Assembly: GCA_030390025.1 (NCBI GenBank)
Contig: CM059432.1
Coordinates: 59,336,001-59,400,000 of the forward strand
Reading direction: 5' to 3'
Length of the DNA stretch: 64,000 bases
Source of the DNA: Squalus acanthias
Lineage: Eukaryota
In this document: positions 1-64,000 of the stretch, in pieces
Numbering within the stretch: position 1 is the stretch's first letter
How the letters are laid out: each line of letters begins with the position of its first letter
The notes under the pieces: model-generated
Told to the model about the DNA's origin: nothing
What the model saw: only the letters and a program-made list of their open reading frames with translations
The model's database searches: none
Program-made: the position numbers and the translations under genes

Positions 1-1289
1 GGCTAGCACCTGGGAAGGGTCTTGGAAAAGCAGCCACAATAAATTTCTAATTTGCTCCAAATTTGCAAAACACAAGAAATTCATTCTTTTCTTGTTACGC
101 AGCTTTGCCTGTTGCTACTTCCCTGTGATTTTGTTTCTGTTCATCTTGTGGTCTGAAAGCGGGGGCCAGTTTAAACCCTGGCAGGCTTATTTCTGATGGA
201 CCTCCAAGCCATCCAGCCTGACCGAGATCGCCACCAGGATTTATAGCAGCAGCTGTGGAAGTCGGGACAAGTGCTCACACTGAACTACTAAATCATGTCA
301 AGAACTACAGAACTACTCCCACAAAAACCTGGTCAACCAGAACGCGAATATTACTCACCAAACAAAGCTGATTAGCCTAGAATATGACATAACTTCGACA
401 TTTATATACATGGGCTATTGACATCCTGTCACAGTCCAATAATCAAAATTGACTCCTGTAATAGATAAAAGCTAGAAGCCTCATACAGCAGTGCCTAAAA
501 GAAGCAGTACATTAGCCTTCTTCATCCACATGGCAGTTACATCACTGGGGAATACCAATCACCAATAACTATGTGTGAGTCAACAATATCAATCTCTGTG
601 AAACATTACTGGAACCTCACTGTTAGAATTCCAAATTTGTAGCAGTTACTCAATTACTTTTTTTCAGTACAATTAGCTTATATTAAAATGTTCATTAAAA
701 ATAATCATGTATATTATTGGGGTGCCAAATTTGTGGAAAAGCATGTGGTGGATCTCATTTTTTTTTTTAATTTGTTTTCCAAGTATTCAATGCCATTACA
801 TAAATAATGCTACAATACTTCACAGCATTACAAAAACATTACCTCGCTGGGCATGAGATTAGAATGATGAAATGAAGGTGGCATCAATGGCAATCTCAGT
901 ATAAACATATCTGACTATCCGCTGACCAACTGCAACAGTGTGATTCTTGGGCTCAAATTCCACAATCCCACTGGGAAAGCTGCTATGCTTGTACGGAGAC
1001 GAGACTACAACTTTCTAGCACCAATTATTCCCCAATCTGCACTCTCTATGCACATGGCTCCCCACTAAAAGTGCAGGATTGCAGAATTAGCCCAGTCTTC
1101 TTTGAGTGTAGGGTGTTCATCTAATCGAGGATTTCACCCAAGAGATTATTTTTAAAGTGTATGTGAGGAGTGTAAAAGGGGGAATGGTAGTAATTTGCAT
1201 GGGAAGTACATGCACTGCCCCTTTAAATGTGACAGCAGCATAATGATTCCAAGTTTAACAAGAATCTCTGCATAAGCTCAATTATTTAA

Positions 1290-1710
1290 AGAATGATTCT
1301 CCCCCCGCTCCGGCTTCTCCCTTCTGCTTCTGCAGGGGTTGACTTTTGCCGGGACATGGTTCCGTGAGTGTTGGCCAGCTGATACCTCAACATGTGGCCA
1401 TTTTTCACAAGTCAGCCTCGGAAATGATTGTTGCCACATTACTTGACTGTGGGGGTATAATAGCCAGGCCAGTCCACAGTGTCCACATATGTGCACTTTT
1501 AAGCAGAGGTTACTGGCTAATGGTCAAGAGCAGAAAATCTAGCAAGCTTTTCTCCTTCCTAGCCCAGAGGTCAATTGTCAGACCCCCAACTATTACCCCA
1601 GCTGACAACAGCTAACTCAGCATAGACTGGAATTTAAATCTAGATCCTTACGGTCTGTATGCTTCTGTATCATGCCAGGTGGACCTTTTGCACACTAGGC
1701 CGCCAGCAGA
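1290..1710 (-). mobile_element. Old tRNA-derived SINE (AmnSINE2-like), degenerate
   Basis: The minus strand carries ...CAGTCTATGCTGAGTTAGCTG... and is colinear with a second copy at 24900-25290. Family name is from recall only. Confidence 0.5.
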
Positions 1711-1713
1711 CCT

Positions 1714-2063
1714 GGGGGGAAAAATTTGGTTGCTTTGCACCTCCCGTTAGAGCACTAAGAGGGCGCTAATGGGGCGCAAAGCAACTAGCGCCCGGGTGCG
1801 GCGATGTTTGCGCCGCTCGCGAAATTGACCATTTTGCGGCGGCGCTAAACACTACCGCCACGATTTCCTGTGCCCGCAGATCGGTGACGTCAGTCGAGCG
1901 TGCAATGCCCCGGATATTGAGTGGCGCCCCCTGCCTTTTCGCCTGCCACTAGCAACGACAGGTTGAGAGGACTGTTTTGCAGTCTGGAAAGGACTGGGGG
2001 AGCGCTATTTAAAGGTGACCGCTTCCTGCTTTTTTTGTCAGCGACATTTTTGCACCACGCATT

Positions 2064-2110
<47 letters not shown>

Positions 2111-2621
2111 TGTCTGACTTCTGGAGAGATTCAATGCTGTGTGAAGGAGTTTTGGGTACTGAGCAGCACTTTGCAGGTTCATTTTGATTTGACCTTCCTT
2201 GCATCGATTTAGAAGAGACTGTGGGAGCTGCACTCTGAGCTATTTCCTGCGCCTCTCCATTGTTCTTTCCAGCACATTTGATGTACAAGTCTCTCCAGGC
2301 CGAGATTCAAGGTTGCAATGAGCAGGGTGTGGATGGCGAGCAAGATCGACCCTCCCCTTTAAGAACTGGCCGGCGCCAGTGTGTCTGTGTTCCATTGCTG
2401 ACTGACATCACATGAGCTACGCCAGCGCTCTGAGGTAGCGCCTCGCTCCTCGGCGTTAGCACCTTAAGACAGGTGTGTAGCGCCTGATTTAGTGCTCCAA
2501 TCACCTCCAGGGGCGATAGAAGCGAAGTTTACAGTCGGAGGCGATAATTAGCGCCAGGCGCTAAACTTTGTGCCCGGCTGATAATTGCAGCCCAAACGGG
2601 GCAATACCACATTTCTCCCCC
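1714..2621. mobile_element. Non-autonomous PIF/Harbinger-type MITE with an internal (GA)n tract
   Basis: Termini GGGGGGAAAAAT / ATTTCTCCCCC. GC/CpG-rich subterminal repeats (GGGCGCAAAGCAACTAGCGCCCGGG) are shared with 13073-13617. Confidence 0.7.
2066..2108. repeat. (GA)n microsatellite
   Basis: Read directly from the sequence. Confidence 0.95.
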
Positions 2622-3319
2622 ATGGAGTGCGATAAATTAAAGAGCATTTTATGTCCCCTTGCAGTGTACAGACAGAGCAACTGTGTAGGATGTAACTGAC
2701 CAGCTTCCAGGGAGATATTGACAAATGCTTGATAAGAAAGACGCATCTGAGTCTATCGCCCAACAGCATTCAAGGTGCAAAAAACTGAATCGACTAAAAA
2801 CTTGTAAATCAACAAGAGTTTCACAACCAGGTGTTTTGTATAAGGCCAACAGCAAAAATGCATTGATGCTGTTGTGAATGCCACTTCTGCTGAGAGACAC
2901 ATCTGCTGCGAAGCCCACTGACAATTTTAATTTGAAGTAGCCGGTACCATTGTACCAATTTTGTGAATCAGCAATACCTCTAGCTCAAAAGAACACCTCT
3001 GCAAAGATGTCTAAATTGTAAAATATTGTATTCCACCTCCAGTAAGCAATTTTGTTATGCAAATAAGCTGCAATTAGCAAAAGCACCCATATTGATCATG
3101 CAAATGTGGAATCTTGTTGAAGAACATTTGGGAGACATTTTGTAGGAGTGGAGGGTAACCCGGCACATAGTTCATCCTTCAGAGACCACTTCCATTGATT
3201 GCCAGTTTGTTTGAAGTCAACGGAAATGAAAAGGGGGAGGTTTGTATAATGGCCGACTGATCTATTTTATACCTGAGTGGTAAGTTAAAAATCTACTCCT
3301 ATGTGGGGGGAGAATAAGA

Positions 3320-3610
3320 AAGACAGACTTATCAAGTCTCAGAAACATCCAAAGTATTTCACATAAACTCCATTATTTTAAAGTGTAGTGACTGTTGTTA
3401 TATAGGAAAATTTGACAGCCATTTTGCATACAGCAAAATCTCACAAGCAGCAATGAGATGAATGATCTATGCAGTTTTTTGTTGCGATCATTAATGATGG
3501 AATGTTGGCCAGTACACCAGAGAACTCCGTTCTTCAAACAGTGCCTTGCAATCTTTTGCATCCATCTGACCTGAAGGCATAACCCCGGCTAACATCTCAT
3601 CAACAGTGCA
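3320..3610 (-). mobile_element. Degenerate DeuSINE copy
   Basis: Colinear but diverged match to 32046-32507 (CAGCCATTTTGCATACAGCAAAATCTCACAAGCAGCAATG). Confidence 0.65.
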
Positions 3611-6269
3611 TTGTTTACACAAGGGATAATTGGAATCATAACATGAAATGTGGCACAAATATAATTGTGCAACAATGCAAAATTAATGGAGTGTTGACAT
3701 GTGTTCGGCCACACATAATGTCAGATCTTCTATGGGTTATTGTTGCCTGTAGACCTCAAAACCTGTCAGTGCTGCTCATAGTATTGACTAAGTGATTGCC
3801 ATAGCCAGAGTATAGACTGCCACTGCTGGCTAAGTGACCATTTAACCATGTCTTCTATAATATCTCCTAGCTAGTGTGGATGGCTGTTGGATTTGGTCAC
3901 TAGCATATTTGTGTTTCTCTAATAATCTTTTCAAAGCTACAAACCAAAATACTGAAATAAACACAATTATTTTTCCAATGTTTCTCCCTGATTCTCCTAA
4001 AGGTACATTTGTTGTGGTCAAACATCCGCTCAACACTCGTTGTCTAGGATCAAACATGAAGAACTGTCACGGCAAGGTACTAGAGGAACCATATCCCAGA
4101 AAATGTCAGTGCCCAAAGAGGTGGGAACTGAAGAAATTGTACTGAAGTCCCCCCATCCCAACTCTCATCCTTCCAAGTTCTGTGATTATGGTGCAGTTCC
4201 AGGCTAAGACAGGTCAAGGGTAAATTAAGTAGAAACCATTTAACTTTTCATCTCTTTTCCTTAGGCCCAAGTGGTGACTGCACCATTAGATACATTTCAC
4301 AAGCTGTTATTTATCAACTAACTACTCATTCTTCAAGGCTCGTCTTAGACAATTAACAATCAACCCTTTGCAAATCAAAGCATTAGAAATATTGCATTTA
4401 TTATATGCTCTAAATATTTACAATCTAGGCCATTGAAAAGGTTTATTTTCATAGCATCCTTACTGTAAGGTGTTGGACCCATTTGAAATGGATACTATAA
4501 TAGGAGTTTGAATTCAGATCGGATATCAGTTTCTCTCTAATAAGTACACTGTGTTCATGGTCACTTAAATAAATAAAGCAGCAAATAACTACTCTCAGTA
4601 TATGGAAAACATTCAGTATGGATACTATAGTAGATTAAGAGCTAAATATCAATTAGTTCCAGGAAGTAGATACTGAAGAGTATTTATTGTATTAAAAATT
4701 TATCACATTCGCCTCGAGTTTCCCTTTAACTTTAAGCAAGGCTGAAATCATTCCCAATCTCTGCCTATTGCAGCAGCTATCTCTTCTCGTAACCTCCCAT
4801 AGTGCTGAGTTCTCTGGTACTACTGCTGTTAATGGCAGTGATGTCCATGGTATTCCACAGGCTTGATCCAGTGCTGCCTTACTTCGATGCTATTACTTTG
4901 TTATCACCAGCAAATCACAGCTAACTCAGTACAGTCTGTGCCTCAGCACCCTCATTACCAATGGTTTTAGAAAACCCTCTGACTTGTCAGTTCATAAAAT
5001 AAATAAAAGACAGCATTCACTACATGGAATGAATGGTGCTAAGGAATTGGCAATTTGACAGCTCCAGTTATCTCTGGCAACAGAGAAGTGTTCTACATTT
5101 CATTTTTAACCATTTTATTCCCTACAATACAAGTAGCTTCTATTTTATATGTTTACATATGCAATGGTACTTGTATCAACCTGAAAAACATCAACTAAAA
5201 GACCAACTACACGAGGAAAATGTGTTTAAAAAGTCCCGATTTAACAAAAATTAAAAGGTACTAGATTTCTGAAATAATGAGAGCACTCAGTTTTGGTGCA
5301 CATCTTTCTGAAAATGAGACTGGCTCCCTAATGTACTGGTTTCTTGGTCATTGAAACCTCATATTTAGCTTCATCTGTGGCATTAGCTTCATAAACATCA
5401 TTTATATACACACCAAATCTAAATTGGCTGATTTTAGCAACAGCACAACCTTTTTGTTTTATAAAGATGAAAACCACACACTGTTCCCTGGCTGCATCTA
5501 TTGCAACGGTGCCACTGACTTTGTTCAATTCCTGAATAAATTGCTAACATCAGTCATAGTTTGTCACTAATCTGATACAAATGTCACTAACCCAGAAACC
5601 ACTCCAATAAGAAAAGCAAAGTGCTATTAATCAAACCAAACTTTGAGCCACTACCTGAATATTGTAACAACAGGGAAAGCACAACTACAAAATCCTAAAG
5701 TGTAATTATTTAATAGATGATGATAAATAATCCTCCATGCAGGTATAGTGATGAATCAAGTGAGTCTACACAAAAGGACCACAAAGCTGTATGCCAAACT
5801 ACATTAGGTAAGCATATCAGACTTGACACAAATAACTGTTATCTGCAGAGAGTTAGGTGGAACTATTTTAAATGTTTTAAAATTTGGAATACATTAGTCT
5901 TAGAATCATTGCAGGGTATTTAATTATTAATGGTGCATTCATGGCAATTTATTTATTGATTTTTAAGTTTGATGCCACTTTATCTTCTGTGATTTAAAAA
6001 GGGCTATTAGTGATAGGGAGTGGAATGGAACACTTTCCATTTCATGCACTCCCAGGTCAGATACAAGAACATAAGAATTTTTAGAAACAAGAAAAAACCA
6101 CTAGGGCCAAAGAAGTCCATCTTTTCTCACAGATCTAGGCCACCAACTCACCTTCTCACTATACCCCTGCTTTAATTAATATCACTCTGCCTTTCTTGTT
6201 GAAAGGCTGCTGCATAAGTGACATTCATGCCAGATCAACAACAAAATCTGATTGATGTTGGCAAACTGC

Positions 6270-6880
6270 TACAGACCATAATAAGGGATGATGCTAGTGA
6301 GCATTTTAAAAAGGTATGGGATTATTGGAGATAGTCAACATGGATTTGCAAAAAGCAGGTCTCCCTTTAAGAAATTGCTGTGTATAGGAATAAAGTGAAT
6401 ATGATATCTTGTACTTCTAAAAAAAATTGATAAAGTACCACAGTTGCAAAGGTTAAGGCCCATGATGTTAAAGGTAAAGTGATGGCTGGCTGTAGGAGAG
6501 AAAGCAATGAATCAGAGTTTTGCAGATTGGCGAGATGAAGCTAGTGAGTGCCCAAGTGATCCGAGTTGGGACCTCTCCTGTTCTCCATAAACAAATGATT
6601 TGGACATTGGCATGGAAGGAATAATATCTAAATTTTCCACAGTTACCAAATTAAGGGACAGGCCAAAGAAAGAATGCAGGAAACTTCAGGTGGATGTAGA
6701 CAGGTTAGAGGATTGGGAAGATATGTGGAAAAAGCAATTCAATGAAGAAAAATGTGAAGTGATACATTATGAAAAAGAGAGAACGGCAATAACCACAAAT
6801 GGTGAAATTGTCAATTGATTTAAGAGAGAGATCTGGGAGCGCAGATATTTATATTTAAAAGCAGGATGAACAGGTTAAAA
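6270..6880 (+). mobile_element. Old CR1 LINE RT fragment
   Basis: ORF 6600-6818 (LQVDVDRLEDW...QFNEEKCEVIH) matches the RT segment of the younger CR1 copies in this window. Confidence 0.75.
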
Positions 6881-7084
6881 AAGTCAACTATGCCCCAACT
6901 TTCGAAGAGCTCCCCCTCGTGTAACACCGTGACATATTTCTACTTCCCACAGTGAGAATGCCTATTTTCAGTAATATCAAATTTGGGTCATTTTGTGCAG
7001 AAGCCCCATGCCCACTAGAACGAGATTAAAACTGTGCACTCTCATTTCACACAGATCCTTTACAGCCAGCAGAGAGAAGGAGAT

Positions 7085-7180
7085 ATAAACAGAAAATGCT
7101 GGGAACACCCAGCAGGTCAGGCAGCATCTGTGGAGAGAGAAACAAAGTTAACATTTCAGGTCGATGACCTTTCATCAGAT
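7085..7180 (-). mobile_element. Penelope family B 3' fragment with a hammerhead motif
   Basis: The minus strand reads CTGATGA-AAGGTCATCGACCT-GAAATGTTAAC followed by the same 3' sequence as 55273-55400. Confidence 0.75.
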
Positions 7181-7261
7181 ACTTTCCTCATATCTTCCCA
7201 ATCCTCAGAAATTAACAGCCAGTATATCTACCCCACTACACTACCTAGTCCCTGTGATCTT

Positions 7262-8017
7262 GAGGCAGAAATTACGATCCCTACGGGTGTGTACGCGCTG
7301 TGTACCCACCCGTAGGGACATCGGAAATGCCGGTTTCAGGCATGCACTGCACATGCGCTGGAAACCGGCATTTCCAATCTGTCAAGAAAGCTCTTGACAG
7401 ATCCTCCGCCTGCCCGGGAGAAGGGCCTCTGCGGGTGGAGAGTTCCATTTTTTGGAGACCCTCCGTCCGCAGAAAACACTTACAATTCTTGCACCTGGTA
7501 AAAGCAGGCGTAAGGCCTGCTTTTACCAGGATAAGAGTTGAAAAATTTTTTTTAAAAAATTTCCACTGATTTATCATTTAAAAATACTTTAAAGAAAGTT
7601 AAGTTTATTTTTAGCCCCATTAAAAACTTTAATTAATTTTTTCAACAAAAAAAAAAATTTTTGTTTAAAATACTTAATTTATTGTAATTTAAAGTCATTT
7701 TAAAAATGTGTTCTTTTAAAATTTATTTAAAGTTTTACTATGTTTTGGGGGTGATTTCTATTCATATATTTGACAGGTCTTCCTGTCAAATTATGAAGGG
7801 AGATTCCCTTCTCTGATTGGCTCCCCATGGCCCACGTGATCCCAGGGACGCTGTGAACCGCCTGCGCCCCTGGGATACGTGGGCCCTGCCCACCAGCAGT
7901 TTGGAGAGGCCCAGCAACGAAACTCTGCGCCTCCCGGGAGCCCTCTGGTCCAGGCGCAGATTTTTCCAGATCACAGCCCTCCGCCTGCGGGAAGCCTGCC
8001 AACGGAATTTCTGGGCC
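7262..8017 (+). mobile_element. Harbinger-type MITE related to the 17202 and 29148 copies
   Basis: Imperfect TIR GAGGCAGAAATT / AATTTCTGGGCC. AT-rich core and shared blocks (CATGCACTGCACATGCGCTG, CACGTGATCCCA). Confidence 0.7.
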
Positions 8018-9056
8018 ATTAAACTTAAGACACTGACTTGTGATATTCATCACTTATTTCCTCACTGGATATTACCAGTTTTCAGATTCATAACAAAGCA
8101 TTTTAAGGATGTTTGCCATTTCACAGTTTCTCTTCAGTTTTTACCAGTGGTTACTAAGCTGCTCAGTTTCTATGTATTAGTCATCAGTGACCTTGATACT
8201 GAAAAGTCTCTTTGTCAAAATGGCATCATATTAATAATAAATCTTTTACTATGAATCATTTATGGCAACTGTGCAACAGAAATGCCATATTTCATCACTA
8301 ATGTTTTTCTGACTGGACCTCTCTAAGCACAGAGGCAATTGCTTAAACTGTTCAGTGAAAGAATACCAAGGAAGAAAATCACAAGAATACTAAAATATGC
8401 TGTAATTTAGTTAAAGTAAACTCTCTGAAAATGTAGGTAGCTTAACTTCTGACAATCACTTAATTACTTTGTAGCGTCAGCAGCAAAATAGAAATAAAAA
8501 TAGAAAAAATACCTAACTGATTTAACATCCCTATCGGCACTACCTTTCTACTACACTGTAACAAAAGGATAGAAGTGTGCACCACTCCACCTAGAGCATG
8601 GCAAACAATTTCAACTCCCTTTTCCAATTTTCTTTCTTTTATGAAACTCCAGTAGACAACTTTGTTGACCCACTGAAAGCCCTGCCATTTATCTCTTTCA
8701 CACACTGACTCCGGCATTATTATGGCAGACCACATGATATATGCAACAGAAAGAAAAATTGCTTCTTTATTTCATGATTTTAAAATAGATAGGGTCAAAA
8801 TGTTGGCTGGCCTTCTTCAGCGAAGCTGCTTGCATATTGCTGGTGGTTTTCATTTGGATTCCAGGAGCCAAATCATGGACACTACTGGGCTCTCAAAAAT
8901 CTAAATTAAAACAATATGAAAGCACCTTCAGTTGCAAAATCAATCATGCAGGAAAACAGACAGCCGGTACAAGATTCCCTTTCATTGGTGGTGAACCAGG
9001 TTCAAAGGTGCAAATGCAAAGAGCTTCAGAAACAAAGAAGCATCTTATTAGATGCA

Positions 9057-9283
9057 AAAGCAAAATACTGCGGATGCTGGAAATCTTTAATAAAACCAGA
9101 AAATACTGGAAATAATCAGCAGGTCAGGAAGCATCTGTGAAGAGAGAAACAGAGTTAACGTTTCAGGTCGATGACCTGAGTGTTCTGACGAAAGGTCATC
9201 GACCTGAAACGTTAACTCTGTTTCTCTCTTCGCAGAAGCTGCCTGACCTGCTGAGTATTTCCAGCATTTTATGGTTTTATTTC
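9057..9283. mobile_element. Short palindromic Penelope family B insertion (inverted pLTR ends plus tail)
   Basis: About 95-bp inverted arms meeting near 9180, an extra unpaired tail at the left end, and a flanking duplication CTTATTAGATGCA / CTTACTAGATGCA. Confidence 0.8.
9182..9216 (+). ncRNA. Minimal hammerhead ribozyme motif (Penelope family B)
   Basis: GTT-CTGACGA-A-AGGTC/ATC/GACCT-GAA-ACGT-T-AAC: catalytic core, stem II, palindromic stem III and a short stem I. Confidence 0.7.
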
Positions 9284-9740
9284 TTACTAGATGCAGATAG
9301 CTTTGTGTTCTATGATTGCTAAGCTATTAGAAACCCTATTAGAAAGGGTGATTTAGGATTGGAGTCATTGTCACAGGGTAATACACTGTTGTTGTTTTAA
9401 TGGCAAATTCAAATCAAGGTTGATCATCCGCTACAGTTGTGCTTCTGGTCACCTTGCTGCTAATATATGTTAGAGCCAATAAAGAGTCTGTTTCAAGATT
9501 GTGCAAAGAAAACTGTAAGAATCGGTTTCTTAAAAAAGGTTATTGTGGGCTGATTCCAGTTCTATTGTAAAAGTATTATGCTGTTTAATATTCGGCTATA
9601 TCTTTGATGTATTTTATTGGTAATGACATTCATTCAGAATTTTACCGAGCACAAAGTGGTCTACTAGTTACATTTGTACCTTCTGAAGTGACAGGGCATC
9701 CCATGTATTCTCCTGTAAGTGATTTGCAGCCAATTGTTAG

Positions 9741-11575
9741 GGGGCAATTTTAACCTAAACCGCCTGGCGAGAGACTGATGGTATGGGCTTGGCTGTCCAT
9801 TTTACAGCCCGCCCGATGTTACTTTCTATGGAAATGGGCATCCTGACCATGTTCGCAGCGTAATTTCCGGCGGGCCGCCCGAGGTCGATTTAAAGTGGGA
9901 ATACATCTCTTAAAGCAAGGTTGCATGCCCTAATGCCTGATTTCTTAGCAACACTATGGACACAATTCCATGGGCAGTAATGAGTCACACGGCTGCCCCT
10001 AGATTTTTTGACGCCTCACTGGAGGTCCTGGTGGAGGTGGTCAGGGAAGTACTGTTTTCCAGCACCCACAGGAACATCACCAGGGCGACTATCCAACAGG
10101 CCTGGACAGAGGTGGCTGACAGTCTGCATTCAGTGTAGGAAGATGTTCGATGATCTCATAAGAACAGCAGGAGTGAGTACAGCATTTCACCTCTTCATCA
10201 ATCTTAACAGCCCTTCATTTACCTCAATAAATATTCAGCAAGCTTCACAACTTCTAGCTGCATTCTCAAGACTGTCACCTGCTAAGGTACAACCTCTCAG
10301 TGCCATCCTAACTCTTGCCCTCTTTCCTTTAGGTCCTTTTCAGCAGCAAGAGTTTTCTGAAGACGACGCCTTGGAAGAGGATAATCCTTGGGGATGCACC
10401 GTCATGCGCTCTATCCCTCCCAAGCACCAGCATAGACACCAGCACTCTACATGCATTAGAAAAAGAGCTAGAGGGGTCTGCAGTCTGCACGTGGTGAAAC
10501 ACCCAGCCCGAGTGAGCAGCAGTAGATAGTGGTGGCAGGAACAGTCCAGGAGACAGCTTGCTGGAGGGAGAGGTCCTCTCCCAGCTCTGCTGAGCAAGAC
10601 AGCAATGAGGACTTCAGGGACCCAGCCATGAAAAGAAAACTGCTTTCCTCTCACAAGCAGCTTTACCTGGTATTGGAAGGCCAGCCAAGGAGTTTCAGCA
10701 CTATGGCTGACAGTATGTAGGAGTCCACTTACAGCCGGTGTCGTGTCACCTTACATGGCATCAACACTTTGCAGGCTACTCTGAACAGCGTGGCCACCTC
10801 TGGGATGCTGCAGCCGTGCCCTCACAAAAGCAGCTGCTGTCACCAGCTTTTGCAGCTTTAGTGGAAGCTCAAATGGCTGCAATGGGGGCTCTAGCTATTA
10901 GAGTTAAGGATGAAACAGGGACTTTGTTTAAGTTTTCAGAGCAGGTCATCAGAATTGCTGTGCAATTACCTCACCCTCGTACTTCTTCCTGGAAAGCGTT
11001 GAGGTGGCCTCCTTCTTACACCACTTCCTCGCCTTCACCCTGACCCTCCTCATCTGATGAGGACTGATGCTAATGTGCCACCTCCAAATGCAGGCCTCTC
11101 TGGATGATGCGGTTGCGCAGTTTGCAGTACAGCATTACAATGTGGGGGACTCTTTATGAGGCATATTATAGGGAGCTCCCAGACCTGTCGAGGCACCTGA
11201 ACCTCTGCTTCAACTTATTGTGCTCTCAATAATCATTCTGGTGGACCCGAGACATTGATTACACCTATATTGCTCGGGCATGGTGGGGCTGCAGAGCAGT
11301 GTCATGAGTCATGTATCACTGGGATATATCTTGTCCCCCCAGCAGCCATCCTGTCATGTTGGTGGAAGGGTTGCATCGTACCACCCCGATTTGTATTTAT
11401 TTATCCCGATTTGTATTTATTTATATGAGGCCCCGCTCTTGCCTCTGGCAGATCCGTCGGCCAACTAAAAAAATGATGCAGTTAAAATGGCAATGGGAAC
11501 AGAGCAGGAACCTGTTTTAACCGCCTGCCTGCCCTGTTTCTGCTCCCACCAGGTGAGCAGGGTTAAAATTGCCGC
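9741..11575 (+). mobile_element. PIF/Harbinger element remnant with a decayed Myb/SANT-like gene
   Basis: 15-bp TIR GGGGCAATTTTAACC / GGTTAAAATTGCCGC. Translation APRFFDASLEVLVEVVREVLF...AWTEVA...QCRKMFDDL is followed by a GTGAGT donor near 10172. Confidence 0.8.
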
Positions 11576-11982
11576 TATGGATTCTGCTGCTTTCATCATT
11601 ATATGACCACTATAGCCTGAACCAGAAAACAGTGGAAATATACGTGAAACATTCGCTACAAAAACAAACCAACTTGACATTTCCCTGTATAGTTACAAAT
11701 AATAAATGAATGCTCTTATAAAGTCAGTATAATTCATGAAATCACTTTTTCATTCAATAAAAATAGTTATTTTTTTTAAATCAAAAAGGGTAGCTTCTGC
11801 CGCCATTATTTGGGTTTTAAGGACCTTTTTCAACTGCTGGGCAAGATCTACCGAAACATTGGAAATATCAAGAGACCTGCGAAAGGCTATTATTTGCATC
11901 CGCGGTGCATAACCAATGAGGTTCCCACTCAAAAATAACAGGGGGGAGATTACAGAGCTGTAGTCTTAACAGAAATATGCTT

Positions 11983-14190
11983 GAACATAAGAACATAAGA
12001 AATAGGAGCTGGAGTAGGCAATTTGGCCCTTCGAGCCTGCTCCGCCATTCAATAAGATCATGGCTGATCTTCTACCTCAACTCCAACTACCCACACTATC
12101 CCCATATCCCTTCATTCCCAAAAATTTATCGACCTGTCTTGAATATACTCAACGACTGAGCATCCACAGCTCTCTGGGGTAGAGAATTCCAAAGATTCAC
12201 AACACTTTGAGTGAAGAAATTTCTCCTCATCTCAGTCCCTTTATTCTGTGACTGTGACCCCGTGTTCTAGATTCCCCAGCCAGAGGAAACATTTTCCCAG
12301 CATTAACCCTGTCAAGCCCCTTAAGAATTTTATATGTTTCAATTAGATCACCTCTTATTCTTCTAAACTCTAGGGAATATAGGCCTAGTCTACTCAATCT
12401 CTCTGCATAGGGCAATCCTGTCATCCCAGGAACCAGTCTAGTGAACCTTCATTGCACTCCCTCTAAAGGCAAGTATGTCTTTCCTTAGGTAAGGTGACCA
12501 GAACTGTACACAGCACTCCAGGTGTGACCTCACCCATGCCCTGTGTAATTGTAGTAAGACTTCTTTACTCTTATACTCTAATCCCTTTGTAACAAAAGCT
12601 AGCAAACCATTTGCTTTCTTAATTGCTTGCATGTTAACTTTCTGTGATTCATGTACAAGGACCCTCTGAATGCAAACATTTCCCAATCTCTCACCATTCA
12701 AAAAATATTCTGCTTTTTAGATTTTCCTACCAAAGTGGATAACTTCACACTTCCCCACTTTGTATTCCATTTGTCATGCCCTTGCCCACTCAGTCAACCG
12801 GTCTATATCTCTCTGCAGCCTCTTTGCGTCCTCCTCACAGCTTACTTTCCCACCCAACTTTGTATCATCAGTAAACTTGGATACGTTACACTCAATCCCT
12901 TCAGCTTAGTCATTAATATAGATTGTAAATTGCAGAGGCCCAAGCACTGATCCTTTCGGTACCCCGCTTGTTACAGCCTGCCAAGCCAAAAAAGTCCCAT
13001 TTATCTCTACTCTCTGTTTTCTGTCCATTAACCAATCCTCAATCCATGCTAATATATTACCCCCAATCCCATGGGAGAAAAATTCCGTTGCTTTCCGCCT
13101 CCCGTTGGGCGCAAAGCAACTAGCGCCCGGGCGCATTGCTGCCAACGCCTCCCGCGAAATTCAGCGGGAGGTTAGCGGCAGCGGTAACCGTTAACGACCC
13201 ACAGCGCTGCGCTGTCGGCGATGACGTCATCGTCATGCGCAGCGCAGCGCCCCGGCCGCGATCTTCGGTAGCGCCCCCTGACTTACCACCGGGGGGCCTA
13301 CCTGCGGCTAGGGCGGCGCTATTTAAAGGCAAGGTGCCGGGCAGCCATTTTTGTTGCTTGCCGCCTGACTGCACCTGCCTCCGCTGCCGTCCCCGGCCTC
13401 CTGACCCACCCCCCCGCGGAGTGCCAGCTGCGCTCCATGAGCTGGGCCCCGGGTCACACTGCGCAAGGCCCCTCCCCTTTAAGAAGGGGAGGAAGGCCTG
13501 CAATACCGCGGCTCATAGCGCCGAGATATTCCCTCGCAGCGCCCCAAGAGGGAGGCTAAAAGTAGCGCCCCGGCGAAGATAGTGCCCCAAAGGGGGCGCG
13601 ACTCAATTTATCCCCCCCATGAGTCCTAATTTTGTGTAATAACCTCTTGTGTGGCACCTTATCAAATGCCTTCTGAAAATCCAAATACACTACATCCACT
13701 GGTTCCCCCTTATCCATCCTACTAGTTACATCTTCAAAGAAACTCTAACAGATATATCAAACATGATTTCCCTTTCATAAAACCATGTTGACTCTGCCTA
13801 ATCATATTATGATTTTCTAAGTATCCTGTTACTATGTCCCGAATAATAGATTCTAGCATTTTGCCTAATACTGATATCAGGCTAACTGGCCTATAGTTTC
13901 ACATTTTTTCTCTTCCTACTTTCTTAAATAGCGGGGTTATGTTCACTACCTTCCAATCCTTGGGGACTGTTCTAGCATATAAGGAATTCTGCAGGATTAA
14001 TACCAGTGCATCCACTATCTCTGCAGATACCTCTTTTAAAACCCTTGGATGCAGGTCGTCAGGTGCAGGGGGATTTGTCACCACTTATTCCCATTAATTT
14101 CTCCAGTACTATGTCTTTACTTATACTGATTTCTTTAAGTTCCTCATTCTCTCTAGACCCTTGGTTCCCCATTATTTCTGGAATGTTTTT
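11983..14190 (-). mobile_element. 5'-truncated CR1 (HER1-like) LINE, decayed and split by a MITE
   Basis: Tail GAACATAAGAACATAAG at the left end. RT motifs GVPKGSVLGPLQFTIYIND and HLECCVQFWSPYLRKD occur in broken frames. Confidence 0.92.
13073..13617. mobile_element. Harbinger-type MITE inserted in CR1
   Basis: TIR GGGAGAAAAATT / AATTTATCCCCC and a 3-bp duplication (CAT). Removing the insert restores the CR1 sequence CCCCAATCCCATGAG. Confidence 0.85.
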
Positions 14191-14515
14191 TGAGTCACAT
14201 CATTTTCAGTAGGAACTGGGTGGAATTGCGAGCCATCTAATTTCCCAGTTCCAGCTAACCAAATTCCAACAGTGGTAATGATCCAATCAGAAAATCCCCA
14301 TTACTGTGTTCATTGCATGATCAATTTAGCTGTTTCATAGTCTTCTACTGTCATTTAATCTATGCTGAGCATGGAAATTAAGCACAATAATTTCTCAAGG
14401 TCAACAGACACAAGTATAACCCCAAGCATTATTCTTTTCGATTTGACATAATTAGTTAATAAAATAATTATACGCCCAAGTCACTGAAAACAGCCAGTTT
14501 TTTAAAAATGTGGTA

Positions 14516-14912
14516 CAGGAAACTTTTGTTTATCCGGCACCCAAATATCCGGAATTCTCGCTTAACCGGCAAAAATCATCCTCCGAAAACTCCTCTCAAA
14601 TAACCGGCAATGTTGCCGAGTCGCAGTCGAGTCTCCGCGAACGCCGAGTACTCCGAAAACTCCTCTCAAATAACTGGCAATGTTGCCAATCCCGAGTCCG
14701 AGTCCGAGTCCGCGAACGCCGATTTAGTCAGTAGGGGTAGTTTTCAAAAGTGCCACTACTCGGCCTCCTGGCGCTGTCGGAAGTATACTGCACACTTCTT
14801 GATTTATTTATTTTTCTTTGTTAAAAATAGCCTCGGTAGATATAACTCTCCGTTATCCGGTACTTTCGATAAACCGGCACCACGCCGGTCCCGGTTAATA
14901 AAGAGTTTCCTG
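14516..14912. mobile_element. pogo/Tigger-like (Tc1/mariner superfamily) MITE
   Basis: TA|CAGGAAACT...AGTTTCCTG|TA, subterminal TWATCCGG/TAACCGG repeats and an internal ~70-bp tandem duplication (14581, 14651). Confidence 0.85.
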
Positions 14913-17201
14913 TATATGGACATCGTTAACAAGGCCAGTATTTATTGCCCATCCCTAGTTGCCCCTGAGAAGGTGCAGTTCGTCTGGTGCAGGTACTCCT
15001 ACAGTGCTGTTCGGTAACGAGTTCAAGGGTTATGACCCAGCAAAGGTGAAGGAAGGGCGATATATGTCCAAGTCACGCTGGTGTATGACATTGGAGGGGA
15101 ATTTGGAGGTGATGGTGTTCCCATGGGCCTGCTGCCCTTGTCCTTCTAGATGGTGGAGGTTGCAGGATTTGGAAGGTGCTGTTGAAGAAGCCTTGGCGTG
15201 TTGCTGCAGTGCATCCTGTAGTTCGTACACACTGCAACCACAGTGCACCGGTGGTGGGGAAGTGGATGTTTAAGGTGGTGGATGGACTGCTGATCAAGTG
15301 GACCGCTTTGTCCTGAATGGTGTCGAGCTTCTTGAGTGTTGTTGGAGCTGCACTCATCCAGGCAAGTGGATAGTATTCCATCACACTCCTTACTTGTGCC
15401 TTGTAGGTGGTGGAGGCTTTAGGAAGTCAGGAGGTGAGCCACTCGCCACAGAATACCTAGCCTCTGACCTGCTCCAGTAGCCACGGCATTTATGCAACTG
15501 GTGCAGTTAAGTTTCTGGTCAATGGTGACCCCCAGGATATTGATGGTAGGGGATTTACTGATGGTAATGCAATTGAATGTCAAGGGGAGGCAGTTAGAAT
15601 CTCTCTTGTTGGAGATGGTCATTGCCTGGCACTTGTGTGGCGCAAATGTTACTTGCCAATTATCAGCCCAAGCCTGAATGTTGTCTAGGTCTTGCCGCAT
15701 GCAGGCATGGACTGCTTCACTATCTGAGGAATTACGAATGGAACTGAACACTGTGTAATCATCAGCAGTCACAATTGTGTCCTCATGATGCAGGGAAGGT
15801 CATTGATGAAGCAGCTGAAGATGGTTGGGCCTAGGACACTGCCCTGAGGAACTCCTGTAGCATGTCCTGGGGCTGAGATGATTGGCCACCAACAACCACA
15901 GCCATCTTCCTTTGTGCTAGGTATGACTCCAGCCACTGAAGAGGGTTCCCTCTGATCACCACTGAATTCAGTTTTACTAGGGCTCCTTGGTACTTGGTCG
16001 AATACTTCCTTGATGTTGAGGGCAGTCACTCTCACCTCACCTCTAGAATTCAGCTCTTTTGTCCATATTTAGACCAAGACTGTAATGAGGTCTGCAGCTA
16101 AGTGGTCCTAACGGAATCCAAACTGAGCATCAGTCAGCTGGTTATTGGTGTGTAAGTGCTGCTTGATAGTACTGATGACTCCTCCTTCCATCACTTTGCT
16201 GATGATTGAGTCGGCTGATAGGATGGTATTTGAGTGGGTTGGATTTGTCCTGCTTTTTATGGACAGGACATAGCTGGGCAATTTTCCACATTGTCGATGA
16301 GATGCCAGTATTGTGGCTGTACTGGAACAGCTTGGCTACAGGCACGGTTAGTTCTGGAGCACAGGTCTTTAGGACTACAGGCAAGATGTTGTCTGGACCC
16401 GTAGCTTTTGCTCAGCCATTTTTTGATATCACGTGGAAATAATTGAATTGGCTGAAGACTGGCATCTGTGATTGTGGGGACCTCAACATCCACTCAGCAC
16501 TTCTGCAAACTCTTCAGCCTTGTCTTTTGTACTTACCTGCTGTCTACGCCATCAGTGAGTATGGGGATATTTGTGGAGCTCCTCCTCCCATGGTTGCTTA
16601 ATTATCCACCACCATTCGCAACTGATTGTGGCAGGACTGCAGAGCTTTGATCTGATCCGTTGGTTGTGGGACCGCTTAGCTCTGTCTCTCACATGCTGCT
16701 TCTACTGCTTAGCATGCACGTAGTCCTGTGTTGTAGCTTCACCAGGTTGGCACCTCATTTTCAGGTTCGCCTGGTGTTGCTCCTGGCATGCTCTTCTACA
16801 CTCCTCACTGAACCAGGGTCTGGCTTAATAGTGATGAAGGAGTGAGAGATGTGAAGGATGTTATTTATATGGACTTCCAGAAGGCATTCAATAAAGTCCC
16901 CCATAAGAGACTGTTAGCTAAAGTTGAAGCTCCTGAAATTGAAGGCAAATTATTGACCTGGTTAGGATATTGGCTGAGCTGCAAGAGACAGAGAGTAGGG
17001 CTAATGGGCAGGAACTCAAACTGACACGATGTGACGAGTGGCATCCCAAGGGCTCTGTGTTAGGGCCTCAATTATTCACCATATTTATTAACAACTTAGA
17101 TAATGGGATAGAGAGCCACAAATCCAAATTTAATCGATGACACAAAGATAGGCGGCATTGTAAGCAGGGTAGGTGGAAGCATAAAATTACAAAGAGATAT
17201 T

Positions 17202-17941
17202 GGCCCAAAAATTTGTGTTGATACGCGAGAGTACGCACTGTGTACTCTCACGTATTCTGTCTCCAATTGCCGGTTTTCTGCATGCACTGCGCATGCGCTG
17301 AAAACTGGCACTTGGTGAATGGAAAAGGGGGCGGTTCCTAGGTGAACCGCGTGCGCGCTACAGGCTGCGCGCATGCAGTGCACTTAGTGGTTTCAACGCG
17401 CAGGTAAGTATGGAAGATTTTACACATTAAAAAAAGGAGTAAGACCCACTTTTAACAAGGTAAGTAGTGAATTAAGTATTATTTTGAATTTTTTTTAACA
17501 GGTATATCTTTTTTTAGAGACTTTAAAGACAGGTAAGTTTATTTTTATAACTTTTTAACAGATTTAAAAAAATTTCAAAAATTTAATTTTTTATTTAAAA
17601 TGGTTAATTTATTTAACTATACTTATTTTATTAATGTGATTTTTTTTTTAAATTTAATTGAGGTTTAGCTGGTCTTTTGGGGGGCTATAGTATTCATAGC
17701 TTTCACAGCACTTATGTGAAAGTTATGAATGGAAGATGGTGTGCTGCCATTGGCTCTAACTGAGTCACGTGATCCCACAGCTCGCACAAATTAACTACGC
17801 CTGTGGGATACGCAAGCCCAGCACAGCAGCTGTCCAGAACATCAAGTTCGTGCGAGCTGGAACTGAAAAAGCCAACGCGCAGTGAGAGATCGCGGGGAAG
17901 CCTTACCCTCGCACGAAGGCTTCCTCACGAATTTTTGGGCC
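17202..17941 (+). mobile_element. Harbinger-type MITE
   Basis: Perfect 11-bp TIR GGCCCAAAAAT and 3-bp TSD ATT. A near-identical inverted copy lies at 29148-29871. Confidence 0.9.
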
Positions 17942-18041
17942 ATTAATAGACTAAGTGAATGAGCAAAACTGTGGCAAATGGATTTCAATATAGGCAAGTG
18001 TGAGGGCAATCACTTGGACCTAAAAAGGATAGATCAGAGTA

Positions 18042-18745
18042 CAGGAAACTCTTTATTAACCGGCACCGACGGGACCGGCGTGGTGCCGGTTAATCAAAAA
18101 GTCCGGATAATGGAGAGTTATATCTCCCAACGTACAAGAGCCCCGTACACACACCTGCATTCGGAGCTCCGTCTCCCCGGGGACCGCCAGCTGACCATCT
18201 GTCGTGTCCGCTGCCTACCCGGGCTGCACATTCCCCTCCCAATCTACATGCTCCGATACAAGGCTACATCCACTCCACCTTCCCGCACTATCCCCATATT
18301 CCTCGAGTTCCTTAGTATCTAAACATCTTTCAATCTCTGTCTGAATATACTCAACGACTGAGCATCCACAGCCCTCTGGGGTAGAGAATTCCAAAGATTC
18401 ACAACCCTTTAAGTGAAGAAATTTCTCCTCATCTCAGTCCTAAATGGCCGACCTGTCTTCTGAGACTGTGACCCCCTAGTTCTAGTCTCCCCAGCCAGGG
18501 GAAACATCCTCCCAGCATCTACCCTGTTAAGCTCCTTAAAAATTTTACATATTTCAATGAGATCACCTCTCATTGTTCTAAACTATGGGGAATAAACTAA
18601 AGGGAATATAGGCCTAGTCTACTCAATCTCTCCTCATTAGGACAATCTGCCCATCCCAGGAATCTGTCCAGTGAATCTTCGTTGCACTCCCTCTAAAGGC
18701 AAGTATATCCTTCCTCAGGTAAGAAGACCAAAACTGTACACAGGT
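18042..18745. mobile_element. Left half of a pogo/Tigger-like MITE fused to a minus-strand CR1 3' fragment
   Basis: TA|CAGGAAACTCTTTATTAACCGGCACC end as in 14516 and 57299. About 18280-18743 matches 12090-12510. No second TIR is visible. Confidence 0.75.
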
Positions 18746-20019
18746 CGTGAAAATGTCATGGACAGGTACAGAAAATAATCAAGGCGGCTATAATACAAGG
18801 GTTCAGAAGTTATGCTACAGCTATACAAAGCCCTAGTTAGACCACACCTGGAGTACTGTGTTCAGTTCTGGGCACCACACCTTAGGAAGGATGTTTTGGT
18901 CTTGGAGGGAGTGCAGGGTAGATTTACCAGAATGATACCTGTACTCCAGGGGGTTAAATTACGAGGAGAGATTACACAAACAAGGGTTGTATCCCCTAGA
19001 ATTTAGAAGGTTACAGGTGATTTTATTTAAGTTTTCAGGATATTAAGGGGAACAGATAGAGAGAAACTATTTCCGCTGGTTGGGGATTCTAGGTCTAGGA
19101 GACATAGCCTAAATGTTAGAGCCAGGCCTTTCAGGAGTAAAGTTAGTAAACACTTCTAGATGCAAAGGGTGGTAAAAGTTTGGAACTCTCCTCCGCAAAC
19201 GGCAGTTGATGCTAGATCAATTGTTAATTTTAAATCTGAGATTGATAGATTAGTGTTAACCAAAGGGATATGGGGCAAAGGCGGATATATAGAGTTAGGT
19301 CACAGATCAACTATGATCTCATTGAATGGTGAACAAGCTCGAGGGGCTAAATGGCCTATTTCTGTTCCTATGTTCCTAAGGATGAGGTTACAGATTGTGG
19401 TAGAATACAATTCTGTTGATTACCCACAGCATCTCATGGATGCGTAGCTTTGATGCCCTGGTAATGAACAGGAGGTTTCCTTGCCCATATTTGACCTGAA
19501 GCCGTGAGATTTCATGGGGTCCAGAGTCAATTATTTAGGACTCCCATCTGACTTCTGGTGGGTCTGTCCTGCTGGTGGTACAGAACATACCCAGGGATGT
19601 TGATGGAGGAGTCTGCGACATTGGCTGAAAGATATGATTCTGTGAGTATGACTATGTCAGGCTGTTGTTTGACTAGTCTGTGGAACAGCTCTCCCAATTT
19701 TGGCACCAGTCCCCAGACGTTAATGAGGAGAACTTTGTAGGGTTAACGGGGCCGGGTGTGCCTTTGTCGTATCCAAATCCGATGGTTTTATTCTTCTTAT
19801 CCTTTTTTGCTGCGGTTTCATACAACTGAGTGGCTTGCTTGGCCATTTCAGAGGGTAGTTAAGAGACAACCACATTGGTGTGGGACTTAGAGTCACATAT
19901 AGACCAAACCGGGTAAGGACAACAGGTTTCCTTCCCTAAAGGACATGAATGAACGTGTTGGACGATTACAACAATCTGACAGCTTTACAGCCACAAGCTT
20001 TTTATTCCAGACATATTTA

Positions 20020-21770
20020 GGCCCAGAAATTAGAGATCGCTAAACACCTGCCGGTGCCACCACGGGCTGGAATTAACGACCGCCAAAAATAAACCCGCTG
20101 GCAGGACCGTGATATTGGCGCAGGTTGCCAATTAACATTAGCCCAGCGCTAAATGTACGGTGCAAGGACGTTTTCGTGGCAGTAGTCCCAGCAGGAGGCC
20201 GAATGTAGTGTGGCTGTAGCATCATTGCAGCAAGAACAACCTTCTCTTAAAGCAAGGCTGTCATTTTAGAGAGCAGTGCAATCCCTTAAAGGCCTTCTAA
20301 AATGGAAAAAAAAAAATTAAAAAGGCGGTTTTTAGCACTTACAGATCAACTGCCTTTTACTGTTCAACTGCCTTCTGAAAAAAAACATTAACAAGAATTC
20401 CCAAATGGCAGTCTTCAGCTCTTAATTGCCTTCCGCACCCAAGAAGAAATGGGAAAAGTGTTTCAGTACTAAAACAAATGGCTCAACAAACCAGGGAGGA
20501 AGCACTCAGGGTCTCGGACGCAGCACTCCAGCTCTGTGCAGGGGGTCAACACTGCAAGAGAGGTCCTCTACCCACAGGGGCCAGGAGACCCTCCAGAAAG
20601 AACGATGTGGGACCACATCACCGAGGCCGCTACTGTCAGCAGTGTCGCCCCCATGACCTGGCTCCAGTGCCCAAAGAAGCTTCATGACCTCAGACCACTG
20701 GTCAAGGTCAGTGAATGCATCTTCCAAAGCCATCTCCTATCAACTGCACCACTAGCCTCACACACTGCTCAATGCATGACTCCCCACCACCAATCACTCA
20801 CCTACCAACAATCTCTGCCAATCACGAAGCACATCTCCCATTCCTAGCTTCACCTCACCCCCTTCGAGGAGATGGTTCACGCCATACTTGGCAGGGGCAT
20901 GGCTGAGCCCTTGGCCAGCGGTGAGGCAGAAAGGATACAAGAAGCTTGTTTCCTCATACGTTATCCTACTTCTGGCATGCACCTCTTGCTTTCCCGCCCT
21001 CCCCTCACCACTACTCCACCCTTGTGCCTTCCTCATTTCACACACCCAAGAAATGCAGCTTGCCCAGTCAGTAGTTGAACAAGAAGAGGGAGAGGAGAAT
21101 GAAGAAGAAGAAATACAGTCACTCGATTTCACACTCCCAGCCACCAGCTCCTCAAGATTGACCAGCAAGGCCATTTGCAGTGCCCCCCACTGAAAGTCAG
21201 CAGCCTTTCATCAGCCATGCTGCAGCCACTGCTGGACATCAATAGGATAGGCAAAGGCTCACACAAGAAAGTCACTAAGGGAATGCATAAGGGTGATGCA
21301 TTGATTTCTTGATGTCATATTGGATGGATAGATGTATAATGTTGGATTGGAAAGTTTGCTTTGTGGTGGCTTTTATTTCAGCATTGTAGCCAAGAGGACA
21401 CTGTGATGGTCAGCAACAGAGGGAAGGTAAGGTGCGGGACAAATGTTGAAAGGGGAATTGGGGTTGTGGTCACTGCTACCGCAGGCAGATGATTCCATCC
21501 CGGTTATCCCGGCAAAAAAGGTACTGTCTGGGTTACATCATTCCTTCTGCTTTCCTCTGCGAGCAGATTATGTAAATCTGAAATAAAAGCATAAAATGCT
21601 GGAAATACTCATCAGGTCAGGCAGCATCTCAGCCTGAGATGTGAACTCTGTTTCTGTCTCCATGGATTCTGCCCGACCTGCTGAGTATTTCCAGCATTTT
21701 CTGTCTTCTCAGAGGCTTTTCTTCACCATCCGAGGCTTGGCAAGCATCCAGCAGCACTCCCTGCACACTT
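20020..21770 (+). mobile_element. Harbinger remnant with a decayed Myb/SANT-like gene; contains a short Penelope B palindrome at ~21575-21707
   Basis: Terminus GGCCCAGAAATT and translation REVLYP...WDHITEA..VSSVAPMTWLQCPKKLHDL. The right boundary is uncertain. Confidence 0.65.
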
Positions 21771-23782
21771 ACATAAGAACATAAGAAATAGGAGCAGGAA
21801 TAGGCCACTTGGCCCCTCGAGCCTGCTCCGCCATTCAATAAGATCATGGCTGATCTTGGGCTCAAAGCCACTTCCCCGCCCGCTCCCCATAACCCTTCAC
21901 TCCCTTATCTTGCAAAAATGTGTCTATCTCCACCTTAAATGTATTTAATGACCCAACTTCCACAGCTCTCTGGGACAGACAATTCCACAGATTTACGACC
22001 CTCAGAAGAAATTCCTCCTCATCTCAGTTCTAAAAGGGCGACCCTTTATTCTAAAACTGTGCCCGAGTTCTAGATTTCCCCACGAGGGGAAACATCCTCT
22101 CTGCATCTACCTTGTCGAGCCCCCTCAGAATCTTATTTGTTTCAATAAGATCACCTCTCATTCTTCTAAATTCCAAAGAGTATAAGCCCAGCCTGCTCAA
22201 CTTTTCCTCATAAGTCAACCCCCTCATCTCTGGAATTAACCTAGTGAATCGTCTCTGAACTGCCTCCAATGCAAGTATATCCTTCCTTAAATAAGGAGAC
22301 CAAAACTGTACGCAGTGCTCAAGGTGTGGTCTCACCAATACCCTGTACAGTTGCAGCAGGACTTCCCTGTTTTTATACTCCAACCCCCTTGAAATAAAGG
22401 GCCAACATTCCATTTGCTTTTTTGATTACTTGCTGTACCTGCATGCTAACTTTTTGTGTTTCATGCACAAAGGACCCCCAGGTCCCTCTGAACTGTAGCA
22501 TTTTGTAATCTCTCTCCATTTAAATAATAATTTGCTTTTTTATTTTTCCTGCCAAAGTGGATAACCTCGCACTTTCCCACATGAAACTCCATCTGCCAAA
22601 TGTTTGCCCACTCACTTAGCCTGTCTATATCCCTTTGCAGATTCTTTGAGTCCTCTGCACAACTTGCTTTCCCACCCATCTTTGTATCATCCGCAAACTT
22701 GGCTACATTACACTCGGTCCCTTCATCCAAGTTATTAATGTAGATTGTAAATAGTTGAGGCCCCAGCACCGATCCCTATGGCACCCCACTAGTTACCGTT
22801 TGCCAACCGGAAAATGACCCATTTATCCCGACTCTCTGCTTTCTGTTAGTTAGCCAATTCTCTATCTATGAGAATATATTACCCCCAATTCTGTGAGCTC
22901 TTATCTTATGCAGTAACCTTTTATGTGGCACCTTATCAAATGCCTTCTGGAAATCCAAATACACCACATCTACTGGTTCACCTTTGTCCACCCTGCTCGT
23001 TACATCCTCAAAGAACTCCAGCAAGTTTGTTAAACATGATTTCCCTTTCATAAAACCATGCTGACTATGCTTGACTGCATTATGATTTTCCAAATGCCCT
23101 GCTACTGCTTCCTTAATGAAGGACTCCAGCATTTTCCCAATGACAGATGTTAGGCTAACTGGTCTATAGTTTCCTGCTTTCTGTCTCCCTCCTTTCTTAA
23201 ATAGGGGTGTTACATTTGCGGTTTTCCAATCCGCTGGGACCTCTCCAGAATCCAGGGAATTTTGGTATATTGCAACCAATGCATCCGCCATCTCTGCAGC
23301 CACTTCTTTTAAGACCCTGGGATGCAGGCCATCTGGTCCAGGGGACTTGTCGGGCTGGATTTTCATTGACCCGTGGAAGCGGGTTTGGAGGCGTGTGGGG
23401 GGTTAAAATTGCAAAAACTGGCGGGCGGGCACAAGTCCCCCTCCATCCCGCCTCCACGCAATTTTCATTAAATCGTGTCTGCTGGTCCCGACTCCGTCCC
23501 ACCTTTAAGAGACGGGATAGGCTGTTAAGGCCCTTAAAAAGCACTAAATTGCCTCTATAATGCCATTTTGAAAGGCCTTCGTGATTTTAACCCTTGTTCT
23601 ACGTGAAGCACGCCTGTTCTGAACCACGAATGTGAAACCTGGCGGTAACACATTTCGAAAGCTGACTATCTGCTGCAGGCAGGTCCACTATTACAATGGA
23701 GAAGTAGTAGGAAAACTATCTGGGAGCAGACCTAGGGCTGCTGCTGCCCATTTTGCCTTCAGGTCCTCTCTCACAGCAAAGG

Positions 23783-23823
<41 letters not shown>

Positions 23824-24371
23824 GCAAAGGCCAGGCAGTCTCTGAAGACCTTCAATGCAGCAGCAATGATGACATCATCAGAGGCGACTTTCAGACTGAA
23901 AACACTAATTGGTTCATGGGTTCCCACATGCTGGAACTCAATTGCCCAATTAGGTGAAAATTGCATCAATCTCCCACATCCAATTGCAGTCGGGTGGAGA
24001 ACACGACCCCAACCCGCCCCAGTATCAAAATCCAGCCCGTCGTCTTTTAGTCCCATTATTTTACCAAGTACTATTTCCCTAGTGATTGTCTTTAGTTCCC
24101 CCCTCCCTGTGGCCCCTTGATTATCCATTTTTGGGGTGTTGTTAGTGTCTTCTACCATGAAGACAGATACAAAATATTTGTTTAGAGTCTCTGCCATTTC
24201 CCCGTTCCCTATTATTAATTCCCCAGTCTCATCCTCTAAGGGACCAACATTTACTTTAACTACCCTCTTCCTTTTTATATACCTGTAGAAGCTCTTATTA
24301 TCTGTTTTAATGTTTCTTGCCAGCTTACTCTCATAATTTATCTTCTCTCTCTTTATTATTTTTTTAGTCAC
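21771..24371 (-). mobile_element. 5'-truncated CR1 LINE split by a MITE
   Basis: ACATAAGAACATAAG tail. ORFs 22051-23366 include KSPGPDGLHPRVLKE, YRPVSLTSV, YLDFQKAFDKVPH and KFADDTK. Confidence 0.95.
23352..24038. mobile_element. Harbinger-type MITE inserted in CR1
   Basis: 15-bp TIR GGGCTGGATTTTCAT / ATCAAAATCCAGCCC (1 mismatch), 3-bp TSD GTC and an internal (CT)n tract. Confidence 0.88.
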
Positions 24372-24899
24372 TTAAAAATCTTTTAACATGTATTGCACCA
24401 AGCCACTACCTTATTAAAATATTAAAAATATAAAAAACCCTTTAACAAGTGCTGACAGCATCTCTGTGAATATGCTGCACGCTCGCTTTTCAGAGCAAGC
24501 TAAACTCTGCGCAAAGGTCCACTTTCGCAGAGCGTGACATTAAGTGAGCATTGCTCGCCGACTGATGTCACGCTCTCCATATTTGCATCTCCAGGGCCAG
24601 CGCTGCTATCAGCAGTGCTAAGGCCCTCGCCAAAATGTCAGCCGCCAAGTCCCACGCCAGAGGTGGGCGTTAGAGCGGCAGCCGCCTTTTTTTCCAGGAT
24701 TGCGGTGGTAACTCGTGGCAGTAAGTAGCTGAATTTTTCCCCCTTAGTGTTTTTTCTAAACTGCATTCAATTTCATGAAGTGCCATGGTTGAATTTGAAC
24801 TTGCATCTCTAAACTGTTAGTCCAAGCCTCTGAATTACCAGTCCAGTAACATAACAATAACCCGAGTTATTGATGGCTTTTTTTCTCAATCATCTTTGC

Positions 24900-25290
24900 C
24901 ACTGTTTTTTTCCCCTTTCCCTCATTTCCTGAAGGCACTGAGAGCTTGCTGAGGTCGAGTACCACAGACTCCCTCTGGTACCTCATCCAAATGGTCATTA
25001 CTTTACATGAGTGTTGGCAATGAGTGTTGGTAGGCTAAATAACTGCAGGGGGCATCACAGCAGACCCCAATCCTGTACAAACCATGTGCACTTCCAGTGG
25101 CTGGTGGATAGTAATGAGTAGGAACTCGATGGGTTTTTACCCCTCTCTAATCCAGAGATGCTGCTGTCCCACTGCTACCCCAGGCAAGTTCACATAAGTC
25201 AGTACAGACCATGGATCGAACCTGGGCTATTCCTCACTTAAATAACTCAGCTACTTACCAATAAAATGGTTGAGGTATGAGGGGAGCAAC
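24900..25290 (-). mobile_element. Old tRNA-derived SINE (AmnSINE2-like), second copy
   Basis: B-box-like GGTTCGATCC on the minus strand (~25213-25222); colinear with 1290-1710. Confidence 0.5.
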
Positions 25291-25800
25291 TGACGGTTTG
25301 CAAAGGTTTAAACTGAAAAATAAAGACATGCAGACCTAGAAATTAGACTCTTTGTACCCGTTTTATGGGATTAAATCGGGTGCAACGAGGGCCAATTTCA
25401 GGGGTCAATGTGCTGCACCCCAGGGACTCCTGAAAGACATCCAAACGGATATTGGGTCATATATAGCAGACTGTATTGGTCTCCTCTACATTGGGGAGAC
25501 CAAACGCAGATTGGATGATCGCTTTGCTGAGCACCTCCGTTCAGTCCGCAAGCATGACCCTGAGCTGCTGCTCACTTGCCATTTTAATTCTCTGTCCCAC
25601 TCTCACTCTGACCTCGGCATCCTGCACTGTTCCAATAAAACGCAACAGAAGCTCGAGGAACAGAACCTCATCTTTCGAATAGTCCCTTTACAGCCTCAAG
25701 ATTGAGTTCAACAATTTCAGATCATAACCACTACTCCCATATTTTCGGACAGCAGGAGTTGGTAAGGATTCTGCTCTTACCATTTACAGCTCCTCTAGAC

Positions 25801-27241
25801 TAGGGTGACCATATTTTCTAAGCCATATCCAGGGACACACAGGGTGGGAGCACAGCAAAGTAGCCAGGTCGGAAAATATAGGTTGTGCAGCGTAGCGGGG
25901 ATATTTTTTTTTAGCAGACTATATTTTAACAGTTGCACATATACACTAACAATGCAAAACAAATGTGCATATAATTACCAAAGATGTGATATCACACTAT
26001 TGCAGCACATGCAGATACCTGCCCCCCCCAATGACAGGTCACACATGACCCCGACCCCTCCCCCAGTGACTGAGATCACACCTGAACCCGCCCCCCCCCC
26101 CAACAGTGACTGAGATCATACCTGAACCCCTCCCCCAACAGTGACTGAGATCACACCTAAACCCCCCCCAGTGACTGAGATCACACCTGAACCCCCCACA
26201 ACAGTGACTGAGATCACACCGGAACCCCTCCCCCAACAGTGACTGAGATCACACCTGAACCCCCCCCCCCCAAACAGTGACTGAGATCACACCTAAACCC
26301 CCCCCCAACAGTGACTGAGATCACACCTGAACCCCTCCCCCAACAGTGACTGAGATCACACCTAAACCCCCCCAACAGTGACTGAGATCACACCTGAACC
26401 CCTCCCCCCACAGTGACTGAGATCACACCTAAACCCCCCCAACAGTGACTGAGATCACACCTGAACCCCTCCCCCCAACAGTGACTGAGATCACACCTGA
26501 ACCCCTCCCCCAACAGTGACTGAGATCACACCTGAACCCCCCCAACAGTGACTGAGATCACACCTGAACCCCCCCAACAGTGACACAGATCACACCTGAA
26601 CCCCTCCCCCCAACAGTGACTGAGATCACACCTGAACCCCTCCCAACAGTGACTGAGATCACACCTGAACCCCCCCGCTCCCCCAACAGTGACTGAGATC
26701 ACACCTGAGCCCCTCCCCCCAACAGTGACTGAGATCACACCTGAAACCCCCCAGTGACTGAGATCACACCTGACCCTCTCACCCTCCCAGTGACTGTGTG
26801 TGGGGAGTCGCAGTCAGGTGTGACCTCAGTGTCTAGGATTAGCCTGCCCACCCCCCCTTTCCCCTGGTGACTGTGACCTCCTCCGCGGCCTCTCCCTCAT
26901 CCGCTCCGGTTGCCGTGCTGCCAGGCACTTCTGGCGTTGACAATCCAGCAGCACAAGCCTGGCCGAAATACTTGAAACTCAGAAACAACAACTGGCACAT
27001 GCGCGGAGAGACCGCCCAATCACGCATGCTCAGTGAGTCACTCTGGCCACTGTACAAGTTGTTGTTTAATTTAGCCTTAGAGCCACAAACCGACAGCTCG
27101 AGGGTTACACTCACTGTCGAGGGGTACACTTCGGGGACGAGTTTCCTGAACTGGGGTCTCTTCCAGGGACATTGTTTGCCCGGGGACACAGTACCTCATC
27201 CGGGGACTGTCTCCGGAAAACGGGGACGTACGGTCACCCTA
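25801..27241 (+). mobile_element. Non-autonomous hAT element (Blackjack-like ends)
   Basis: TIR TAGGGTGACC / GGTCACCCTA, perfect 8-bp TSD CTCTAGAC (25793-25800, 27242-27249) and subterminal GGGACA repeats. Confidence 0.92.
26060..26795. repeat. Minisatellite of about 20 units of ~30-40 bp (CAGTGACTGAGATCACACCTGAA plus a variable C tract)
   Basis: Read directly from the sequence; lies inside the hAT element. Confidence 0.95.
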
Positions 27242-29147
27242 CTCTAGACCCACCTTTACTTGTCCCATTACCACCTTTTGATATTGGGTCTGGTCATTTT
27301 GCAGACGTCCGCAGCAGCCACCTAAAACAGGCGTCAGGCTTCTTGCATATACCAATGAGGGGCTTATTGTCTGCTTTAGGCCCGATGCTGGGCCTGCTCT
27401 GCTCAGGCTTTGCTGGCATAGATGCAGCTCATCAAGTGGCCGCCACTAAATAAAGTATGTTTAAATGTTTTTTTAAGTTTTGATGTGGAGCCTGCATGAG
27501 CAGGAGTGCGATATTGCAGACGGACAAGCTGCCCGTGCAGGCACAATAGGCACCGGCACCTGGACTAGTTTATTTAGAGGAGGCCCGAGGCCCAATCTCA
27601 GACCTCCCGATTCGGGCACATGTTGCGAACGTAGCTCTGTCTTTGCACCTGAAACCGAGTCTGACGAATTTCTACCCCTTAATATCCAAGAAGCATTTAG
27701 TAATTAAAGTACAACAGTAAACTAATTTAAGGCAATGTGTCTTTTCACGGGGCCATTTTTAGTACCTCCATTCTTACTTTGTTTTTCACGCTACCACCTA
27801 ATACCTGTAATATTAGGAGGAGCTGGGTTGAATTTGCACAGAGGGGATAGTAAGTGTGCAAATAAGAATTAAATACTTTGGTTACCACACCTTAATCATC
27901 AGGCCCATGTTATTTTTGTCCAATAAACAAATATTTGATTAATGTCTCCTGCTGTTTTTGGCAATACTGTAGTACAATAGGATGTTAGACCATTAAAGAG
28001 GAAGTGCGATGTTACAGAAATCAATAGTGTTGTTTGCTAAAATCTGAAAGAGCAAAGGATGGCAGAAACACTTAAATCAGACATTGTCTAGCCAGGTGAC
28101 AGCTGCCTGTAATAAATATTGACTGTGTTTATTGCATCCGAGCCCTCGTCACCCAACTGTAGTCAGTCAGACAGTGAAAATAACTACCTCGTGTTTAATG
28201 AAAAAGTCAGCCTCTGCAGAGCAGCGTTTTCTGTTCTGTACTAACGCTATTTAGGTAAAATTATCGACAGGAATAATTTCACCAATATTCTTTGCTTATA
28301 TGCACAGCCCATCTTGTTTTCAACTCAATTTTAAACAGTTTATTTTGCAGAAACATTTACCACAACAATTGGCTACAGTCAATACAATTAGACCTGCAGC
28401 TGTATAATAATAATGTATTATTCTTGATTCAAAGACTGAAGATTATAGCCTTCTGAAAAATGGATGAAACCCCAGTTTTACCCGTGAGGGTCGTTAATAT
28501 AAACGGGCTGCAGTGTGAAATCTTGCCAAAGAATCATGTACAGATGCATCCAGAACCAGCTACAGGTTTATCTCAGAAAAGCAGATCGGCAAAGAATTAA
28601 TTCTGAAAATTCTCACAAAACTAAGAATATCAATCTGTGTGACACAATCTTCTGATGAACAGGAAGTGATTAGTACTTTGCCTTTCTGAACAAAATTTGG
28701 TAAGTTTGTACTGAGTGAAATTCATTGATGGTGCCCACTCCAAGGCTGGTGTGATCACTATCTTACTGGGCAGACAGTTCATTACAAATGATTTGCAACA
28801 ACAAAAAATGTGAAAATTAACAGGCAAAATGATTCCTGTATGTTTACCCAGCTTCTGCCTGGTTACTCCATCTGCACTAGCTATCCAACCCAGTGGGAAT
28901 GGCTTATTGTCCAAGAGTGGATTACATTCATTGGAGAGATGGGGCAACAGAAACGTAAAGTCCAGCCTAATCTTAAAATTAGAACTAAGGTGGTGAAAAG
29001 CAAATCCAGCAAAACATTTCTTCGCACAAAGAGTTTATGAATATGGAATGCACTGCTAAAGAAGGCCATAGAAGCAGAATCAATTGAGTTCTTTAAAAAG
29101 AGAGAGATAATATTTTCAACTCCCAAGTGAGTATCTAAGGAGGTATC

Positions 29148-29871
29148 GGCCCAGAAATTGATCTCGCTCTGTTCCCGCAGGGGTAAGGAGCAGGCGCGAT
29201 CTCTCACTCCGCGTTGGCTTTTTCAGATCCAGCTCGCACGAACTTGATGTTCTAGACATCAGCTGGGCAGTGCTTGCGTATCCCACCGGCGTAGTGAATT
29301 CATGCGAGCTGTGGGATCACGTGACTCAGTTAGAGCCAATGGCAGCACACCATCTTCCATTCATAAGTTTCACATACGTGCTGTGAAAGCTATGAATCTT
29401 ACACACCCCCAAAATAACAGCTAAACCTCAATTAAATTTAAAAAAAAAATCACATTAATAAAATAAGTATAGTTAAATAAATTAACCATTTTAAATAAAA
29501 AAATTAAATTTTTGAAAAAATTTAAAATCTTTTAAAAAGTTATAAAAATAAACTTACCTGTCTTTAAAGTCTCTAAAAAAGATATACCTGTTAAAAAAAT
29601 TCAAAATAATACTTAATTCACTACTTACCTTGTTAAAAGTGGGTCTTACTCCTCCTTTTTTCGTTTCTAAAATCTTCCGTCCTTACCTGCGCGTCCAAAG
29701 CACTAAGTGCACAGCGTGCGCGCAGCCTGTAGCGCGCACGCGGTGCACCGAGGAACCGCCCCCTTTTCCAAAGACCAAGTGCCGGTTTTCAGCGCATGCG
29801 CAGTGCATGCAGAAAACCGGCAATTGCAGAGAGAATACGCGAGAGTACGCAGCGGGATCAATTTTTGGCCC
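29148..29871 (-). mobile_element. Harbinger-type MITE, inverted sibling of 17202-17941
   Basis: TIR GGCCCAGAAATTGATC / GATCAATTTTTGGCCC; the reverse complement aligns along its length with 17202-17941. Confidence 0.9.
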
Positions 29872-32045
29872 CAAATATTCTCCCAGGTGCCACAAAAACC
29901 AGCAAAGCACCACACAGTGAGCACAATGCTTGCCGTTTCCAGCAGGGCTGATCTTGGGATTCCCCGGGGTTGGCCCTCTTGACTTATTCCAGGCATGGAC
30001 TAGCAAGAGCTGCTGGAAAAATGAACGGGATGCAGCAATTTAAAAGTAAATGGACGCATGGAGGGGGCGGGGGGGGAAGGCTGTTTAGTCTTTAAAAAGG
30101 ATGTGAATGTTTCCTCTTTATATTTTGCACTTTTCCAAAGGCTGTTTGGGACACAAGACATGGCTGACAAAATAAATGTGGAAGCAGCAAATGAAATCCA
30201 CAGGCAAGTAATGGAGCAGTGGAGCACCTGAACCTCAAGCTTGATGACTGGAGAAGTATAGGTGCTGCTGCATGAAGGTTGCCCTGTTTCACACTCCAGG
30301 GCCATCATTCCCAGAAGACAGCAATGCAGCATGCCTGCCAGGAGGTGGTGGCAAAAATAAACTGAGGGAGGAGGTTACTAACTATCACTGGCGGTGCCTT
30401 TCCTTCTGGTGCAGGATGGCTGCAGATAGCATAAATCTGTAACTGGCTCCGTGCTAATCCAGAGCCTATGAAGCAGTTCCTCACCGTCACCGCCAGGTAG
30501 GTGTGCCAGGACCTGCAGATGCAGGTGCAGGGAAGCTGGCTCCAGTGCCTACTGATCTTTCTGGCGTGTCTTTTTTGATTTTGTACCACTTCAACCATGA
30601 AATATTGTAATTGGGCTGCAATAAAAAAAGCTCCAAATATATATTCTTTTAAATTGATGAAAAATGTTTTCATAAAAACACCAGCATTAACCTGTATTAA
30701 AAACAAAAAAAAACTAAAAAGCCTCAGACTCGTTAAGATCTCGGTTACTCGTGAGTGCCAAAAATCCACAGGCCTTTGATTCCAGCATACGTTCTACCCC
30801 AAACAAGGCCCTGCAGAAACTGTGAAAAGCCAAGAGCCTAATTTCCAGCACTTATGCCACACTCCTGCCGGGCCTACAGCGGGAGTGCACAGGAAGGGCT
30901 GTGGATTGTCAGCCCCACTCCCTTGGGCTCATTGTAGATGGGCAAACTGACCCATAAGACACAAAAGGCTCAATTTCAATGCTTAATGATGTTTAAATGA
31001 AGCTCTGGCTCATTCTCAGCATGAGCACTTTCAATCAGTTTACCCATCAGAAATTCTCAGTATTGCCGACGTGATTTCAGAGTGAAATAAAACGATGGAA
31101 CGTCAAAAATCGCTCTTTTTTGCGGGGGGTGGGGGTGGGGGGGGGGGGGGGGGGGGGAAATACGCCGATTTGCGCGTGCTGGTTGAGAGAGTGATGTTGA
31201 TCCATGCAAATCGACATTTATCCCGAAATTTGCCAATACTGCTCTCAGCAGTCAGTGTTGGAGAGTTTTATTTTTGAACTATTTTATTCTCCGTTTGAAC
31301 GTCACAGTTTGATTGGTTGAATGAAGATGATTGTGAGATTGTAATAAAGACTGAAAAATTTAATCTAAAGCAGTTCCACAGGTAAATCCCCCGATTGTTA
31401 AGTGGCTGCCTGAGCGGGTAGAGGGAACGGTGGGTGTTGTGCGCTGATCCAAACAGATCAGCAATAAAAGCACAGATTGCTGGCCGCTGCCGAGTGGGCG
31501 GATCTCAGCCGGAGCACTGACCCGTTCAGGAGACTCTGTAATTGGCCTCAATACCCAGGTACTCCGGAGGACAAACTCACAGCTGCTGCTCACGATCACT
31601 ACTACCTGTTGCAAAATGTGAGTGTGCGGACTCTGTGAGCCGTGACCTGTTAGCGATTAAATAAAGCCACTAATGAGGTTTATAAACCAAAAAGTAGATT
31701 TCTTACCAAATCTCATGGTTTTTAAGAGTTTATCTCTCTTGATTTACGAGACGGTGGGATTGGCTGAATTACTGATTTACTGAATTCTTGCTCTGCGCAG
31801 TAGCATGGACCTGGCTGTACAGCTTAGTCAGATTTTCTGGTCCCCCAGCAGCTGATCTGCTCCTGCCATGGGTTAGGACTGAAAATTCTACAGTGAGACC
31901 ATGGAAATAACAATGAAAAAGAACCGCTAACAAAATAGGCCAAATGATGTACTTACTCATGATCCTGCTCCTAATTTAAAATTGCTGAATTTGCAACTTT
32001 GAGCAAGAATTGAAGCACTGAATAGTGTCATGAGAAGTCTGTATA

Positions 32046-32507
32046 GAAAGACTTGCATTTATATAGCGCCTTTCACGACCACCGGACGTCTCAAAGCGCT
32101 TTACAGCCAATGAAGTACTTTTGAAGTTTAGTCACTATTGTAATGTGGGAAACGCGGCAGCCAATTTGCGCACAGCAAGCTCCCACAAACAGCAATGTGA
32201 TAATGACCATAAATCTGTTTTTGTTATGTTGGTTGAGGGATAAATATTGGCCATGAGACCAGGGATAACTCCCCTGCTCTTCTTTGAAATAGTGTCATGG
32301 GATATTTTACGTCCACCTGAGAGAGCAGACAGGGCCTCGGTTTAACATCTCATCCGAAAGACGGCACCTCCGACAGCGCAGCTCTCCCTCAGCACTGCAC
32401 TGGACTATCAGTTTAGCTTTGTGTGTGCAAACCCCTGGAGTGGGACTTGAACCCACAACCTTCTGACTCAGAGGCGAGTGTGCTACCAACTGAGCCACAG
32501 CTGACAC
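32046..32507 (-). mobile_element. Full-length tRNA-derived DeuSINE (SacSINE1-like)
   Basis: Minus strand has an A box (TGGCTCAGTTGG), a B box (GGTTCAAGTCC) and the Deu-domain core GCCGTCTTTCGGATGAGATGTTAAACCGAGG...CCCATGACACTATTTC. Confidence 0.88.
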
Positions 32508-35500
32508 TACTGGATATAAGGAAACAATTTGTTTGCACTTAATTAAATGTTCCAGTTCGGTGTTCCATGATAATGCAGTGTTCAGAGAACGGTCAAAGAT
32601 GGGAGAAATGTCATTGTTACAATCTGGGCCCTCTCCCCACACTCCTCCTTGTGCTTACGGCAAAAAGCGGTTTCCATAGGCAGACCTGCACCTCCTATGA
32701 ACCAAAATTTCACCTGATGCCTGCAGTGAATGGGATGTAAGGAATCTCTAGGCTAACAATTTACTCTTTTACCAATGGCTTATACTAGAAACAATACTGA
32801 TTGCCCACAATACGTACCTAATCTCTCCAAAAGGCAGAAAACATCACACTGAGACAGTAACAACGACAACTTGTGTTTATATGGGCCTGGAATTCACTGC
32901 AATGGGGATATTGGCAACGGATGCCATAAGTTAGACCGGTGAGCACCCTAATGCTCAGCAAATTTACGCCAAAATTTGCTGGAGAACTAATTAGAATATG
33001 ACAGCGGAAAATCTGAATTAGCACGGCCTATGTATTGATCCCGCTGCCACTTACTTTCCTATTAATAGCGGATTGAAATAAGTCATATCGCTCTGCATCG
33101 TACTTCTATTTTAAATCTGCACTTTAATAAACATGGCACACCAAGCATTCCATTGTGGCAAAATTCTAACTATTTAGGTAATAGCACTAGCGATGTTAAT
33201 GCCACTTACTATTATTTAAAGTACACTTTTATTCATTAAAAATTTTTCTAGGAGTTGTTGATATGTTTTGCATCTGTCTGCAGAATAAATGGGCAATCTG
33301 GTTGCCTTCTCTAAAATTCTTCTTGAAATTCGATAGAAACCACCTGCTTGTGCGTCTGTCGTTAATTTGTTGACTTGGGGTCTTGACTCGCACCAGAAAA
33401 TGAACTAACTGAAGATGTCATCGGTTTTGACAAAGTCCTTGGTTAAATGGGTCAAATAAGACAACTTTGAGAGATTTTTGAAGCATGTGCACGTTCATTT
33501 GCGCATGCAAGAGAGACTGACCTGGAAATTCGGGAGCGCCCATTTTTGGCCATTCGGGACCATGTCACAGTGTCTCTCAGGTAAAAGAGTCCGGTCCGGA
33601 GATGTGAGGGGTGGGGGGCCAGACAACGCAGGACCGTGCGTCGGGGCAGGAGTCGGGAGAGAATCAGAAGGGTCCTTTAATGTGGGGATCCCTGCTCCTC
33701 CTGGCTCCACATTCAGGTAAGTTACTTACCTTCTGTGTTGCAGACGTTCCATGGGGTTGGTTTCCCTGATTGCAGCCCACGATGGCGCTGGCTGCCTCAG
33801 GGCAAACCAACATTGGAGCGGGGACCTCAAGGAGGAGCGAGGCCCCTTATTTGCATATGCAAAGGGGCGAACGTCTGCTTCAGGCGTGAGTAAAGAACGC
33901 CTCGTTTGCCCTTACCCAATATAGCGGGTGGCACTCTTCCAGCCGAAGTGTGCATGCACTTCCTTCCAGTCAGTTTGGGGCCTTAGTAGGCTGCGTAGCA
34001 GCTGGAAAATCTCTTTAAAAGGACAAAGCTCCATATATGTCAGACGTATTAATGGGAGAGTGCGACAAAATGTTTAACATTTCTGATGTAGACCAACGAT
34101 CTCAATCACGGCAATAATTGAAAAATAATGATGCACCAGGCCAATATCCGGAAACTGTTCTAACATTTTTTATATTTTCAGAAGATCTTGGTTGGACCAA
34201 TGCCTCAATTTTTGATCAACATAAACAATTATTTATTAGTGCGGACTTTTAATTTCAGATATCTCCATCTGCGCTCCGAGATTGTGTAACAATCCTAAGG
34301 CTTTAAAGGGGCCCCAGCTTAAAAATAGCTGTGTTCAGGGTTTTTGCTGGATTCATCGAGTCAATTTATATCAAAGGATCAGGCTACTTTCCAACTCGAT
34401 AGCTTTGTATCGATTAAGGGAAAAATCCGGATTACTTTGATAGTTTCCCAATAATATGAATTACATGCAAATTTGGGTCAATAAGCAAGAGTTTGTGTGT
34501 GGCCTGTGCTGAGCTCCGCAAAGACGCCCAAACTCTGGAAAATACAACTTGTTTCCTGAAATACAAGTCCACAAATAACGTCTCCAACACCATCATTATC
34601 GAAGTGGCAGCAGCATGAAGAATGGCTTAAATGCAGCAAATTTGTGATCACCATTGATTTTAATGGGTATTAGAAGTACCTACTAACTTTTCAGCAAGGG
34701 GTAATGATGGAGTGGTGCAATAGTCCCTGCAAATTATGGCGTGGTGTAAGTAATGACATAAGTCATAATTTGTGGAATTTCTACACTAGAATAATGGCGT
34801 ACGCCATAACTATGGTGAACAAACCAAGGTTCCCACTCAGTTACAGCTGTTCCAGTCAGCTTCTCACATCACAGACTTAAAAAGTCTTCCTCACTAAACA
34901 AATTTCTTTGAAGCAGCCCAGAGACGCTTTCTCCACAGGCAGGTAACCAAGCTTTTAAATCAATTATATTTTTCAGGCAGACAGAGGATGCATTGTCACC
35001 CACTCCCCTCATCTGCTTGATTACTAGGGCAATGCCTGTGACCTACTTTCCCCATAAACAGTTTAGTCAACATATCGAACAGCTTAGTTGCTCCAAAGTG
35101 ACAACTTACACTGCAAGCATGCCTGTATTTAGCATTTCAGAGACCAGGAATATTGCGGATGCATTTGACTGTAGTATAGGCAACTGAGAGTCCAATAGAA
35201 GATCAGCTGGCCACCTCCCTCCAATACCAATCTCGAGATTTTGAGCATTTGCTTCACTTAGAACCTCTCGAGCCAAAAAGACAAAGGAAAATTTAACAAA
35301 ACCAGCAGAAATGACTTCCACTTTCAAATTTCCAGTATGTTGGCCTCATTCCAATTTAAAATGATAGAACATAAAAATGTTATCATTTGAAACAGGCTCC
35401 ATCCCTATTGCTCTCACTGCCAAGCCTGTGTCAATATGTGAGCAGACAGTAAGAATTATTGAGAAGGACATTTTTAAATCTGAATCATTCAAAATTGGGG

Positions 35501-35931
35501 AAAATATTAGATTTACAGTATTAAAAATAAAATTCAATTTGAATACCTGTAATATTGAATTAAATGGCACCGAACAGACAATTTACGAAGCTGCCATTTT
35601 GTTCTGATTAGCTACATGAAATGACATAATGGCAGTAACGAGCCATATGTTGTGCACCACTCCACTCTGAAAGTAGCTGAAAGGCACTGAAAGACAGCTA
35701 AAGAGAAAGATCCCAATATGGCACATTTACATAGTGCTTTTCACATCGTCAGGCGATCCCAAAGTGCTTCACATCCAATAAACGATGTTTGAAGTGTAAT
35801 CACAATTTGTACACAGCAAGGTTCCACAAACAACAAATGAGAGAAACTTCCAGCTAATCTTTATTGGTGGTGTTGTTTGAAGGAAAAATACTGGCCGGGA
35901 CATTGGGAGAACTCCCCGCTCTTCTTCAAAT

Positions 35932-36129
35932 AGTGAGAAGTCGCACAACACCAGGTTATAGTCCAATAGCTTTATTTGAAATCACAAGCTTTCGGAGCAC
36001 TGCTCCTCGTCAGGTGACGAAGGAGCAGCACTCCGAAAGCTTGTGATTTCAAATAAAGCTGTTGGACTATAACCTGGTGTTGTGTGACTTCTCACTTTTG
36101 TCCACCCCAGTCCAACACCGGCATCTCCG
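35932..36129. mobile_element. About 200-bp palindromic Penelope family A insertion
   Basis: About 80-bp inverted arms plus a 3' tail (TTTGTCCACCCCAGTCCAACACCGGCATCTCCG). TSD CTTCTTCAAAT(AGTG) at 35921 and 36130. Confidence 0.88.
35982..36017 (-). ncRNA. Minimal hammerhead ribozyme motif (Penelope family A)
   Basis: Minus strand reads TCAC-CTGACGA-GGAGC/AGT/GCTCC-GAA-AGCT-T-GTGA. Confidence 0.75.
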
Positions 36130-36629
36130 CTTCTTCAAATAGTGCCATGGGATCTTTTACATCTATCTGAACAGAATTAATGTCTCATCTGAAAGACAGG
36201 ACCTCCGACAACACCGTACAACCTCAGTACAGCAATGCAGTATTAGCCTAGATACTGGGCACAAATGCTGGATTGGGGCTTAAACCCACAATCTTCTGAC
36301 TCAGAGGCCAGATTTCTACCACTGAACCAAGCTGACACTTTTGGCTATTTCTGTCTTATGTTGATGTTTTCTATCTGGCATGTCTATCCTAGAATCATAG
36401 AATTTTACAGCACAGAAGGTAGCCATTTAGCCCATTGCATCTGTGACGGCTCTCTAAAAGAGTTACCCAATTAGTCCCATTCCACATACTCTTAGATTTT
36501 ACTTTTTAAAATATTTATCCACTTTCTTTTTGAAAGCTACTATGGATTCTGAATGAAGAGCATTCCATGTTCTAACAACCCACTGTATGAAGAAAAATTC
36601 TTCTAAACACTCCCTTTATTCATTTGGTG

Positions 36630-38120
36630 ACAAGGAGGATAGTAACAGACTTCAGGACATAGACAGACTGGTGAAATGGGCAGACATGTGGCAGATGAAA
36701 TTTTGGTAGGAAGAATGAGGAGAGGCAATATAAACTACATGTTACAACTTTAAAGGGGGTGCAGGAACAAGAGAGACCTGGGGATGCACGTACACAAGTC
36801 TTTGAAGGTGGCAGAAGTGGAGAAGGCTGTGAAAATGGCATACGGGATCCTTGGCTTTATAGATAGTGGCATATAGTGCAAAAGCAAGAAAGTTATGGTA
36901 AATCTTTATAAAACACTGGTTAGGCTAGGGTGACTATTTTTTCTAAACCAAATCCAGGGTGGGAGCACCGCAAAGCAGCAAGGATGGAAAATGTAGGTGG
37001 CGCAGTGTAGTGGGGCAACTTTTCTAGCAGCCTATGTATTAACAGTTGCACATATACACTGCAAATGCAAAACAAATTTGCATATAATTACCGCAGATGT
37101 GACATCACACTATTGAAGTGCATTCAGACATCGGACATCGCCAACCCACCCCCCCGTGACTGAGGTCACACCTGGCCCCTCCCCCCCAGTGACTGAGGTC
37201 ACACCAGACCCCTCCCCCCCAGTGACTAAGGTCACACCTAAACCCCCAACCGCCAGTGATGTTGGTCAAACCTGACCACGACCTCTTCCCCCCCACCATC
37301 CCCCACCCCCCTCACACAGTGTCTAGGATTAGCCTGCCCCCACTTTCCCTGGTGACTGACCTCCCCCGCAGCCTCTCCATCACCTGCTCCGGTTGACATG
37401 CTCCCAGGCACTTTCGCCGCTGACAGTCCAGCAGCACGAGCTTGGCCAAAATACTTGAAACTCAGAAACAACAACCTGCACATGCGCTGAGACCCCGCCC
37501 AATCGCGCATGCGCAGTGAGTCACTCTGGCCACTGTATAAGTTGCTGTTTACTTTAGCCTTAGAGCCGCAAACTCACAGCTCGGGGGTTACACTCACTGC
37601 CCAAGGGGTACACTTCGGGGATGCGTTTTGTAAACCGGGGACATTGTTTGCCTGGGGACACAGTACCTCATACGGGACTGTCCCCGGAAAACGGGGACGT
37701 ATGGTCACTCTACGTTAGGCCCTAGCTGGAGCATTGTGGCCAATTCTGGGCACCACACTTTAGGAAGGATGTCAAGGCCTTAGAAAGTGTGCAGAGAAGA
37801 TTTGGAGAGACTAGAGAAACTGGGGTTGTTCTCTTTAGAGCAGAGAAGATTAAGGGGATATCTGATAGAGGTGTTCCAAATCATGAAAGGTTTTGATAGA
37901 GTAAGGAAGGAGAAATTGCTTCCAGTGGCAGAAAGGAACCAGAGGACACAGATTTAAGGTAACTGGCAAAATAATCAGAGGAGACATGAGAAATCTTTTT
38001 TACAAAGCCAACAGTTATGATCTGGAACACACTGCCTGAAAGGGTGATGGAAGCAAATTCAATAGCAACGTTCAAAAAGGAATTGGATAAATACTTGAAA
38101 AGGAAAAAAATTGCAGGGCA
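36630..38120 (+). mobile_element. Old CR1 3' fragment split by a hAT MITE
   Basis: The CR1 sequence AAAACACTGGTTAGGC...CCTAGCTGGAGCATTGTGGCCAATTCTGGGCACC is restored across the insert. Confidence 0.8.
36926..37712 (+). mobile_element. Second copy of the hAT MITE
   Basis: Ends TAGGGTGACT / GGTCACTCTA and 8-bp TSD GGTTAGGC / CGTTAGGC. Colinear with 25801-27241 but has only ~3 repeat units. Confidence 0.9.
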
Positions 38121-38126
38121 ATGAAA

Positions 38127-38592
38127 AGAAAGACTTGCATTTTTTTAAGCGGCTTTCACGACCACCAGACGTCTCAAAGCCCTTTACAGTCAATGAAGTA
38201 CTTTTGAAGTGGAGTCACTGTTGTAATGTGGGAAACGTGGCAGCCAATTTGCGCTCAGCAAGGTCCCACAAACAGCAATGTGATAATGACCAGATAATCT
38301 GTTTTTGTTATGTTGGCTGAGAGATAAATATTGGCCAGGACACCGGGGATAACTCCCCTGCTCTTCTTCGAAATAGTGCCATGGGATCTTTTACATCCAC
38401 CTGAGAGAGCAGACGGGACCTCGGTTTAACGTCTCATCCAAAAGACAGGACCTCCGACAGTGCAGCGCTCCCTCAGCACTGCACTGGAGTGTCAGCCTAG
38501 CTTTATGTGCTCAAGTCCCTGGAGTGGGACTATGAACCCACAACCTTCTGACTCAGAGGCGAGTGTGCTACCCACTGAGCCACAGCTGACAC
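38127..38592 (-). mobile_element. Full-length DeuSINE
   Basis: High similarity to 32046-32507 over the full length. Confidence 0.88.
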
Positions 38593-39264
38593 TGTGGGGA
38601 AAGAGCAGGGGAGTGACACTAATTGGATTAACTCTTTCAAAAAGCCGACACAGGCACGATAAGCCAAATGGACTCTTTCTGTGCTGTATCATTCTATGAT
38701 TCTATGATATGAAATTTATACCCTCTAGTTACTGACTCATCAACCAGTGGGGATAGATTTTTGTTGATTTATCTCATCAAAACCTCTCAATTTTGAAGAC
38801 CTCAATCAGATCTCCTCTTAACCTTCTTTGTTCCAACGAAAACAGCTGCAGTTTCTCTCGTTTCCCCTCATAATTAAAGCTCCTCATCCTTGGTATCATC
38901 TTAGTGAATCTCTTCTGCACCCTCTCCATGGCCTTGACATCGTCCCTAAATTAAAGCACCGAAGACTGGACTCAATATTCTAATTACAGCCTATCCAAAG
39001 ATGTGTATAGGTTAGCACTACCTTTTGCTTTTGTACTCTAAACAACTATTTATAAAGCCTATGATCCTATTTGCATTTTCTTAGTTTTGTCAACTTGTCC
39101 TCCCACTTCTAAAGATTTGAACTGCCAAATCTTCCGCTCCTCTACTCCATTTAAAGTTTTATAATTTAGTTTATATGTCCTCTCCTTATTTATCCTTCCA
39201 AATATATCATCTCTCAATGCTCCACATTAACTTACATTAACTTAAAAAAAAAATAATAATAAAA

Positions 39265-41537
39265 ATAATAATATGATAGAATTCTTCATTAGGATGGAGA
39301 GTGAAGTAGTTGAATCAGAGACTAGGGTCCTGAATTTAAATAAAGTAAACTACGATGGTATGAGGCGCGAATTGAGTAGGATTGATTGGGGAATGTCACT
39401 CAAGGGGTTGACGGTGGATAGGCAATGGCAAACATTCAAAGACTGCATGGATGAACTACAGAATTTGTACATCCCAGTGTGGCATAAGAATAAAACAAAA
39501 AGGGTGACTCAACCGTGGCTAACAAGGGAAATTAGGGATAGCATAAGATCCAAGGAGAGGGCATATAAATTGGCCAGAAAAAGCGGTAGCCCTGAGGATT
39601 GGGAGCAGTTTAGGATTCAACAAAGGAATTAATTAAGAAGGGGAAAATAGAATATGAAAGTAAGCTTGCTGGGAACATAAAAACTGACTGTAAGAGCTTT
39701 TATAGATATGTGAAGAGAAAAAGATTAGTGAAATCAAGTGTAGGTCCCTTGCAGTCAGAAGCGGGGGAAGTTATAATGGGGAACAAAGAAATGGCAGCCC
39801 AATTAAATGCATATTTTGGTTCTGTCTTCACAAAGGAGGACACAAATAACCTCCCAGAGATGTTAGAGAACATACGGTCTGATGAAAGGGAGGAACTGAA
39901 AGAAATCAGTATTTGCAGGGAAATGGTGTTCGGGAAATTGACGGTATTGAAGGCCGATAAATCCCCAGGGCCTGATAATCTACATCCTAGGGTACTTAAG
40001 GAAGTGGCCCTAGAAATAGTAGATGCATTGCTGATCATCTTCCAACATTCGATGGAATCTGGAACTGTACCCATGGATTGGAGGGTAGCTAATGTTACCC
40101 CACTATTCAAAAAGGGTGGTAGAGAGAAAGCGGGGAATTACAGACCGGTAAGCCTGACATCGGTAGTGGGGAAAATGCTAGAGTCCATTATAAAGGATGT
40201 AATAGCTGAGCATTTGAAAAACAGTGACAGGATCGGACAAAGTCAACATGGATTTACAAAAGGTAAATCGTGCTTGACTAATCTACTGGAATTTTTTGAG
40301 GATGTAACTGGGAAAATAGATAAGGGAGAACCAGTAGATGTGGTGTATTTGGACTTTCAAAAGGCTTTCGATAAGGTCCCGCATAAGAGATTAGCGTGTA
40401 AAGTTAAGGCACATGGGATTGGGGGCAAGGTATTGACTTGGATAGAGAACTGGTTGGCGGACAGAAAGCAGAGAGTAGGAATTAATGGGTCTTTTTCCGA
40501 GTGGCAAGCAGTGACTAGTGGGGTACCGCAGGGATCGGTCCTTGGACCCCAGCTATTCACAATATACATTAATGATCTAGATAAGGGAATTAAATGTAAT
40601 ATCTCCAAGTTTGCAGATGACACAAAGCTGGGTGGGAGTGTGTGCAGCGAGGAGGATAGCGAGAAACTTCAGGATGATCTGGACAGGTTGGGTGAGTGGG
40701 CAGAAGCGTGGCAGATGCAATATAACGTGGATAAGTGCGAGGTTATCCACTTTGGTGTCAAAAACAGAAAGGCAGACTATTATCTGAATGGCAATAGATT
40801 GGGAGAAGGGGAAGTGCAACGAGACCTGGGTGTCCTTGTGCACCAGTCGCTGAAAGTAAGCATGCAGGTGCAGCAGGCGGTGAAGAAGGCAAATGGTATG
40901 TTGGCCTTCATAGCGAAAGGGTTTGAGTATAGGAACAGGGATGTCCTGCTGCAGTTGTACAGGGCCTTGGTGAGACCACACCTTGAGTACTGTGTGCAGT
41001 TTTGGTTGCCTTATCTGAGGAAGGATGTTCTTGCCATGGAAGGAGTTCAGCGAAGATTCACAAGGCTGATACCTGGGATGGCAGGAATGACATGAGGAGA
41101 GATTGGGTCGATTGGGCTTATACTCACTGGAGAAAAGAAGAATGAGAGGGGATCTCATCGAAACATATAAAATTCTGACAGGTCTGGACAAACTAGATGC
41201 AGGAAGAATGTTCCCGATGGCCGGAGAGTCCAGAACCAGGGGTCATAATCTACGGATAACGGGTAAACCATTTAGGACAGAAATGAGGAAGAATTTCTTC
41301 ACCCAGAGAGTGGTGAACCTGTGGAATTCTCTACCACAGAAGGTAGTTGAAGCGAAGTCATTAAATATATTCAAGGATGAGTTAGATATATTTCTTAAAG
41401 CTAAAGGTATCAAGGGATATGGGGAGAAGGCAGGTACAGGGTACTGAGTTTGGATGATCAGCCATGATCTCATTAAATGGCGGAGCAGGCTCGAGGGGCC
41501 GAATGGCCTACTCCTGCTCCTATCTTCTATGTTTCTA
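39265..41537 (+). mobile_element. Young 5'-truncated CR1 (HER1-like) LINE
   Basis: ORF2 lies in three frames (39273, 39710, 41103). The 3' UTR ends CTCCTATCTTCTATGTTTCT. No endonuclease N-terminus is present. Confidence 0.95.
39710..41095 (+). pseudogene. CR1 ORF2 reverse transcriptase segment, 461 aa without stops, bounded by frameshifts
   Basis: YRPVSLTSVVGK, QHGF, YLDFQKAFDKVPH, GVPQGSVLGP and FADD motifs. Confidence 0.93.
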
Positions 41538-42400
41538 TCTGGCATCTATGTGCCAAATCTAACAAGTTTATGTTCTCTTGAATTCTTTACAGTTAACCAG
41601 GCTCCCTATTTTTGTATCCCCTTGAAAATTTTGTGGGGAGGCAGAGGGGTTAGAGAGGGAATTCTAGAGCATGGAGCCAGGTGGCTGAAGGTATGGCTGC
41701 CAATGGTAGAGGGAAGGGATGGAGGAGTGCACAGGAGTCTGGAGTCAGAGGAATGGCGAGTTCTGGGGATTGGGGCTGGAGGAGGCTACACAGATAGAGA
41801 GGCAAGGCCATAGTGACTTAAACACGAGGATTACAATTTTTAATGTGAGGCATCTAATATTGTACTACTAATTTATCATGGTCAATTTCTATACATTTCT
41901 GCTGCGAACTGGTTGAACAATGCCTATAGCAACAAGCCAATATTCCAGTTTTACCGAAGGTGGGACGAGGGGCAGGTAACCAATCCGCTCGCAGGAGGCG
42001 GGTCTGGCGTTGAAACCTCTTAAGGCGGCTGTGAGCCTCCATTTTAACAGTGCTTCTATTTCTAACCATAGTCGGCTGGGTTTCCCAGTCCTCGGGAAAC
42101 CCGGAAGGTAAAAGGAGGCGAGAAGGGCTACATCCAGAAGGCAAATTCCTTTACAGCACTGCTTGTGGGCCAGGAGGAGCAGGAGTGTTTCCTCCAGGTC
42201 CAACAAGCTTATCTGTAACCCCCACCTCCCACAATAGGACCCCTCGACCACCACAATCTGCCTGTTCCCCCTCCCACCCAGTGATCGGTCCCAACCCCAC
42301 CACCATCTCGCTCCACTACCACCATCTCACTCCCCCGACCACCATCATCCCCCCCCCCCCCCACCCCCGGTCACAGAGCAATCTCTTTTTGCCCCCTCCC

Positions 42401-42679
42401 TGCTGCTCCGCCATGTCCCTCTGCTGCTCCGCTATGTCCCTCTGCTGCTCCGCTATGTCCCTCTGCTGCTCCGCCATGTCCTTCTGCTGCTCCGCCATGT
42501 CCCTCTGCTGCTCCGCTATGTCCCTCTGCTGCTCCGCTATGTCCTTCTGCTGCTCCGCCATGTCCCTCTGCTGCTCCGCCATGTCCTTCTGCTGCTCCGC
42601 TATGTCCCTCTGCTGCTCCGCTATGTCCCTCTGCTGCTCCGCCATGTCCTTCTGCTGCTCCGCTATGTCCTTCTGCTGC
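42401..42679. repeat. 21-bp minisatellite, 13 full units (TGCTGCTCCGCYATGTCCYTC)
   Basis: Read directly; it lies inside a GC-rich MITE-like segment (~41935-42750). Confidence 0.95.
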
Positions 42680-42879
42680 AGGCTTTCCCGCCCAGCAATC
42701 AGGTTGGCTGTCAGGCAGGAAACCTGGAGAAAAAATTTAAAAGACGTCCTGCGTTTCTTTCTCCACAGATGTTGCCTGACCTGTTGAGTGTTTCCAGCAT
42801 TTTCTGTTTCTTTAGGGGAATCTTCAACATGGGCGCACACAAACTACAGCAACAAGATCTGACAAGAGAACTGTTCCCG

Positions 42880-43750
42880 CTGATTGGAAGGTAGCAAATG
42901 TAACCCCACTATTTAAGAAAGGAGGGGAGAGAGAAAGCGGGGAACTACAGACCAGCTAGCCTGACATCAGTAGTAGGGAAAATGCTAGAATCTATTATTA
43001 GAGACGTGGTAACAGGGCACTTGGAAAATAAAAATAGCATTGGGCAGAGTCAACGCCGATTTATGAAAGGGAAATCGTGTTTGACAAATCTATTAGAGTT
43101 TTTTGAGGTTGTAACTAGCAGAATAGATAAGGGGGAACCAGTGGATGTGGTGTATTTGGATTTTCAGAAGGCATTCGATAAGGTGCCACACAAGAGGTGA
43201 TTAAACAAAATTAGGGCTCATGGGATTGGGGGTAATATACTAGCATGGACTGAGGATTGGTTAACGGACAGAAAACAGAGAGTAGGAGTCAACGGGTCAT
43301 TTTCGGGTTGGCAGGCTGTAACTAGTGGGGTACCGCATGGATCAGTGCTTGGGCCTCAGCTATTCACAATCTACATCAATGATTTGGATGAGGGGACAAA
43401 ATGTAATATATCTAAGTTTGCTGATGATACAAAGCTAGGTGGGATTGTAAGTTGTGAGGAGGTTGCAAAGAGGCTTCAAGGGAGATATAGACAGGGTAAG
43501 TGAGTGGGCAAGAACATGGCAAATAGAATATAATGTGAGAAATGTGAAGTTATCCACTTTGGTAGGAAAAATAGAAAAGCAGAGTATTTTTAAATGGTGA
43601 GAGATTGGGAAATGTTGGTGTTCAGAGGGACCTGGATATCCTTGTACACGAATCACTGAAAGTTAATATGCAGGTACAGCAAGCAATTAGGAAAGCAAGT
43701 GGTATGTTGGCCTTTATTACAAAAGGATTGGAGTATAAGAGTAAAGACAT
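42880..43750 (+). mobile_element. Internal CR1 RT fragment
   Basis: MLESIIRDVVTGHLEN...YLDFQKAFDKVPHKR; truncated at both ends. Confidence 0.9.
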
Positions 43751-46700
43751 CTGAAGCAGGCTGCTCAGATCCCTGCTCTGACTGCCGAGATGCTCTTGGC
43801 CGATGATCTCTGGTTGTTGGAGCCCATGAGGGCCCCGCCAAGGACTGCTTCACCTGCACCTGTGCAGGGGCAGACTAGGCAGCATGTCGGGTAGTGGCTG
43901 GGGTGGGGAGTCAATGGGTGAGCACTTTGAGTGGAGTCCCACTTCCATGCCTTCTTTCACCATCATCCCTCTCCTGGGCCAGTGGCACATCACTCTTACC
44001 TCTCTGCTGGGGAGTAGCTTGGTGCAGATCAGTAATACTTTATAAGGCCACAGATAAGATATCTGTCATCCTGTTTAAGGCGGCAGACATGCTGGCATCC
44101 AAAGTCTGCATGGCCGTGGTCATGACCTGCATGGACTGATCTGATAGCGGCGATTAAAGTTCCACGGAGGCGGCCACTCGCTCCAGGGTAGACATTCTCG
44201 CAATGACCTTTGACATCAATCCACAAATGTTCGAGCTGGACGCCTCCATCCTCTCCGCTATTGTCTGCCAGTACCTCGCAAATTTGCTGCTGTCCCTCTA
44301 TGATTCTCCTTTCCATCAATTGCCCCCAGGGTTCAGCTTCTGTCTCCAGTTGAGCAGAGCTTGGAGAGGATTGTGCCCCCCGCCCCCCCACCCCACCCCG
44401 ACACGGACTCTCCACATCTGTCCCTGCCACCAGTATCTGCTCGTGCTCACTTGTGAACTGTAACTCACCAGGTGAAAACTCAACTAGCTGTCTAACAGGA
44501 CCCACCGAAGTGCGAGTATCTCCACTGGTGCCTGCTAATATGTCCTGGGACGGTGCATCCTCAGAAGGAATCAGGTCCTCTGAGGAATCGTCATCAGGAA
44601 AGTCGACGGACTGCTTATAAAGTTGCCAGAAAAAGCGGTCAGCCTGAGGATTGGGATCTTTTTAGAAATCAGCAAAGGGGGACCAAGAAATTGATAAAGA
44701 AAGGGAAAATGGAATATGAGCACAAACTAGCAAAAAATATAAAAATGGATTGTTAAAGCTTCTATAGGTATGTGAAAAGGAAAAGACTGGCGAAGGTAAA
44801 TGTAGGTCCTTTACAGTCAGAGACGGGAGAATTTATAATGGGGAATGAGGAAATGGCAGAGAAATTAAATAAATACTTTGTTTCTGTCTTCACAGAGGAA
44901 GACACAAAAAACCTCCCAGAAATACAAGAAAACCAAGGATGTGGCGAGAATGAGGAACTTAAAGAAATTATTATTAGTAATAAAAACAGTACTAGCAAAA
45001 TTAATGGGACTAAAAGTCGATAAATCTCAAGGACCGGATGACCTACATCCTAGGGTTTTGAAAGAGGTGGCCATTGGGATAGTGGACACATTGGTTGTCA
45101 TCTTCCAAAATTCGATAGATTCTGGAACGGTTCCTGCAGATTGGAGGATAGCAAATGTAACCCCGCTATTTAAGAAAGGAGGGAGAGAGAAAATGGGGAA
45201 CTACAGACCTGTTAGCCTCACATCAGTAGTTGGGAAAATGCTGGAATCTATTATAAAGGATGCAATAACTGGGCACTTAGAAACTAATAGTAAGATTGGG
45301 CAGAGTCAACATGGATTTATGAAAGGGAAATCCTGTTTGACAAACCTATTGGAGTTCTTTGAGGATGTAACTAGTGGAGTAGACAAAGGGGAACCGGTAG
45401 ATGTGGTGTATTTGGATTTTCAGAAGGCCTTCGATAAGGTTCCACACAGGAGGTTGGGGAACAAAATGAGGGCACATGGAATTGGGGGCAATATACTAGC
45501 ATGGATTGAAAATTGGTTAACAGACAGAAAACAAAGAGTAGGGATAAACGGGTCTTTTTCAGGATGGTAGGCTGTGACTAGTGGGGTACCGAAAGGATCG
45601 GTGCTTGGGCCCCAGCTATTCACAATCTATATCAATGATTTGGATGAGGGGACTAAATGTAACATTTCCAAATTTGCTGATGATACAAAGCTAGGTGGCA
45701 GTGTCAGTTGTGAAGAGGGTGTGAAGAGGCTTCAAGGGGATCTCGACAGGCTCAGTGAGTGGGCGAGAACATGGCAGATGGAATATAATGTGGATAAATG
45801 TGAAGTTATCCACTTTGGTAGAAGAAACAGAAAGGCAGAGTATTTCCTAAATGGTGAAAGATTGGGGAATGCAGATGCACAAAGGGACCTGGGTGTCCTT
45901 GTACATGAGTCACTGAAAGTGAATGCGCAGGCGCAGCAAGCCGTTAGGAAGGCAAATGGTATGCTGGCCTTCATTACAAGAGGATTTGAGTACAGGAGTA
46001 AAGAAGTCTTACTCCAATTATATAGGGCCTTGGTGAGACCACACCTGGAGTACTGTGTACAATTTTGGTCTCCTTACCTAAGGAAGGATATACTTGCCAT
46101 AGAGGGAGTGCAACGAAGGTTCACGAGATTGATTCCTGGGATGGCGGTACTGTCATATGAGAAGAGATTGAGTAAACGAGGCCTGTATTCTCTTTAATTC
46201 AGAAGAATGAGAGGGGATCTCATTGAAGCATACAAAATTATTACAGGGCTTGATGGTGATGCTGGGAGAATGTTTCCCTTGGCTGGGGAGTCTAGAACCA
46301 AGGGCCACAGCCTCAGGATAAAGGGTAGGCCATTCAGGACTGAGCTGAGAAGAAATTTCTTCACGCAGAGGGTGGTGAATCTTTGGAATTCCCTACCTCA
46401 GAGGGCTGTGGAGGCTCAGTCATTGGGTATATTCAAAACAGAAGTCGATAGATTTCTGACTAGTAAGGGCATCAAGGGATATGGCGATAGGGCCGGTGAA
46501 TGGAGTTGAGGCAGAAAATCAGCCATGATCTCATTGAATGGCGGAGCAGGCTCGAAGGGCCGAATGGCCTACTCCTGCTCCTATTTCTTTTGTTCTAATA
46601 CTGTTCTACGCGTGAAGGCCCTGGAGGAGAGAAGAAGTGGACATGAATTGGTACTGGCAATGTAACAATGTTGCTACTCAGCATAATTGCTCTGATCATA

Positions 46701-47670
46701 TTTCACTCGGTCCTGAAATCAAGTCAACATGACTGAGTCTTGTATGAAATGTGGGTCAGAGGTATTTTAATTTTATCACCAGGCAGCTTCGAAGTCCCAG
46801 TCGCCTCCCTCTCTGATGGTCAGGGACGCAGAGATGTCACTCATCCCTTGCTCTACAGCGGTCAGCTGCACAATCTGTGGCAGGCCACCTCCAGTCCTCT
46901 CCCTTGTGTATTGCGCTCTCTTCTCCTGCAATAGGGGAAAGAGACCTATGAGTGACTGTAATGGCATGTGTTCGCCCGATGGATGCAGTGCATTCAGTGA
47001 GGGTGACTATCAGGCAGATGCATCATATTGCAGAAGGATGAGGGTGAGTGGGAGTGGTGGATGGATAAATGGGGATGGGAGGAAGTGGATAGAAAGTGAA
47101 CGATGGGTGCTCTTCAAGCTTAAGTGGGTGTGAGGAATGATGTGATGGAGTACGCTTGACAAGACAGCAAGAGGGATGGGGTGCACTACAGGATGTAGGT
47201 GAATCTGCAACTGTACTCACCTTTCCTGATCTGGTTAGGTCATTGAAGCGCTTCCTGCGCTGAATCCAGAACGGGCCAGAATGCTCCTGCTGTTGATCTC
47301 CTCAACCACCTCCAACCATGCCTTCTTGGTAACAGCAGCAGGTCTCTTCCTGTTATTGGGGATGATGATCTCCTTCCAGCTCCTCACTGCACCCAGCTAT
47401 ACATCAAGTGATGCATCATTAAAGCAGGGCACATCCCTTGACTGTCCGAGTCCAGCTATGAACTTCACCATCTCTTACACAAACTCCTAACTCCTGCAAA
47501 TGCCATCTTTAAATTGGCGAGTTCAGATCACGTCATGCGGGTGAGCACTACGCCCGCGCATTGGAGACGTGAAACCCGGAAGTAAAATTATAATTAGGAA
47601 GCCATGTTGTAATTGGACATTCCGACACGCCAAAACATCTTCCGAGTTTCACGCTCACAATCGCCCCCCT
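43750..47670 (-). mobile_element. Harbinger remnant: spliced Myb/SANT-like gene interrupted by CR1
   Basis: Minus strand ~47221-47435 reads PCFNDASLDV...KKAWLEVVEEINSRS...QRRKRFNDLTRSGK|GTGAGT. The next exon begins after TTGCAG near 46926 (EKRAQYTRERTGGG). More decayed coding sequence lies at 44029-44505. Confidence 0.72.
44610..46597 (+). mobile_element. 5'-truncated CR1 LINE with few disablements
   Basis: RT ORFs 44878-45570 and 45574-46197 are separated by one in-frame TAG; typical 3' tail. Confidence 0.95.
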
Positions 47671-48194
47671 CCGAAACAAAATATCACATGATGATATTAT
47701 TACATCCCATGCTAAAACTATGTAGAACAGAACATAATTTTTGTAGCAATCCATTCTCCATTTTGACTCTTCCAGTCTTTAACTCTGCAAATGAACTAAT
47801 GTTAGAATGCCAGATCTACAGTGCCTCTATGGAATATTTTTCAACATGGTGCTGTTATGAGTTTCTCTTGCCTATTCCCATCCTATTCTAAATATGAGTT
47901 ATGATTTAGTTCCATTTCACAAAAATAACAAATCATGCAAAGCCAGCTAATAAGCAGGTAATTACTCACAGATAGAAACAATTTCAATAACTGGATTGTC
48001 TACGGAGTCCTCCACCACCTCACTGTGACACATCTAAAACTCGATTAAAAAGAGCTTCTCTGTGATAGAGGACTCCTTCACCTGCAAAGCCAATGTAAAG
48101 GAGTACATTGCGCTAATGCCTCAATGCACCTCTGATTGAATCAACAAATCCAGTTCCCTTGAAACTAATAAACAAACACTTGTCTCTTCTCATC

Positions 48195-48445
48195 AAAATC
48201 TGTACAGTGCTTCACACTGGAGTTAGCTTCCACATGTACACTGACGACACCCTGCTCCACCTCTCCACCACCGCCTTGATGTTGCCAGACTGCTTGTCCA
48301 ACATCCAGTGTTGGATGAGCTGCAATTTCCTACAGTTAAGCATTAGGAAGACTGAAGTCATTGTCTACAGCCCCCGCCACAAACCTCATACCCTCGCCAC
48401 TGATTCCATTCCCTTCCCCGCTCTTTGTCTCAGGCTGAACTGGAC
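48195..48445 (+). mobile_element. L2-clade LINE RT fragment
   Basis: GVSFHMYTDDTLLHLS...DCLSNIQCWMSCNFLQLSIRKTEVIV resembles the L2 YADDTQLY...NFLQLNxxKTE motif. Confidence 0.7.
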
Positions 48446-48659
48446 ATTGCAGCATGCCTGGAAGGAAACAGAGGAAGAAGTTTGAGGCAAAGAATGCCAT
48501 GGAGATTAGGAGGGGTGACCGAAAGCAATCAAAGTTTTAAGGAGGGCCTTAAGAGGAGGAGAGGGTGATGAAGAAACGGAAATGTAAGTTAATGGCTTTT
48601 CCCGGTGCATAATTATGTTCTTAACTCCAATAAACTCAAATTAATCTATCTTTAGCGAA

Positions 48660-49760
48660 TCATTAGAAACAAGAATAATGCTCGAGGATAGAAAAGTAAT
48701 TGACTTAACACCAGTGTCCAAAGGGGCTTAAGATGACCCAGAAAACTATAGCCCAGTGAGCCCAACATCTGTTACAAGTATTAGACGGCATAGTAAAAGA
48801 AAGGATAAATCAAACACCAAGACAGGCATGGTGTAGATATGGTGCACAAGTGGGAATCAGCTAGGTTTATGGGAATAAAAACTCGGCTAATAAATTTTTG
48901 GAGTTCTTTGAGGAAGTGACTGATTTTGTTGACAACAACAATTCTGCAGATGTTACATAATTAGATTCCAGCAAGGTTTTTGAGCAACTAGGAATGGGCA
49001 ATGAATGCGGCCCTACCAATGTTGCCCACGGCCCAAGAACAAATAGGAAAAAAGGTGCCACTGTGATCAGTGCTGGAGCCATTTGCTGTTCACAATGTTT
49101 ATTAATGAATGACTTAGAGCTGGGGACAAAAACAAAACAAAGTTTGCAATTGACACCAAATTAGAGGGAAACAGGCAAACCAATTACATGTACAGGTTGG
49201 AAAGGTGGGCTGGTAAGTGGCAAATTAAATTAATTATGGATAAATGCAAGGTAAGAACACTAGGGAAAGTAATAAACAATAGGAATATAAACTAAATGGC
49301 TCTACACTACAGGGTAACAGTGACTTCAAAAGTACTTCATTGGCTATAAAACACTTTGGGACGTCCTGAGGTTGTGAAATGCACCATATAAATGCAAGTC
49401 TTTCTTCTTTCTAGGACACAATCCAGGAGAGGGATCTGTAACTAATGATGGATAACTCACTGAAACCAATAGCTCAGGGTACAGGTGCCAGAAGAAAAGC
49501 TAATCAGATCTCAGGATCTATAGCCAGGAGGTATGGAGCACAAATCCCACTAGGTGATAATGAGTCTGTACAAGGCACTGGACTGACCTCACCTGGAATA
49601 CTGTGTACAACTCTGGTCACCATATTACAGCAAGGGTATCCAGGCGTTAGAGGCAGTGCAGGAAAGGGCAACCAATCTGTTAGCTAGTTTAAATCATCCA
49701 AGCTGTGAGGAGAGGTTAAAGAGCCTAGAATTGTATACTCTGGAGAAAAGGTGGCTCACG
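48660..49760 (+). mobile_element. Highly decayed CR1 fragment with short SINE/LINE tails inserted
   Basis: Residual AACTATAGCCCAGTGAGCC, GAGTTCTTTGAGGAAGTGAC and CACCTGGAATACTGTGTACAA blocks. Confidence 0.65.
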
Positions 49761-50762
49761 AGAGGGCTGCCATGCTTTTCATTATGGGGCTAGTAAAAAC
49801 CTCAAGATGCAAAGACTGAATGATAATGGATCTCAGAGGGGACCGATTACCTCTAAAAATGCCCATGTAATACCTACAACATGAAGAAACATTATACAAC
49901 TTTGAATCTTTGGCGTAACCAGGGTCTCTAGCTCTGACATGATACCGCTCCAATTTTCCGGACTGCTGTCAAGTCAGGCACCTCTGATGTACATGTGTGG
50001 GACAACTGGCCCAATTATGGCAATCGTCTTGTCCTGCCATTTGGAACGGGATCTGCATTGCTGGGTATGAGTAGCCAGGAGTCCTGCTCCACCACACTTC
50101 TGCTGGCAGTGCAGGGCTCCTGGAATTTCAGGCCTTTAATGTTTTATAAAATAATAAAATCAACACACTGAAAGCCACGGTATTGAAAAATGCTTTAACA
50201 TTACCGCTGGCGATATTATGGTCTCAATTTCGTAGGACTAAGAAACTAATTAGCTTCCGGTTGTTGTTAATTAGCAAAAGCAAACTCCACAATATTCAGA
50301 AAGATTGGCCACGCTATTTATGGGAAGGCAGGAACGGTGCAGGGGAAAACCCGGCAAGGATGGGGATGCGGAGGTCCTGCCGAATTTAGCAGTAGAAATT
50401 TATCATTTTTGTCTTCCGTTCCCCGCCTGGCAGCTGGCCAAATTGACAGGCTGAGGAGCTGGAAAACCAGTGGTAGGAGGCTGCAGTCAGGGACCCTTGA
50501 GGACAGTCCCCGGTTATCGTGATCGCGGGGCTGGCCGGAGGTCAATTGTGGGGCAGGCCAGAGGATGGGAGCTCGGGGGGTCTGGGGCGGGGAAGGAGCG
50601 CAGGCGAGGTCGACTGTGGGGCAGGTCAGAGATCAAAGGTGGAAGAGGGAGGTTGCCAATCGCTGTAGTTGGGGGGGGGGGGGGGGGGGCCGGGGGCGGG
50701 AAGAGAGAGGCAGCAATTGGCAGAAAGGAGGCCAAGGTTTGCTTAAGCAGTTGAGGGACCAC

Positions 50763-51542
50763 TGCAAGAGGTTTTACCTCAAACTTAATGATTCGGACGT
50801 GACTCCATATTGGCAACATTAGATGTTTTATTGGTGTACAGCCGGCAAAGACTCATATTGACTGACAGTAATTTACAGTTGCGAAGGATATTACCCGGTT
50901 TGGTCACTGGACAGAGTAGTGTGCGATGGCTCCGTTGTTTCTTTAATCCGGTCCGGCGGTTGTCTTACAAGCAGAGAAGAGCGTTAGGCTTTCGCCAGCA
51001 TGGATCCGCTCCTCAATACCAACATACCAGAGAGGCGTTAGGCGCACTTGGCCAGCATGGATCCGCCTCTACAGGTACCTTCGTCCTTCTCTCTAAATCT
51101 GTACATCTCAGGCTAAACAGTCTCCTTTTATCCCTCTTTTCCCAGACCATCTGACTCTTCATATCCAACCGTAGGTGACATCCATAGCTGAGGTAATAGT
51201 TAAGAGAGTTTCAAACATTCGCTCTTCTCGTGAACAGTCCCATATTTGGTTAATCCAAAAGGGTCTCGCTTTCTTATGCTGTCTTTGCATGTTCTATTGT
51301 ATAGCCATTATCTCATCTTGACCCATGACATAGCTTTGCCATAACAGGACGTAGCTGTTAGCTTTAGCCGTTGGCCTTACTACCCACTTCTGCAAAAAGC
51401 TTAGTTGAACCTTGCACAGGCTGATAACCACCAACAGTAATGTCTCTTTAGCAGTAAGGGGAATTTTACAAGAAAAAAGGAATATTCATAAAGCAAGATA
51501 CATTTTATAATCATAAAGCTTAATACATTTTATAATCTCACA
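50763..51542 (-). mobile_element. Solo LTR (780 bp) inserted in a GC-rich MITE
   Basis: TG...CA termini and 4-bp TSD CCAC (50759-50762, 51543-51546). Minus-strand AATAAA at 50827-50832, GATAAAA at 51126-51132 and internal direct repeats. Confidence 0.75.
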
Positions 51543-53174
51543 CCACTCCTGCTCCTCTTGGCCCACAAGGAATGCTGTAAAAAGCACTTACCTTCTTGAA
51601 TCGGCAGCTCCCGCCTCTATTTCATTGCCGAGTTTCCCAAACTCTGGGAAACATGGCCAGCAACTGTTAAATTTAAACCGTGGGACCCTGACTTAAGTAT
51701 GATAATGAAATGTTCCACCTCTCCAAGCAGGGACACACGCAAGCCTCGCAACCCACTGCTGTTTAAACGGCAATGGGCACGTACTCTGCGGGATCCGTTC
51801 CTTTTTTTTAGGGTTTAAACCCCCCCCCCACCTCCTCCTGCTCGTCATGGGGTGGAGGATGAATATCAACCCCATTATTTCAGTCTGAAGTCTAAAATAT
51901 GTCAGCTTTTGTGCAAGAAAAATTGAAGGAGACACACAAAACATAGCAAGACTATCCCTAGTTGTTCTGAAATATTGTCAACATATTTTCATGAGGCCTT
52001 TCATTTTGCAGATTTTTCGAATTGGAAAATCCATGAAGATAGATCCCAAGGAAAACTAAAGCCCATTAATTATTAAACATAAGCAGAATTGTAACAATTA
52101 GTATTGCATGATCAGTAAAATGAAAGTTTAGCAAAAGTAAAATGTAATTTTAAAAATACAAAATCTAAATGCAACTAAACTGAAGTGTTTTTCAAGCCAC
52201 TCCACTACTTGCAATCCTATCCGGGTTTCCTTAAGCTTTCTGCATCCTCGCTCAGACTCCTGGGGCTGGATTGTCCTACTCGTTAGCTTGATTCCCAGTC
52301 CAGTCCTGCCCTGTCCCCTTCCTGGTTTTGGACTTGGCAAAAGAGGAGAATACTGTATCAGATACAACACAAGGCAAAGGGCTGTGCAGTGCCAAATTTA
52401 TACCAAACAAACTGCAGCTCAATTGTGGTTTCAGGAGACATAAATCCGAGAGAGTAAAACTCAGAATATGCAGTCATCAGACAGCTCCACATGCAGGTTA
52501 TCTGATCCCACCATTCCGACAACTGGGACTTCACAGGAGTCTTATTGTCTGTTGCAAGAGCAGACCCATAGCTGGTGTTTACTCAATGACTTCATTGACA
52601 TCTTTATCATACCATAGCCGTCTTGTATTCATTGCCTGCACACAGCTAATTCATTAGATGTGAGGGCCACAACACTTACAGCAATTCTAAAATGAAAGAA
52701 ATGAAACAGAAATCACATGCCTCACAACTCCATGCCATGTATAAAAATAGAAAATGGTGGAAATGCACAACAATTCCATCAGCATCTGAAAAAGCAAATA
52801 GGTCAACTCTTTGGGTGTAACCCATCATAGATCTAGGCAGAAGCATTGATCTATTTTCAAATTTCCAACATTCACTGTTGTCTTAACAATACCATCTGAG
52901 CATGTTGAGAGAGAATTTGCTCTAATAAGAAAAACAGAAGCTCTGTAATCAACTCTGAAAATCCTCACTGTAATCAAGCAAAACATTTTTATTACCAATA
53001 GGATTGTCAGCTGTCCTAGTATTTCACTATTTAAACAACTCATTTTATTAAACAGTGACCAGATGCTTCAGGGATACATTTGTCAGGATACTAGAAGAAT
53101 GCTCCTGCTCACTTCAAATAAATGAGTGAGAAGTCGCACAACACCAGGTTATAGTCCAACAGTTTTATTTGAAA

Positions 53175-53212
53175 TCACAAGCTTTCGGAGCTGCTGCCCC
53201 TTCGTCAGGTGA
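53175..53212 (-). ncRNA. Minimal hammerhead ribozyme motif, left arm
   Basis: Reverse complement of 54232-54269. Confidence 0.7.
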
Positions 53213-54231
53213 AGTGAAGGAATACGAATCGGCAAAGCATATATAGACAGAGAACAATGCCTGTGTAGCGTACAATGTCAGACGACTACAGTTAATCTTT
53301 CTGACTGCCTTTTATCACACCTCGGCAGAGAAACAATCAGGTCAGGAAGGCATTATATCAAAGACATAGCAAGATACAGCTAAGACAATGAGGTGGGGTC
53401 ACAGGGGGTCTAATGTGTCAAATGCAGTCTGTATAAACTTCAAAATTTTTACTTTGTTTTTTTAAATGGAAATCACATCTGTGAACAAGCCAACGACGAC
53501 TCGAGTCTGGATGACTCTACGTCATGTAGCGTGACATGAACCCAAGATCCCGGTTGAGGCCGTCCTCATGGGTGTGGAACTTGGCTATCAGTTTCTGCTC
53601 GATGATTTTGCGTTGTCGTGTGTCTCGAAGGCCGCCTTGGAGAACGCTTACCCGCAGATCCGAGGCTGAATGTCCTTGACTGCTGAAGTGTTCCTGCCTG
53701 GCGATTGTTGCGCGGTGTCCGTTCATACGCAGGATTGTTACCTCCCAGTCGGGGAACACTTCAGCAGTCAAGGACATTCAGCCTCGGATCTGCGGGTAAG
53801 CGTTCTCCAAGGCGGCCTTCGAGACACACGACAGCACAAAATCATTGAGCAGAAACTGATAGCCAAGTTCCACACCCATGAGGACGGCCTCAACCGGGAT
53901 CTTGGGTTCATGTCACGTTACATGACGTAGAGTCATCCAGACTCGAGTCGTCGTTGGCTTGTTCACAGATGTGATTTCCATTAAAAAAAAGTAAAAATTT
54001 TAAAGTTTATACAGACTGCATTTGACACATTAGACCCCCTGTGACCCCACCTCATTGTCTTAGCTGTATCTTGCTATGTCTTTGATATAATGCCTTCCTG
54101 ACCTGATTGCTTTCTCTGCCGAGGTGTGATAAAAGGCAGTCAGAAAGATTAACTGTAGTCGTCTGACATTGTATGCTACACAGGCATTGTTCTCTGTCTG
54201 TATATGCTTTGCCGATTCGTATTCCTTCACT

Positions 54232-54269
54232 TCACCTGACGAAGGGGCAGCAGCTCCGAAAGCTTGTGA
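54232..54269 (+). ncRNA. Minimal hammerhead ribozyme motif, right arm
   Basis: TCAC-CTGACGA-A-GGGGC/AGCA/GCTCC-GAA-AGCT-T-GTGA. Confidence 0.7.
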
Positions 54270-54641
54270 TTTCAAATAAAACTGTTGGACTATAACCTGG
54301 TGTTATGCGACTTCTCACTTTTGTCCACCCCAGTCCAACACCGGCATCTCCGCATCAAATAAATGTGTTGCAGGATCTTTTACAACCACCAGAGCAGCCA
54401 GACAGGTCCTTGGTTTAACATCTCATCTGAAACACGTCAACTCACTTTCTTGATTTTGCAGGTTCCACAGAGCAGGTGGGTCACCTGAACAGAGCGTCAG
54501 TGACTTTCTTTATACAGTGGTGTGTTGCTGTCTGACTAATGTGACAAAGGTCACCCAAGTCTACCCAAAAGGTCCAAATGGCAAAAAAATATTCAAGGCA
54601 GTGGTCATTTTCACTGCTACAGACAATGATGTTCTCCTGGT

Positions 54642-55408
54642 TCCCACTGTCCAGGGCCCCAAACACCCCATCCAGGTGAAACAGCGATTTACTTGTACTT
54701 CCTGCAATTTAGTATACTGTATTCGCTGCTCACGATGTGGTCTCCTCTACATTGGGGAGACCAAACGCAGATTGGGTGACCGCTTTGCGGAACACCTCCG
54801 TTCAGTCCGTAAGGGGGACCCCGAGCTCCCGGTGGCCTGTCACTTTAATTCTCCGCTCCACTCCCACTCTGACCTCACCGTCCTCGGCCTATTACACTGT
54901 TCCACGGAAGCTCAGCGTAAGCTCGAGGAACAGCACCTCATCTTTCGTTTAGGCACCCTACAGCCCTCTGGACTCAATATCGAGTTCAACAATTTTAGAT
55001 CATAACCTCAGCCCCTATCACATTTAGATTTTATTTTTTCATCCACCCTTTTGTTTGCCCCCCCCTTTTTTTTCCTCCCAGAAGCTGGCAGCTGTCCTTC
55101 ATTCTGCCAGTGCATTTCACACTTCTTTTAGCCTCAACCTGTCACATTAACACCTCCTCTTGCATTGATTATCTCTTAATGTCTCTTAATCTCTCCTTTT
55201 GTTCTTTCATCCCCTCCCCCTTTTCCCAGCTTTATCCTAGCTTTAAATCTATTTCATTTCCTGCTTTTTACCAGTTCTGACGAAAGGTCTTCGACCTGAA
55301 ACGTTAACTCTGTTTCTCTCTCCACGGATGCTGCCTGGCCTGCTGAGTTTTTCCAGCGTTTTCTGTTGTTATTTCGGATTTCCAGCATCCGCAGTATTTT
55401 GCTATCGT
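54642..55408 (+). mobile_element. 5'-truncated Penelope family B element with an open GIY-YIG endonuclease frame
   Basis: FTCTSCNLVYCIRCSRCGLLYIGETKRRLGDRFAEH...HF...H...GLN to a stop at 55005. Perfect 17-bp TSD AATGATGTTCTCCTGGT (54625-54641, 55409-55425). Confidence 0.93.
55273..55309 (+). ncRNA. Minimal hammerhead ribozyme motif in the Penelope B 3' region
   Basis: AGTT-CTGACGA-A-AGGTC/TTC/GACCT-GAA-ACGT-T-AACT. Confidence 0.75.
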
Positions 55409-57298
55409 AATGATGTTCTCCTGGTGGAAGTGGGCTGCAGGTCTTCTGCCAGTAGCTGGCATAACTCCCCAGTAGCCTCAGAGGAGGGGGAACCGAGAGG
55501 CAACTTTTTGTGGCACTGACAGGCAAAGAAATCTAAATAAGTCGTTCTACATATGTAAACCCTGTAGAGTGAGTATCTACATGTTGTAAACAATCATCTT
55601 CCATGATACTTCACTCTAAGGGCCTCCAATCTAGCCTCTTCTATTTCTTCACCCTTCTCTTCATAGTACAGGAAAGAGATTCCCATTGGGAAATCCATTT
55701 CCCCAGTACAGAAATTTAGGGGTCGATTTTTTTACCTTGGCGTGGGCGAGGGAGGAGAGAAACCCCTGTGGAGACATCAGCCCGAGGCACAGGCCGTTTT
55801 AACATCTGGGTCTCATTTAAATACTGTAGCACTGTCTCACGCCCAACACCAGCGGGACTGACGTCACAGCCATCAGGCTGGTGCAGAAATAGGAGGGCAG
55901 ATAGATGACAGAGGCAACCCAATATGAAAAATGTGAAAGAATATATTTTGAAGTAAGATTAGCTGAAGGAAGTGCACCTTACATGGTAAAATTTTAAAGA
56001 GAACTGAAGAGCAAAGGGATCTTAGTCATTAAAGGTGACCTGATAGAAGTCTTCAAGATTATGAAGAGTTATGATAAGGTAAGTAGTAATAGACTGTTAG
56101 CAAGATGGTAATCAGAGGGCATACATGTACAATAAACAAAAGGATTAAAAGAATTATGTCGTAATACAGATGGTGTTCAGAATGGAGAATTTTCTGCCAC
56201 AAACCATTGTTGAAAGAAGCCATTTTTTATTTTTAAAGGGAAATTAGATAGCTGCTTAAACAAGAGGAATATTAAAAAGATCTGGGGAATGAGATTAGAC
56301 TAGATGGCTCATGTGGAGACGAACATCAGTACAGACTTGATGGGCGGAATGGCCTGTTTCTGTGCTGTAGCCGTCGAGGATTGTTGATCCACATTGAGAA
56401 ATACAACGTATTCCATATTTTCCAGACAGGTAGCAGCAACAAAGTTCTAATATATCTCATCTCCCATTATTCTGCCCAACACCAGTAGAACATCTCTTAT
56501 TTCACCATTTTGTTTCAAGGGCCACCGTCATGATCACTCCAATTTAGTTACAATTTGTGCTAAATTCTAATTTAAATATTCCTTCATAATTCCGCCCACT
56601 CCCATCATCAAAATGCAAACAGAACTAGAGAAGAATGGTCACACATTGCTGTTAATGTAACCTCCCTGCTCCCAATCATGCATGTAGAAAAATAAAACAG
56701 CGCAAAGATTCTCAGGATCCCCGCCACACAGGTTATGACTAAATTAACCCATTGCCAGTGTACTGGAAGAAATTTCAGCGATTGGTTTCACATTCATGTT
56801 GTTCTTGAATTTTGAAGGCAATAGCAGAGATCCACTGCTAGCACCTCTGGTGTGATGTTAGATTCACTGCTGGCCTGTGGCTCATGTGCTGTATTGCAAT
56901 CTACCCAACAACGCATGACAGTATTTATCTGGCACTATCTAATTACTGTTATTATATTCTTATGGGACATATAAATTTCCAATGTCTACACTTTAAGTGA
57001 GGATTGTCAGTATTTTGGGAATTAAATTAAATTGTGTGGTTTTTGAAACAGCCAAACACTATTTTTGTCGTTGTGCATCATAATGTGGAGTGCGTATTCA
57101 GAATGAAAACTCCAAAGGGCTGGCAAGGAACTTCATGGGTTTAGCAATGCACCTTTAGAATAATGATATAATGGAATCCTGAATTACTTAGTCAAGATAC
57201 ATGGAAGAATTCCTTCTTACTAAGACTATTTAGAAGAGAACAGAATTTCCATACTAGTACCAAATCATGTGCAAATTGGAAACTTGAAATTCCTACTA

Positions 57299-57630
57299 CA
57301 GGAAACTTTCGTTTATCCGGCACCGACGGGACCGGCGTGGTGCCGGTTGATCGAAAGTGCCGGATGACAGAGAGGTATACTTACCAAGGTACGAGAGCCC
57401 CGTACACGGCCACAGGCTGAACAATTGGGACCCGGAGAGGGAAGGTAAACGAGACTCCGGCTTTTTCCTCCGTGGCGGCGACAGGTCGGAGTCGGAAGAA
57501 CGTTGACCCCCCTTTCGTGGGGGCGAAAGGTCAGAATCGGGGTCTTGTCTGGATAATAAAACTTACCTGATTTTTGCCGGTTAAGCGAGAATTCCGGATA
57601 TTAGGGTGCCGGATAAACGAAAGTTTCCTG
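57299..57630. mobile_element. pogo/Tigger-like MITE
   Basis: Perfect long TIR CAGGAAACTTTCGTTTATCCGGCACC flanked by TA on both sides. Confidence 0.9.
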
Positions 57631-57789
57631 TATTACTTTTCATTTGAAGATTCTTTTCGTGAACTTTGCATTCAGTGGTGACAGACAGAACCACTTGTTG
57701 CAGAAGCTGACAGAATGTCACTACTTGCAAGTAAAATGTTATCACTTTTTGCACTCAGTGGCAGCATCATGCTTTCCTCGGTCAAAAAA

Positions 57790-58245
57790 GAAAGACTTGC
57801 ATTTATATAGCGCCTTTAATGACCACCGGACGTCCCAAAGCACTTTACAGTCAATAAAGTACTTTTTGAAGTGTAGCCACTGTTGTAATGTAAGAAACGC
57901 GGCAGCCATTTTGCGCACAGCAAGCTCCCACAAACAGCAATGTGATAATGACCAGATAATCTGTTTTAGTGATGTTGACTGAGGGATAAATATTGGCCAG
58001 GACACCGGGGATAACTCCCCCGCTCTTCTGCGAAATAGTGCCATGGGATCTTTGACATCCAGCTGAGAGAGCAGAGGGGCCTCGGTTTAACGTCTCATCT
58101 GAAAGACGGCACTCTGACAGTGCAGCACTCCCTCAGTCCTGCACTGGAGTGTCAGCCTAGGTTTTTCTGCTCAAGTCTCTGGAGTAGAACTGAAACCACA
58201 ACCTTCTGACTCAGATGTGAGGGTCCTACCAACTGAGCCAAGGCC
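57790..58245 (-). mobile_element. Full-length DeuSINE
   Basis: Colinear with 32046-32507. Confidence 0.88.
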
Positions 58246-59555
58246 GAGTCAGGTATAGTACAGATTAGATGATGAAACCACCCACTACATTTTCCCCAAC
58301 AACAGGTCTTAACCCAACCTCACACAAGCACCCATTATGGTACCAGTGTTAGCTGGTGTAAAAATGCAAAGCTATCATTCTGGCCTCTCAGTGTGACACT
58401 CCCAATATTATGCCAATTAATGCCAAATTATGAGCAGTTTTCTGCCATGGATCTCTGTTCACTCATAACTGGACCTAGAAATGCCTTAATTTTTTTCACA
58501 GAACTCCTTCAATCTGGGCTAGACTCAAGCCTACAAAGAGGCAGTGCACTAACTTACTGCACCACCCAGTAACCCTGCCTACATCTTCGGTAATGCAATA
58601 TGAATTACATATTCTCAACAGGATTTTTTTTTTAAACTTGCAAGCAAAAGGCTGCGGTCATACGGGAAATGGGTGTCTGGGTCCATTCTGGGATTACCAC
58701 AGGAATTTAGCCCTGCACTCAATTTTGTTCACGAACCCTTGTCCCATCACTATGCAGTGCAGCACACTGGAATCCTCAAATTACATATTTCTCCTTTGTG
58801 CAAAAAGAGAGAAATGAATGAATAGAAGAATTACATTTTAACACAACAGAAGTACCAGGGCCTCTGACTGGTGTATCATTCTCCACTTCTGTAGTCAAGC
58901 CCACAGCAGGTCAAAACTCTAGGAATTTGAAATTCCCACAATTAGTCAGTCAATCAAAAAAAAAGCACCATACTGACTGATGGACTGAATGTACCACAAG
59001 CCAACATTATTTCTCATTTTAGTCATCTAAATGCATAAATCCTATCGACAACTAATTGAAAAAACTCCACAAGTTCTCTTACTGTTGCCACCATTAAATA
59101 GCAGTCGTCGTGACCATGGGTAATGTCTGCTAGCAGTAAGTTCTACTGCCTTTCAGCCAGACAATTCACCCCTGAAAATATTCCAACGTGATTTGTGTAA
59201 ACTATAAATATTGATACAAGACATGTTACTTTTAACAATTAAAATTTGAACTGAATTTGGAAATGTTAATTTATGGATCAACACACCTACAGACCAATTT
59301 TCCCAATTTCAACCATAGTGGACTTGTGTTGCCTTCCTGCATTATAACATGGTAGCATACATGTTGAAGATAGATAATTTCACTTCCCTGCTGTCAAATT
59401 TCCTATCATAATGGCAGGTAAGTGTCTGCCATCACAATAATAAGGGCTTTTCAAAAGATAATAACATTTGTTCAAGTTAAAGAAATGTTTCTCCTGCTGG
59501 CTGATTGTTTAGAGGTAAGCATCCCAGGGATGTCAGTCAAGTGTGCATCCATTTA

Positions 59556-60081
59556 GTTTGTGTAGTAACAACAGTGGATGCAGCAACTATATGTGAACAT
59601 GCCTTCATTTTTCCTACTTCTGGGCTTATCTATTGAGGAAGATGTCTGTGGCCTTTTGCTACTGTGAACAGATTAGTGTGCGTTAATGTTGAAGTATAGT
59701 GTGGAGTTGTATGTGTGTTCTTGAGGAGTCCAAGGTGATTCACAGTGGGGAGCAGGACTAGGATTCAATCTTCAGATTCAGCCTCACCAATAGCCACATG
59801 GTGTACTTATAAGACAAGTACAAAATTAAATCCGAGGCTGAATCCTGGATTTTTAGTATGGCTATCAGTGCGGTTGGATCCAAAGACCGAACCCTAGTTC
59901 TGCTCTCTACTGTGAATCATCTTAGATGCTCAGAGAACACAGATACATCTCCACACTAGACATCTAGGGACCATGAACATGTACAACAGCAGCCACCTCG
60001 CTCAATGGGTGAATGTAGAAGTAGGAAGAGTAAAGGCATGTTCACATATAGTTGCTGCATCCACTGTGTTACTACACAAAC
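59556..60081. repeat. Nested inverted repeats (probable MITE within a MITE)
   Basis: Outer arms 59556-59621 / 60017-60081 and inner arms ~59699-59800 / ~59858-59956; both pairs are flanked by TA. Confidence 0.8.
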
Positions 60082-60619
60082 TAATGTTGTCTCCTCCATC
60101 AACAGTGCAACAAAAAACCCATCATCTATGTTGTGCCAACTGGCAACCACAATTTATCCAGGTTTAGGCATACACAGAGCATCCAGGAGGTGGTACTTGT
60201 GTACACAGTACCGGACACCAAGACATACAGGATCCCTGCAGCAGCAGATAATGACTTAAAGAAACATTCACAGTGCAGACAGAAGCTGACACTGAGATAC
60301 AGATACTACAATTACCATTACAGGTTCAACTGCAGCAACTTGCACTTATAGATCACCTTTAACATGGCAAAGTGTCCTTGGAGAAACCAGATACCAAGCA
60401 GAGAATATTAGAGGTACCAAGACAAAGGAGTTAGGAGGAGAATTCCATAACACAGAAGCATGATGGCTGAAGGCTCAACTATTGATGAAGGATGGACAGC
60501 GCTTTAGTAGAGCAGTCAGAAGGTGGAAGCTGGGACATAGAACTGAGCTGCACAGATAGGATTAAGCAAGGCTGGGGGGGGATTTATAAACAAGGATCAG
60601 GATGTTGGAGGCAATAACT

Positions 60620-61345
60620 ATCTCCAACAAGATAGAGTCTAACCACCGCCCCTTGGCATTCAACAGGATCACCATCGCCGAATCCCCCACCATCAACATC
60701 CTGGGGGGTCAGCATTGACCAAAAACTTAACTGGACCAGCCACATAAATACTGTGGCAACAAGAGCAGGTCAGAGGCTGGGTGTTCTGTGGCGCGTTTCT
60801 CACCTCCTGACTCCCCAAAAGCCTTTCCACCATCTACAAGACACAGTCAGGAGTGTGATGGAATACACTTCACTTGCCTGGATGAGTGCAGCTCCAACAA
60901 CACTCAAGAAGTTCAACATCATCCAAGACAAAACAGCCCATTTGATTGGCACCCCATCCACCACCTTAAACATTCACTCCCTCCACCACCGGTGTACTGT
61001 GGCTGCAGTGTGTACCATCTACAAGATGCACTGCAGTAACTCGCCACAGCTTCTTCGACAGCACCTCCCAAACCCGCGACCTCCACCACCTAGAAGGACA
61101 AGGGCCGCAGATGCATGGGAACATGATCACCTCCAAGTTCCCATCCAAGTCACACACCATTCTGACTTGGAAATATATCGACGTTCCTTCATCGTCGCTG
61201 GGTCAGAATCCTGGAACTCCCTCCCTAACAGCATTGAGGGGGTACCTTCACCACACGGACTGCAGCAGGTCAAGAAGGCAGCTCACCACTACCTTCTCAA
61301 GGGCAATTAGGGATGGGCAATAAATGCTAGCCTTGCCAGGGCTTC
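60620..61345 (+). mobile_element. 3' end of the second LINE family
   Basis: ORF 60753-61310 (RAGQRLGVLWRV...VRSVMEY..LAWMSAAPTTLKK) matches the reverse complement of 14920-15620. Confidence 0.85.
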
Positions 61346-63134
61346 CCACAACTCAAACAAATTTTAAAAAAGTAAGGTTAAACAGTAGGGATCTGTGAGG
61401 ACCAAGGTTAGTGGAACAATACGGGATTCAAGCACTAGAGTTGATTCAAGCGCTGGGTGAGCTGGATTTTTTACAGGGTGGAATTCAGGAGGGTGGCAAG
61501 AAGAGCATTGGAGAAGTCTGAAGTTAAATGGAAGAAGCTAACACTAAGTCATACAGGAACAGTCAACGAAAATAATGAACATACAACAGTTTATATTGAA
61601 ATATTCACAGTACACATAGAAACTGATAGCCATAAATAGTAACTGCAGTTCTTGATACCATGTTACACAGACACATATAAAAGCTAATAATCAGGCATAA
61701 TCACCTTGACTTGAAGAGCTAGCACTGGCACAGCTATGCTAAGCCAAATGCCTTTGTGATGTAATTTCTATGATTCTATATATGTTGCATACGGTGGCTA
61801 AAGGAATCTACACAGGATAAGGAGGAACCGACACTGGGACATACACACTACATACCGGAACTGATCATGAGACATCCACAATACATACTAAGGCTGGCAC
61901 TGAAACATACTGTATACATAATGGAAGTGGCACATAGAGCAACTAAAAAGAGTCAATACAATGGATATGCATAAGCTGACACTGACTAAACACAGAATGT
62001 ACAGGTGAGACACAGACATAGATTTTCTGAATTTTGGGTGTTATTTTGTGCTAATTTTGGCCAAAGTCAGCTGCAAGGAATTAAATGATTTCTTTGTCAT
62101 TAATAAAACAAAATGTCCATAATCCAAAAAAACTAGGAAACCAAAAGTCGAAACACAGGGCACTCAGTGCAACAGCAGGCAATGGACTGGATCAATAAAC
62201 AGAAATCTATTTTTTGTGAAATAGTACGTCGTGTGGTGTGGTGCGGGGGGACGGGGGGCTGAGTTTTTCTATCTTGCCAATTTCCTTAAATTTCAAGGCG
62301 ATATTAGTATTTTAGGGTTTCAGTATAAAAAACATGTTGGAATTTATTTTAGGAGGTCAATTCTCAGGTTAAAAGCACAAGATCTGTACATACACAAAAT
62401 GACATTGAGACATTCATTACGGGTGTGCGTTGTGACATACACAGAAGGTGTTAGAGCTGCCACTGAGTCATACACATTACACAAGGAGATGGAATAAAAC
62501 TTCATGCATTAATTAGCTGCCACTAAGATATACAAGACCCCATTTTCTGAAGTTCCAACAGTGGCACAAAGCTTTGCTGGAGGCGGTGGATGGTCAGAAA
62601 ATATGGGCACAGCCTTGAGTGCCTAATTCACTGGACACCACATTTTGCAAAGCACAATTTCAGGGGTCAAAGTGAGGTAACACTACAGGTATGCATGAGT
62701 CTCATTAGCATGGAAGACATTTATTTACAATTTGTCTTGCATCACTGTGATTTATACACTGCAGCTGCATAGCAGTTCTGTCCCTCTCAGTGATGGCAAG
62801 CCAGTCAGGAGACCAGCATATCAAATTAACACAACCCAAAAAAATGGCAGGAGCAGGAAAACACAAACCATGTTCTGTACAAGATATGTACAGAAGCGGA
62901 GACATACTCAGTATATACAAGATACAGAGACATTCACTGTGCAGACAGGAACTGAGTGTGACACAATCACTGTACATATAGGAGCTATTATAGAAACATT
63001 CTCAGTACGTACAGGAGCTGTCAGCTACACTGAGACATACACTATACAGCAGAAGACCCTATTACTATTTACCCATTGAGTGAGTACTGTATCGAGACCA
63101 TTTCATTATATTGGAGTGAGAAGCTGTCCCGTAA

Positions 63135-63440
63135 GACATAAGAACATAAGAAATAGGAGCAGGAGTAGGCCAATTGGCCCCTCGAGCCTGCTCCGCCATT
63201 CAATAAGATCATGGCTGATCTGATCCTAACCGCCAATCTACTATCACAGAACCATCTCCTGAACCTAACAGAATTGGACACACGAAATAGGAGCAGGATC
63301 AGGCTACACGGCCCCTGGGCCCGCTACGCTACCCACAGGGCCATGACTGAGCCGAACCTAGACTCATGTCCAAATTCCTGCCTGCTCCCCATAACCCTTA
63401 ATTCCCTTTACTTCTAGGAAACTGTCTATTTCTGTTTTAA
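63135..63440 (-). mobile_element. Two short CR1 3'-end fragments
   Basis: ACATAAGAACATAAGAAATAGGAGCAGGAGTAGGCC tail, with a second GAAATAGGAGCAGGA start near 63284. Confidence 0.75.
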
Positions 63441-64000
63441 ATTATGGACATGGTTTCATACCACAAAAGTGGCCCATTACTGGTGTAACACCACATCTCG
63501 TTTTCTGCATTTCTAGATTGGGCCCATTTTCAGGAGTCCACTTATGGAAGAAACCAGTGGCACTGAACCAAAAATAGAATATCCAAAATTTATAACAGTT
63601 GAGCATACAGGATCAACACGCATCAAAAATGAACAATTTTAACTAAACAAATGTGATCCTGAATGGATTAATAAACAAATTAAAAGTGAGATAATGAGGA
63701 AAAATTGGCATAGCAGCGGAGGCTGATTTCTGAAGCAATGACAATCATTATATGGGAGCCAATGGACATTGGAGAGGTGCCAGAAGATTGGAATTGGTGT
63801 GGTGTCCATATTCAAAAAGGGTGACAAAACAGATACGGGGAACTGCAGACCCATTAGTCTTCCATTCCATGTAAAATTATGGAATTGATTGCCAGGTGTA
63901 AATTTGAGGCCCATCTCTACAGCTATAACCTATTTAAATTAAAATTCCACATAAAATGCTCTTAGTTAAACTCAAAGTTATGGGCATTCAGGATAAACAC

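Follow-up and report, generated by a model that had tools for sequence, protein, structure and literature searches.

Insertions of a Neptune-like Penelope element at a SINE site and a palindromic target motif in Squalus acanthias

Introduction

Target-specific retroelements such as R2 and those of the Tx1 group place most of their copies at one target and in one orientation. The nuclease I-TevI cuts within its CNNNG motif and leaves a short overhang. Among Penelope-like elements (PLEs), the Neptune/Nematis types are biased to microsatellites according to excerpts of Craig et al. (2021; PMC8557442), which also describe one frame with a reverse transcriptase (RT) followed by a GIY-YIG endonuclease, a CX2-5CxxC linker, a CCHH motif, partial tandems, an inverted truncated copy and a one-sided tail of 30-40 nt. 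For Poseidon of Anolis carolinensis, PAc (Frangieh et al., 2024; PMC11167929), the excerpted text gives a preference for ATT and an RT start on RNA lacking homology with the cut DNA; both strands are cut and extended, two RT starts flank the tail and a dimer is predicted via an N-terminal helix. The origin of the tandem and inverted structures of PLEs is described as undefined in the literature consulted. Further excerpts report that I-TevI cleaves at CNNNG sites (PMC12663268) and that copies of the shark SINE SacSINE1, under the DeuSINE heading, reach 463 nt (PMC5499810, PMC4824008).

Two insertions at one SINE site

The window, meaning the whole 64-kb stretch of shark DNA analysed here, contains two members of one element family. 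As the initial annotation had noted, each lies within a copy of one SINE, at a shared motif and with the tail on the right, and this observation of two insertions at one SINE site is confirmed. The host SINE is labelled Deu-type (DeuSINE) on our assumption, its identity with the Deu consensus being presumed, and the shared position is called the Deu site. The features are listed below by window position.

35720..35935, + strand, host SINE 1, left part, 74-77% similar to the intact SINEs at 32045, 38127 and 57789
35921..35935, + strand, duplication 1, left copy, 15 nt at most, the last four bases also lying in the inverted head
35932..36129, + strand, insert 1, two truncated 3' ends of the element in fold-back arrangement, with the inverted arm on the left and the direct arm and tail on the right
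36097..36128, + strand, insert 1 tail of 32 nt, at the right end only, with 32,808 exact copies genome-wide
36130..36144, + strand, duplication 1, right copy
36130..36348, + strand, host SINE 1, right part
53075..53124, + strand, host SINE 2, degenerate left part, with duplication 2, left copy, at its end (53114-53124)
53125..53694, - strand, insert 2, inverted arm without tail, 97.5% identical to the direct arm
53730..53930, + strand, insert 2, the final 66 codons for the GIY-YIG endonuclease, with the conserved H, E and N
54236..54272, + strand, insert 2, hammerhead-like core motif (motif match only) in the terminal repeat
54320..54354, + strand, insert 2 tail
54355..54443, + strand, right copy of duplication 2 (54355-54365) and host SINE 2, right part
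32045..32508, + strand, empty SINE of the common long-spacing form, Deu site ranking first of 432 positions
38127..38593, + strand, empty SINE of the common long-spacing form, Deu site ranking first of 435 positions
57789..58242, + strand, empty SINE of the common long-spacing form, Deu site ranking first of 422 positions

Insert 1 starts at 35932 or 35936 (194-198 bp), and its duplication, 11 nt as written, can be extended to 15 nt (35921-35935 and 36130-36144), four of its bases also belonging to the element's inverted head; the half-sites described below are best fitted by 13-14 nt. Self-complementarity of this insert is 92% over 157 nt. Insert 2 occupies 53125-54354 (1,230 bp) between copies of an 11-nt duplication. 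The difference in size, the presence of each host's own variants in its duplication, and the emptiness of the three intact SINEs and of a degenerate copy near 3533 had all been described earlier and hold. The window contains only these two family members, no tRNA match (ARAGORN) and no Rfam match. Public contigs from five different runs, of 24 listed, were compared with insert 1, and no piece in them spans the site. One 136-nt public contig, from two other organisms, stops at 35935 with seven unmatched letters, which is compatible with an empty site and proves nothing.

Distribution across the genome

An unbiased sample was drawn from the first 12.6 Mb of one chromosome and comprises 167 of about 200 listed places; a target duplication is called in 137 of these insertions and absent from the other 30. 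The Deu site holds four of the 167, two in each orientation, and ten lie anywhere in the host SINE, against a SINE cover of 6.4%. Genome-wide, 69 same-orientation matches to the Deu site are found where 6.8 would be expected under uniform insertion, about a 10-fold excess, and the Deu site is a genuine insertion hot spot. The reverse-orientation pattern has 255 matches, 25 of the 30 examined being the Deu site reversed. The sequence GGATCTTTTAC occurs 88,537 times in the genome. The occurrence of both window copies at the Deu site is partly a selection effect, because 300-1,200 such insertions genome-wide lead to an expectation of 0.8-12 windows of 64 kb with a pair.

In the initial annotation the DeuSINE was proposed to serve the family as a safe harbour, targeted at a single site and with a single orientation, with TTCAAATA hosts preferred and TTCGAAATA hosts spared. 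The 10-fold enrichment and the paired window copies speak for this proposal. However, the genome-wide flanks are mostly not SINE, 163 of the 167 sampled insertions lie elsewhere than the Deu site, both orientations are used, GAAATAG is read in 28 of the 69 same-orientation hits, roughly 39,700 sites in the common SINE form include 7 that are filled, and a CR1 LINE site described below is used more. SINE targeting is not supported and is considered highly improbable, and no safe-harbour strategy is needed. Like R2 and the Tx1 group, the element inserts repeatedly at a single base of a multicopy target, but it differs from them in that about 2% of its copies occupy that site, in both orientations, and several unrelated hosts are used.

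The element and its protein

By its domains and copy structure the element is a Neptune-like Penelope retrotransposon, which bears out the earlier Penelope-like assignment; the homologs found, which include relatives in other sharks and turtles, are unnamed or 'uncharacterized' entries, and the Neptune-like placement is provisional. Tail copies number about 50,000 genome-wide. One copy, L211, has a partial tandem and an 877-codon frame that begins in the tail and is shifted in the last part of the endonuclease; complete endonucleases are present in other copies. In full-length copies the tail leads directly into the long frame at its first ATG, whereas the tail end lies 111-118 nt inside the frame in PAc, as given in the excerpts of PMC11167929.

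The single frame carries an RT domain (RVT_1 match, E 2e-9) and then a C-terminal GIY-YIG endonuclease (Pfam E 3e-4 and 21.4 bits, below the 22.6 cut-off and in one of three fragments only), the arrangement of endonuclease-positive PLEs. A CX4CxxC linker that fits the Neptune/Nematis form precedes the GIY-YIG core, and the CCHH motif and catalytic R, H, E and N (C54, C58, R74, H78, H94, H100, E124 and N139) are invariant in all eight aligned sequences. An inverted head is present in 119 of the 137 inserts, its start lying 28-43 nt upstream of where the tail ends; together with the partial tandems, the one-sided tail of 30-40 nt and the target duplication, it gives the copies a Penelope-like structure. 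The hammerhead core is a pattern match in insert 2, absent from insert 1, with no Rfam match and a folding z of -0.27. In contrast to the Neptune/Nematis microsatellite bias given in excerpts of PMC8557442, the shark element has a spaced palindrome with a modal 12-nt duplication, and, judged by eye, about one called site of the 137 (L193) falls within a dinucleotide repeat, with the limit that repeats could be concealed among the 30 sites that have no called duplication.

No solved structure matches the protein by sequence. The endonuclease model has a pLDDT of 88.8, and its best fold match is I-TevI (probability 1.00 and target TM 0.82, though E is only 0.014). Self-pairing is predicted for residues 1-330, with the predicted interface at helix 42-77 and a score of 0.48 against 0.04 for the best of three controls; contact agreement is at least 19% and pLDDT at least 59 across the model runs, and this dimer model covers one third of the protein, without the endonuclease. 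Among solved structures from microbes, 21 of 30 pairs and 0 of 23 single chains attain the mark used for self-pairing. The eukaryotic figures are 17 of 29 pairs and 0 of 30 chains, but only one of the seven eukaryotic pairs without an older solved relative attains it.

The target motif

The target is a loose palindrome in which the half-sites C-N3-G-N-Y and R-N-C-N3-G enclose a 12-nt duplication, with 12 AT-rich bases at the centre. Duplications are 12 nt long in 59 of the 137 called sites and 12-14 nt long in 111; cut positions are inferred from them. Across 42 de-duplicated non-SINE sites with 12-nt duplications, C is found at -7 in 23 (binomial p 3e-6), G at -3 in 25 (1e-6), C at +3 in 18 (2e-3) and G at +7 in 25 (1e-6), while duplication calling and microhomology partly shape what is seen at positions -1 and +1 and at the two terminal bases of the duplication. 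The symmetry is seen in a mirror correlation of 0.85 at zero shift and at most 0.23 when shifted. Both half-sites are good in 26 of the 42 sites as against 5% of background, and all six motif positions are matched in only four. A comparison of half-site spacing with duplication length, in which the compared interval was allowed to slide, gives no discrimination.

The right half-site in its commonest register is found 3,097 times genome-wide and its complement 531 times; the complement replaces a shifted-register pattern (2,239 matches) that is no valid control, 44 of the 100 matches listed for it being the CR1 hot spot. The first scoring matrix took in one member per hot-spot cluster, and the matrix was retrained on 32 singleton sites. 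With this version the Deu site comes out first in all three window SINEs. The site of a SINE variant that is one CTT short takes first place in 13 of 15 loci and second place in two, and the CR1 LINE site outscores all others among 980 positions in 16 of 16 loci. The insert 1 site lies at the 99th percentile of motif fit, and the fit of the insert 2 site is modest (89th-97th).

The one-CTT variant has its half-sites at 12-nt spacing and is filled 94 times and empty 1,431 times. The common two-CTT SINE yields nine matches, seven of them element junctions, and is empty 39,674 times. Occupancy is much higher at the 12-nt spacing. The ratio of filling between the two forms is 372 in the strict count, for which filled and empty sites are exact patterns in one orientation and one register, and 88-100 in less strict samples. 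The CR1 LINE site (891 filled in one orientation, 6,529 empty; a cluster of 13 of the 137 sampled sites) is a better motif match and is used more than the Deu site, contrary to the earlier view of the SINE as the favoured site. The one-CTT and CR1 sites are filled at 6-12% in a single orientation. The element uses the same duplication in both orientations.

The hot spot is driven by the palindromic target, in which the spacing of the two half-sites counts and not the G, and the Deu site attracts insertions as the best-matching position of an abundant SINE. The proposal of a sequence-preferring endonuclease is retained in this form. No published palindromic PLE target was found in the mostly non-subscription literature searched.

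Recurrent junctions could also be produced if a composite SINE or LINE were amplified together with its insert, or if the one-CTT form were made by insertion. Many junctions are indeed identical letter for letter, and the locus pairs L132/L134 and L133/L135 resemble segmental duplicates. The inserts nevertheless differ, with 14 distinct lengths in the 14 of 20 reversed Deu loci that have both ends, 15 among 16 of 20 CR1 loci and varied inserts in 30 same-orientation loci, and six look-alike junctions have no common outer flanks; on these grounds composite amplification is rejected and separate insertion events are upheld. The one-CTT form stands on the intact side in both orientations and occurs empty in its 1,431 copies. 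Next to no credence is given to this explanation in either version.

Junctions and proposed mechanism

Microhomology between target and element is taken from 12-nt sites alone, as the figures for 11-14 nt duplications (1.70 and 1.88) are inflated by choice of the longest duplication. It averages 1.34 bases against 0.55 on the tail side (35 of 42 sites usable) and 1.82 against 0.68 on the head side (33 of 42), and neither value is attained in any of 10,000 permutations. Of 94 junctions counted by eye at the Deu site in reversed orientation, 90 stop at two RNA positions, both of them places where the RNA matches the target.

Primer-RNA microhomology or the shape of a bendable, AT-rich centre might by themselves create the hot spots, with no base reading by the endonuclease. 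Microhomology at both ends, the AT-rich centre and the resemblance of the two strongest sites to the RNA start region in one orientation fit this account. It is very unlikely all the same: the bases at -7, -3, +3 and +7 lie outside the duplicated stretch, and the one- and two-CTT forms, although they share the primer end in the reversed orientation, are used to an extent that differs 90-370-fold.

Most probably the two inserts are independent copies of the Neptune-like element, which inserts genome-wide at the loose palindrome, a dimer likely nicking the strands 12 nt apart and priming from both ends. The preference for a palindrome likely exists because the GIY-YIG endonuclease reads one half-site on each strand. 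The predicted dimer would then nick the two strands 12 bases apart, and each nick would expose a 3' overhang of 12 nt as the primer for reverse transcription on element RNA, in one case close to the start codon (the tail end) and in the other 28-43 nt upstream (the head end). The exact RT start would be set by 1-5 bases of pairing with the RNA, and joining of the two truncated cDNAs would give the fold-back inserts. For this full scheme of two-ended target-primed reverse transcription, with a dimer on inverted CNNNG half-sites, cuts 12 nt apart and both overhangs priming at base-paired RNA positions, a slight inclination is all that we claim.

A monomeric endonuclease could instead nick the strands of the same palindrome successively, the inverted arm being formed by fold-back or template jump with no second priming. 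The I-TevI nuclease domain, the best structural match, is described as monomeric in the excerpts of PMC4065259, and Arkhipova (2013) interprets inverted repeats as self-priming. This course is considered unlikely, given that target microhomology is as great at the head end as at the tail end, that the head start, 28-43 nt upstream, agrees with the pair of start sites that the anole PLE uses in vitro (excerpts of PMC11167929), and that the model supports N-terminal self-pairing.

Discussion

The earlier interpretation is partly supported. Nested insertions at one SINE base are real here, and they need not imply targeting of that SINE. The host, at about 460 nt, is comparable to SacSINE1/DeuSINE, very abundant and older than the inserts, and is a passive host. 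The element is like I-TevI in its best fold match and in the CNNNG within each half-site, and differs from it in that I-TevI cuts inside CNNNG whereas the shark nicks would fall two bases before CNNNG and 12 nt apart; the CNNNG likeness may be coincidence.

Compared with PAc in the excerpts of PMC11167929, cutting and extension of both strands, two RT starts flanking the tail and a predicted N-terminal dimer are shared features, while the ATT preference and non-homologous RNA start of PAc contrast with a six-position palindrome and a 1-5 nt target-RNA match in the shark. The PAc start and preference, as excerpted there, count against the palindrome and microhomology reading of the shark element.

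The roughly 50,000 young insertions constitute a natural specificity map of a symmetric, spacing-dependent target, and they include a natural substrate pair whose members are three bases apart in sequence and some 100-fold or more apart in use. The junctions show target-RNA pairing at both ends, which makes an open mechanism reducible to a few direct assays, and the 6-12% filled natural sites would be ready substrates if the two-ended model is true. That model would also bring the inverted repeats, one-sided tail and fixed duplication length of the class under one scheme. The findings point to a sequence-selective, non-restriction-like retrotransposon nuclease.

Nested insertions in the window

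Two copies of one Penelope-like element (PLE) family, its only members within the window, each interrupt an old copy of the same SINE at a shared motif, the Deu site. The sequence agrees with the initial annotation on their placement and on the orientation of both tails, the tail being the element's one-sided end sequence.

Features of the two nested insertions (window positions)
35932/35936-36129, tail to the right: insert 1, interrupting an old SINE copy (host 1)
35921-35935 and 36130-36144: duplication 1, 15 nt at most, with 4 bases common to the element's inverted head
53125-54354, tail to the right: insert 2, interrupting an old SINE copy (host 2) at the same motif as insert 1
53114-53124 and 54355-54365: duplication 2, 11 nt

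Both inserts are fold-backs in which an inverted arm without the tail is followed by a direct arm with it, with 97.5% identity between the arms in insert 2. Three intact SINEs in the window and one degenerate copy are empty, as described. The nested insertions are real and independent. Assuming 300-1,200 Deu-site insertions genome-wide, 0.8-12 windows are expected to hold two of them.

The window also contains a second, unrelated PLE family (54634-55005 and 25477-25729; GIY-YIG E 5e-5), which starts about 280 nt past insert 2 and whose endonuclease is 39% identical to that of the first. A related repeat, which includes a tandem array (26018-26796), lies at 25796-27251 and 36921-37722.

The element and its protein

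The 3.71-Gb genome contains 32,808 copies of the 32-nt tail (0 of the reversed control) and 49,551 of the final 11 nt of that tail (308 of the control). In two long copies, L023 and L211, the tail leads directly into an 877-codon frame at its first ATG; the frame contains a reverse transcriptase (RT) domain (E 2e-9). Many copies carry a complete C-terminal endonuclease with a CX4CxxC linker, a CCHH motif and catalytic R, H, E and N, and insert 2 retains its last 66 codons. The Pfam GIY-YIG score is slightly below cut-off; the structure model (pLDDT 88.8) has the I-TevI catalytic domain as its top fold match (probability 1.00, E 0.014). The nearest named homologs of the protein are from shark (80-94% identity) and turtle (42-44%). 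By the definitions in the sections consulted of Craig et al. 2021 (PMC8557442), applied to sequence features, the element classifies as an endonuclease-positive PLE with a Neptune/Nematis linker.

The near full-length copy at L211:1351-6266 is preceded by an inverted partner of 1.5 kb and followed, 3,136 nt downstream, by a tandem tail. It has a frame shift in the last part of the endonuclease, and its frame is open for 29 codons upstream of the first ATG. By eye, the tail onset (window 54300-54354; L211:3633-3722) is a splice-acceptor-like pyrimidine run ending in AG. Drosophila Penelope is described as keeping an intron near its start. At least four subfamilies, differing in the sequence that immediately precedes the tail and in their initial codons, occur among the fetched loci (L001-L251), and both arms of one insert usually carry the same variant. 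In contigs of two other organisms over window 35300-36800, the tail is present and the inverted head far sparser by summed depth; contig depth gives a weak hint that the subfamily of insert 1 expanded in one lineage.

Genomic distribution of insertions

Insertions were sampled from 151 loci, following the positional listing through the first 12.6 Mb of one contig and leaving out about 30 of some 200 listed places; one locus was taken from the Deu-site match listing, though it is also on the tail-match listing. The sample yielded 167 distinct tail sites, with a duplication called in 137. The initial annotation had proposed that the family targets the DeuSINE, but the Deu site holds only 4 of the 167 insertions, two per orientation, and the SINE as a whole 10 of 167 versus 6.4% SINE cover of the sampled loci, with the hit hosts counted in that cover. 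Inspection by eye of 200 listed tail read-outs showed these four Deu-site insertions and no others.

The Deu site is nevertheless a hot spot, with 69 same-orientation genome matches versus 6.8 expected. The reverse-orientation pattern has 255 matches, and 25 of 30 examined are the Deu site with the same 12-nt duplication reversed; two locus pairs among these resemble segmental duplicates. The suggestion that hosts reading GAAATAG are spared fails because 28 of the 69 same-orientation matches, counted by eye, read GAAATAG. Deu-site inserts vary in length and breakpoint, which rules out a single amplified composite SINE and upholds the reading as separate events.

Target motif

Duplications peak at 12 nt (59/137), with 111/137 at 12-14 nt. 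The 137 sites form 98 clusters, the largest with 13 and 10 members, both used in both orientations. The 13-member cluster maps to the RT region of a LINE of probable CR1 type, and 18/20 flanks match the window's LINE frame. The second strong hot spot (10/137 sites, both orientations) lies in an apparent LINE 3' region, and further clusters hold 5 and 4 sites.

Loci of the second hot spot (sampled contig)
L032, L101, L108, L117, L151, L172, L174, L180, L201, L203

The motif, built from one 12-nt site per non-SINE cluster (n=42), reads C (-7), G (-3) and C/T (-1) to the left of an AT-rich centre and G/A (+1), C (+3) and G (+7) to its right; positions -7, -3, +3 and +7 are each significant and free of calling bias. 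Compared with its own mirror image, the motif correlates at 0.85 without a shift and at no more than 0.23 with one. Both half-sites, the inverted parts of the motif, match at two or all of their three positions in 26/42 sites versus 5% of background, so the symmetry exists within sites and is not merely a mixture of orientations. At the commonest register the right half-site has 3,097 genome occurrences and its complement 531.

The motif is loose. A scoring matrix trained exclusively on 32 singleton sites gives its top rank to the Deu site in 3/3 intact SINEs of the window, and to the site in use in 16/16 CR1 loci and 13/15 SINE loci. Host 1 in the window is one base short, so that its half-sites are 13-14 nt apart and its fit is at the 99th percentile; the fit of host 2 is modest (89th-97th percentile).

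Half-site spacing as a natural experiment

Two CTT units in the common SINE form place the half-sites 15 nt apart, while a rare form with one CTT has all six motif positions at 12-nt spacing. Empty sites number 39,674 for the two-CTT form and 1,431 for the one-CTT form; filled reverse-orientation sites number 9 matches (7 being element junctions) and 94, respectively, a one-CTT/two-CTT filling ratio of 372. Looser samples (19:6 and 18:5) give 88-100. RNA pairing cannot explain this gap because the primer end is identical in both forms, and the one-CTT form was not created by insertion, since the side left intact shows it for either orientation of the element. The CR1 site likewise matches the motif in full: counted in one orientation, 891 copies are filled, versus 6,529 empty. 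Its inserts have 15 distinct lengths in the 16/20 loci where both ends were located.

Proposed insertion mechanism

The element combines a symmetric motif, a 12-nt duplication, use in both orientations, inverted heads and microhomology to the target at both ends. Of 137 inserts, 119 have an inverted head, whose start lies 28-43 nt upstream of where the tail ends. Microhomology in 12-nt sites averages 1.34 versus 0.55 bases at one end and 1.82 versus 0.68 at the other. Of 94 junctions at the reversed SINE site, 90 stop at one of two points beyond the tail core, 8 nt (50 junctions) or 11 nt (40 junctions). The RNA matches the target at both points, whereas the mode over all sites is 6.

Nicks made 12 nt apart by two active sites may produce 3' overhangs; both overhangs would prime reverse transcription on element RNA, one per start region, and the two truncated cDNAs would then be joined. 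The inverted arm could instead arise by self-priming, the reading preferred in the part consulted of Arkhipova 2013, and that preference counts against two-ended priming, as does the looseness of the motif. The anole PLE, a predicted dimer, cleaves both strands and extends them, and its two start sites lie on either side of the tail; the sections consulted report no homology between start site and target (PMC11167929), which also counts against two-ended priming, whereas microhomology occurs at both ends here. For the two-ended model, residues 1-330 of the present protein are predicted to self-pair via helix 42-77 (score 0.48 against 0.04 for the best control; 19% or more of contacts common to the runs; pLDDT 59 or higher). 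Among eukaryotic pairs that lack an older solved relative, only 1/7 attain this mark. The prediction favours self-binding, short of demonstrating it.

Relation to known PLEs

PLE structure, the tail and inverted arms are known traits, and the target biases described in the sections consulted are AT-rich or ATT sequence, microsatellites and, for endonuclease-less moss families, 28S rDNA. No spaced palindromic PLE target was found in the literature searched (PMC8557442, PMC11167929, PMC3846280, PMC5499810, PMC4824008, PMC2377424, PMC9977147, PMC12910113, PMC12663268 and PMC4065259, each in part), a scope that excludes key older papers and Repbase. The element is not SINE-targeting; it is a PLE selective for sequence and spacing.
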